Positions 1 to 32,000 of a stretch of 32,000 nucleotides of DNA are shown piece by piece; within the stretch, counting starts at the first letter, position 1, and each line of letters starts with the position of its first letter. The notes beneath the pieces are model-generated. The model did no database searches. It saw only the letters and a program-made list of their open reading frames with translations, and was not told where the DNA came from. The DNA is from Bacillota bacterium. Its GTDB lineage: Bacteria; Bacillota; Clostridia; TANB77; CAG-465. Location of the stretch: contig JAEYPQ010000029.1 in the NCBI GenBank assembly GCA_023410645.1, positions 5,298-37,297 on the forward strand. The letters are read 5' to 3'. The position numbers were made by a program, and so were the translations under genes.

Positions 1-440
1 TCAACAGTAGGATTAGTAGCAAGTATTACTTCTTTTATACTCTCATCTTTCAATCTTTCTAACAACTCTTTTATTTTTATATCACCTGCTGTAATATTAT
101 TCATTGGAGAGATAGAGCCATGTAAAACATGATAATATCCCTTATATTCGTGTGTTTTTTCCATTGCAACAACGTCTTTTACATTTTCTACAACACATAT
201 AACTGAGTTATCCCTTTTCGGATTTGAACATATATCACATGGATCATTTTCAGTTATATTATAACATTTTGAACAAAATCTTACTTTTTCTTTAGCTTGT
301 ACTAAAATATTAGCCATATTTTCTGCAACTTCAATTGGTGATTCAAGTATATAAAAAGCAAGTCTTACAGCCGTCTTATGACCTATTCCAGGTAATCTTT
401 CAAACTGATTAATTAATTTATTTACTGTATCTGAATACAT
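1..440 (-). CDS. recR: Recombination protein RecR. The N-terminal ~146 codons are present; the 3' end lies beyond the left window edge.
   Basis: Hand translation of the minus strand from the ATG at 440-438 gives MYSDTVNKLINQFERLPGIGHKTAVRLAFYIL...CSKCYNITENDPCDIC...VICVVENVKDVVAMEKT. This shows the RecR helix-hairpin-helix, the C4 zinc finger and the start of the Toprim domain. The gene sits in the conserved dnaX-ybaB-recR order. The frame stays open to position 1. Confidence 0.9.
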   Translation of the reverse strand, partial: MYSDTVNKLINQFERLPGIGHKTAVRLAFYILESPIEVAENMANILVQAKEKVRFCSKCYNITENDPCDICSNPKRDNSVICVVENVKDVVAMEKTHEYKGYYHVLHGSISPMNNITAGDIKIKELLERLKDESIKEVILATNPTV

Positions 441-449
441 ATATCCTAC

Positions 450-797
450 CTAAAATAGCCCTGGAACGTTGAATTGACCTAATTCTGATTGCATCATTGT
501 ATCTGCCTTATTCAAGGCTTCATTAACAGCAGTAAGTATTAAATCTTGTAACATTTCAGTATCCTCTGGATTAACAACTTCTGGTTTAATTATTATTTCT
601 TTTATAACTTTATTACCAGTAGCTCTAACTATAACAGCTCCTCCACCAGCAGAAGTCTCTATATCTTTTTTTGAAACTTCCTCTTGCTTATCTTGCATTT
701 CTTGTTGCATTTTTTGCGCTTGTTTTATTAAGTTTTGCATATTTCCCAAACCGCCTCCGCCACCTGGGAAACCACCAAATTTAGCCATTTTAATCAT
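450..797 (-). CDS. ybaB: YbaB/EbfC family nucleoid-associated protein
   Basis: A 115-aa ORF with a Gly-rich N-terminus, the [16 protein letters not shown] helix and a C-terminal GLF tail typical of YbaB. It lies between dnaX and recR, as in most bacteria. Confidence 0.9.
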
Positions 798-841
798 CCT
801 TTCTTTTTACTACTAAATTATAATATATATTTATCATTTTT

Positions 842-2389
842 TCAATCTAATTTTGTATAATCCACATTATTTTCTTCAAAAAGCTTTTCTACTTTACTAA
901 TAGTACTTTCATTTTTATCATTTAATTCTACTCTAATATTAGAATTTATGTTATATTTTTCATCTATAACCTGTTTAACTAACGTAATACTTTCTTCAGA
1001 TTTAAGTATATTGTATGCAAAATTATTTGAAGTAATTATTATCAACATTGAACCAGAAATATACATGTCTGCACTAGCAAGAGCAGAATATATTTTTATC
1101 TTTCCTTTTTCAATTATACTATTTTTCAGATCTTCTAAATTATCTATTTTCTTTATATTTTGATTATTAAGTTTTTCACTATTTTTTTCTTCAGTCTTAT
1201 TATTTACGTTACTTCTTTCCTCAGATTTATTTAAAGGCTTCATATCATTACTAGAATTATTTGATTTTAATAGTCTCTCTTCTATGACTGATAATCTTTT
1301 AAGGATTCCATCTAATTGTAAATTATTATTTAATGCCATATTATCATCAATAGATATATTACTACTTACATTACTTGTTAGTTCTATAAAACAAGACTTA
1401 AATACGATTTCAGGTCTTGAAGTGAGTCTTAAATCATTATCTAATTTAGATAATCTATCTATTATTTTTATATATCTTATTTTTTCATCATTACTTAAAT
1501 CTTTTTGTATTAAAGAAGCTAAAAAAGCTTCTGTAATTTGATATGCGAGTTGTCTTAAATCTTTTCCATTTTTTATAACTTTATCCACATTTTCAACAGC
1601 AGATATTGAATCATATGAGACTATATTATCTACAATATCATTTATTATATCAGTATCTATTGCACCTATAATTTCTTCAACCATTTTCTTTGTTAATATA
1701 TCAGATACTTCAGAAATACATCTTTCTACAATACTAAGTGCATCTCTAAGCCCTCCATCTGCAAGTTTTGCAATATATTCTACTGCCTCTTTTTCATATT
1801 TAACATTTTCTGAATTTAAAACAAATTCTACTCTTGTAACTATATCATTCTCTGATATTTTAGAAAAATCAAATCTAAGACATCTCGAAAGAATAGTCAC
1901 AGGAATCTTGTGCTGTTCAGTAGTAGCAAGTATAAATACAACATTAGCAGGAGGCTCTTCAAGTGTTTTAAGCAATGCATTAAATGCACTTGTTGTAAGC
2001 ATATGTGCTTCATCAATAATATATACCCTATATTTTACATCAATAGTTGCATAAACAACTTCTTGTCTTATTTGTCTTATATTTTCAACACTATTATTTG
2101 AAGCAGCATCCATTTCAACAACATCAGTAGTATTACCAGATATTATATTTTTGCATACTTCACATTCATTACACGGTTCACCATCTCTTGGAGATAAACA
2201 GTTAATTGCTCGTGCAAAAACCTTTGCCGCACTTGTTTTTCCAGTTCCTCTGCTACCGCTAAATATATATGCGTGTGATATTTTATTTGATCTTATCTGA
2301 TTCTTAAGTATCTTTGTTATATTTTCTTGTCCAATTATACTTTCAAAATTGTCCGGTCTATATTTCCTATATAATGCCATATATGACAT
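842..2389 (-). CDS. dnaX: DNA polymerase III subunit gamma/tau
   Basis: Walker A is GSRGTGKTS, Walker B/DEAD-like is IIDEAHMLT, the zinc module is CNECEVC and the sensor motif is SRCLRF. A GAGGTGA SD lies 6 nt upstream of the ATG at 2389. An SRP RNA lies directly upstream, as in the Firmicute scr-dnaX arrangement. Confidence 0.93.
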   Translation of the reverse strand: MSYMALYRKYRPDNFESIIGQENITKILKNQIRSNKISHAYIFSGSRGTGKTSAAKVFARAINCLSPRDGEPCNECEVCKNIISGNTTDVVEMDAASNNSVENIRQIRQEVVYATIDVKYRVYIIDEAHMLTTSAFNALLKTLEEPPANVVFILATTEQHKIPVTILSRCLRFDFSKISENDIVTRVEFVLNSENVKYEKEAVEYIAKLADGGLRDALSIVERCISEVSDILTKKMVEEIIGAIDTDIINDIVDNIVSYDSISAVENVDKVIKNGKDLRQLAYQITEAFLASLIQKDLSNDEKIRYIKIIDRLSKLDNDLRLTSRPEIVFKSCFIELTSNVSSNISIDDNMALNNNLQLDGILKRLSVIEERLLKSNNSSNDMKPLNKSEERSNVNNKTEEKNSEKLNNQNIKKIDNLEDLKNSIIEKGKIKIYSALASADMYISGSMLIIITSNNFAYNILKSEESITLVKQVIDEKYNINSNIRVELNDKNESTISKVEKLFEENNVDYTKLD

Positions 2390-2412
2390 ACTTTATCACC
2401 TCATACAAAATT

Positions 2413-2493
2413 ACACCAAACACATAGAGTGGGTTGCTTATTGCTGCTTCCTTCCGGATCTGACAAGGTTCACAATACTCTATTGTCTGGTGT
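2413..2493 (-). ncRNA. ffs: Signal recognition particle RNA, short (4.5S-like) form
   Basis: The minus strand reads ACACCAGACAAUAGAGU...GUCAGAUCCGGAAGGAAGCAGC...ACUCUAUGUGUUUGGUGU. The universal domain IV motif GUCAGnUCCGGAAGGAAGCAGC is at 2443-2464. The terminal helices pair as ACACCAGACA/UGUUUGGUGU and AUAGAGU/ACUCUAU. The ends are approximate. Confidence 0.8.
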
Positions 2494-2499
2494 ATAATA

Positions 2500-2528
2500 A
2501 TTATACACTATTATAGCTTAAATATCAA
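2500..2528 (-). promoter_or_regulatory. Sigma-A type promoter for ffs (and probably dnaX)
   Basis: The minus strand reads TTGATA (2528-2523), a 17-nt spacer, then TATAAT (2505-2500). The predicted TSS is about 7 nt downstream, at the first base of the SRP RNA terminal helix. Confidence 0.5.
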
Positions 2529-2557
2529 GTAAAAATATTACAATTAATAATATTAAA

Positions 2558-3238
2558 TTACTTTATATAAAATTTATAATTACCAGAATCTTTTCTGGTT
2601 ACGCTTATACCATTTGTTATCAGATCTTCTTCTGGAATATTAAAATTAAATTTACAAATATTTATTTTTCCAGTATTATCTACTATATTTAGATTAAACT
2701 TAACTTCTAATTTGATATCACTAATTTTAATATTCATTAGCTTTAACATAGTTCCATCGAAAGTAACAGATTCAGAATCAGATGGTACATTTGCATTTTT
2801 TAGGAAATCAATATTATCAATGTTTAATTTAACTAAATATTGACCATTTTCTTCAATAGGATAAATATTAACTTTATCAGTTTGACTTAGGCTAACTAGT
2901 TCTTTTTCACCTTCTGAAACCTTAATTTCTCCAACATTTGAAGAAGATTTTACTTTTATATTATCTATATAAATATTCTTTGCTTCATTTCCTTTTGCAA
3001 TTAACAACGTTATTTCATTATTTTGTGAAGTATTGAACTTGATATCAGATATACTTTTTGGCGTTTCTTGATTTTCAATTTCAGCTACATTAATAACTGA
3101 TTTAATAACAACATCATTTACTCTAAAGGTACCTTCATTAATCTTCCCTGCTGGATTAAAAACAAACATATAAACTATAACAAGTAGTGCGACTGATAAT
3201 ATTACAATCAGAAAAGGAATAAATCTATTTTTTTTCAT
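2558..3238 (-). CDS. Hypothetical membrane-anchored protein with one N-terminal TM helix and a beta-rich extracytoplasmic domain
   Basis: A 226-aa ORF. The N-terminus MKKNRFIPFLIVILSVALLVIVYMFVF is a signal-anchor. The rest is an alternating hydrophilic/hydrophobic pattern with no motif I recognise. It has a GGAGGA SD and its own promoter. Confidence 0.6.
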   Translation of the reverse strand: MKKNRFIPFLIVILSVALLVIVYMFVFNPAGKINEGTFRVNDVVIKSVINVAEIENQETPKSISDIKFNTSQNNEITLLIAKGNEAKNIYIDNIKVKSSSNVGEIKVSEGEKELVSLSQTDKVNIYPIEENGQYLVKLNIDNIDFLKNANVPSDSESVTFDGTMLKLMNIKISDIKLEVKFNLNIVDNTGKINICKFNFNIPEEDLITNGISVTRKDSGNYKFYIK

Positions 3239-3263
3239 TAATTTCCTCCAATAATATATATTA

Positions 3264-3292
3264 ATTATACTACATCATTCATAAAAATACAA
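3264..3292 (-). promoter_or_regulatory. Sigma-A type promoter for the 226-aa membrane protein gene
   Basis: The minus strand reads TTGTAT (3292-3287), a 17-nt spacer, then TATAAT (3269-3264). Confidence 0.45.
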
Positions 3293-3323
3293 TAAAAAAA
3301 ATATATTTTATATAAGAGGTGAA

Positions 3324-3512
3324 TTGTCTTTGAATAGTCTATTTGGTAATAATTTCAATTTTTTTAATGGTATTGATAATAAATTCTGTGATTTGGACAT
3401 TAATAAGCTTCTAGTTATATTGTTATTACTCACAGGGCAATTAGAAATCGAGGCAATACATGTATACAGAAATAACTTTATTGTGTCTTTAGGTACTTTT
3501 CCAGAACTATAA
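3324..3512 (+). CDS. Possible small hypothetical protein (about 60 aa). The start is uncertain: TTG at 3324 or, more likely, TTG at 3330.
   Basis: An AAGAGGTG SD lies at 3314-3321, with in-frame TTG codons 2 and 8 nt downstream. The ORF ends right at a strong hairpin terminator. I recognise no family, and it may be non-coding. Confidence 0.3.
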   Translation: MSLNSLFGNNFNFFNGIDNKFCDLDINKLLVILLLLTGQLEIEAIHVYRNNFIVSLGTFPEL

Positions 3513-3552
3513 AACAGACTAAACCTTAAAACAATTATGGCTTAGTCTGTTT
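3512..3552. terminator. Bidirectional intrinsic terminator between the small + ORF and the T4CP operon
   Basis: AAACAGACTAAaCC (3512-3525) pairs with GGcTTAGTCTGTTT (3539-3552) with one mismatch. T-runs flank it on both strands. Confidence 0.7.
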
Positions 3553-3560
3553 ATATATTT

Positions 3561-5492
3561 TTAATGATTATCTGTCTCACCAAATAATTCATCGAATTTC
3601 TTTTCTAGTTCTTTTTGCAAATCAAACTCATTTGTATCATTTTTAACATCATTATTTTTTTCTATTATTGGTCCTTCTTCTATGCCTTTTTGCTGTTCTA
3701 ATTTTTCTTTAGCAAGATTCATTCTTTTTTCTATATGAGCTACAACGTCCATAGTTTCAATTTCAACTTCATTTGGCTTCGGCATCTGAGTTATATCTCT
3801 TATTTCTGTTTGCTTTGCAATATCTCTTTGAGGATGGTATTTAAAATACCAAGCTTTCTTAGCTCTTATTGGTCTTAATCCCCTTACAAGTATAATTTCA
3901 TCATCTGAAGGCAGTCTTTTTAACTCATCAATAGTCATTAACTCTCTTCCTTGACGTTGTTCACTAAAAGATACCCCTTGTTTTTTTACTTCATCTTTAT
4001 CTTTACTTACAGATCTACTTTGATATTTTATTGTTTTTTGTCCTAGACTCTTTGAAAAATACTCACAAGTTTTAATTGATTGGCTTCCAAGAAATAAATG
4101 TGTATCACAGTTACCTATTATATTTTCATATGTATCTTTATACAAAGACTCAATTTGATCTAAACTTTGTACAACAATTGACATACTTATTCCTAAACTT
4201 CTCGTAGTACTTAGTTTCTTATGGAAATCTGGTATTTGACCTATATTTGCAAACTCATCCATTAAGAAGTATACTTGATTTCTTAATGTTCCTCCATTTC
4301 TATCAGCCTGTGAATACATTATTTGTATCATTTGACTAAAGAATATAGTAAGAATATAATCATAAGTACTTCTTTCAGCTGGAGTTATTACATATAACGC
4401 TGTCTTTTGATTAGAAATGTCTTCAAAGTCAATATTATTTGTAGTGGTTACCTTTTGCATTGATGGTGTATCAAAATCTGATAGCTTTGATACAAGTGAA
4501 ATAGCAATACTTTGTTTTGTCTTATCAGCACCAACTCTTATTCCTTCATATTCTTTTCTTCCAGGGTGTTCAGGTTTTAATTCATCAATAAATAATCTAT
4601 CAAATATTTTTTCATCTGCTCCACCTTGTCTAACAATGTTTAGGCAGCTAGATAAATTTTGTTCTTCCTCTGGAAGCACAGATATAACATAATATATGCA
4701 AGCTTTTAATAGCATTTTTGCTGTATTATCCCAAAATGGATCTGATGTATTTGTTTCTGCTTTTCCACCCATAACTATAGTATGAGCAATTATATCAACA
4801 TCCGCATGATCTCTTATATGTGCAAGAGGATTATATCTATCACTATAATCAGGATTTACCAAATTTAAAGTCCTTATTTTATATCCATTATTTTTTAAAT
4901 ATTGTGATGTTTCTCTATATAATTCACCTTTTGGATCAGTAATTACATAAGATCCCAATCTTTGCAAAATATTTGGTTTAATGTAACAAGCAGATTTACC
5001 CGTACCAGATCCACCTATTACAAGAATATTCTTATTTATTTTAACTTTTCTTAAATCAGTACCTAAATAATGCTTTCTACTTAATATAAATCCATCTTTT
5101 CTATTTAAAATTTCGCTACCATCTGGTAATTTATCAAATTCTTCACCGTTTTGACTCCAAGAACTTGAACCATGTTCTTCACCTTCATATTCATAGTTTT
5201 TTGTAAATTTTATTTTCCAATATATAAATAAAATAACAAATACAATTAACGTATAAAAAGAAGCTGTAATAAAGCCCATAAAATCTACAAATATTGCTGT
5301 AATAAATTTAAAATTTGTAATATTAGGTACAAAATTTTGCAATACCTGACTTATTTTATCAGTACTTTCATTAACAGTTGAAACATTATTTAAAGACACA
5401 ACCAAAGAGCCTATAATTATTAAATCAAATAATATATAGGCTATTAGAAATGGCATAGCTTCCCTTTTTAATTTGTTAAGCTTAGATTTCAT
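3561..5492 (-). CDS. Type IV coupling protein (VirD4/TraG family conjugative ATPase)
   Basis: A 643-aa ORF with two N-terminal TM helices. Walker A is VIGGSGTGKS. Other T4CP motifs are ITDPKGELY, RYNPL and DPFWDNTAKMLL. Walker B is FLMDEFANIG, followed by SIVVQSLDQIESLY and an acidic C-terminal tail. This is the typical Firmicute T4CP architecture. Confidence 0.85.
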   Translation of the reverse strand: MKSKLNKLKREAMPFLIAYILFDLIIIGSLVVSLNNVSTVNESTDKISQVLQNFVPNITNFKFITAIFVDFMGFITASFYTLIVFVILFIYWKIKFTKNYEYEGEEHGSSSWSQNGEEFDKLPDGSEILNRKDGFILSRKHYLGTDLRKVKINKNILVIGGSGTGKSACYIKPNILQRLGSYVITDPKGELYRETSQYLKNNGYKIRTLNLVNPDYSDRYNPLAHIRDHADVDIIAHTIVMGGKAETNTSDPFWDNTAKMLLKACIYYVISVLPEEEQNLSSCLNIVRQGGADEKIFDRLFIDELKPEHPGRKEYEGIRVGADKTKQSIAISLVSKLSDFDTPSMQKVTTTNNIDFEDISNQKTALYVITPAERSTYDYILTIFFSQMIQIMYSQADRNGGTLRNQVYFLMDEFANIGQIPDFHKKLSTTRSLGISMSIVVQSLDQIESLYKDTYENIIGNCDTHLFLGSQSIKTCEYFSKSLGQKTIKYQSRSVSKDKDEVKKQGVSFSEQRQGRELMTIDELKRLPSDDEIILVRGLRPIRAKKAWYFKYHPQRDIAKQTEIRDITQMPKPNEVEIETMDVVAHIEKRMNLAKEKLEQQKGIEEGPIIEKNNDVKNDTNEFDLQKELEKKFDELFGETDNH

Positions 5493-5519
5493 TATTTTTC
5501 CTCTTTTCTTTTGTAAAAA

Positions 5520-5783
5520 TTAGATTATTGTATCATCATATCCTGGAAAATCTTCCTTACTTTGTTGCTCTTCTGATTTTTTAACATCTTTTTCTTCGTC
5601 TTTTGGTTCTCTAACATCAAACTTATATGTATCTTTAAAATTATCTATTTTCTGTTTGTCTTTTACTATTTTTCTATTAAAATTTAAACTCTTATCTAAT
5701 TTAGATACCAACTCAACTTCTTTACCATCTTTTATTACGATAGCACTAATCTTTACAGCTATCCTTTTACCATCTACATTCAT
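5520..5783 (-). CDS. Hypothetical 87-aa protein with a beta-rich N-terminus and a highly charged Lys/Glu tail
   Basis: The ORF has a GGGAGGA SD upstream and sits 27 nt upstream of the T4CP start, so it is probably co-transcribed. I recognise no motif. Confidence 0.55.
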   Translation of the reverse strand: MNVDGKRIAVKISAIVIKDGKEVELVSKLDKSLNFNRKIVKDKQKIDNFKDTYKFDVREPKDEEKDVKKSEEQQSKEDFPGYDDTII

Positions 5784-5862
5784 TCCTTATATCCTCCCAT
5801 AGTAGCATATATTACTATATCTAAAACTACATCAACTACTAATACTACGTACTTTAATAAGT

Positions 5863-6387
5863 CTACTCTTCATCAAAACTTAATTCTAACACAATATATG
5901 GTCTATTAGGTAAAAGTTTACATTTACCTTTTATCTCACCAGTAATCTCATCTGTATATAATACAGGTCTTACTTCTTCACAATTTTGTGTATCAATTAT
6001 TGAAAAATGTCTTTTCATACTAGGTGTATATTCAACTTCTTTGTATTCGATACCCTCTTGATTATATATTGTTCCATAATTTAATGGAATATTTGATTCT
6101 GTTGCAACAAATCCATTTCCATCAAGTTCACCAGTACTTATTATGGCTTTTGAATTTGTAAGAGTTAATAAAATTATTAACTGCTTTTCATCATCAATCT
6201 TAATAACATTGAAAGTCTTTTTAATTCTTCCATTTTCTTCAGTATCAATACTTTCAATCTTTTGTAAAGTAAGTAATGCTTTACCACTTCTATAATCATC
6301 TTCATTTTTTTCAACAACAAATGCAATAGTATTCATACCAGGCATATCTACCAACTCAAATTTATTCATTTGTAATAAAGGTTCCAT
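5863..6387 (-). CDS. Hypothetical 174-aa soluble protein; first gene of the T4CP operon
   Basis: The ORF has an AAGGAAAGAGG SD and a promoter immediately upstream. It has no TM segment and no motif I recognise. Confidence 0.6.
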   Translation of the reverse strand: MEPLLQMNKFELVDMPGMNTIAFVVEKNEDDYRSGKALLTLQKIESIDTEENGRIKKTFNVIKIDDEKQLIILLTLTNSKAIISTGELDGNGFVATESNIPLNYGTIYNQEGIEYKEVEYTPSMKRHFSIIDTQNCEEVRPVLYTDEITGEIKGKCKLLPNRPYIVLELSFDEE

Positions 6388-6431
6388 ATTTCTACCTCTT
6401 TCCTTATGACCTAACTAGTCTAATTATTTTT

Positions 6432-6460
6432 ATTATACAATAATATATTTTTTTATGCAA
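6432..6460 (-). promoter_or_regulatory. Sigma-A type promoter of the 174aa-87aa-T4CP operon
   Basis: The minus strand reads TTGCAT (6460-6455), a 17-nt spacer, then TATAAT (6437-6432). Confidence 0.5.
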
Positions 6461-6488
6461 TACTTAAAAAATTTATTTAGTTAAATTT

Positions 6489-8255
6489 TTAACTTTCACC
6501 CGTATTAGGTGACTTTACATTAGCTGTTCCGATTCTAACAACTTTTTGTTGTGGATTATATGTATCTCTAGATAACATAGTTGTACTAACAACCGCACCA
6601 TTTAATTTTTTTGTAATATAACCCTCAGAAATATATCCGTTAACACCATTTACATCAACAACTTGTTGATTTGAAGGTAAATTAGAATCATAAATATATT
6701 TTGTGCTATATGGAATAGTAGATATATATTTATGTGTCAATTCTATATCATATTCAGTAGTTTCTTTTGTTCCATATATACTTATATTTAAGCTTCCACT
6801 ATAACTAAATGAAGTTACAATCTTTACAGGATAATTTCTTGTATTTTTAAATTTAAAGTCTAATACTGGTGAGTAAACAGTTGCATCTAAGCTAGGCTGA
6901 ATATACCCAACTGGTAATCCATGTTGGTGTCTTTCTACAATTTGCAGATTAGCCTTTAATACAGCATCATATAATGTGGATGTTGTTTGGCATATACCTC
7001 CACCTAATTCCATTACAACTTTTCCAGCTTTAAAAGTTGCAGCTGAAAGATAACCTTTTGCAGCTGTGGTATCTCCGATAACGGCGTTATATGAGAATGT
7101 CTCTCCTGGCATAACTATTTTGCCATTTAAATATCTAAGTGCAATTTCTAAATTATTCACTCTTGATTTTTGAGTTGTATCAAAGTATGTAGTAACTCCA
7201 GATATTTTATCATTATATAGTTTATATGTTATATCAGATAATTTTACTTTTGGTTCTATCACATTTAATCCAAATTCAATTGTTTTTCCTTCTTCTTTGT
7301 TATCTTCAGAATTTAATACCTCTTTTAGTTTGTTAATATCAAAATCAAATCCAACTTGTTCTGGAACAAATTTATCTGGATCACTACTTTCATCTACATA
7401 TGCATCTTTGGGTTCTCTTTTTACATTGTCATAAACTTTTTGTGGATCTATACTTGCAGGTTGTCTCTGTATAACATCTAATTTATAAATATTTTTTGAA
7501 CTAATAAATGAACTTATAATATTTTCTTTTACATTGTCATAATCAATACTATTACCTGTTACACCATTAATAATGATAAGTCTCTTATTTTCTTCATCTA
7601 CATTATATGTATCATCCACAAATCTATCTTCTACACTTAAATCTATATTTTTTAGTACATCATTTAATTTTTGATCATTGTATGTATATTCTACATCTAT
7701 ATTTTTCTTTCTAAATAAAGCTTTTAAAATTTCAATGTTATCACTTATAATATTTCCTGATCTACCAAAGTCCATTATTTCTTTTGCAGTTTTTGATATG
7801 TCGATTCCAAATTCTATATCTTCAGGTTTTATACTATATATTTTGTCTATATTTTGGTATATATCCAAGCTCTCAACATTTGATAATTGCGTTTTTTTAC
7901 CATTTAAAAAATTAACAACTTCTTCTGAAGTCATTCCAGAAAGATTTTCACCTAATATATAAACATTTTTATATACATTTGAATTTACTTTGTTTATGCA
8001 TATTATTGTCACAAAGCTAAAAATAAATATTAACAGTACAGCAATTATAGACACAATTATTACAGTTTTTATATTTTTTTTCTCTTTATATTCTGTAATT
8101 TGGTTTTGTTCATCTGATTCATATATTACTTTGGCTTTATTTTCAGGGTGGTTATTTATATCATTTTCTTCAGAATTTACATAGTTATTTTCATTTTCAT
8201 CCATTTTTACTGTATTCTCGCTATCTTGATTTTCATTTCCACGTCTTTTAGACAT
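6489..8255 (-). CDS. VanW/YoaR-like cell-wall protein with an N-terminal TM anchor and a C-terminal G5 domain
   Basis: A 588-aa ORF with an acidic cytoplasmic N-terminus and the TM segment VIIVSIIAVLLIFIFSFVTIICI. The VanW-domain signature is GGGICQTTSTLYDAVLKANLQIVERHQHGLPVGY. The G5-like C-terminus is VVDVNGVNGY...YNPQQKVVRIGT. Confidence 0.85.
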   Translation of the reverse strand: MSKRRGNENQDSENTVKMDENENNYVNSEENDINNHPENKAKVIYESDEQNQITEYKEKKNIKTVIIVSIIAVLLIFIFSFVTIICINKVNSNVYKNVYILGENLSGMTSEEVVNFLNGKKTQLSNVESLDIYQNIDKIYSIKPEDIEFGIDISKTAKEIMDFGRSGNIISDNIEILKALFRKKNIDVEYTYNDQKLNDVLKNIDLSVEDRFVDDTYNVDEENKRLIIINGVTGNSIDYDNVKENIISSFISSKNIYKLDVIQRQPASIDPQKVYDNVKREPKDAYVDESSDPDKFVPEQVGFDFDINKLKEVLNSEDNKEEGKTIEFGLNVIEPKVKLSDITYKLYNDKISGVTTYFDTTQKSRVNNLEIALRYLNGKIVMPGETFSYNAVIGDTTAAKGYLSAATFKAGKVVMELGGGICQTTSTLYDAVLKANLQIVERHQHGLPVGYIQPSLDATVYSPVLDFKFKNTRNYPVKIVTSFSYSGSLNISIYGTKETTEYDIELTHKYISTIPYSTKYIYDSNLPSNQQVVDVNGVNGYISEGYITKKLNGAVVSTTMLSRDTYNPQQKVVRIGTANVKSPNTGES

Positions 8256-8280
8256 AAATACCTCCCTTACAAATTAAATA

Positions 8281-9042
8281 TTAATTATTTTTATTACTAT
8301 TATATTCTAACTTTTCCTCTTCTAATTCAAATTTGTCTTGTTTTTTATCTTTTTTTCTTATAAGTACAAGCGGTGTAAGTGTTTTAGCCTGACCTGCTGG
8401 ATTGTCCTTAATCATAGCTTTTAATTCATTATCACTATATTCTATACTATCAGCTTTTCCAAGAATTTCAACGTTAAAATCATTAGCATCAACAATCATA
8501 CATCTTATTCCAGTTTTCTCATATATTTCATTACATACGCCTGTAGAATTATCTGGTATTCTTATACCAAATTCTGCATAATCAGAGAATACATCTCCAT
8601 AAAATCCATCCAAACCACTTATTTCTGGCCCAACAATTTTATAAAATACTCCTCTTTTTCTAAATATTTTGCCAACTCCACCAGCAATTGCTGCAAATAT
8701 AACTTTTGGTCTACCACATAACATTATAGCAAATTGCATTTTATATGGATTGTCTACTCCAACGCCAGCATCACTTCTCATTGCAAATCTTGATAAAAAT
8801 TTAGCAAGTCTACTAACTCTTACATCCTTCTTATATACAACTCTTTTTTGACATAAACCAATAATTTTTTCACTAATTGATATTATATCTCCTTCTTCAT
8901 AAATATCCTTTACATATTTTTTTATTATATCCACATAGTCCTCGCCAATTTGAACATAATGTGTTTCTATTGCATGTCTTAAATATGTTTCACCATTAAC
9001 TTCTATTTCTATATTTTTTTTTGGATTTGCTCTAAACTCCAT
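8281..9042 (-). CDS. CofE-like (F420-0:gamma-glutamyl ligase family) protein of unknown role in Firmicutes
   Basis: From memory, the translation MEFRANPKK...ISISEKIIGLCQKR...GVGVDNPYK...GLDGFYG...MIVDANDF resembles the CofE-like family seen in Clostridia. I place the start at the ATG at 9042, which has an AAAAGAGG SD. The longer track ORF (to 9117) would run over its own TTGACT-17-TATACT promoter. Confidence 0.6.
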   Translation of the reverse strand: MEFRANPKKNIEIEVNGETYLRHAIETHYVQIGEDYVDIIKKYVKDIYEEGDIISISEKIIGLCQKRVVYKKDVRVSRLAKFLSRFAMRSDAGVGVDNPYKMQFAIMLCGRPKVIFAAIAGGVGKIFRKRGVFYKIVGPEISGLDGFYGDVFSDYAEFGIRIPDNSTGVCNEIYEKTGIRCMIVDANDFNVEILGKADSIEYSDNELKAMIKDNPAGQAKTLTPLVLIRKKDKKQDKFELEEEKLEYNSNKNN

Positions 9043-9198
9043 AATAATACCTCTTTTCTTATTTTTTTCCACAAAATAAGTATAATACAAATGAAAATAA
9101 AAGTCAATAAAATTCATATATATAAAACTGTATTTAACAAATATGTGTTTTATATATAAAAGTTAAGACAAAAAAGTAGACTCTTTTGGAGTCTACTT

Positions 9199-9525
9199 GA
9201 GTATTTTGTAAGCCGGATTCTGTTTTAAATAGTCATTTATCTAGGATATATATCACTATATACCTCAAGCCACCAACCACGAAAGATGACGGGCCGTCTT
9301 AACCTTTCTTTCTTGGTGTTGCACCAAGTGGGGTTTACACAACATCTATGTCTCCATAAATGTTTGTGAGCTCTTACCTCACATTTTCACCCTTACCAGA
9401 ATTACTGGCGGTAATTTTCTGTTGCACTTTCCTTAGGATCACTCCCACTAGACGTTATCTAGCACTATTGCCCTGTGGTGTCCGGACTTTCCTCTTGTTC
9501 TCACAAGCGACTATATGAAATACTC
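9199..9525 (-). ncRNA. rnpB: RNase P RNA (ribozyme component)
   Basis: The minus strand carries the universal P4 motifs GAGGAAAGUCCGG (9494-9482) and ACAGAAUCCGGCUUAC (9223-9208). The P1 helix pairs GAGUAUUU (9525-9518) with AAAUACUC (9206-9199). An extended -10 promoter (TGaTATAAT) lies upstream and a GTAGACTC/GAGTCTAC hairpin terminator lies downstream. Confidence 0.85.
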
Positions 9526-9558
9526 TATTATTATTATATCATATTTACAATAAAAAAT

Positions 9559-9588
9559 AAATAGGCCCTTAAATATTAGGGCCCATTT
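9559..9588 (-). terminator. Intrinsic terminator of the 112-aa gene
   Basis: A GGGCC/GGCCC-cored hairpin (AAATaGGCCC ... GGGCCcATTT) overlaps the stop codon and is followed on the minus strand by TTATTTTTT. Confidence 0.6.
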
Positions 9589-9914
9589 ATGGTTATTAAA
9601 ATCAGTTTTTTCTCCTCAGTAAAAATATATATTTCTTCTAAATTTAAAATATCGGGTATATTATATGATAAGCATGATATCCGTGTAATTACAGTAAATT
9701 TTCCTTTCAGGATATTTTCATATCCTATTATTATTCCGCCATCTAGTATTATGCTGTGGCATCCAAAGTTGTAATCAGAGCATCTTTCACATTTATTCCG
9801 AGTAATAAATCCTTCTAATACTTCACTAGAAATATGAAAAATCACGTTTTGGATATTTTGTATTTTGCTTATTTCTTCAATTAGCTTTTCTGGCTGAATA
9901 GAAACTTTTTTCAT
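9576..9914 (-). CDS. Hypothetical 112-aa Cys-containing protein
   Basis: The ORF has an AGGAGGA SD and its own terminator. It contains a CERCSDYNFGC cluster plus one further Cys. I recognise no family. Confidence 0.55.
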   Translation of the reverse strand: MKKVSIQPEKLIEEISKIQNIQNVIFHISSEVLEGFITRNKCERCSDYNFGCHSIILDGGIIIGYENILKGKFTVITRISCLSYNIPDILNLEEIYIFTEEKKLILITINGP

Positions 9915-10040
9915 ATTGTCCTCCTATAGATAGTTTTTTTAATTAAAATTACTAATAATTTTATGTACATTTATTATATCATAAAAGCCAAAGAAATACA
10001 AATTATAATTATTTTGCAAAATATTTAACATTTTAAAATA

Positions 10041-10070
10041 AAAAAGTAATAGCTTAAGCTATTACTTTTT
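10041..10070 (-). terminator. Intrinsic terminator of gyrA
   Basis: A perfect palindrome, AGTAATAGC-TTAA-GCTATTACT, is flanked by A/T runs 10 nt after the gyrA stop. Confidence 0.7.
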
Positions 10071-10080
10071 ACTAATTATA

Positions 10081-12531
10081 CTATTCTTCAACTACATCAT
10101 CTTCTTGAGGAATTTTAGCTATATTAATTACTTTGCCGCCATCAGACGTTCTCATAAGAGTAACTCCTTGCGTATTTCTTCCAAGAACACTTATATCTTT
10201 AACATTAAGTCTAATAACAACACCGGTATCAGTTATTAACATTACATCATCACTATCATTTACAATTTTAATTCCTATTATATGTCCTGTTTTTGATGTA
10301 GTCTTATATGTTAATACACCTTTACCACTTCTTGCTTGTTGCCTATATTCTTCAACTTCAGTTCTTTTTCCAAATCCATTTTCTGTTATTGCAAGTATGT
10401 AATCCTTTTCATCCTGTATTGGTTCCATTCCTATTACTTTATCATCTTTTGCTAAAGCAATACCTTTAACACCCATTGAAGTTCTACCTACCGCTCTTAC
10501 TTCTTCTTCGGCAAATCTTATTGATAATCCATTAGTAGTTACCATTACAATACTACTATTTCCATCAGTAAGCCTTACATCAATTAATTCATCTTCATCT
10601 TTTAAAGTTATACCTTGAATACCAGTTTTACGTATATTACTATACTCTTCAAGTTTTGTTTTCTTAATAAGACCATTTTTTGTAGCCATAAGTACGTATA
10701 ATGGTTCTTTATAATCATGTACTGGTATTATCGCTGCTATTTTTTCACCTTGTGAAAGTTGTAGTAAATTAACAATTGCAGTGCCTTTAGCAGTTCTGCT
10801 AGCTTCTGGTAATTCATATGCTTTTAATCTAAATGCTCTTCCAGCATTTGTGAAAAACATTATATAATCATGTGTAGAAGTTACAAATAAATGTTCAACA
10901 AAATCTTCTTCACGTGTATTCATTGCAGTAAGTCCTTTACCACCACGTTTTTGACTTCTATATACATCAGCTGCAATTCTCTTTATGTACCCAAAATGTG
11001 TTAGAGTAACGACATTTGTTTCTTCTTTGATAAGACTTTCAATATCAATATCTCCTTCACCATGTGTAATTTGAGTTCTTCTTTCATCACCATAAGTGTT
11101 TTTAATTTCAGTAAGTTCTTCCTTAATTATATCTTTAATAAGTTGTTCAGAAGCTAATACTTCTTTTAAATGATTTATTAGATTAACTAAGCTATTATAT
11201 TCATCTTCGATCTTTTCTCTTTGAAGCCCTTGAAGAGTTCTAAGCCTCATTTCAAGTATAGCATTGGCTTGAATTTCAGATAATCCAAAAGCTGACATAA
11301 GTCTAGCTTGAGCATCATCATATGATTCACGTATTATTCTAATAATTTCATCAATGTGATCAAGTGCTATTCTTAATCCTTCTAAAATATGTAATCTTGC
11401 TTCTGCTTTTCTTAAGTCAAATTCTGTTCTTCTTCTTATAACTTCTTCTCTATGTTTAATATAATTATCTAATATTTCTCTTAAAGTTAATACCTTAGGT
11501 TGTCCATTTACAAGTGCAAGCATCAACATACTTTGAGTTGTTTGCAATTGTGTATGTTTATATAATAAGTTTAATACAACATTTGGATTTGCATCTCTCT
11601 TTAATTCAATAACAATTCTTAAACCTTCTCTATCTGATTCATCTCTTAGATCAGATATTCCTTCGATTGTCTTTAACTGAACTAATTTTGCAATATTTTC
11701 TACTAAAGCAGCTTTATTAACTTGATAAGGAATTTCTGTAACTATTATTTTAAATCTTCCTTTATTATCCTCTTCGATTTCAGCCTTTGCACGAACACAA
11801 ACCTTACCCCTACCAGTTGTATATGCATCTTTTATACCATCTTTTCCTAATATAATTCCAGATGTAGGGAAGTCAGGTCCTTTTATATATGCAATTAATT
11901 CTTCATTTGAAATATCTGGATTATCGATTTGTGCAATAGTACCATTTATAACCTCTGTTAAATTATGTGGTGGAATATTACAAGCCATTCCAACAGCAAT
12001 ACCGTAAGAACCGTTTATTAACAAGTTTGGTAACTTAGCTGGTAAAACAGAAGGTTCTTTTAATCTATCATCATAATTTGGCACATAATCCACTGTTTCT
12101 TTATCTATATCTGTTAACATTTCTAATGAAATCTTATGAAGCTTTGCTTCAGTATATCTCATTGCAGCTGGTGGATCATTATCGATAGAACCAAAGTTAC
12201 CATGTCCATTTACAAGAGGATATCTAAGCGAGAAATCCTGAGATAAACGAACTAATGCATCGTATATAGCTGCATCACCATGTGGATGATAATTACCCAT
12301 AACATCTCCAACGATACTTGCAGATTTTCTAAATGGTTTTTCTGGCCATAGTGAAAGTTCACTCATAACATATAAAATTCTTCTGTGAACTGGCTTTAAA
12401 CCATCTCTTACATCTGGAAGTGCACGTGAAGCAATTACACTCATGGCATAATCAATATATGATCTTTTCATTTCTTCTTCTATGTTTACAGGTACAATGT
12501 TTTGAGCACCTAAAATATCATCTTCGTTCAT
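10081..12531 (-). CDS. gyrA: DNA gyrase subunit A
   Basis: An 816-aa ORF with [30 protein letters not shown] and the catalytic Tyr context [10 protein letters not shown]. The GyrA box QKRGGKG in the C-terminal beta-pinwheel argues for gyrase rather than ParC. Confidence 0.92.
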
Positions 12532-12662
12532 TTTATACCTCCATTTATTGATACTCCCTTATTATACTAGAAAAAAAATAAAAAAGCAAGTTAAAGTTAT
12601 TGAAAATTAAATAATTTGTGATATAATGTAAAATAATTAAAGTAGTAAATAAGGAGCAATAT

Positions 12663-13595
12663 ATGAAATATAAAAATTACTATGAAATACTAGGTATAAA
12701 TAGGAGAAGTAGTAAACAAGATATAAAATTAAATTATAGAAAATTGGCCAAAATGTATCATCCAGATACAAATAAAAGCGATGAATCTGAAACATTATTT
12801 AAAGATGTAAATGAGGCTTATGCAACTCTAATGGATGATGAAAAAAGAAAAAAATATGATAGACAAGTAGCAAGATTTGGTTATGGAATTTCTGAAAATG
12901 ATTCTAGTTTATCCCAAGTAAGATATGAAATAAAATCTGGTGTCAATGTAATAAATGACTTATTAAATACTATACTCGGTTTAAAAAAGGATGAAGCTCA
13001 AAATTTTGGAGATATTGATAATGGTCCAAAAGAAGAAAAGAAAGCAAAACAAAAACCAGAAAAAGGAACTGATATAATAACAAATTTAGAGGTGACTTTG
13101 GAAGAAGGTTTTAATGGTACTGAAAAAAAGATTGCTATAAAATCTTCAAAATCTGGTATGAGAACATTTTCTGTTAATGTTCCTATTGGTATAAAAAATG
13201 GTGACAAAATAAGACTTGCAGCTCTTGGTAATCCCGGGAAAAATGGTGGAAAAAATGGTGATTTAATAATACACGTAAAATTAGCCGAACATGATGAATT
13301 TAAATTAGATGGAATCAATCTTATAAAAGATATAACCATTTCACCTGCTCTCGCAGCTCTTGGTGGTAAATATAAACTTACTGTCTTAAACGAAGTAATT
13401 TTTGTTTCACTTCCAAAACATTTAAAAGATTCAGAGATTGTAAGTGTTGATAAAAAGGGCTATATATCTGAAGATGGAACTCGTGGAAAGTTATTATTAA
13501 AAGTACATATAGATATGCCTGAAGATATAACTGAAAGAGAAGAAAAGTTATATGAACAACTTTTGAAATTGGAAAAGAAGAGAGAAAAAAATTAA
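12663..13595 (+). CDS. J-domain co-chaperone of the CbpA/DnaJ class II type (J domain plus DnaJ C-terminal domains, no zinc finger)
   Basis: The J domain is YYEILGI...KLAKMYHPD (HPD motif) and the C-terminal substrate-binding repeats include GDLIIHVKL. There is no CxxCxGxG zinc centre. An extended -10 promoter lies upstream. Confidence 0.85.
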   Translation: MKYKNYYEILGINRRSSKQDIKLNYRKLAKMYHPDTNKSDESETLFKDVNEAYATLMDDEKRKKYDRQVARFGYGISENDSSLSQVRYEIKSGVNVINDLLNTILGLKKDEAQNFGDIDNGPKEEKKAKQKPEKGTDIITNLEVTLEEGFNGTEKKIAIKSSKSGMRTFSVNVPIGIKNGDKIRLAALGNPGKNGGKNGDLIIHVKLAEHDEFKLDGINLIKDITISPALAALGGKYKLTVLNEVIFVSLPKHLKDSEIVSVDKKGYISEDGTRGKLLLKVHIDMPEDITEREEKLYEQLLKLEKKREKN

Positions 13596-13620
13596 AAATA
13601 GAGTCGAACGACTCTATTTT
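13596..13620. terminator. Bidirectional terminator between the J-protein gene and the dnaC-like gene
   Basis: AAATAGAGTCG-AA-CGACTCTATTT, with flanking A/T runs. Confidence 0.65.
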
Positions 13621-14639
13621 TAATTTGTAATTCTCTTTTTTTTGATTCTTATATCTTCACCAATAAATTTACATGCTATAAAATTTCCTAATATCCTTGA
13701 AACAACTCTTTCATCATAAACGTTATATAACTCATTTAAATTTAGGTTAGTAGAAATTAAAATCTTTTTATTTTCTAATAATCTTGTATTTATTATATTA
13801 AATAATTCAGTAAATTTATTATTGCTCATAGTCTCTGTTCCAAGATCATCTATTATCAATAAATCAACATCATATATTTTGTTATAATTTTCTTTATCGT
13901 TACTTTTCTTATCATAGCTAAATTTATACTCAATTACCTTGTCCATAAGTAGTGGTGCAGTTTGATATATTACAGTTTTGCCCGATTGTATTAGTTCATT
14001 TGCTATACAATTTGCAATAAAAGTTTTTCCAAGTCCAGTATTTCCAACAAAAAGAAGATTCTTTTGTTCAATATTATCGATGTTTTTAACAAAATTTTCT
14101 GCTAAAGATTTTATACTTTCAATATTTTCAAGTGGTGATTTATCAATTCCATATTTGGATTTATCTGCTTTTGTAGAATAATAACAAGTATCAAAAGTAT
14201 TAAAATTCTCAGATTGTAACCTTGACATATTATATTGTTTATATGCTTCATTAATAACTTTTTGTAGAAAACACTTACAGTACTTTACAATTCCATTTTC
14301 TTGTATTTTACCAGTATCATTACATATTTTGCATTCATAATTTGGTTCAAAATCTTTTGATGAATAACCTATATTATTAAGTTCTTTTTCAATTTTAGAA
14401 TCAATTTCTAAAAGTCTTTTATTCATATTTTCTTCTTCAACTTGTTTAGTTATATTATCACTAAGAAGAATATTTCTTGTTATTTTAAGAGCTATAATAT
14501 TTCGTTTTTCTTCTAATTCTTGAAGTTTATGATTTTCCTCATATATTTTTTTCTTTTTATATAATATTTCATTTTCTATTTTCTTTCTTTTAAGTTCATA
14601 CTCTCTTTCAATTTGATTATATATATAATTACTCATCAT
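13620..14639 (-). CDS. DnaC/DnaI-like replicative helicase loader (AAA+ ATPase)
   Basis: Walker A is FVGNTGLGKTF and Walker B is LLIIDDLGTE. The N-terminus has a coiled coil plus the Cys cluster CKICNDTG...YCKC, resembling the DnaI zinc module. It lies directly downstream of a DnaD-domain gene. Confidence 0.8.
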   Translation of the reverse strand: MMSNYIYNQIEREYELKRKKIENEILYKKKKIYEENHKLQELEEKRNIIALKITRNILLSDNITKQVEEENMNKRLLEIDSKIEKELNNIGYSSKDFEPNYECKICNDTGKIQENGIVKYCKCFLQKVINEAYKQYNMSRLQSENFNTFDTCYYSTKADKSKYGIDKSPLENIESIKSLAENFVKNIDNIEQKNLLFVGNTGLGKTFIANCIANELIQSGKTVIYQTAPLLMDKVIEYKFSYDKKSNDKENYNKIYDVDLLIIDDLGTETMSNNKFTELFNIINTRLLENKKILISTNLNLNELYNVYDERVVSRILGNFIACKFIGEDIRIKKKRITN

Positions 14640-14654
14640 TTCACCCCTTTTTAA

Positions 14655-15614
14655 TTACATATTGTCATAAAATGATTCTAAATCTTCATATTTTCTTTGT
14701 TCATAATTTTGGTATCTTGATTTAGATTCAATAACTGGTTTACTATATCTTTTTGACTCTGTATCGGTAATAGAATCACTTTCAATATCTTTAATATTAC
14801 TATATCCTTTTTTATGCCAATTAGTAAGAATACCATTAACATAACTTAATGATGGATTTGCTTTGCATACAGTTCTTTTCAAAGCTTCTTCTATCATATC
14901 AAATCCATAATTATATTCTTTTATCCAAGTATCAATATATTGTTCTTCATACTTTGTAAAATTACGAGATAATCTTAATACTTTAGAAATTTTTTGCTTG
15001 ATTTTTAATATATTATCATAACTTGCTAAAAATTCTTCTAACTGTTCAAATGTCTTTACATTTCCTTTATACCAAGTTTCTGCAACAGCATGAACATATT
15101 TTCTATTAAGGGCTTTTCTTTCTTGACAATAATGGAAAAGAGCAATCATAACTTCTTCAGAAAACATATAATTTTTAAACATTGACTCTATATCTGTATA
15201 CCACATTAAAGTCATCATACCTTGGAAAAAACTTTCATTTATAGCAGTAGCAGCAGCAATTCTTTTCCTCTCTTGCTCTGTTTGGGCCTTAGTAGATTTA
15301 GTTTCAATTTTTGGAATATATGATTTATTTATAGCCACTTCTTTTAAATCTATAATATTAAATCCATGTACAGTCTTAGTTATAAGTTCTTCTGCTTGCA
15401 ATCTATCAAAACTAAATGAGATATCCTGCTCAGAAACCATAAATTTCTTTGCTAAAGTCGCTTTATCAACATCAACGTCTTTTTTTGATAAAAACAACAA
15501 ATATAAGTATAGCTTTATATCTATACCTTCTAAAGTAGCCATATAATTTAATATGAACTGATTTGCTACTTCTGTATCATTAAGTTCCAAATCATTTTTT
15601 TGTATAATTTTCAT
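14655..15614 (-). CDS. DnaD-domain replication initiation / primosome protein (DnaB/DnaD-like)
   Basis: It carries two DnaD-type repeats ending in WYKGNVKTFEQLE and ILTNWHKKGYSNIKDIE. It is paired with the loader ATPase 15 nt downstream. Confidence 0.75.
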   Translation of the reverse strand: MKIIQKNDLELNDTEVANQFILNYMATLEGIDIKLYLYLLFLSKKDVDVDKATLAKKFMVSEQDISFSFDRLQAEELITKTVHGFNIIDLKEVAINKSYIPKIETKSTKAQTEQERKRIAAATAINESFFQGMMTLMWYTDIESMFKNYMFSEEVMIALFHYCQERKALNRKYVHAVAETWYKGNVKTFEQLEEFLASYDNILKIKQKISKVLRLSRNFTKYEEQYIDTWIKEYNYGFDMIEEALKRTVCKANPSLSYVNGILTNWHKKGYSNIKDIESDSITDTESKRYSKPVIESKSRYQNYEQRKYEDLESFYDNM

Positions 15615-15645
15615 AACTTTCTCCTACACACTTTTTAGTAAATTT

Positions 15646-15674
15646 ATTATATCATTTGTAAACAATATTTACAA
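15646..15674 (-). promoter_or_regulatory. Sigma-A type promoter for dnaD-like/dnaC-like; it overlaps a 7-bp inverted repeat
   Basis: The minus strand reads TTGTAA (15674-15669), a 17-nt spacer, then TATAAT (15651-15646). The -35 hexamer is part of the TTGTAAAtattgTTTACAA inverted repeat. Confidence 0.45.
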
Positions 15675-15697
15675 TATTTTTTATATTAAAATAAATA

Positions 15698-16069
15698 TTA
15701 TTTTTTTATATAAATTTCATTTTTTAAAACTTTTTCATATCTTTTATTTATATATATTTTTTTATTTTTAAAAAATGAATATATTATGCAAAAACTATAT
15801 ATTAATGACTCATTATTTATATTAACACATAATGCTGCAACTACAGGTAATGTTAAAAAAATAAATAAATATATTGATACTTCAAAATTTAAATTAATGT
15901 ATTTGATTATATGAAATATTATGAAAATATATATAATTATTACTAGCAAAGATTTATATTCTATAATACCTAACCATTTATTCTCCCTATTAAAATTAGC
16001 ATACATTGGTTTCCCATCTTGATTATCCAATTTATCCTCCATTAAATAAATTATTTTTAATATCATCAT
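15698..16069 (-). CDS. Small two-TM membrane protein, PrgI/TcpE (VirB3)-like. The start is uncertain, because the first 38 nt overlap the upstream gene.
   Basis: A 123-aa ORF. It has a short polar N-terminus (YANFNRENKWLGIIEYKS), a hairpin of two TM helices and a basic tail. Its size, topology and position after a VirB6-like gene match Firmicute VirB3 analogues. I found no sequence signature beyond the architecture. Confidence 0.45.
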   Translation of the reverse strand: MMILKIIYLMEDKLDNQDGKPMYANFNRENKWLGIIEYKSLLVIIIYIFIIFHIIKYINLNFEVSIYLFIFLTLPVVAALCVNINNESLIYSFCIIYSFFKNKKIYINKRYEKVLKNEIYIKK

Positions 16070-16877
16070 TCGATATTTTGATAAATATTTGATTTATAAA
16101 ATCATTTATCTTATATAATGTATATATGCTACCAACTAATATTATTTTGTACATTATATCACTTGTATCTTTATATACTATTGGAATAAATATAATCAAT
16201 TTCACTATTGTTTGAGTAAGTATAGATGTTATTAACATCTTCAACCATGTTTTAGCAATTCCTATTGTTAAATTAGAGCTAAAACAAACTAAGCAAATCG
16301 GTGATATAATAAGCAAAAAAATTACTGTTACATATCTTATTGAAAAATTTATTAATATCGATATTGAACCAAACGATATTATGCCTTTTATTAAACCATC
16401 TAGACTTAACAAATCACTTTTCATAAATTTATCAATGGATAAAATAATCTCTTTTAGATTTTCAAAAGTAATATCTTCTTTTGCTATACTTTTAGCAAAT
16501 TCTGTCACTGTATCTGATAATATTGATCCCAAAGATAAAAGTTGATCACATATGAAGTAACTGTTATTTACTAATAAAGATATACATATTATTTTTATTG
16601 TAAATAGATATACATTTTCTGTTTTAAATCCATTATACATAGATAATAATTGTAAGAAAATGTAATATACAAAATGGAAGATAATCAGTGAATTAGCTAT
16701 TATCATAATACCATTTACTTTATTTTCAAAAAATATATATTTTAATGGATCTTGCTTAAGAATTTCTGGAGATATAAGAACTATTTTATCTAAAACTTCA
16801 TAAACTTGTCCTTCAACAGACTTGAATAGATTTTCAGATATTATATTAAGACTATTAATTATATCATTTACTGGCAT
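16032..16877 (-). CDS. Polytopic membrane protein, VirB6/TrbL-like T4SS channel component
   Basis: A 281-aa ORF with at least 5 TM helices. The central segment RYVTVIFLLIISPICLVCFSSNLTIGIAKTWLKMLITSIL resembles the conserved Pro/Trp-containing VirB6 core. Its start is coupled to the upstream stop (TAG-t-ATG at 16881-16875). Confidence 0.5.
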   Translation of the reverse strand: MPVNDIINSLNIISENLFKSVEGQVYEVLDKIVLISPEILKQDPLKYIFFENKVNGIMIIANSLIIFHFVYYIFLQLLSMYNGFKTENVYLFTIKIICISLLVNNSYFICDQLLSLGSILSDTVTEFAKSIAKEDITFENLKEIILSIDKFMKSDLLSLDGLIKGIISFGSISILINFSIRYVTVIFLLIISPICLVCFSSNLTIGIAKTWLKMLITSILTQTIVKLIIFIPIVYKDTSDIMYKIILVGSIYTLYKINDFINQIFIKISNDDIKNNLFNGG

Positions 16878-16878
16878 A

Positions 16879-17109
16879 CTAACTTAACACAGAATCAATG
16901 AACTTTAAGATTAAGTCAATTGATAAAATAATTCCATAACACACAATTGCATTGATTATGACTTTTTTACCAATTGCCATTTTCTCCTCATTGCCAAAAC
17001 TAAGCTTTCTCATAAAAACACCTGAAGCTATCGCAACCCCAGCAGCAGGTGTTGCAAGTTTTACTAAATATTCTTGTATTCTTTTAAAAGCCGTATTTAA
17101 TTTGTTCAC
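16879..17109 (-). CDS. Small two-TM protein, Maff2/VirB2-like. The first canonical start is the GTG at 17109, but the open frame continues upstream to 17205.
   Basis: The sequence is LNTAFKRIQEYLVKLATPAAGVAIASGVFM...EEKMAIGKKVIINAIVCYGIILSIDLIL. It forms two hydrophobic helices separated by a short charged loop, like Maff2-family or pilin-like proteins that sit between the T4CP and VirB6 genes in Clostridial ICEs. Confidence 0.45.
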   Translation of the reverse strand: MNKLNTAFKRIQEYLVKLATPAAGVAIASGVFMRKLSFGNEEKMAIGKKVIINAIVCYGIILSIDLILKFIDSVLS

Positions 17110-17205
17110 AAGCGTAGGAGTAGATGCTCCATAAATTACAGGAAAGATTATTGATATAATAATTATAGATATAAGTATTATTCTTAGTTTATTTATATTT
17201 TTAAC

Positions 17206-19044
17206 TTACTTTTCCTCCCATCTTTTTAACTTTAGTTTATTTATAAATTCAATTTTATTTCCATCAGATAACATACAAATTGCTTCAAATGTACCAAGTT
17301 TTTGAGTTAAATCCTCCTCACTTAGTATATATTCATTCTTCTTTGATATTGAATAGCTTTCAGATAATCCAGACTTATTAGCTTTAAACTTATTAAATAA
17401 AAAATTATAATTGGTATTTTGTGAGCTTTCAGATAGACTAATAGTTTCATTTTCCTTAATCCTTTTACCAACAGATTTTATAATTTCTGAAATGGTATAA
17501 GTATCATCATTTCTAAACCAAATTTTATTAACTAAATTTTGTATTATTACTTTAGCAGCATATTCATTTTTTAAATTATTAATTAAAGATGTATAACTTT
17601 GCATGCTAATGATATTTATACATTTGTATTCCCTTGATAAAGAAAAAAATCTTGCATCTTCTACATTTGAAAATTCCTGATATTCATCACAGATAAAAAA
17701 AACATTTTGATATTTAGCTTTTTGAGATAAAACTTCTTTTTGAAATTCAAGTTTTAAGTAAGTAGAAATTATTTTTGATATAAGCCTATATTCGCCAATA
17801 TTTATTGATAGTACAATTATATTATTTGTGAGAAGATTACTTATATCATTTTTTCCACAAAACTTTTCATATATATTTTTATCAGAGATAAAAACACTTG
17901 TCATTCTTGTTATTTCAGCCCTTATAATTCCTATTGTTCTTTCATCTAATTTAAAATATTCATTTTTTATATTTAGAATTGCTGAATTCAAATTAAACAA
18001 ATCCGACTCTGAAAAGCTATCTTTTAAGATTTTCTCTTTAACGTCTTTAATTTTAATTTCTAGATAATCCTTATCGATTACCATCCTATGTAATTCAAAG
18101 AAATCTACATATTCATTATATATTCTAATTATAGTTATAATATCTCTGATGAAACTTTCTGCCTTGTCTAACCAAAATGAATCTGAATTACTAGTATCAG
18201 TTGTAAGGGTAAGTACTTGTCTTATCCTATTGCTTAACTCAACACTCGAAATATTAGGCCTATCTAAAGGATTATATATTATGTTTGTATCAAGTGATAT
18301 TTTAATTACATCTTTTGCCCTATTGTATTTGTCAGCCATTTTATCAACATACTTAAAATAATTACCTTTTACATCAATTATCACCCCGCCTATGCCCTTT
18401 TTTATCAATTCATCCAAAATGTTTGATATAGCGCTACTTGTTTTCCCACTACCTATACTACCAGTTATTAATATGTTTTGATATAATCCTGATTCAACTA
18501 AAAAAACTTCCTTATTTTTTTCAATTAATTCACCAAGTTTGACATTAATTTGATTATCATTATTTAATGACAACTCATTATTTTTTTGCTTTTTAATATA
18601 TATTTTATTAATAATGGAATATACTATGTATATGGTACAAAAAGAAAAGGTTATATAATAAACTAATTTAAATATAATTATATTTTTACCAAGAAAAGAT
18701 GAAACATTTATATTTTTATTGAATATAGTTATATGAATAAAATTTGAAACGAGAAAATTGTATGTAATAGAAATTTTGAATATTATAATTGTGGTGGATA
18801 CAAGCAGTATTAATATTAATTGCTTGTTCCACACCAGTGATTTAAAAAACATAAATGAAAAAAAAATTTTTGAATTCGAATTTTGTAAATCAAGGCTGCC
18901 AGTTACATTTTTCAGATATTTAATCTTTATAAATTTACTTAGCTTACTTCCAGTAATCGAAAATAAATAAGATTTATCCAAACAAGAAAGTAACTTCATT
19001 GAAATAAAAAATAAATAGAATAAAAGTTCAAAGAAGTAATGCAA
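17206..19044 (-). CDS. Divergent membrane-anchored T4CP-like P-loop ATPase (VirD4/TraD/TraG superfamily)
   Basis: A 612-aa ORF with several N-terminal TM helices. Walker A is ITGSIGSGKTSS. Other motifs are VIIDVKGNY, IYNPLD and SDSFWLDKAESF. Walker B is FFICDEYQEF, followed by IISMQSYTSL. The motif order mirrors that of the 643-aa T4CP at 3561-5492. It starts at TTG with an AGGTGA SD 5 nt upstream. Confidence 0.7.
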   Translation of the reverse strand: MHYFFELLFYLFFISMKLLSCLDKSYLFSITGSKLSKFIKIKYLKNVTGSLDLQNSNSKIFFSFMFFKSLVWNKQLILILLVSTTIIIFKISITYNFLVSNFIHITIFNKNINVSSFLGKNIIIFKLVYYITFSFCTIYIVYSIINKIYIKKQKNNELSLNNDNQINVKLGELIEKNKEVFLVESGLYQNILITGSIGSGKTSSAISNILDELIKKGIGGVIIDVKGNYFKYVDKMADKYNRAKDVIKISLDTNIIYNPLDRPNISSVELSNRIRQVLTLTTDTSNSDSFWLDKAESFIRDIITIIRIYNEYVDFFELHRMVIDKDYLEIKIKDVKEKILKDSFSESDLFNLNSAILNIKNEYFKLDERTIGIIRAEITRMTSVFISDKNIYEKFCGKNDISNLLTNNIIVLSINIGEYRLISKIISTYLKLEFQKEVLSQKAKYQNVFFICDEYQEFSNVEDARFFSLSREYKCINIISMQSYTSLINNLKNEYAAKVIIQNLVNKIWFRNDDTYTISEIIKSVGKRIKENETISLSESSQNTNYNFLFNKFKANKSGLSESYSISKKNEYILSEEDLTQKLGTFEAICMLSDGNKIEFINKLKLKRWEEK

Positions 19045-19061
19045 TTAAATCACCTGTGAAA

Positions 19062-19090
19062 ATTTTAACATCTGGTATTTGATATGTCAA
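19062..19090 (-). promoter_or_regulatory. Near-consensus sigma-A promoter of the T4SS-like operon
   Basis: The minus strand reads TTGACA (19090-19085), a 17-nt spacer, then TAAAAT (19067-19062). The SD AGGTGA and the TTG start follow within about 20 nt. Confidence 0.55.
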
Positions 19091-19132
19091 ACCTTTTATT
19101 ATTTTTCAACAATAATATACAAAACTTCTTAA

Positions 19133-19190
19133 TATTCGACATACTTTTTATAACTTTTATGTAATTTTATATACATTAAAATGTCGAATA
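19133..19190. repeat. 10-bp perfect inverted repeat TATTCGACAT / ATGTCGAATA separated by 38 nt, lying between divergent promoters
   Basis: The arms are at 19133-19142 and 19181-19190. The repeat has a CG-containing core in an otherwise extremely AT-rich spacer. Confidence 0.5.
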
Positions 19191-19253
19191 ATAAAGCAAT
19201 CATCTAGTCATACTATAAATTTCGCGTTTTTTCATTTTTTTTTATTAAACCTA

Positions 19254-19282
19254 TTGACTTTTTTTGAAAAGTATTGTATTAT
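19254..19282 (+). promoter_or_regulatory. Sigma-A promoter of the tRNA operon
   Basis: TTGACT (19254-19259), a 17-nt spacer, then TATTAT (19277-19282), about 20 nt upstream of tRNA-Lys. Confidence 0.6.
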
Positions 19283-19302
19283 ATATGAGCAGTACATTTT
19301 GT

Positions 19303-19378
19303 GGGCTATTAGCTCAGCTGGCAGAGCACTTGACTTTTAATCAAGTTGTCCCGCGTTCGAATCGCGGATAGCTCACCA
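19303..19378 (+). tRNA. tRNA-Lys (anticodon UUU), with encoded CCA
   Basis: The cloverleaf folds by hand. The acceptor stem is GGGCTAT/ATAGCTC (one G-U pair), the D arm is AGCTCAGCTGGCAGAGC, the anticodon arm is CTTGA-CTTTTAA-TCAAG and the T arm is CGCG-TTCGAAT-CGCG. Confidence 0.93.
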
Positions 19379-19384
19379 TAAAAT

Positions 19385-19459
19385 GGCCCGTTGGTCAATC
19401 GGTTAAGACATCGCCCTTTCACGGCGGAGTGAGGAGTTCGACTCTCCTACGGGTCACCA
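19385..19459 (+). tRNA. tRNA-Glu (anticodon UUC), with encoded CCA
   Basis: GGCCCGTTGGTCAA..., with anticodon arm TCGCC-CTTTCAC-GGCGG and T arm GGAG-TTCGACT-CTCC. It is very similar to Bacillus tRNA-Glu. Confidence 0.93.
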
Positions 19460-19472
19460 ACATATTGCAAAC

Positions 19473-19548
19473 GCTGGAATAGCTCAGCTGGTAGAGCAAC
19501 GGTCTTGTAAACCGTAGGTCGTCAGTTCAATTCTGACTTTCAGCTCCA
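19473..19548 (+). tRNA. tRNA-Thr (anticodon UGU), with encoded CCA
   Basis: The acceptor stem is GCTGGAA/TTTCAGC, the anticodon arm is ACGGT-CTTGTAA-ACCGT and the T arm is GTCAG-TTCAATT-CTGAC. Confidence 0.93.
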
Positions 19549-19562
19549 TTACATAATGGTAA

Positions 19563-19599
19563 AATCAAGCCTTTTTATAATATTAGGCTTGATTTTTTA
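19563..19599 (+). terminator. Intrinsic terminator of the tRNA operon
   Basis: An ATCAAGCCT...AGGCTTGAT hairpin followed by TTTTTT. Confidence 0.75.
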
Positions 19600-19640
19600 T
19601 AGATCACAAAAAATTCTAATCTTAAAATTCATTACTAAAA

Positions 19641-19669
19641 AAAGTCACTCCATAAAATGGAGTGACTTT
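19641..19669. terminator. Bidirectional hairpin terminator (the rsmA side is on the minus strand)
   Basis: AAAGTCACTCC-ATAAAAT-GGAGTGACTTT, with A/T runs on both sides. Confidence 0.7.
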
Positions 19670-19749
19670 TTAGATTTTTTAAGCATATATTGGATTGTTA
19701 TCATTACAGATGGGCAATTAATATATAAAGTGATTAAATAAAGATTTAG

Positions 19750-20619
19750 TTATAATTTTATCTTTTCAACTATTTTTATATATTCTTCTAATTCCAATTC
19801 TTCCGCTCTGCAATTTATATTAATTTCTAGGCCCATAAATAGGTTTTCTAGTGATTTTTTATCCATGTTATTAAATCTACATGATTCTAATGAATTAATC
19901 ATTTTTTTACGCCTTTGTGCAAACGCTGCATGTATTAATTTAAATAATAGCTGCTCATTTGAAGTTTTATATCTTTTTATCTTTTTTAACTTTATAACCG
20001 CAGATGTAACATCTGGCGCCGGTATAAAAGAAGAATTAGGCACTATTATTTCTATATTTGTCTCAGATAAGTATTTTACCATTAATGTTAAAATACCATA
20101 ATCCTTAGTCTTAGAATTTGCAACCATTCTCTCAGCCACTTCTTTTTGTACCATCACTACTATATCATCTATTCTATTATCATCTTCAAGTAGTTTAAAA
20201 ATTATTGGTGTAGTTATATAATATGGAAGATTAGCAACAACTTTTATATTACTATACTTTGTATTATTAGTTTTTTCTAAAGATTCAATTATTTCTTTTA
20301 AATTAACTTTTAGCACATCATCATTTATAATTTTATAATTACTTCTATTTCTGAATCTATCATTTAAAATTTCTATCATATTATTATCTATTTCAATCAA
20401 TAATAAGTATCCTGCTTTTTCAATAAGATATTCTGTTAAATTTCCAAGTCCTGGTCCTATTTCAATAACTAAATCATTATTTTCTATTTCTGATATCTTT
20501 GTAATTTTTTCAAGGACATTATCATCTATCAAAAAATTTTGCCCATACCTTTTATTTGCTCTTATATTATACTTACCTAATATTTGATTTGTAATTTTAT
20601 AAGTGTTTATTTCTTTCAT
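19750..20619 (-). CDS. rsmA: 16S rRNA (adenine1518/1519-N6)-dimethyltransferase
   Basis: GQNFLID, the SAM motif VIEIGPGLGNLT, and VANLPYYITTPII. Confidence 0.93.
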   Translation of the reverse strand: MKEINTYKITNQILGKYNIRANKRYGQNFLIDDNVLEKITKISEIENNDLVIEIGPGLGNLTEYLIEKAGYLLLIEIDNNMIEILNDRFRNRSNYKIINDDVLKVNLKEIIESLEKTNNTKYSNIKVVANLPYYITTPIIFKLLEDDNRIDDIVVMVQKEVAERMVANSKTKDYGILTLMVKYLSETNIEIIVPNSSFIPAPDVTSAVIKLKKIKRYKTSNEQLLFKLIHAAFAQRRKKMINSLESCRFNNMDKKSLENLFMGLEININCRAEELELEEYIKIVEKIKL

Positions 20620-20685
20620 TATTTACTCCTTATTTCTCCACATAACAAATAATTGCCAGTTAAACACTGACAATTATTAAATTTA

Positions 20686-21759
20686 CTATAGTCCACCATT
20701 TGCTATTAATCTATCTCTTATACTCTTTATTGAGTTACTATATTCTCTATTTAATACACCTTTACTAAAGCATAAACTATAATATATACCCTCACCCATG
20801 TTATATGAGTTTAATGCATATGCCTCAACTGAAGCTTCATCAGATACTTGAGTTCTTGCAGTACCAAAGTACTTAGATAAAAGGTACGCACCTGCTGTCA
20901 TATTATCATATGGGTCATAAAAATTATTTATTCCAAGTTTTGATCTCAGACTTGCATGGTTAGACACGTGTATTTGACAAAGTCCATATGAATTTCCTCC
21001 ACCTAAAGCTGACGGATTATATCCACTTTCTTTATACATCATAGCAAGGAATAATTCATATTGTATTCCATATTTTTTACAAATATTATATGCATATTCT
21101 TGTTGAGCAACTGGAAGTTTTATATTATATTGTCTAAAACCGGCATCAACTGGTGTAGAACTAACTGAAGTAACAATTGCACTTCTTGATACTATTGGTA
21201 CTATTTTTGTACCTACTTCTATAATTTTATTTTGTGGTTCAACTGTAACTTCTTGACCAAGCTCAGCTCTTAAAACCTCTTCATCATTTATATATTTAAC
21301 TAAATACTTAGTTGTTTTTTCGCCTTCTTTACCTTCTTGAGCTACATTACTTGTACCTCTATTTATAATAGGATTATCTTTTGTCTCTTCATTAAATGGT
21401 ATAGATTCAACTACTTCTTCTATTTTAGCAACCATTGGTGTATACTCACCATAAAAACTATCTAAATCTAATTTCGATAATTCCTCTGAAGAGTATATTT
21501 TTATTTCCATTCCATCAGTTACAACAGAATTACGTGCAGGTGATACACTTGCATTCTCACCTACATATATTTTATTTTGTAGTAAAAATGAATCTACTGT
21601 TCCAGATAAAGTCTTTATAGTTCTTACATCTCCATAATAGTTCAAAACTACACTTTTAACTTGGGTTGTAATTAATAATAGACCTGCTGTAGAAAATATT
21701 AATATAATAGTTATAACAATTACTACTTTTCTTAATATCTCCGATTTGCCTTCTTTCAC
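20686..21759 (-). CDS. YabE-like cell-wall protein: N-terminal TM anchor, DUF348-like repeats, G5 domain and a C-terminal SLT-type lytic transglycosylase
   Basis: The TM segment is VVIVITIILIFSTAGLLLI, the G5-like segment is ...VTVEPQNKIIEVGTK and the SLT signature is LFLAMMYKESGYNP...YGLCQI...AGAYLL. It sits next to rsmA, like B. subtilis yabE. Confidence 0.8.
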   Translation of the reverse strand: MKEGKSEILRKVVIVITIILIFSTAGLLLITTQVKSVVLNYYGDVRTIKTLSGTVDSFLLQNKIYVGENASVSPARNSVVTDGMEIKIYSSEELSKLDLDSFYGEYTPMVAKIEEVVESIPFNEETKDNPIINRGTSNVAQEGKEGEKTTKYLVKYINDEEVLRAELGQEVTVEPQNKIIEVGTKIVPIVSRSAIVTSVSSTPVDAGFRQYNIKLPVAQQEYAYNICKKYGIQYELFLAMMYKESGYNPSALGGGNSYGLCQIHVSNHASLRSKLGINNFYDPYDNMTAGAYLLSKYFGTARTQVSDEASVEAYALNSYNMGEGIYYSLCFSKGVLNREYSNSIKSIRDRLIANGGL

Positions 21760-22035
21760 AAAAAATTCCTCCTTATTTTGCGATAATTACATTATAACAC
21801 AATTTATACATTTTGTCAATTTTTTATTACTATTAGCTATGTTAGTAACCATAATTATGTGCCTATTTTCGTTTAAATTTTAACATTTTTTAAAATTTAT
21901 ATTATTTTTATTACATTAAAAACAAATACTAATATTACATTAAAATTTCATTTAAGAAAAATATATTGCATATATTTATATAACATGATAAAATGTATAA
22001 TGTCTATAAAATAAGACAAAAAGGAGGAATTTTAT

Positions 22036-22584
22036 ATGGTATGGATTATTTTAGGTATTTTGATTGTACTTATTCTCTTAATTATAGGATTATATAATAA
22101 TTTAGTACAACTTAAAATGCGTGTTAAAAATGCTTGGGCACAAATTGACACACAATTAAAAAGAAGATTTGATTTAATTCCAAATCTTGTTGAAACAGTA
22201 AAAGGATATATGACTCATGAAAAGAGTACATTAGAAGGTATAGTTGCTGCTAGAAATAGTTTTACATCAGCAAATAGTGTAAATGAAAAATCTGAGGCAA
22301 ATAATGCATTAACTAACACATTAAAAACTATGTTTGCACTTGCAGAAGCTTATCCTGAATTAAAAGCAAATGAAAATTTTGCTGCACTTCAAGTTGAACT
22401 TACATCAACAGAAGACAAAATAGCATATGCTAGACAATTCTATAATGATACAGTTCAAATGTATAATACTGCAATTTTATCTTTCCCACAAAATCTTTTT
22501 GCAAAAATGTTAGGTTTTACTGAAGAAAGTTTCTTCGAAATTACCGATGCAACACAAAAAGAAGCTGTTAAGGTTCAATTTTAG
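22036..22584 (+). CDS. lemA: LemA family membrane protein
   Basis: An N-terminal TM helix followed by YNNLVQLKMRVKNAWAQIDTQLKRRFDLIPNLVETVKGY and YNTAILSFPQNLFA, the canonical LemA sequence. A GGAGGA SD is present. Confidence 0.9.
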   Translation: MVWIILGILIVLILLIIGLYNNLVQLKMRVKNAWAQIDTQLKRRFDLIPNLVETVKGYMTHEKSTLEGIVAARNSFTSANSVNEKSEANNALTNTLKTMFALAEAYPELKANENFAALQVELTSTEDKIAYARQFYNDTVQMYNTAILSFPQNLFAKMLGFTEESFFEITDATQKEAVKVQF

Positions 22585-22596
22585 AAGGTATTAACT

Positions 22597-23490
22597 ATGA
22601 TATTAAAAGAAGTAAGAGATAATAAAATAGAATCTTTCTTTATAGTTTCTGCTTTTATACTTTTTATAACACTTATTATATATTTTATATGCTTTTACCT
22701 TGATTTAGGTCCTTTATCTGTTGTTATTGCAGTTTTATTTTCTACAATAACTTCACTTATTTCATATTATAACTGTGATAAAATAGTACTTAGTATGAAT
22801 AATGCAAGACCTGCAACTGAAGAAGAAGATAAATTACTTAGCACTATACTTGATAATTTATGTATTGCTTCTGGTCTTCCAAGACCAAAGTTATATATAA
22901 TTGATGATCCTTCACCTAATGCATTTGCAACAGGTAGAAATCCTGAAAATGCTGTTATTTGCTTTACTACTGGAATAATAGAAAAAATGAATAAATACGA
23001 ACTTGAAGGTGTAATGGCTCATGAATTATCACATGTAAAGAACTATGATATATTATTATCTACAGTTGTTTCGGTATTTGTTGGATTTGTAGTTATAGTA
23101 TCAGATTTAATTTTCCGTACACGTTTTATACGAGTACGAGATAATGATAGAGAAGGTGGAAATGCTAAAATAATTATTCAATTAGTTGGATTAGTTTTTC
23201 TATTACTTTCTCCTATATTTGCTACACTTATTCAACTTGCTATATCAAGGAAAAGAGAATTTCTAGCTGATGCATCTTCAGTAGAAATGACCAGAAATCC
23301 TTCTGGACTTATTTCTGCATTAAGAAAATTAGATGAAGATAATAACAGTATAAAAAATGTGAGTAAAGCTACTGCACATATGTATATAGTAAATCCACTA
23401 AAAGAAGAAAGAAAAAAAGAAAGATCTAATCTTTTTTCTACTCATCCATCAATCGATGAAAGAATAGAAAAGTTAGAACACATTAATTAA
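22597..23490 (+). CDS. htpX: HtpX-like M48 family zinc metalloprotease
   Basis: HELSHVKN (HExxH), a downstream EFLADA Glu ligand, 4 TM helices and PNAFATG. It starts 12 nt after lemA, the classic lemA-htpX pair. Confidence 0.9.
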   Translation: MILKEVRDNKIESFFIVSAFILFITLIIYFICFYLDLGPLSVVIAVLFSTITSLISYYNCDKIVLSMNNARPATEEEDKLLSTILDNLCIASGLPRPKLYIIDDPSPNAFATGRNPENAVICFTTGIIEKMNKYELEGVMAHELSHVKNYDILLSTVVSVFVGFVVIVSDLIFRTRFIRVRDNDREGGNAKIIIQLVGLVFLLLSPIFATLIQLAISRKREFLADASSVEMTRNPSGLISALRKLDEDNNSIKNVSKATAHMYIVNPLKEERKKERSNLFSTHPSIDERIEKLEHIN

Positions 23491-23500
23491 ATATATAAAA

Positions 23501-23529
23501 ATGATATAGTTTTTCTATATCATTTTTTA
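23501..23529 (+). terminator. Intrinsic terminator after htpX
   Basis: An ATGATATAG...CTATATCAT hairpin followed by TTTTTT. Confidence 0.7.
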
Positions 23530-23581
23530 TTGTTAAATTTAAATTTTAATGATATAATTAATAGATATAGGAGGAATAATT

Positions 23582-24094
23582 ATGGAAAAAATCAGAGGAT
23601 TTGAGGTATGCAAAGGATATGAAAATAAAAATATAACCATACCAGAAAGAAAAACAAGATGTTCTGTAGGATATGATATTGAAGCAGCAGAGGAAATTAT
23701 AATCCCTTCAATATGGAAAATAATATTTAAAAATTTTGGTAAGTATATAACTGGTTCAAAAGATTATGAGGAAATTAAACCAACGCTTATAAATACGGGG
23801 CTTAAATCATATTTTCAAGAGGATGAAATACTAGTTCTGGCAAATAAAAGTTCTCTACCTTTTAAAAAAGGATTAGTAATGGCTAATAGCATTGGCATAA
23901 TAGAAAGTGATTATTATGAAAATGAGTCAAATGACGGTCATTTAATGTATTCATATTATAACTTTTCACCAATTGATTTAACCATAAAAAAAGGGGATGC
24001 AATTGGACAAGCATACTTTCAAAAATTCCTTATAGCTGATGGTGATAAAGCAACTGGAAAAAGAATCGGGGGATATGGAAGCACATCAAAATAA
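23582..24094 (+). CDS. dut: dUTP diphosphatase (dUTPase family)
   Basis: A 170-aa ORF with ...RKTRCSVGYDIEAAEE, GIIESDYY and the C-terminal P-loop-like motif GGYGSTSK. These match trimeric dUTPase motifs as I recall them. Confidence 0.75.
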   Translation: MEKIRGFEVCKGYENKNITIPERKTRCSVGYDIEAAEEIIIPSIWKIIFKNFGKYITGSKDYEEIKPTLINTGLKSYFQEDEILVLANKSSLPFKKGLVMANSIGIIESDYYENESNDGHLMYSYYNFSPIDLTIKKGDAIGQAYFQKFLIADGDKATGKRIGGYGSTSK

Positions 24095-24100
24095 AATAAA

Positions 24101-24137
24101 CTGGCTAGTTAGATTAACTAACTGCCAGTAATTTTTT
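24101..24137. terminator. Hairpin terminator shared by convergent dut and the 99-aa gene
   Basis: CTGGCtAGTTAG...CTAACTGCCAG (one bulge) followed by TTTTTT. Confidence 0.6.
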
Positions 24138-24435
24138 ATGCTATATTCAGATTCAGATAATGATCTCCATCTCTAATCTCAACAATATCATCATCAAGAA
24201 TTGAAACTACGACCGGAAGCTTTTTTATTTCACTAGGGAAAACGTTTCTTAAATCCACCCAATTAAGGTGATTTCTGATATTGTCATTATCTTGTAATTT
24301 TACATATACATTTCTTACTTTACCTTTAACATAGATCCTCAAAGTCTGAAAATATGAATCTATCCTTTCATCATACTCAGGTTCTTCGATATTTAAATAA
24401 AGTACTCCTTCATACATTTCCACATTTCGCTTCAT
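24136..24435 (-). CDS. Hypothetical 99-aa acidic protein
   Basis: The ORF has an AAGGAGGAAA SD 5 nt from the ATG and a perfect consensus promoter. I recognise no family. Confidence 0.6.
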   Translation of the reverse strand: MKRNVEMYEGVLYLNIEEPEYDERIDSYFQTLRIYVKGKVRNVYVKLQDNDNIRNHLNWVDLRNVFPSEIKKLPVVVSILDDDIVEIRDGDHYLNLNIA

Positions 24436-24489
24436 ATATTTCCTCCTTAGTCATTAGTCATTTTAAGAAAAATTATTATTTACAGATCT

Positions 24490-24518
24490 ATTATAACAAA
24501 ATTCGACAAATTTGTCAA
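24490..24518 (-). promoter_or_regulatory. Perfect consensus sigma-A promoter (TTGACA-17-TATAAT) for the 99-aa gene, overlapping a 12-bp palindrome
   Basis: The minus strand reads TTGACA (24518-24513), a 17-nt spacer, then TATAAT (24495-24490). The palindrome GACAAATTTGTC at 24505-24516 covers part of the -35 hexamer and the spacer. Confidence 0.65.
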
Positions 24519-24618
24519 GTATTATGTAAATCAATAGCCCGATGTTTTAGTTATATCAAATAAATATGTATAATTTTTGTTCAAATATGAAATAATTTAT
24601 AATAAGTTAAAATTTACT

Positions 24619-24647
24619 ATTAACTTTTTAAGTAATCTGTGGTATAA
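24619..24647 (+). promoter_or_regulatory. Extended -10 promoter for the 194-aa gene
   Basis: TTAACT (24619-24624), a 17-nt spacer ending in TGg, then TATAAT (24642-24647). Confidence 0.5.
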
Positions 24648-24675
24648 TATACAAGACTTTTAAGGAGGAATTTCT

Positions 24676-25260
24676 TTGGAAAACCTATACATTTATGTAC
24701 AAAAGGAAAATCTTGATAATATTTCAAAATACGGAATGAAATTATCTGAATATGCAAATAAAATATTATCCATTTCAAATAATGAAAAAAAAGGAATTGT
24801 TGCTTTTTTATCACCAAAAGATACTCCATTATATATTGATGAAGATTATATATGTTTAAGAATTAACACAAAAAATCTAAACATAATTATATATAACAGT
24901 ATTTGTGAAAACACTAGTTTTTTTAACCAATTTATATGTAAATTTGATGATTATACTTTAGGAAGCTATGAAGATCCTGTTGCACTTATTTGTTCTTCAA
25001 TTTTACCTGAGAATATATTTACATATAACAAAATAATAGATTTACCATTAATAGTTGAAAACTCTAAAGATTATTATTACGAAAAATCTATCAATTATAT
25101 GATAGAAAATAATAAATTTACAAAATTTGAATTATATCAAATGCTTTTAATTTTAGGTGAACAAAAGAAAGTATTTGATAGTGAAACTACAGGAGAAAAA
25201 CTTAGAATCTACAAGGATAAAGTATCCGGTAAAAAATACACAAAAAAAAGTAGCTTTTAG
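24676..25260 (+). CDS. Hypothetical 194-aa protein
   Basis: It starts at TTG, 7 nt after an AAGGAGG SD. It has no TM segment and no motif I recognise. Its 3' end overlaps the convergent gene by 4 nt. Confidence 0.6.
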   Translation: MENLYIYVQKENLDNISKYGMKLSEYANKILSISNNEKKGIVAFLSPKDTPLYIDEDYICLRINTKNLNIIIYNSICENTSFFNQFICKFDDYTLGSYEDPVALICSSILPENIFTYNKIIDLPLIVENSKDYYYEKSINYMIENNKFTKFELYQMLLILGEQKKVFDSETTGEKLRIYKDKVSGKKYTKKSSF

Positions 25261-25269
25261 CTACTTTTT
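25245..25269. terminator. Bidirectional hairpin spanning the overlapping stop codons of two convergent genes
   Basis: AAAAAGTAGC-TTTTA-GCTACTTTTT is a perfect 10-bp stem. The TAG stop (25258-25260, + strand) and the TAA stop (25259-25257, - strand) both lie inside it. Confidence 0.6.
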
Positions 25270-26453
25270 TCTGATAAAATTACTTCATCATAAATTCTTA
25301 TAGAATTGTTATTCTCTATTCCAAGTTCATTTTTTTTATCATCATCCATATTTTTTACTATATATATACTATCTGTATTTGCAACAATTTGTATTGGAAT
25401 ATTAATGTAGTCCCCATTTTTTAATATTCTTACAAATTGATATTTTCCGTCATCACTATTATTTATTGCAGCTTCAGGAACTGCCATACCGCTATATTTA
25501 GTCCATATTATTTCCATACTAACTTCTCTATTATCTCCAAAGTTCTCAATTCCATTATTTACTTCGAAAATACAATAGTTATAATCTGCTGTCTTTATAT
25601 TCTTAACAAGTTTTCCACTTATATCTTGATTGTTTTCTACTATCCTTATCGTATAAGTGCTTCCCTCCTTTATAAATTTATCATTTTCATCTATATTTTT
25701 CTTCACAATTACATATGCATTATAATTGTTAATTACTTTTACTCCAAATTTATTATTTGAATTATCTTCATAAGATTTCATGATTTTATCTAAATCAGAT
25801 GTAGTATAATTGAATACATCATCAATACTATATTTATTTTCTAGATCATCAATTTTATATGATACGATACCAGATTTTATAGCTTTTATATTATCAGCTG
25901 CATCTTTACTTTTTTCTTCTAAATCTTCTCTTTGTGTTATTAATTCTCTTATTTTAGAACCTGCTGGGCTAAGTTCTCCTAGAACTAATACTTTTTTATA
26001 TGAAAGTTCATCTAATTTTGCTTTATATTCTTGCATTTTAACATATGAAGTAGTATTTTTTGATTCTGTTATTATGTCTGAGATCTGTGAATCTATATTT
26101 GATACCTCATTTGAATATACTAGGGGAAGATCTTTTATAAGAGACTGAATTTCCATATCCATTTTAGAAATTTGATCTGAAAATTCTTCATATTTATTAT
26201 TTTTATAAACAGCAATCGTATCATCTTTTGCAACTCTTTTATATTGCTCAATTATAGGTACTATTACACTTGATTCATTTATATCTATTGTTGTCTCACT
26301 CTTTAAAATACAACCAACTGTATCAAGAGTCTTTTCAATATTTCCATTTACTATAGTATATTTCTCTAAATTATTAAAAAATGTATTATATGTAATAATA
26401 CCAATTACTATAAAAAATATAAAAAGAATTAATAATAATCTCTTATTTTTCAT
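25257..26453 (-). CDS. Membrane-anchored HlyD/membrane-fusion-like protein (tentative)
   Basis: A 398-aa ORF with an N-terminal TM helix. It shows a lipoyl-like hairpin (VNGNIEK...GCILKSE...VAKDDTIAVY), a long central coiled coil and a beta-rich C-terminus. This is adaptor-protein architecture, called from pattern only. Confidence 0.45.
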   Translation of the reverse strand: MKNKRLLLILFIFFIVIGIITYNTFFNNLEKYTIVNGNIEKTLDTVGCILKSETTIDINESSVIVPIIEQYKRVAKDDTIAVYKNNKYEEFSDQISKMDMEIQSLIKDLPLVYSNEVSNIDSQISDIITESKNTTSYVKMQEYKAKLDELSYKKVLVLGELSPAGSKIRELITQREDLEEKSKDAADNIKAIKSGIVSYKIDDLENKYSIDDVFNYTTSDLDKIMKSYEDNSNNKFGVKVINNYNAYVIVKKNIDENDKFIKEGSTYTIRIVENNQDISGKLVKNIKTADYNYCIFEVNNGIENFGDNREVSMEIIWTKYSGMAVPEAAINNSDDGKYQFVRILKNGDYINIPIQIVANTDSIYIVKNMDDDKKNELGIENNNSIRIYDEVILSEKSS

Positions 26454-26474
26454 ACTTTCTCCTTAAAATGTAAA

Positions 26475-27404
26475 TTATAAATCTTTTATTATAATATCGA
26501 CTAAATTTTCTCTATTATCTTTTGGACTAAGCCATATAACATTTAATTTATTTTTAAACCACGTAATTTGCCTTTTTGCATATTTCCTTGTTTCTTGCTT
26601 TAAATTCTGAATACAATTTTCCAAAGAATCCTCTCCTCTAATATATGGAAATAATTCTTTATATCCTATTGCTTGCATACATGTTGAGTCATCAGGCAAT
26701 TTCATGTTGTATACAATTGTCGCTTCATTCAATAGTCCATCTTGAATCATCATATCTACTCTTTTATTTATTCTTTCATATAATTTTTCTCTATCGTAAT
26801 CTATTGCATAAATTTTAAAATTATATTTCGCATTGTTTTGCTCAATTCTGCTTTTTTCTTCATCTATATGTAGAGATTTAATTTTATCAGAATTTTTTGC
26901 TATTTCAAGAGCTCTTATTACACGTTTAATATTATTTGGATGGATTTTTTGTGCTTCTTCAATATCTATTTCTTTTAACATATTATACACATATTCATTT
27001 GATTTATCTTTTGCAAGATTATATAAATAATTTCGATATTTCTCATCTATCTCTTGTTCATCAAACTGCATATCATTAACTATAGCACTTATATATAATC
27101 CAGTCCCACCAACAACAATTGGAGTTTTTCCCCTTGAAATAATATCATATATTTTATCATAGCACATTTGCTTAAAATCTGCAACACTAAATTTTTGTAT
27201 AGGATCGCAAATATCAATTAGATGATGAGGTATACCTTGTGCCTCATCATCTGTAATTTTTGCTGTACCTATATTTAGACCTTTATATATCTGCATTGAA
27301 TCTGCAGATATTATTTCACCATTTACTCGCTTTGCTAGATCTACACTAAGCCCAGTTTTACCTGACGCAGTTGGACCTACAATACATATAACAGTTGGTT
27401 TCAT
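26475..27404 (-). CDS. miaA: tRNA dimethylallyltransferase
   Basis: The P-loop is IVGPTASGKT, with SADSMQIYKGLNIGTAK and GGTGLY. It lies downstream of mutL, in conserved synteny. Confidence 0.93.
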   Translation of the reverse strand: MKPTVICIVGPTASGKTGLSVDLAKRVNGEIISADSMQIYKGLNIGTAKITDDEAQGIPHHLIDICDPIQKFSVADFKQMCYDKIYDIISRGKTPIVVGGTGLYISAIVNDMQFDEQEIDEKYRNYLYNLAKDKSNEYVYNMLKEIDIEEAQKIHPNNIKRVIRALEIAKNSDKIKSLHIDEEKSRIEQNNAKYNFKIYAIDYDREKLYERINKRVDMMIQDGLLNEATIVYNMKLPDDSTCMQAIGYKELFPYIRGEDSLENCIQNLKQETRKYAKRQITWFKNKLNVIWLSPKDNRENLVDIIIKDL

Positions 27405-27418
27405 CTTATCATTCCTTT

Positions 27419-29374
27419 TTATTTTCTTAAAAATCTTCTTTCTATTTCATATTTTGAAATTTCATAAGCAGTTGGTCTTCCATGTGGACATGTAAATGGT
27501 CTTTCAAGTTTAATCATCTCTGAAATTAATGCTTTTTGCTCTTTTTCATCAAGTTTCATATTTCCCTTTACTGCTGCCTTACATGCAACTGTGGCAAGAA
27601 ATCTAAATTCTTTTTCGCTTTTCTCTGTTTTCATTGCTCCAAGTAATTCATCAATTATATCCTTAAACATTGATTTATATTCAATATCATATCCTATGTT
27701 TGGAACACCCGATATTTTAATTGCATTATCACCAAAATCATCTATAATAAATCCAGTTTTTTCAAACATTTCAATGTTTTCATCAACAGCACTTTTTTCT
27801 TTAGATGTAAGCTCAACAAGTATTGGAATAAGTAGTAGTTGACTTTGTCTATCTTTAGAATAATAATTAGATTTAATTTGTTCATATAATAATCTTTCAT
27901 GTGCTGCATGTTGATCAATAATATACATTTTATCTTTTATCTGTATAATTATATAGGTATCGAAAACTTGTCCAACATATTTATATGCTAATTCCTCCAT
28001 TTGAGGTAAATTTGGTAGTGTATCGATATTATTCATTTCAACTTGTACATTAGGTATAAAATCTTGTTTTTGAACATTATTTTCAATAGTTTCTTCAATT
28101 CTATCTTCCTTTAATGAAACATCATTAACTAAATTATCTTTTATTTCATATACATCATCTGATTTAGAAATCTCAGAATCAAATCTTTTAGGGACATAAT
28201 TTAATTCAAAATTATTAGATGAATTAGAAGATTGTTCTTTTTCTGCTTCACTTTTAGAACCTACATTATCATTTTCCACATTACTTGAAAAAATATTATT
28301 AGGTTTAGCATAATTATTAACATTATTAACAAAACTAGTTACTTTTCTTTCTTCAATAATATTTGTAAAAGGACTATCTTCTTTTTGTTTTTTCTCTAGT
28401 GCTGTTTTTACGGCAGCATAAACAGCTTGAAAAATTTGGCTCTCATTTTCAAATTTTATTTCTAATTTTGCTGGATGAACATTTACATCTATATGAGTAG
28501 GATTTATATTTAAGTTAATAACTGCAAAAGGAAATTTATTAATTGCAAATTTTTCAGCGCAAGCTTTATCTAAAGCACTAGTAATTGTCTTATCTTTTAT
28601 AAATCTTGAATTTACAAAAGTAAATTGGTGCATTCTTGTTGATCTAGATATTTGTGGTAAACCAATCATACCACTTACAGAAATGCCATCAAATTCATAT
28701 TCAAGTGGTATTACATTTTGATATATTTCTTTTCCAAATATATCATAAATAGTAGAATGTAGATCACCTTTTCCAGATGTTTGAATTACCACTTTTGAAT
28801 TACTTACATATTTAAAACTAATATGTGGATTTGCAAGTGCAATCCTTATAATAACATCTTCTATATACCCTGCTTCAGTATAATCTTTTTTTAAAAATTT
28901 AAATCTTGCTGGAACATTATAAAATATATCTTGTATTTCAATTTTTGTTCCTTGTGTTGTTGCTGTTTGGTTTATATATTCAAATTTTCCAGCACTTACT
29001 TTAGCTATTGAACCAATTTCCTCGTCTTTATTTTTTGTAGTTAAAGTAACTTTTGAAATAGCCGCAATTGAGGCAAGAGCCTCACCCCTAAACCCCATTG
29101 AAGTTATTTTTAACAAATCTTCTTCCTGTCTTATTTTACTTGTTGCATGTCTTTCAAATGCCATTTCTATATCATCAGAATGAAATCCTACTCCATTATC
29201 AACAATTTTTATATAGGCTATTCCACCATTTCTAATTTCAACAGTAATTGCAGTGGCACCTGCATCAATTGAATTTTCAACTAATTCTTTTACAATTGAT
29301 GATGGTCTATCAACAACCTCCCCAGCTGCTATTTTATTTACTGTATGTTCATCTAATAATATTATATTTCCCAT
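27419..29374 (-). CDS. mutL: DNA mismatch repair protein MutL
   Basis: The GHKL ATPase N-terminus is NKIAAGEVVDRPSSIVKELVENSIDAG, with DNGVG and GFRGEAL. The C-terminal endonuclease motif is DQHAAHERLLYE. I prefer the ATG at 29374 (AGGAGGTG SD 6 nt upstream) over the track's GTG at 29383, which lies inside the SD. Confidence 0.93.
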   Translation of the reverse strand: MGNIILLDEHTVNKIAAGEVVDRPSSIVKELVENSIDAGATAITVEIRNGGIAYIKIVDNGVGFHSDDIEMAFERHATSKIRQEEDLLKITSMGFRGEALASIAAISKVTLTTKNKDEEIGSIAKVSAGKFEYINQTATTQGTKIEIQDIFYNVPARFKFLKKDYTEAGYIEDVIIRIALANPHISFKYVSNSKVVIQTSGKGDLHSTIYDIFGKEIYQNVIPLEYEFDGISVSGMIGLPQISRSTRMHQFTFVNSRFIKDKTITSALDKACAEKFAINKFPFAVINLNINPTHIDVNVHPAKLEIKFENESQIFQAVYAAVKTALEKKQKEDSPFTNIIEERKVTSFVNNVNNYAKPNNIFSSNVENDNVGSKSEAEKEQSSNSSNNFELNYVPKRFDSEISKSDDVYEIKDNLVNDVSLKEDRIEETIENNVQKQDFIPNVQVEMNNIDTLPNLPQMEELAYKYVGQVFDTYIIIQIKDKMYIIDQHAAHERLLYEQIKSNYYSKDRQSQLLLIPILVELTSKEKSAVDENIEMFEKTGFIIDDFGDNAIKISGVPNIGYDIEYKSMFKDIIDELLGAMKTEKSEKEFRFLATVACKAAVKGNMKLDEKEQKALISEMIKLERPFTCPHGRPTAYEISKYEIERRFLRK

Positions 29375-29399
29375 AAATTTCACCTCCTAAATTAAATTT

Positions 29400-32000
29400 C
29401 TAATTTAATTTTTCTTTTAATTTATATAAAACTTCTAAAGCATCTTTTGGTGTAAGTTCATCTAGATCTGTTTTTTCTAATATTTTAGTTATTTCAGCCA
29501 TCTTGTAATTAAACATATCTACTTGTATTTCCTCAGTTGTAATTTTCTTCTTTTTCTCATCTATTGTCTTTTTAGCAAGTCCTATATTTTCAAGATTTTG
29601 TAGTATTTCCTTAGCTCTTTTAATTATAGAACTTTTAATTCCTGCAAGCTTTGCAACATGTATACCATATGATTCATCAGCTCCACCACGAACTATTTTT
29701 CTTAAGAAGATAACATCTTCACCTTTTTCTTTTACAGCAATGGAGTAGTTCTTTACTCCATCTAACTTATCTTCAAGTTCAGTTAATTCATGATAATGGG
29801 TAGCAAACAATGTTTTTGCGCCAATATTTTCTTTATTTGCAATATGTTCTACTGTTGCCCAAGCTATAGAAAGTCCATCATAAGTTGATGTACCTCTACC
29901 AATTTCATCTAGTATTAAAAGACTATTTTCAGTTGCATTTTCAATTATGTTTGACAACTCTTGCATTTCAACCATAAATGTAGATTGTCCCATTGCAAGA
30001 TCATCTGAGGCACCGATTCTTGTAAATATTCTATCAACAATTGATATGTGAGCCTCATCAGCTGGAACAAAACTTCCTATTTGTGCCATATATGTTGTAA
30101 GTGCTACTTGCCTCATATATGTTGATTTACCAGCCATATTAGGACCAGTTATAATTAAGAATCTATCATCCTTATTATTTAAAATTACGTCATTTGGTAT
30201 GAATTCTGTATCCTTTAATGCTTTTTCTACCACTGCATGTCTGCCATTTGTTATATTTATTTCTCCATTTGTTGTAATTTCAGGCTTAATATATCTATTA
30301 TCAATTGCAACTGTTGAAAAAGAACACAAAACATCAAGTGTAGATATGATTCTTGCTGTCTTTTGTACACGAATTACTTCAAAAGCAATCTTTTCTCTTA
30401 TTTCACAGAATAAATTATATTCTAAATCAACTAATTTATCTTTGGCTCCAAGTATTTTATCCTCAATTTCCTTTAACTCTTCTGTAATATATCTTTCTGC
30501 ACCAGCTAAAGTTTGTTTTCTTATATACCTATCTTCTGGTATAAGATCTCTATACGAATTTGTAACTTCAATATAGTATCCAAAAACTCTGTTATATCCA
30601 ACTCTTAGCCATTTACCTTTAATTCCAGTTCTTTCCTTCTCTTTGGCCTCAAGTTCCATCAACCAGTCTTGTCCTTCAGTAGAGGCTCTTCTATATTCAT
30701 CTACGAACTCATTATATCCACTTTTAATAATTCCGCCTTCCTTAATTGTAATTCCAGGATATTCAACTATAGAATTATCAATTAAATTATATATATCCTC
30801 TAATACATCTAACTCTTGTAGTAATTCATATAGGTATTTATCTTTACTTACATTTACAATGTCGGTTAATGTAGCCTTCAGAGAAGGTAGCTTCTCAAGT
30901 GAATTTTTAAGAGATACCATTTCTCTTGCGTTTGCACTAGTACCTACAATCTTGGAAATTATACGTTCAATATCATATACAGTCTTTAATGTATCCATTA
31001 AATCCATCCTGTAAATATTATTTTCTATTAAAGAACTAACTGCATTCAATCTTTTTTCAATTTCTTCTTTTTCAAGTAAAGGTGATTCTAACCATTTTCT
31101 AAGAAGTCTACTTCCCATTGCAGTTACAGTATTATCAAGTACCCAAAGAAGGCTACCTTTTTTTGTCTTTTCTCTATTCGATTCTAAAATTTCTAAGTTC
31201 CTTCTTGTTGAAGTATCAAGTTGCATAAATTTCTCTATCTGATACTTTTGAATGTTATTTAGCTGTTCAATACTTGTTTTTTGAGTTTCCTCTACATAAT
31301 TTAAGAGTAAAGTTGAAGCCAAATATTCTATATCATTAAGTTTAACTTCTGTATCATTTATTACTTTGGTTAGATATTTATTCTCTCCTAAATTTTCATA
31401 ATTTGAAATATATATATTAAAGTTTTTACTAATTGTTCTTGATAATATTTTTCCAGCCTTATCCTTATCTGGTATTAATATTTCTGATGGACTTATTCTT
31501 GAAATTTCATTAATTACCTTAATATCAATATCATTTCCAGACATACTTGATACTAAGAAATCTCCTGTAGATACATCACAAAAAGCAATTCCACATTCAT
31601 TTTTCTTTTCTATAATTGCAAGTACATAATTATTCTTTTTTTCATCAAGCATGGCAAGCTCAGTTATTGTTCCTGGTGTAACTATTTTTACAACATCGCG
31701 TTTTACAATTCCTTTTGCATCCTTTGGATCCTCAACTTGTTCGCATATTGCTACTTTATAGCCTTTTTCAACCATTTTTTGTATATATGGATTTATTGCA
31801 TGATACGGAATACCACACATTGGTGCTCTTTCTTCAAGTCCGCAATCTTTTCCAGTAAGAGTAAGTTCTAATTCCCTACTACATATTACAGCTTGTTCAA
31901 AAAACATTTCATAGAAATCACCTAATCTATAAAAAACAATACAATCTTTATACTTTTCAACAGTTTCCATATACTGTTGCATCATTGGTGTAAGTGCCAT
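29400..32000 (-). CDS. mutS: DNA mismatch repair protein MutS
   Basis: An 866-aa ORF whose N-terminus MALTPMMQQY is the canonical MutS start. It has the mismatch-binding GDFYE motif, Walker A GPNMAGKSTYMRQ and Walker B LILDEIGRGTSTYDG. The ATG is the last three bases of the window. Confidence 0.95.
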   Translation of the reverse strand: MALTPMMQQYMETVEKYKDCIVFYRLGDFYEMFFEQAVICSRELELTLTGKDCGLEERAPMCGIPYHAINPYIQKMVEKGYKVAICEQVEDPKDAKGIVKRDVVKIVTPGTITELAMLDEKKNNYVLAIIEKKNECGIAFCDVSTGDFLVSSMSGNDIDIKVINEISRISPSEILIPDKDKAGKILSRTISKNFNIYISNYENLGENKYLTKVINDTEVKLNDIEYLASTLLLNYVEETQKTSIEQLNNIQKYQIEKFMQLDTSTRRNLEILESNREKTKKGSLLWVLDNTVTAMGSRLLRKWLESPLLEKEEIEKRLNAVSSLIENNIYRMDLMDTLKTVYDIERIISKIVGTSANAREMVSLKNSLEKLPSLKATLTDIVNVSKDKYLYELLQELDVLEDIYNLIDNSIVEYPGITIKEGGIIKSGYNEFVDEYRRASTEGQDWLMELEAKEKERTGIKGKWLRVGYNRVFGYYIEVTNSYRDLIPEDRYIRKQTLAGAERYITEELKEIEDKILGAKDKLVDLEYNLFCEIREKIAFEVIRVQKTARIISTLDVLCSFSTVAIDNRYIKPEITTNGEINITNGRHAVVEKALKDTEFIPNDVILNNKDDRFLIITGPNMAGKSTYMRQVALTTYMAQIGSFVPADEAHISIVDRIFTRIGASDDLAMGQSTFMVEMQELSNIIENATENSLLILDEIGRGTSTYDGLSIAWATVEHIANKENIGAKTLFATHYHELTELEDKLDGVKNYSIAVKEKGEDVIFLRKIVRGGADESYGIHVAKLAGIKSSIIKRAKEILQNLENIGLAKKTIDEKKKKITTEEIQVDMFNYKMAEITKILEKTDLDELTPKDALEVLYKLKEKLN

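What the first reader, a model, noticed from the sequence alone, without database searches (positions are those of the whole stretch)
3512..6460. Self-contained three-gene operon: two unknown small proteins plus a canonical VirD4/TraG coupling protein, embedded between core genes
Seen in sequence: a promoter (TTGCAT-17-TATAAT, 6460-6432) is followed by a 174-aa soluble ORF, a 79-nt gap, an 87-aa ORF with a Lys/Glu-rich tail and a 27-nt gap. The last gene is a 643-aa protein with every T4CP hallmark (2 TM helices, GGSGTGKS, DPKGE, YNPL, DPFW, MDEFANIG, VVQSL, acidic tail), and a strong hairpin terminator follows (3512-3552). The flanks are a VanW cell-wall gene on one side and a membrane protein, SRP RNA and dnaX on the other. 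Established knowledge: T4CPs work with a relaxase/oriT substrate and a VirB4-containing channel, and they normally sit inside ICEs or plasmids, often preceded by small accessory genes (for example pcfB before pcfC on pCF10). Neither partner is present here. The spot G+C of this gene (about 30 % in a line I counted) is much closer to the core genes than the second T4SS block is. Inference: this may be an orphan or domesticated coupling ATPase with two dedicated, uncharacterised partner proteins. It could be a substrate-recruitment module serving a channel encoded elsewhere, possibly the block at 15.7-19 kb.
Basis: partly seen in the sequence, partly recalled or inferred. Interest (0 to 1): 0.66.

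Follow-up and report, generated by a model that had tools for sequence, protein, structure and literature searches.

The report
Domesticated coupling ATPase with novel partners
A motor protein that normally pushes DNA out of bacteria during conjugation has become a permanent, inherited chromosomal gene in a clade of uncultured low-GC gut Clostridia, always paired with a previously undescribed partner protein and without the rest of a mobile element.

Summary
There are three co-oriented genes (174 aa, 87 aa, 643-aa VirD4-family coupling protein) with a promoter and a strong terminator, set among core genes.

The 174-aa gene and the coupling-protein (T4CP) gene are adjacent in all 56 related species loci that include the DNA upstream of the T4CP gene, and in 7 more distant lineages. 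They sit in at least six different core-gene neighbourhoods. VirB4, VirB6(CD1112), PrgI and DUF3801 are absent within about 10 kb, whereas a control conjugative locus shows them; Pfam-annotated neighbours include no relaxase. Catalytic motifs are invariant, GC3 is core-like, and divergence tracks gyrA.

New points:
- The 174-aa protein is a small unannotated all-beta family with no structural relative found.
- The middle ORF is hypervariable but keeps an N-terminal beta-meander.
- An acidic-then-hydrophobic C-terminal tail sits either on the small protein or on the 174-aa protein, never convincingly on both.
- In three distant lineages the pair forms a tight operon with Mre11/Rad50-like genes.
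- The 15.7-19 kb block is a second T4CP-like ATPase plus a VirB2-like pilin and a VirB6/TrbL-like protein, also conserved.

The function is inferred: a substrate-receptor module of a relaxase-less chromosomal T4SS, probably handling DNA.

The parts
6432..6460 (-). Promoter: -35 TTGCAT (6460-6455), 17-nt spacer, -10 TATAAT (6437-6432).
   Evidence: Read from the sequence. It is not significant on its own. A TTGnnn-17-TATAAT box is conserved 50-81 nt upstream of the 174-aa gene in about 45 of the related species loci.
5863..6387 (-). Gene for the 174-aa acidic (pI 4.6), soluble, all-beta two-domain protein ('u174'), the obligate partner of this T4CP lineage.
   Evidence: It has no Pfam, NCBIfam, PHROG or PADLOC hit. 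It is 52-92% identical across 56 species loci, always next to the T4CP gene. Only 105 representative clusters match it among 1.84 billion proteins. The AF2 model has pLDDT 78. Foldseek against PDB and BFVD finds nothing with E below 0.01.
5520..5783 (-). Gene for the 87-aa small protein: an N-terminal ~35-aa beta-meander, a Lys/Glu-rich linker, and the C-terminal tail PGYDDTII.
   Evidence: An ORF of 34-123 aa lies at this position in nearly all loci. It is hypervariable but keeps the N-terminal pattern. In other lineages it is fused in frame to u174.
5523..5540 (-). Acidic-then-hydrophobic extreme C-terminus (YDDTII-COOH) of the small protein, a putative docking or recognition peptide.
   Evidence: The tail is scored on the small ORF alone in 25 loci and on u174 alone in 20. 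One locus (L014) is scored on both, but its u174 end (FEVLE) looks like a false positive of the rule. Ten loci are scored as having none, some of them borderline.
3561..5492 (-). VirD4/TraG-family type IV coupling protein (CD1115 family), 643 aa, with two N-terminal TM segments.
   Evidence: Family scores are and the TM scan. In 53 orthologues the Walker A Gly and Lys positions, DPKGE, the DEF and N positions of MDEFANIG and the Gln of VVQSL are invariant. It is 51-83% identical across 57 species and this tracks gyrA divergence (rho 0.73).
4992..5015 (-). Walker A motif GGSGTGKS (residues 160-167).
   Evidence: The G, G and K positions are 100% conserved in 53 orthologues.
3579..3629 (-). Conserved C-terminal linear motif EFDLQKELEKKFDELFG, which follows a hypervariable linker.
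   Evidence: Most positions of the core DLQxELExKFDxLFG are at least 0.9 conserved in 53 orthologues, including lineages with only 41-45% overall identity. A weaker version, DLRDELEKLFE, occurs in a C. botulinum plasmid T4CP.
3512..3552 (-). Intrinsic terminator hairpin followed by a U-run.
   Evidence: It folds at -21.1 kcal/mol with z = -5.65. Comparable hairpins (-15 kcal/mol or lower) follow the T4CP stop codon in 50 of 65 loci, against 34 of 198 random segments.
15698..19044 (-). Possibly cooperating block (inference): a 612-aa T4CP-like ATPase with N-terminal TM segments (17206-19044), a 76-aa VirB2-like pilin (16879-17109), a 281-aa VirB6/TrbL-like polytopic protein (16032-16877) and a 123-aa two-TM protein (15698-16069).
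   Evidence: The ATPase matches PF10412 at 58 bits and the pilin matches PF18895 at 30.9 bits (cutoff 26.6). Members of the 281-aa family hit TrbL_4 (best E 6e-9) and TrbL (best E 1.5e-4). Genes of this block lie upstream of dnaD-dnaI in L001, L004, L044, L047 and L059. The ATPase has clade-wide orthologues at 47-82% identity.

Best explanation
SHOWN. This is a vertically inherited ('domesticated') chromosomal operon, not a mobile-element fragment. It encodes a catalytically intact VirD4-family coupling ATPase together with two lineage-specific partners. One partner is a strongly conserved acidic all-beta protein (u174). The other is a fast-evolving small protein built from a beta-meander, a charged linker and, usually, an acidic/hydrophobic C-terminal tail. 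The two partners behave as one functional unit. They are fused in some lineages, and the tail sits on one or the other, essentially never on both.

INFERRED mechanism. The membrane-anchored T4CP hexamer acts as the substrate receptor and motor of a relaxase-independent chromosomal T4SS-like apparatus. The u174/small-protein complex is a cytoplasmic adaptor that uses its flexible tail, and possibly the T4CP's own conserved C-terminal DLQxELExKFDxLFG helix, as docking peptides to bring cargo to the ATPase. The likeliest exit route is the conserved second block 12 kb away (T4CP-like ATPase, VirB2-like pilin, VirB6/TrbL-like protein). The cargo is most likely DNA or a DNA-protein complex, because in three distant lineages the same gene pair is translationally coupled to Mre11/SbcD- and Rad50/SbcC-like genes.
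For: Vertical inheritance and selection:
- The pair is adjacent in all 56 species loci that include the upstream DNA and next to a CD1115-family T4CP in distant family members.
- It occurs in at least six different core neighbourhoods: gyrA..VanW/dnaX; M48-LemA-ksgA; FtsH/SpoIID-MreB; rpmB/SbcCD; AI-2E/SbcCD; DnaJ.
- ATPase motifs are invariant.
- T4CP and u174 identities correlate with gyrA identity (rho 0.73 and 0.83). Their median identities of 65% and 63% are at or above those of dnaX, dnaI, dnaD and VanW.
- GC3 is core-like.

Not a conjugative element:
- No MPF genes lie within about 10 kb, while the control locus L058 shows them.
- The nearest plasmid T4CPs are only 34-39% identical and sit in the canonical DUF3801-T4CP-VirB6-PrgI-VirB4 context.

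Partner unit:
- The two partner genes are fused in the L017-L027 and L057 loci and in P0122/P0123.
- The tail has a complementary distribution: 25 loci on the small ORF alone, 20 on u174 alone, one doubtful case of both.
- The tail region is predicted to be disordered in the natural fusion.

Operon signals: the promoter and terminator are conserved in position.

DNA link: tight u174-T4CP-SbcD-SbcC operons with gaps of 0-12 nt occur in L063/L064 and L069, and the same order occurs in L061. The post-T4CP hairpin is weak in L063/L064 and L069, though not in L061.

Channel candidate.

Precedent: Patescibacteria carry chromosomal relaxase-less T4SSs whose T4CP genes mostly lie far from virB4 (PMC12102498).
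Against: - No physical interaction was tested. AF2 of the natural fusion left the tail undocked, which is uninformative about binding in trans.
- No VirB4 was found in the window or in any locus, and every known T4SS channel needs one. Whole genomes could not be searched, so a VirB4 or a relaxase may lie elsewhere.
- The Mre11/Rad50 linkage is absent from the window's own lineage.
- The extreme C-terminal tail is missing in the most distant family members (L060, L061, L063, L069).
- High conservation of u174 fits an intracellular component but does not say which one.
- Co-occurrence of the two blocks is shown only where both fall within the fetched DNA.
Confidence: 0.55

Rival explanations
1. 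The T4CP has been exapted as a membrane-tethered FtsK/HerA-type DNA translocase that works with Mre11/Rad50-type (SbcCD-like) nucleases, for DNA end processing, import or repair at the membrane. It would act independently of any T4SS channel, functionally analogous to the archaeal HerA-NurA-Mre11-Rad50 operon. u174 and the small protein would be its specificity or regulatory subunits.
For: In three distant lineages the order is u174 homologue-T4CP-SbcD-like-Rad50/SbcC-like, with 0-12 nt gaps in L063/L064 and L069. The hairpin after the T4CP gene is weak in L063/L064 and L069. No VirB4 lies near any copy. From established knowledge, T4CPs belong to the FtsK-HerA superfamily. B. subtilis SbcE (YhaN) acts in double-strand-break repair and in competence (PMC2811018, abstract listed).
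Against: The window's lineage and most loci have no SbcCD gene next to the module. The T4CP keeps its two TM helices and the whole VirD4 architecture. A VirB2-like/VirB6-like block is conserved in the same genomes. The SbcD and Rad50 matches are below the family cutoffs.
Confidence: 0.2
2. u174 and/or the small protein are translocated substrates (effectors), not adaptors. The acidic-hydrophobic C-terminus would be the secretion signal read by the T4CP, as with the Glu-rich C-terminal signals of Dot/Icm effectors.
For: There is one tail per module at the extreme C-terminus, preceded by a disordered charged linker. The genes lie immediately upstream of the receptor ATPase. The small protein evolves very fast, as secreted proteins often do (43% identity to the nearest relative, against 83% for the T4CP).
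Against: u174 is about as conserved as the T4CP and more conserved than several core replication genes. That is unusual for an effector. The tail is absent in the most distant members, which still keep the pairing. No signal of this type has been established for Gram-positive T4SSs (own knowledge).
Confidence: 0.15
3. A host-resident T4CP of integrative-mobilizable-element type, which recruits DNA to the channels of ICEs or plasmids that visit the cell, or that mobilises a chromosomal oriT recognised by a relaxase encoded elsewhere.
For: Coupling proteins are sometimes encoded apart from the MPF genes and near relaxases (PMC12102498). The protein passes the cutoff of a conjugation family model.
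Against: No relaxase family appears among Pfam-annotated neighbours, and the window-type flanks are accounted for by core genes. The module is fixed in 57 species, with core-like rates and composition. Its obligate partner u174 has no tblastn match in 72,556 plasmids.
Confidence: 0.07
4. A decaying remnant of an ancient ICE with no present function.
For: The rest of a conjugation apparatus is missing near the genes.
Against: Reading frames are intact in all complete loci and catalytic motifs are invariant. The promoter and terminator are conserved. The gene pair is retained through several independent rearrangements of its neighbourhood. GC3 is the same as in core genes.
Confidence: 0.03

Closest known systems
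VirD4-like coupling proteins of the CD1115 family (NF045973) on Firmicutes conjugative plasmids and ICEs, for example C. botulinum pCDC3875 and L. plantarum plasmids.
   Same: The architecture is the same: two TM segments, the nucleotide-binding domain, the TraG-D_C domain and an acidic C-terminal region. All ATPase motifs are present and the protein scores above the family cutoff. A related ...ELEKxF... C-terminal motif occurs in the C. botulinum protein.
   Different: Identity is only 34-39%. The plasmid genes lie in DUF3801-T4CP-x-VirB6-PrgI-x-VirB4-SLT clusters on relaxase-bearing replicons. This gene lies among core genes, preceded by u174 and a small ORF instead of DUF3801, with no MPF genes nearby.
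The chromosomal, relaxase-less T4SS of Patescibacteria/CPR (Quinonero-Coronel et al. 2025, PMC12102498).
   Same: Both are chromosomal and lack a nearby relaxase. Both have T4CP genes encoded away from the channel genes, about two T4CP homologues per genome, a VirB2-like pilin of Pfam family PF18895 in a monoderm-type system, and a reduced-genome uncultured host.
   Different: The host here is a low-GC Clostridia lineage with DnaD/DnaI, and related loci carry sporulation genes. The Patescibacteria system is defined by a particular VirB4 clade, and no VirB4 was seen here. The position next to the pilin is held by a second T4CP-like ATPase. The u174 partner family is not mentioned in that work.
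T4CP adaptor and accessory proteins: PcfB/DUF3801 and PcfF (pCF10), TraM bound by the TraD C-terminal tail (F plasmid), IcmS-IcmW-LvgA on DotL, and the VirE1 chaperone (own knowledge).
   Same: These are small, often acidic, cytoplasmic proteins encoded beside or acting on the coupling protein. Recognition runs through short C-terminal acidic/hydrophobic peptides.
   Different: There is no sequence or fold relationship. DUF3801 was tested directly (hhalign probability 0.2%). No Pfam, PDB-sequence or Foldseek match was found. Here the tail is on the accessory protein rather than on the T4CP, where TraD carries it.
The archaeal HerA-NurA-Mre11-Rad50 end-resection operon (own knowledge).
   Same: In L061, L063 and L069 an FtsK/HerA-superfamily hexameric ATPase gene is operonic with Mre11- and Rad50-like genes and a small partner gene.
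   Different: The ATPase is a membrane-anchored VirD4, not HerA. u174 is an all-beta protein, not a NurA nuclease. The linkage is absent from the window itself.

Membership tests
VirD4/TraG type IV coupling protein (CD1115 family, NF045973) | Scores above the curated cutoff of the family model. | tested here: met
   NF045973 scores 426.5 bits against a cutoff of 250. PF02534 scores 261.9, PF12696 124.7 and PF10412 103.9 bits.
VirD4/TraG type IV coupling protein (CD1115 family, NF045973) | N-terminal membrane anchor (two TM helices) followed by a cytoplasmic nucleotide-binding domain with Walker A and B motifs. | tested here: met
   The Kyte-Doolittle scan gives segments at residues 11-40 and 66-97. 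GGSGTGKS and MDEFANIG are present, and their key Gly, Lys, Asp and Glu positions are invariant in 53 orthologues.
VirD4/TraG type IV coupling protein (CD1115 family, NF045973) | Works with a relaxase/oriT substrate and a VirB4-containing mating channel, normally encoded on the same element. | tested here: not met
   tblastn found no VirB4, VirB6(CD1112), PrgI or DUF3801 in the 69 other sequences searched (1.28 Mb, window included), while the control locus L058 has them. Pfam-annotated neighbours show no relaxase. This was tested only within about 10 kb of each copy and, for the window, over the 37.6-kb source contig. Whole genomes could not be searched.
VirD4/TraG type IV coupling protein (CD1115 family, NF045973) | Demonstrated substrate coupling or DNA transfer activity. 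| not testable with these tools
   This needs genetics or biochemistry, and the organisms are known only as MAGs.
Integrative conjugative or mobilizable element | Integrase, relaxase, patchy distribution, atypical composition and variable insertion into an otherwise conserved backbone. | tested here: not met
   The module is present in all 57 species found and its flanks are core genes. GC3 is core-like. Divergence tracks gyrA. Flanking direct repeats were not searched for.
PcfB/DUF3801 accessory protein (gene upstream of Firmicutes T4CPs) | Sequence or profile similarity to DUF3801. | tested here: not met
   Pfam gives no hit even at E up to 10. hhalign of the u174 alignment against the pCDC3875 DUF3801 protein gives probability 0.2%.
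Patescibacteria-type chromosomal T4SS (PMC12102498) | Chromosomal location, no associated relaxase, and T4CP genes encoded away from the channel genes. | tested here: met
   The T4CP gene is 12 kb from the pilin/VirB6-like block.
Patescibacteria-type chromosomal T4SS (PMC12102498) | VirB2-like pilin (PF18895/PF04956) and a VirB6 homologue. | tested here: met
   The 76-aa ORF matches PF18895 at 30.9 bits against a cutoff of 26.6. Members of the 281-aa family hit TrbL_4 (4 of 28, best E 6e-9) and TrbL (5 of 28). The window protein alone matches TrbL only at E = 0.4.
Patescibacteria-type chromosomal T4SS (PMC12102498) | A VirB4 of the Patescibacteria clade as the signature ATPase. | tested here: not met
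   There is no VirB4 in the window or the loci. The ATPase beside the pilin has T4CP architecture and T4CP Pfam hits only. The rest of the genome could not be tested.
SbcCD/Mre11-Rad50-linked translocase operon (analogy to HerA-NurA) | The translocase gene is operonic with Mre11- and Rad50-like genes. | tested here: inconclusive
   This holds in L061, L063/L064 and L069. It does not hold in the window or in the 57 closer species loci.

The most novel reading that the evidence does not exclude
A clade of uncultured, reduced-genome gut Clostridia has turned conjugation parts into a housekeeping machine. In this reading a VirD4 coupling ATPase, with a new all-beta adaptor family and a swappable C-terminal docking tail, moves DNA across or at the membrane together with Mre11/Rad50-type nucleases. 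It would use a VirB4-less translocon made of a second T4CP-like ATPase, a VirB2-like pilin and a VirB6-like protein. That would be a monoderm counterpart, and possibly an evolutionary source, of the enigmatic Patescibacteria T4SS, used for DNA uptake, export or exchange rather than plasmid transfer.
Probability: 0.2. Interest if true: 0.85.

Novelty: new variant of a known kind. Interest (0 to 1): 0.66.

Why it matters
Coupling proteins are treated as markers of mobile elements. Here one behaves like a core gene across a deep lineage of uncultured gut bacteria, evolving about as slowly as the replication genes next to it.

That gives a second, independent case of T4SS parts being exapted in a reduced-genome lineage, besides Patescibacteria. 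This one lies in the Firmicutes, the group from which the Patescibacteria system is thought to derive. It also supplies concrete handles that the Patescibacteria case lacks:
- an obligate partner family (u174);
- a short docking tail that has moved between two proteins;
- a conserved T4CP C-terminal motif;
- a recurrent operon link to Mre11/Rad50-like nucleases.

Each of these is directly testable by co-folding, pull-downs or heterologous expression.

The MAG names (CAG:465, CAG:1219, CAG:921) suggest GTDB order TANB77. This rests on my recollection and was not confirmed. If it is right, the host is the uncultured order recently linked to immunotherapy response (PMC11680825), which adds practical interest to its conserved envelope machinery. 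For annotation pipelines, this T4CP clade should not be counted as evidence of an ICE.

Tried and rejected
- Pfam, NCBIfam, PHROGs and PADLOC gave nothing for u174 or the 87-aa protein, even at E up to 10.
- A profile of the u174 alignment against PDB sequences gave only chance hits, E at least 0.7.
- Foldseek of two AF2 models against PDB and BFVD gave only weak Ig-like or beta-sandwich noise, E at least 0.01 and TM at most 0.38. No fold assignment is made.
- The DUF3801/PcfB analogy is rejected.
- tblastn of u174 against 72,556 plasmids found no match.
- AF2 of a natural u174-tail fusion, run to see whether the tail docks back on u174, left the extension disordered (pLDDT about 30). This is uninformative about binding in trans.
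- tblastn of the 26-aa T4CP C-terminal motif against plasmids found no match, probably because the query is too short or of low complexity. One C. botulinum and one L. plantarum plasmid tail were read by hand instead.
- BLASTP of the 281-aa and 123-aa proteins against plasmid VirB6(CD1112) and PrgI was not significant. The VirB6 link came only from family-wide Pfam scanning.
- A phmmer search of the 612-aa ATPase against PDB sequences found no hit.
- A defence-system reading was considered and rejected. PADLOC gave only generic ABC/SMC-type similarity, and the module is universal and slowly evolving.
- Literature searches for TANB77 + T4SS, orphan VirD4 in Clostridia, and T4CP + SbcCD found no prior description.
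- Assignment of the clade to GTDB order TANB77 could not be confirmed with the tools.

Full report
**1. What is in the window**

The window is 26.8% G+C chromosome of a Clostridia-type organism, with nearly all genes on the minus strand. Searches give this order:
- ybaB, dnaX, SRP RNA, a 226-aa TM protein;
- the three genes of the finding;
- VanW/G5, an F420-ligase-like gene, RNase P RNA (class A), a 112-aa ORF, gyrA, a DnaJ/CbpA-like gene, dnaI, a DnaD/DnaB_2 gene;
- a four-gene membrane/ATPase block;
- tRNA-Lys/Glu/Thr, ksgA, a G5-SLT gene, LemA, an M48 peptidase and so on, ending with miaA, mutL and mutS.

The finding's coordinates, gaps, motifs and flanks are all correct.
- The 643-aa protein is a bona fide VirD4-family coupling protein. 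It scores 426.5 bits on NF045973 (cutoff 250) and 262 bits on PF02534.
- It has two N-terminal TM-like segments.
- The 174-aa protein (here u174) is acidic (pI 4.6) and has no TM segment. The 87-aa protein also has none.
- The hairpin at 3512-3552 is a convincing terminator: -21.1 kcal/mol, z = -5.65, followed by a U-run.
- The TTGCAT-17-TATAAT promoter is present, but as a single match it is not above chance in this AT-rich DNA.

**2. Is it a mobile-element fragment? No.**

A scan of one genome per species returned 57 species with a T4CP 51-83% identical to this one. All are uncultured 'Clostridia' or 'Clostridium sp. CAG:465 / CAG:1219 / CAG:921' gut MAGs. tblastn of the window's proteins against these loci gave the following:
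- u174 lies directly upstream of the T4CP gene in all 56 loci that include the upstream DNA. The 57th locus, L042, begins inside that region.
- Most loci keep the whole order gyrA-F420l-VanW-u174-small ORF-T4CP-226aa-dnaX-ybaB.
- In other sub-lineages the pair has moved as a unit into different core neighbourhoods. One is next to M48-LemA-G5/SLT-ksgA (L015, L017, L018). Another is GdpP-DnaB-TilS-FtsH-x-[pair]-SpoIID-M23-MreB-U32 (L019-L027, L057).

The closest relative's flank (L037) and the source contig itself (37.6 kb) both continue past ybaB with recR, a racemase, a two-component system and TatD. The source contig then has an HTH gene and ends.

As a positive control, tblastn with the MPF genes of a C. 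botulinum plasmid found VirB6, PrgI and VirB4 immediately downstream of the T4CP in L058. That locus is an ordinary 47% G+C Eubacteriales element whose T4CP is 34% identical. The same search found none of them, and no DUF3801, in the 69 other sequences searched (68 fetched loci plus the window, 1.28 Mb).

Further evidence for vertical inheritance under purifying selection:
- GC3 of the three genes (0.13-0.16) lies within the core-gene range.
- T4CP and u174 identities to the window correlate with gyrA identity (Spearman 0.73 and 0.83).
- Their median identities (65% and 63%) are at or above those of dnaX, dnaI, dnaD and VanW.
- The Walker A Gly and Lys positions, DPKGE, the DEF and N positions of the Walker B block and the conserved Gln are invariant in 53 orthologues.

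**3. Operon signals are conserved**

A TTGnnn-17-TATAAT box, with a perfect -10 hexamer and an exact 17-nt spacer, lies 50-81 nt upstream of u174 in about 45 of the species loci. It is missing mainly where the upstream gene abuts u174.

A hairpin of -15 kcal/mol or lower follows the T4CP stop codon in 50 of 65 loci. The same holds for only 34 of 198 random 90-nt segments. So 'self-contained operon' is supported by comparison, not only by inspection.

**4. The partner proteins**

u174:
- It has no hit in Pfam, NCBIfam, PHROGs, PADLOC, PDB sequences or plasmids.
- It is a small family. Only 105 representative clusters match it among 1.84 billion proteins, many of them fragments.
- AF2 gives a confident all-beta model with two sandwich-like domains. 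Mean pLDDT is 78, and a second model built on a more diverse alignment gives higher values for the N-terminal domain.
- Foldseek finds nothing better than E = 0.01 in PDB or BFVD.
- It is unrelated to DUF3801/PcfB, which occupies the same position before plasmid T4CPs.

The middle ORF:
- It exists in nearly every locus, at 34-123 aa.
- It diverges very fast: 43% identity to the closest relative, where the T4CP is 83% and u174 is 92%.
- It keeps an N-terminal ~35-residue strand-turn-strand-strand pattern.
- It usually ends, after a charged low-complexity linker, in acidic residues followed by two aliphatic residues: PGYDDTII here, and GEDDMII, DDDEMIV, GADDLIV or EDEPII elsewhere.

Three arrangements occur:
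- a separate small protein carrying the tail;
- u174 fused in frame to the meander and the tail (L017-L027, L057, P0122, P0123);
- u174 carrying a short tail of its own (...EDSIV, ...EADEMI), with the separate small ORF then tail-less.

By a simple rule the tail is on the small ORF alone in 25 loci and on u174 alone in 20. It is scored on both in one locus, L014, where the u174 end (FEVLE) looks like a false positive. It is scored as absent in 10, several of them borderline. Fusion plus this complementary distribution argue that the two proteins act as one unit that presents one flexible tail. In the AF2 model of a natural fusion the extension is disordered (pLDDT about 30). That is compatible with a docking peptide but gives no information on its target.

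The T4CP itself ends in a hypervariable linker followed by the motif DLQxELExKFDxLFG. Most positions of this motif are at least 0.9 conserved, even in lineages only 41-45% identical overall. A weaker version is present in a plasmid T4CP.

**5. Distant members and the DNA link**

For distant u174 family members I looked up the encoding contigs. In five lineages u174 sits directly before a T4CP with T4SS-DNA_transf, TrwB_AAD_bind and TraG-D_C Pfam hits, in core contexts (L061, L063, L067, L068, L069). The L061 and L069 proteins were checked against NCBIfam and pass the CD1115 cutoff. L060 and L065 are short contigs that are cut off inside or just before the downstream gene.

Three contexts put a CbpA-like DnaJ gene next to u174 (L065, L067, L068).

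Three lineages have u174 homologue-(small ORF)-T4CP-SbcD/Mre11-like-Rad50/SbcC-like.
- In L063/L064 and L069 the gaps are 0-12 nt, and the hairpin after the T4CP gene is weak.
- In L061 the gap before the SbcD-like gene is about 310 nt, and a strong hairpin is present.
- The SbcD and Rad50 assignments are below the family cutoffs, so these are divergent, short versions.

This recurrent linkage is the only direct hint about cargo or process, and it points to DNA.

**6. The second block**

The 612-aa ORF at 17206-19044 has several N-terminal TM segments and T4CP-type motifs (GSIGSGKTS, DVKGN, YNPL, CDEYQEF). Its only Pfam hits are T4CP-type families (PF10412, PF12696) and a weak Zot match, so it is a second coupling-protein-like ATPase, not a VirB4. 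It is followed by:
- a PF18895 VirB2-like pilin;
- a 281-aa polytopic protein whose family members hit TrbL_4 (best E 6e-9) and TrbL;
- a 123-aa two-TM protein in the position that PrgI/VirB3 holds in plasmid clusters. That similarity is not significant.

The block is conserved across the clade. Genes of the block lie upstream of dnaD-dnaI in L001, L004, L044, L047 and L059. Its low G+C comes from amino-acid composition, not GC3.

**7. Interpretation**

Shown: a domesticated, vertically inherited VirD4 operon with a dedicated, novel partner unit.

Inferred (about 0.55 overall, less for any single step): it is the substrate-receptor and motor module of a relaxase-independent chromosomal T4SS-like apparatus. 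u174 and the small protein would be an adaptor that docks through short peptides. The second block would be the likeliest translocon, and the cargo would be DNA or a DNA-protein complex.

Main rival (about 0.2): the T4CP acts as a membrane-tethered FtsK/HerA-type translocase with Mre11/Rad50-like nucleases and needs no channel.

Lesser rivals:
- u174 or the small protein are secreted substrates (0.15);
- a host T4CP used for mobilisation in trans (0.07);
- a dead remnant (0.03).

The chief weakness is that whole genomes could not be searched. A VirB4 or a relaxase elsewhere in the genome is not excluded.

**8. Comparison with what is known**

The protein is a member of the VirD4/CD1115 family by sequence and architecture. 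It fails the contextual criterion of that family, which is relaxase plus VirB4 on the same element.

The closest described situation is the chromosomal, relaxase-less T4SS of Patescibacteria. There T4CP genes mostly lie far from virB4, PF18895 pilins occur, and exaptation of the T4CP has been suggested (PMC12102498).

The present case differs in four ways: its host (spore-former-type Clostridia), the lack of a visible VirB4, the second T4CP-like ATPase, and the u174 and tail partners.

No paper found describes this module. A study of genes conserved in the uncultured gut order TANB77 reported a Tad pilus cluster, but it considered only clusters of more than five genes (PMC11680825). That the present MAGs belong to TANB77 is my recollection of GTDB names and could not be verified.

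**9. Verdict**

I class it as a new variant of a known kind: an exapted T4SS coupling protein with a new accessory family. Interest is 0.66. It is surprising to specialists that a coupling protein behaves as a core gene with a novel obligate partner, and it yields directly testable hypotheses. Its function remains inferred.

Noticed in passing
window 15698-19044 (-): A second conserved T4SS-like block sits directly upstream of dnaD-dnaI. It comprises a 612-aa T4CP-like ATPase with N-terminal TM segments, a PF18895 VirB2-like pilin (unusual for a monoderm), a VirB6/TrbL-like 281-aa protein and a 123-aa two-TM protein. No VirB4 is present. Genes of the block lie upstream of dnaD-dnaI in L001, L004, L044, L047 and L059.
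   Followed up: partly
L063 10001-15710; L069 9282-15250; L061 10001-15778: In three distant lineages the u174 homologue and the T4CP gene are followed by SbcD/Mre11-like and short Rad50/SbcC-like genes. Gaps are 0-12 nt in L063 and L069. This suggests a DNA-processing connection.
   Followed up: partly
window 3579-3629 (-): The T4CP ends in a near-invariant linear motif, DLQxELExKFDxLFG, after a hypervariable low-complexity linker. The motif is better conserved than much of the catalytic domain. Its binding partner is unknown.
   Followed up: partly
window 2558-3238 (-): A 226-aa protein with one N-terminal TM segment and no family assignment (27-54% identical across species) stays with dnaX-ybaB even when insertions separate it from the T4CP gene (L008, L010). 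It is therefore probably not part of the module.
   Followed up: partly
L008 12171-18198: In Clostridium sp. CAG:1219, about 6.6 kb lies between the T4CP gene and the 226-aa gene. It holds a threonyl-tRNA synthetase-like gene, a 126-aa protein matching the Thoeris inhibitor family Tad4 (PF25186, E = 5e-8), and a 1120-aa protein with no Pfam hit.
   Followed up: no
L065, L067, L068; window 12663-13595 (+): A DnaJ/CbpA-like gene without a zinc-finger domain is the immediate neighbour of u174 in three distant lineages, and lies about 6 kb away in the window. This may be ancestral synteny or a functional link.
   Followed up: no
window 8281-9117 (-) and 9576-9914 (-): A 278-aa protein matches F420-0:gamma-glutamyl ligase / folate gamma-glutamate ligase models only over about 60 N-terminal residues, yet it is 69-88% conserved across the clade. 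A 112-aa ORF between gyrA and the RNase P RNA gene has no family.
   Followed up: no
window 9194-9526 (-), 2407-2496 (-), 19303-19548 (+): There is a class A RNase P RNA (274 bits), a small SRP RNA and a tRNA-Lys/Glu/Thr cluster. gyrA stands without an adjacent gyrB.
   Followed up: no
L071 5201-5473; L066 8629-10500: Plasmid CD1115-family T4CPs carry their own acidic C-terminal tails ending in or near a hydrophobic residue (...NEDVDF in L. plantarum; ...YEKEFD in C. botulinum). In the chromosomal clade a tail of this kind sits on the partner proteins instead.
   Followed up: partly

Follow-up and report, generated by a model that had tools for sequence, protein, structure and literature searches.

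A conserved four-gene type IV secretion module beside dnaD and dnaC is probably part of a dispersed, domesticated system in uncultured Clostridia

The 32-kb stretch of DNA analyzed here (the window) comes from an uncultured, low-GC Clostridia lineage of the gut and rumen and contains a four-gene operon that forms a genuine part of a type IV secretion system (T4SS), maintained by selection, rather than debris left by a mobile element. The operon probably makes up a single module of a monoderm T4SS of the MPF-FATA-like type that is fixed in the chromosome, passed on vertically and thus "domesticated", serves the host and is dispersed in this lineage; the monoderm state is assumed from the Bacillota labels. 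Its products are a hexameric VirD4-type ATPase anchored in the membrane (T4CP1), a VirB2-like pilin exported by the Sec route, a channel protein of the VirB6 kind and a probable VirB3/PrgI-like protein, which together probably do not constitute a complete stand-alone machine.

The four tightly packed ORFs lie on the minus strand where the initial annotation had placed them, and the first two junctions, a single in-frame stop and TAG-t-ATG, were correctly read from the window sequence. The 38-nt overlap reported for the third junction is probably not real, since the database gene model and homologue alignment favour a TTG start at 16030 and hence TAA-a-TTG. The operon would be read from a promoter-like site, TTGACA-17-TAAAAT with extended TG (19062..19090, minus strand), and the tight junctions may provide for translational coupling. 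This near-consensus match is the top site within 13400-19800 (11 of 12 matches), but it is a consensus match only, and sites of this kind are overall no more frequent than in shuffles (55 observed versus 58.7). An AGGTGA precedes the TTG start of the first gene, and the N-terminus read from this TTG aligns with homologues. The contrast in G+C originally drawn was overstated: the block has 22.7% compared with 26.8% for the window, 31.1% for gyrA and 29.7% for mutS, but dnaC is equally low (22.2%), and comparison with window and neighbouring genes gave no indication of a compositional island at the block. A tRNA cluster, oriented away from the operon, adjoins it.

T4CP1 (17206..19044, minus strand; 612 aa, TTG start) is a divergent coupling ATPase of the VirD4 type, with an N-terminal membrane region of about 160 aa, Walker A (GSGKT) and Walker B (CDEYQ) motifs and an all-alpha domain. 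The assignment as a coupling-type ATPase is borne out by Pfam (TrwB_AAD_bind, 7.5e-16; TraG-D_C, 3.9e-7) and by Foldseek comparison of the AF2 model (pLDDT 81.7) with the PDB, in which Cag-beta (8dol, 4.7e-13) and TrwB (1e9s, 6.8e-12) rank ahead of VirB4 (4ag6, 6.9e-8); HerA is also among the matches. The catalytic residues are invariant across 28 homologues, and dN/dS relative to the related locus L006 is 0.124.

The small protein encoded next (16879..17205, minus strand) had been regarded as Maff2-like. This identity was dropped, as the Pfam scan gave no Maff2 signal and instead assigned the protein to T4SS_pilin (PF18895; 2.9e-7, 30.9 bits versus a cut-off of 26.6); the NCBIfam Mbov_0395 pilin-like family is matched weakly (0.013). 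Alignment of 45 orthologues reveals a signal peptide followed by a helix-loop-helix. In the window the signal peptide spans approximately 17119-17205, and the mature part of about 80 aa consists of two hydrophobic helices flanking a charged loop. The signal peptide lies upstream of the GTG originally taken as start, in a region that contains GGAGGA-7 nt-GTT and is devoid of ATG, GTG and TTG. Both the window and its nearest relative lack a canonical start codon for the pilin, which could mean that the protein is not exported in this sub-lineage. For the start-less ORF, dN/dS over all 108 codons relative to L006 is 0.053.

For the 281-aa polytopic membrane protein (16032..16877, minus strand) the VirB6/TrbL-like identity is upheld by orthologues and fold ranking. 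The window protein itself matches Pfam TrbL at E=0.4, while the orthologues P0137 and P0144 pass TrbL_4 (34-36 bits, cut-off 27), and the top five PDB matches of the AF2 model (pLDDT 79) are all R388 TrwI/VirB6 (E 0.065-0.38, probability 0.66-0.98). The last product (15698..16030, minus strand; 110 aa from TTG 16030, or 123 aa if ATG 16069 is taken as start) is a probable VirB3/PrgI-like two-TM protein. Here, the original assignment holds insofar as matches recur to the same families, but all are sub-threshold: 46 orthologues yielded 13 to PrgI, six to VirB3 and one to TcpE, and 47 more distant family members yielded 14, two and one, respectively. The family shares a conserved N-K-x-L-G-I-I-D-Y-K-S motif followed by two TM helices; hhalign against the single pCF10 PrgI and PrgH sequences was not significant. 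The HMM and Foldseek searches proposed in the initial annotation thus relate the proteins to T4SS components, in the VirB3-like case by sub-threshold matches only.

Directly downstream on the minus strand follow a DnaD-like gene with a DnaB_2 domain (14655..15614; Pfam DnaB_2 2.5e-28) and a gene for a DnaC-like helicase-loader ATPase (13620..14639; NCBIfam PRK06835 3.4e-93, 312 bits, cut-off 215). In a terminator scan, the 83 nt that separate the VirB3-like gene from dnaD (15614-15698) contained no terminator-like site; a terminator-like hairpin is situated after the dnaC-like gene (13626-13589). Transcription of the operon probably reads through into dnaD and dnaC, which have a promoter-like site of their own (15674-15646). 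Intact copies of the block with an unchanged gene order occur in 59 species-level Clostridia MAGs and on many metagenome contigs, all relatives being MAGs or metagenome contigs. Of the 59 genome loci, 57 contain the VirB3-like gene and the remaining two stop at a contig edge. Over 49 loci, dnaD lies within 400 nt of this gene in 43, with a median gap of 76 nt, and is not adjacent in six; gyrA lies within a few kb in most loci. This synteny holds although the coupling proteins of these lineages share only 36-58% identity with that of the window. The upstream context varies while the adjacency to dnaD/dnaC is nearly constant, and T4CP1-pilin-VirB6-VirB3-dnaD-dnaC is conserved across the lineage as one unit of six genes, also in loci with inverted flanks. 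Median dN/dS values are 0.14 for T4CP1, 0.11 for the pilin, 0.135 for the VirB6-like and 0.19 for the VirB3-like protein (gyrA 0.05, dnaC 0.115). The four genes are under purifying selection, with values of 0.1-0.2 far from the neutral value of 1.

VirB4 is absent from the 32-kb window, as originally noted; phmmer with seven VirB4 queries (E<=1) and four-round jackhmmer were empty. What had been overlooked is a second coupling protein, T4CP2 (3561..5492, minus strand; 643 aa), a canonical member of the VirD4/TraG/PcfC type (Pfam T4SS-DNA_transf 1.5e-77; NCBIfam conju_CD1115 426.5 bits, cut-off 250; pCF10 PcfC 6e-54) that is matched by at least 5000 plasmid records. In GCA_023460235.1 it occupies the same position with 84% identity, compared with 68% for DnaX and 67% for RsmA, which places it with the best-conserved proteins in this region. 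Upstream of it on the minus strand (within 5520..6387) lie o87 (5520-5783) and o174 (5863-6387), which match no Pfam or NCBIfam family. The pair also precedes T4CP2 in L167, L169 and L170, and o174 shows 92% identity in a comparison of genomes that share only 58% in T4CP1. Co-conservation within about 10 kb suggests that T4CP2 possibly belongs to the system of the operon; in the window's sub-clade (A), this PcfC-type protein and its two partners lie 10 kb downstream of it. In the sister sub-clade B, a search extending 10 kb from the block gave no T4CP2 homologue, but a TrsD-like/VirB4 gene pair resides 4-8 kb away in the origin region, in the context dnaA-dnaN-recF-gyrB-[TrsD-like, VirB4, 2 ORFs]-gyrA. 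Membership in a larger dispersed machine is thus evident for the sister sub-clade, whereas we infer it for the window, because phmmer and four-round jackhmmer found no VirB4, TrsD-like or "X" homologue in any fetched sub-clade A locus.

The initial annotation had offered two readings, a very recent clean deletion of an integrative conjugative element (ICE) or a retained non-conjugative unit. A decaying element that recently lost VirB4, hydrolase, relaxase and integrase might be suspected from the position at which the operon ends, where VirB4 follows in a related Symbiobacteriaceae element, from the adjoining tRNAs, from a G+C about 4 points below the window mean and from the pilin lacking a canonical start. 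However, the four genes are intact at the same chromosomal place in 59 species-level genomes, with dnaD/dnaC adjoining in 43 of 49 loci; dN/dS is 0.05-0.19, even the start-less pilin ORF being constrained; the G+C falls inside the range of adjoining housekeeping genes; and the tRNAs point away from the operon and are not there in relatives with other upstream contexts. In 72,556 plasmids, tblastn returned no match to the pilin or the VirB6-like protein and only 13 weak partial matches to T4CP1. Conserved locus, purifying selection and the lack of plasmid relatives for the pilin and VirB6-like genes together refute a recent ICE remnant, to which we attach next to no probability. Relaxase and integrase families are, in agreement with the initial annotation, absent among the 23 ORFs scanned with Pfam, which comprise the 76-aa pilin ORF and 22 of the 30 six-frame ORFs with a length of 100 aa or more (outside the scan were rsmA, 19750-20619, the truncated mutS ORF, 29400-32000, and six opposite-strand ORFs overlapping them). 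The claimed absence of a cell-wall hydrolase was wrong, as a DUF348-G5-SLT protein is encoded at 20686-21759, probably a housekeeping yabE-like gene adjoining rsmA. Very improbable, if slightly less so than an ICE remnant, is a non-secretory, membrane-anchored DNA-handling device tied to replication initiation, for example one anchoring or translocating chromosomal DNA. T4CPs are members of the FtsK/HerA-type DNA-pumping ATPases, and the HerA match, the maintenance of the six-gene unit and the terminator-free passage into dnaD would agree with such a device. On the other hand, dnaD is not always adjacent and dnaD/dnaC have their own promoter-like site, the origin-proximal position of the Patescibacteria T4SS is read as a gene-dosage effect, and we know of no role in replication for an exported VirB2-like pilin or a VirB6-like channel.

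A retained and selected unit is therefore what the block is, but the "minimal ATPase-plus-channel" part of the second reading is not established: a TrsD-like/VirB4 pair occurs 4-8 kb off in sub-clade B, T4CP2 lies 10 kb off in the window's sub-clade, and the span covered in sub-clade A (the window and about 33 kb in GCA_023460235.1) amounts to roughly 1-2% of each genome. An autonomous machine, in which sub-clade A has lost VirB4 and T4CP1, alone or with T4CP2, supplies the energy for extracting pilin and for moving the substrate through the VirB6-like channel, appears unlikely, though it deserves far more weight than the two foregoing alternatives. It would fit the lack of VirB4 within 15 kb of the block, the absence of a sub-clade A context among the best 80 of 130 metagenome VirB4 relatives, the high conservation of T4CP2 and the lack of a homologue of it within 10 kb of the block in sub-clade B. 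These negatives are, however, bounded by the small genomic span and by the 80 relatives compared, and a VirB3-like gene, the known role of VirB3 elsewhere being that of VirB4 partner (PMC12102498; also established knowledge), has been retained by selection in sub-clade A. According to PMC4027160, no T4SS protein other than VirB4 is ubiquitous. Furthermore, T4CP1 as such does not stand in for VirB4, because the sister sub-clade keeps both. The initial annotation had also considered a split but ordinary conjugation system; split it is, but its chromosomal location, vertical inheritance and pilin set it apart from an ordinary one.

For the preferred dispersed, domesticated system, the ancestral operon would have run on into VirB4, as in the Symbiobacteriaceae element, and would have been dispersed later. 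The machine would move no mobile element and serve the host cell, most likely through a short VirB2-type pilus and a translocon that pass on DNA or protein upon cell contact, the substrate being a guess. Working analogies for this role are the Patescibacteria T4SS and the archaeal DNA-import systems Ced and Ted, reportedly treated by van Wolferen in 2016.

Ced and Ted are domesticated T4SS with VirB2, VirB6 and VirB4 homologues (Beltran et al., 2023, PMC9905601). Like them, the system described here is a chromosomal derivative without relaxase and has a short parts list of VirB2-like pilin, VirB6-like channel, small two-TM protein(s) and one membrane-associated P-loop ATPase, the latter being VirB4/HerA-like there and VirD4-type here by Pfam and fold; PDB sequence searches were empty and gave no similarity to Ced/Ted proteins. 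With Gram-positive conjugative T4SS of the MPF-FATA type, such as pCF10 Prg/Pcf, pGO1 Trs, CD1110/CD1115-family ICEs and mycoplasma ICE, it shares the order of VirB6-like and VirB3-like genes (PrgH-PrgI in pCF10), the PcfC/CD1115 family of T4CP2, the weak Mbov_0395 match of the pilin to mycoplasma ICE and, in sub-clade B, a VirB4 scoring best with CD1110 and Mbov_0397, the N-terminal ORF of which matches TrsD. It differs in that no VirB4, PrgK-type hydrolase, VirB8-like, relaxase or integrase gene adjoins the operon, in its chromosomal fixation with housekeeping synteny, in the coupling protein lying upstream of the channel genes (downstream in pCF10) and in its VirB2-like pilin, which Gram-positive T4SS lack according to a 2025 review, Patescibacteria excepted.

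The closest fuller system found is on the Symbiobacteriaceae MAG contigs L072, L082 and L085, with the order T4CP, PF18895-like pilin, VirB6-like (T4CP phmmer E ~1e-45 to 1e-100 versus the clade's T4CP1; identity 31-36% for T4CP and ~17-21% for the pilin). Unlike the window, L085 runs on from ParB, T4CP, pilin and VirB6-like to a C39-type peptidase, an 81-aa ORF and a full-length VirB4. These contigs look mobile because ParB (L085) or ParA, ParB and DUF3991-Toprim (L072, ahead of homologous T4CP, pilin, VirB6-like and peptidase genes) lie upstream. The chromosomal T4SS of Patescibacteria/CPR, e.g. Ca. Southlakia epibionticum (Quinonero-Coronel et al., 2025, PMC12102498; reviewed in PMC12857230), comprises VirB4, TrsD, PrgI/VirB3, VirB6 and VirB2-like pilins detected with PF18895, the Pfam family of the window pilin, usually lacks a relaxase and is located near dnaA, dnaN, rnpA and ksgA (PMC12102498). 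Patescibacteria are monoderms, a state assumed for the Clostridia lineage. The Clostridia system is likewise chromosomal, apparently vertically inherited and sited beside replication/origin genes (dnaA, dnaN, rnpA, ksgA/rsmA), and has the same pilin, VirB6 and PrgI/VirB3 components, with TrsD and VirB4 only in sub-clade B. Apart from the host, it differs in the coupling protein heading the operon (usually unlinked in Patescibacteria), in one pilin gene instead of arrays of 2-11, in VirB4 being in a separate operon or, in the window's sub-clade, not found, and in that no VirB1, VirB8 or PrgF-like genes were seen. In composition and origin-region context it most resembles the Patescibacteria T4SS, whereas the nearest relatives of T4CP1 outside the clade are those of Symbiobacteriaceae and Acidobacteriota, not of Patescibacteria.

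The minus-strand operon at 15698-19090 encodes an ATPase (T4CP1), a pilin, a VirB6/TrbL-like protein and a probable VirB3-like protein, and is shown by its distribution and evolution to be a conserved, selected, chromosomal T4SS module and not the remnant of an ICE. The relatives of T4CP1 number thousands in metagenomes, and a scan with one genome per species recovered it at 36-58% identity from 59 Clostridia MAGs, among them Clostridium sp. CAG:1219, CAG:921, UBA1742, UMGS1901 and UMGS1994. All relatives compared are MAGs and metagenome contigs, with gene tables assembled from ORF calls and HMMs. On every contig of sufficient length the four genes keep their order; the VirB3-like gene is present in 57 of the 59 loci, the remaining two ending at a contig edge. 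In 43 of 49 loci the gap from the fourth gene to dnaD is at most 400 nt (median 76 nt), and dnaC comes next. gyrA is found within a few kb downstream in most loci, either directly or past a few inserted genes. The upstream context of the block varies between genomes.

The initial annotation had proposed either a recent deletion remnant of an ICE or a retained minimal unit, and had pointed to a strong contrast in G+C content between the block and its surroundings. The window is a chromosome segment of 26.8% G+C with genes mostly on the minus strand, and the contrast is small: the block has 22.7%, dnaC 22.2%, rsmA 24.0% and gyrA 31.1%. A compositional island is rejected. Median dN/dS values from 7-18 independent close pairs are 0.14 for T4CP1, 0.11 for the pilin, 0.135 for the VirB6-like and 0.19 for the VirB3-like gene, compared with 0.05 for gyrA and 0.115 for dnaC as housekeeping genes; T4CP1 of the window and of its nearest relative, locus L006, yields 0.124. 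The four genes are under purifying selection and do not evolve neutrally. When 72,556 plasmids were searched by tblastn, neither the pilin nor the VirB6-like protein found a match and T4CP1 gave 13 weak partial ones. The statement that relaxase and integrase are lacking holds for 23 ORFs of the window that were scanned with Pfam, none of which belongs to a relaxase or recombinase family; this set omits, out of 30 listed, rsmA, a truncated mutS ORF and six overlapping ORFs on the opposite strand. The position of the block is conserved in the 59 species-level genomes with no variable presence seen, and in one genome pair its identities track those of neighbouring genes (T4CP1 58%, RsmA 67%, GyrA 93%). 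Both a recent ICE remnant and neutral decay are excluded by distribution, synteny, selection and plasmid data taken together. An ICE integrated at the tRNA cluster is likewise ruled out, as synteny is kept in genomes with other upstream contexts.

The four minus-strand ORFs claimed initially are all present in the ORF listing of the window. The first, T4CP1 (17206-19044 (-), 612 aa, TTG start), had been labelled a coupling-type ATPase, and this is upheld by matches above the Pfam thresholds to TrwB_AAD_bind (7.5e-16, 58.4 bits, cut-off 20.5) and TraG-D_C (3.9e-7, 30.5 bits, cut-off 22) as well as by Foldseek. The Walker A and Walker B residues are invariant across 28 homologues, and an AlphaFold model computed with these 28 as input (pLDDT 81.7) finds Cag-beta (4.7e-13), TrwB (6.8e-12) and DotL as its top matches in the PDB, while HerA and VirB4 (6.9e-8) rank below the VirD4/TrwB types. 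The model contains a helical insert at about 267-400, corresponding to an all-alpha domain, and N-terminal helices at 2-27, 70-93 and 114-159 that would form a membrane anchor. A sequence-profile search of the PDB returned nothing significant, and T4CP1 is therefore regarded as a divergent member of its family. Given the Pfam families and the Foldseek ranking, it is, as far as sequence and predicted fold go, a divergent coupling protein of the VirD4 type and not a VirB4; the idea of a disguised VirB4, which does appear among the fold matches, is ruled out by the Pfam families, the presence of an all-alpha domain and the order of the Foldseek matches. In three species-level loci (L023, L024, L038) T4CP1 is split into two ORFs, which could reflect a frameshift, a pseudogene or faulty assembly; nothing else in the 59 loci hints at decay. 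T4CP1-like genes also occur singly, at 23-29% identity, in MAGs of Acidobacteriota, Planctomycetota and Gammaproteobacteria (Arenicellales, Pseudomonadales; loci L066-L081, L083, L084 and L086), where queries from the window detected no adjacent pilin, VirB6-like or VirB3-like gene; several lie at contig ends, in one assembly at the ends of two contigs.

The small protein encoded next (ORF at 16879-17109 (-), 76 aa counted from GTG) had been termed Maff2-like, a label that has to be replaced: a Pfam scan at E<=1 gave T4SS_pilin (PF18895) only, with 30.9 bits (cut-off 26.6). The architecture seen in 45 aligned orthologues consists of a signal peptide followed by two hydrophobic helices with a charged loop between them. 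By family the protein is a VirB2/TrbC-like T4SS pilin, for which a filament-forming role is predicted. There is also a weak match to an NCBI-curated 'pilin-like' family of mycoplasma ICEs, and a profile search of PDB sequences gave nothing meaningful. The signal peptide, KNINKLRIILISIIIISIIFPVIYGA, is encoded in frame immediately after the TAA of the ATPase gene and upstream of the GTG, in a stretch devoid of ATG, GTG and TTG (17110-17208 (-) in the window, about 11830-11930 in L006). Here GGAGGA is followed by 7 nt and then by GTT in the window or ATA in L006, a layout confined to these two among the 36 pilin genes examined. Since the start-less codons are nevertheless under purifying selection, with a dN/dS of 0.053 between the window and L006 for the pilin gene including its start-less signal-peptide codons, non-canonical initiation or re-initiation is suggested. 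A terminator-like hairpin with a T-run is located within the pilin gene (17022-17042 (-)), over the conserved AAGVAIASGVF codons, and could be due to chance or act as an attenuator that raises the ratio of pilin to channel transcript. In one lineage, which also carries the pilin operon, five genes are inserted between dnaC and the dnaJ-like gene, one of them belonging to the TraX family (18508-19251 in L003/L004), the family of the F-pilin acetylase.

For the third protein (16032-16877 (-), 281 aa) the proposed relationship to VirB6 stands in part. The window protein itself stays below threshold for Pfam TrbL (E=0.4, 10.8 bits, cut-off 25.9) and has no NCBIfam match, but two orthologues that share 60-61% identity with it, P0137 and P0144, exceed the cut-off of 27 for TrbL_4 with 34-36 bits. 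When the model of the window protein (pLDDT 79) was compared with the PDB by fold, TrwI/VirB6 of R388 took all five top places, with non-significant E-values of 0.065-0.38. An alignment of the VirB6-like family compared by hhalign with the single sequence of pCF10 PrgH, a weak test, was not significant. The fourth protein has no significant family match and is treated as probably VirB3-like. Its size, its two-TM topology and its place after the VirB6-like gene fit VirB3/PrgI/TcpE. Sub-threshold matches to PrgI, VirB3 or TcpE were obtained for 20 among 46 orthologues and for 17 among 47 more distant relatives, 37 of 93 members altogether, the best at 0.0015-0.0024 and none above the cut-off; other families each recur in three members at most. 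Comparison of the family alignment with pCF10 PrgI by hhalign gave a probability of 0.09, a single-sequence template again providing a weak test. Profile searches of PDB sequences with both families yielded nothing meaningful, and of the comparisons with the PDB those by fold were the informative ones. In the window the VirB3-like gene has no adjacent VirB4.

The fourth gene had been listed at 15698-16069 (-) with 123 aa and hence with a 38-nt overlap with its predecessor. This overlap is probably not real, because a start at TTG 16030 agrees with the gene model in the database (P0241, 110 aa) as well as with the homologue alignment; the junction is then most likely TAA-a-TTG. The proposed promoter, TTGACA-17-TAAAAT at 19090-19062, is the top promoter-like site of the region, although sites of this class are not enriched relative to shuffled sequences. 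The block is followed by the dnaD-like (14655-15614 (-)) and dnaC-like genes (13620-14639 (-)). Contrary to the statement that the window lacks a cell-wall hydrolase, a DUF348-G5 protein with an SLT lytic-transglycosylase domain is encoded at 20686-21759 (-), adjoining rsmA and 1.6 kb upstream of the operon. The yabE-rnmV-ksgA synteny is established in Firmicutes, and the G5-SLT protein is for that reason probably a yabE-like housekeeping product rather than a T4SS hydrolase; it may still assist the T4SS in passing the wall.

A second coupling protein, T4CP2 (3561-5492 (-), 643 aa), belongs by all its matches to the canonical VirD4/TraG proteins of the PcfC/CD1115 family: Pfam T4SS-DNA_transf is matched at 1.5e-77, the NCBIfam equivalog conju_CD1115 with 426.5 bits (cut-off 250) and pCF10 PcfC at 6e-54, and at least 5000 plasmid records match. 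With T4CP1 it shares a stretch of only 120 residues at 28% identity. Its gene sits among housekeeping genes and is preceded by o174 (5863-6387 (-)) and o87 (5520-5783 (-)), both of no family, and followed by o226 (2558-3238 (-)), which encodes an N-terminally anchored protein of 226 aa, by the small SRP RNA (2407-2496 (-)) on the dnaX side, and by dnaX and ybaB. A class A RNase P RNA (9194-9526 (-), 274 bits) lies between the two coupling protein genes. o226 was considered as a VirB8-like component and rejected, having no family match and adjoining dnaX in both sub-clades defined below regardless of T4SS genes. The arrangement around T4CP2 recurs in GCA_023460235.1 and two other assemblies (loci L167-L170). 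Identities between the window and GCA_023460235.1 amount to 93% for GyrA, 92% for o174, 84% for T4CP2, 83% for DnaD, 76% for the pilin, 68% for DnaX, 67% for RsmA, 59% for the VirB6-like protein, 58% for T4CP1 and 44% for the VirB3-like protein; T4CP2 and o174 are thus inherited vertically and are under stronger constraint than many of the housekeeping genes. The putative connection between T4CP2 and the operon is one of co-conservation.

The nearest fuller system is present on Symbiobacteriaceae MAG contigs (L072, L082, L085). L085 encodes ParB, a T4CP, the pilin, a VirB6-like protein, a C39-type peptidase, an 81-aa ORF and VirB4, and conforms to the initial expectation that VirB4 follows the small ORF; in L072 (1-11738) ParA, ParB and DUF3991-Toprim genes stand upstream of those for T4CP, pilin, VirB6-like protein and peptidase. 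In L085 (989-13816) RcpC/CpaB and a T2SSE-type ATPase come after VirB4. These contigs represent a pilin-bearing conjugation-type system in MAGs labelled as Bacillota. With the L085 VirB4 as query, homologues were found at 1e-73 to 1e-88 in loci whose T4CP1 is 36-43% identical to that of the window, here named sub-clade B, as opposed to sub-clade A (at least 44%), to which the window belongs and in which dnaJ-like and gyrA genes come after dnaC. Sub-clade B lacks a T4CP2 homologue within 10 kb of the block. Its VirB4 is encoded on the opposite strand, upstream of a convergent gyrA and 4-8 kb from the block; among the 80 loci, the best of 130 relatives, that a metagenome scan with these sequences gave, the sufficiently long contigs carry VirB4 N-part, VirB4 C-part, an ORF X and gyrA, beyond which most of them show the convergent series dnaC, dnaD, VirB3-like, VirB6-like, pilin and T4CP1. 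In L111 a Pfam scan placed rnpA, dnaA, dnaN, recF and gyrB immediately upstream of the two VirB4 ORFs. The C-part has CD1110 and Mbov_0397 as its top VirB4 families, and the N-part shows similarity to the N-terminus of VirB4 and to TrsD. Such a combination of TrsD and VirB4 has been reported for the pGO1 subclass and Patescibacteria (PMC12102498), and the arrangement in sub-clade B is the same. Two-ORF VirB4 genes occur in L040, L049, L058, L061, L062, L065 and L087-L166 (e.g. about 9400-11743 in L111). The C-part lacks a canonical start in 8 of 26 loci; in several of these a strong Shine-Dalgarno sequence is followed by ATA, a codon that may be used for initiation in this lineage. In sub-clade B, the module is shown to be part of a T4SS with dispersed genes, of which TrsD/VirB4 lie in the origin region.

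The ancestral operon would have comprised T4CP, pilin, VirB6, (peptidase), VirB3 and VirB4 and would have been captured from a mobile element. Its present genes would be translationally coupled, and transcription probably continues into dnaD/dnaC; read-through is proposed because the terminator scan found no terminator-like site in the gap between the VirB3-like gene and dnaD, even though dnaD has a promoter-like site of its own. The apparatus is envisaged to serve the host cell in contact-dependent transfer, for which a VirB2-type pilus and a VirB6 channel would provide the path and DNA or protein would be the cargo. Phmmer and iterative jackhmmer revealed no homologue of VirB4, the TrsD-like protein or X in the window or any sub-clade A locus, bearing out the earlier remark that the window has no VirB4. 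A metagenome scan with a VirB4 alignment returned contexts exclusively from sub-clade B and, being based on the best 80 of 130 relatives, is weak evidence on sub-clade A. We consider it rather unlikely that VirB4 is truly lost in the window's sub-clade and that pilus and translocon run on two VirD4-type ATPases, T4CP1 and T4CP2 with o174/o87 as partners. If true, this would be a T4SS devoid of the one supposedly universal protein of the superfamily, with a host function beside replication genes, and the sub-clade raises the question whether a T4SS can be functional without VirB4.

According to a 2025 review Gram-positive T4SS are devoid of VirB2, Patescibacteria being the exception (PMC12857230), and our literature search found no paper describing the present system of Clostridia. 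The data add a gut and rumen Clostridia lineage whose system resembles the chromosome-captured T4SS of Patescibacteria and Crenarchaeota in several points: it bears a pilin and has no relaxase in the locus. The system resides among replication genes, in one sub-clade in the origin region, and is selected across at least 59 species-level genomes, suggesting that these abundant uncultured gut organisms depend on a contact machine. Furthermore, a relative from Bacillota is now on hand for testing the origin of the patescibacterial system.

Conjugative T4SS and ICEs need VirB4 in the locus, whereas it is absent from the window and 4-8 kb away in sub-clade B. Chromosome-captured T4SS employed for the cell's own use have been described as Ced/Ted in Crenarchaeota (PMC9905601) and in Patescibacteria (PMC12102498). 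Ced/Ted would be the looser analogue; their motor is of the VirB4/HerA type (CedB/TedB) whereas the ATPase of the window operon is of the VirD4 type by Foldseek. The closest described analogue is the T4SS of Patescibacteria, which usually lacks a relaxase and is located near dnaA, dnaN, rnpA and ksgA (PMC12102498). In the locus sequence available for the window's sub-clade neither VirB4 nor TrsD was detected; sub-clade B shares all of its features, being chromosomal and lineage-wide, with VirB4 (plus TrsD), VirB3, VirB6 and a VirB2-like pilin and no relaxase.
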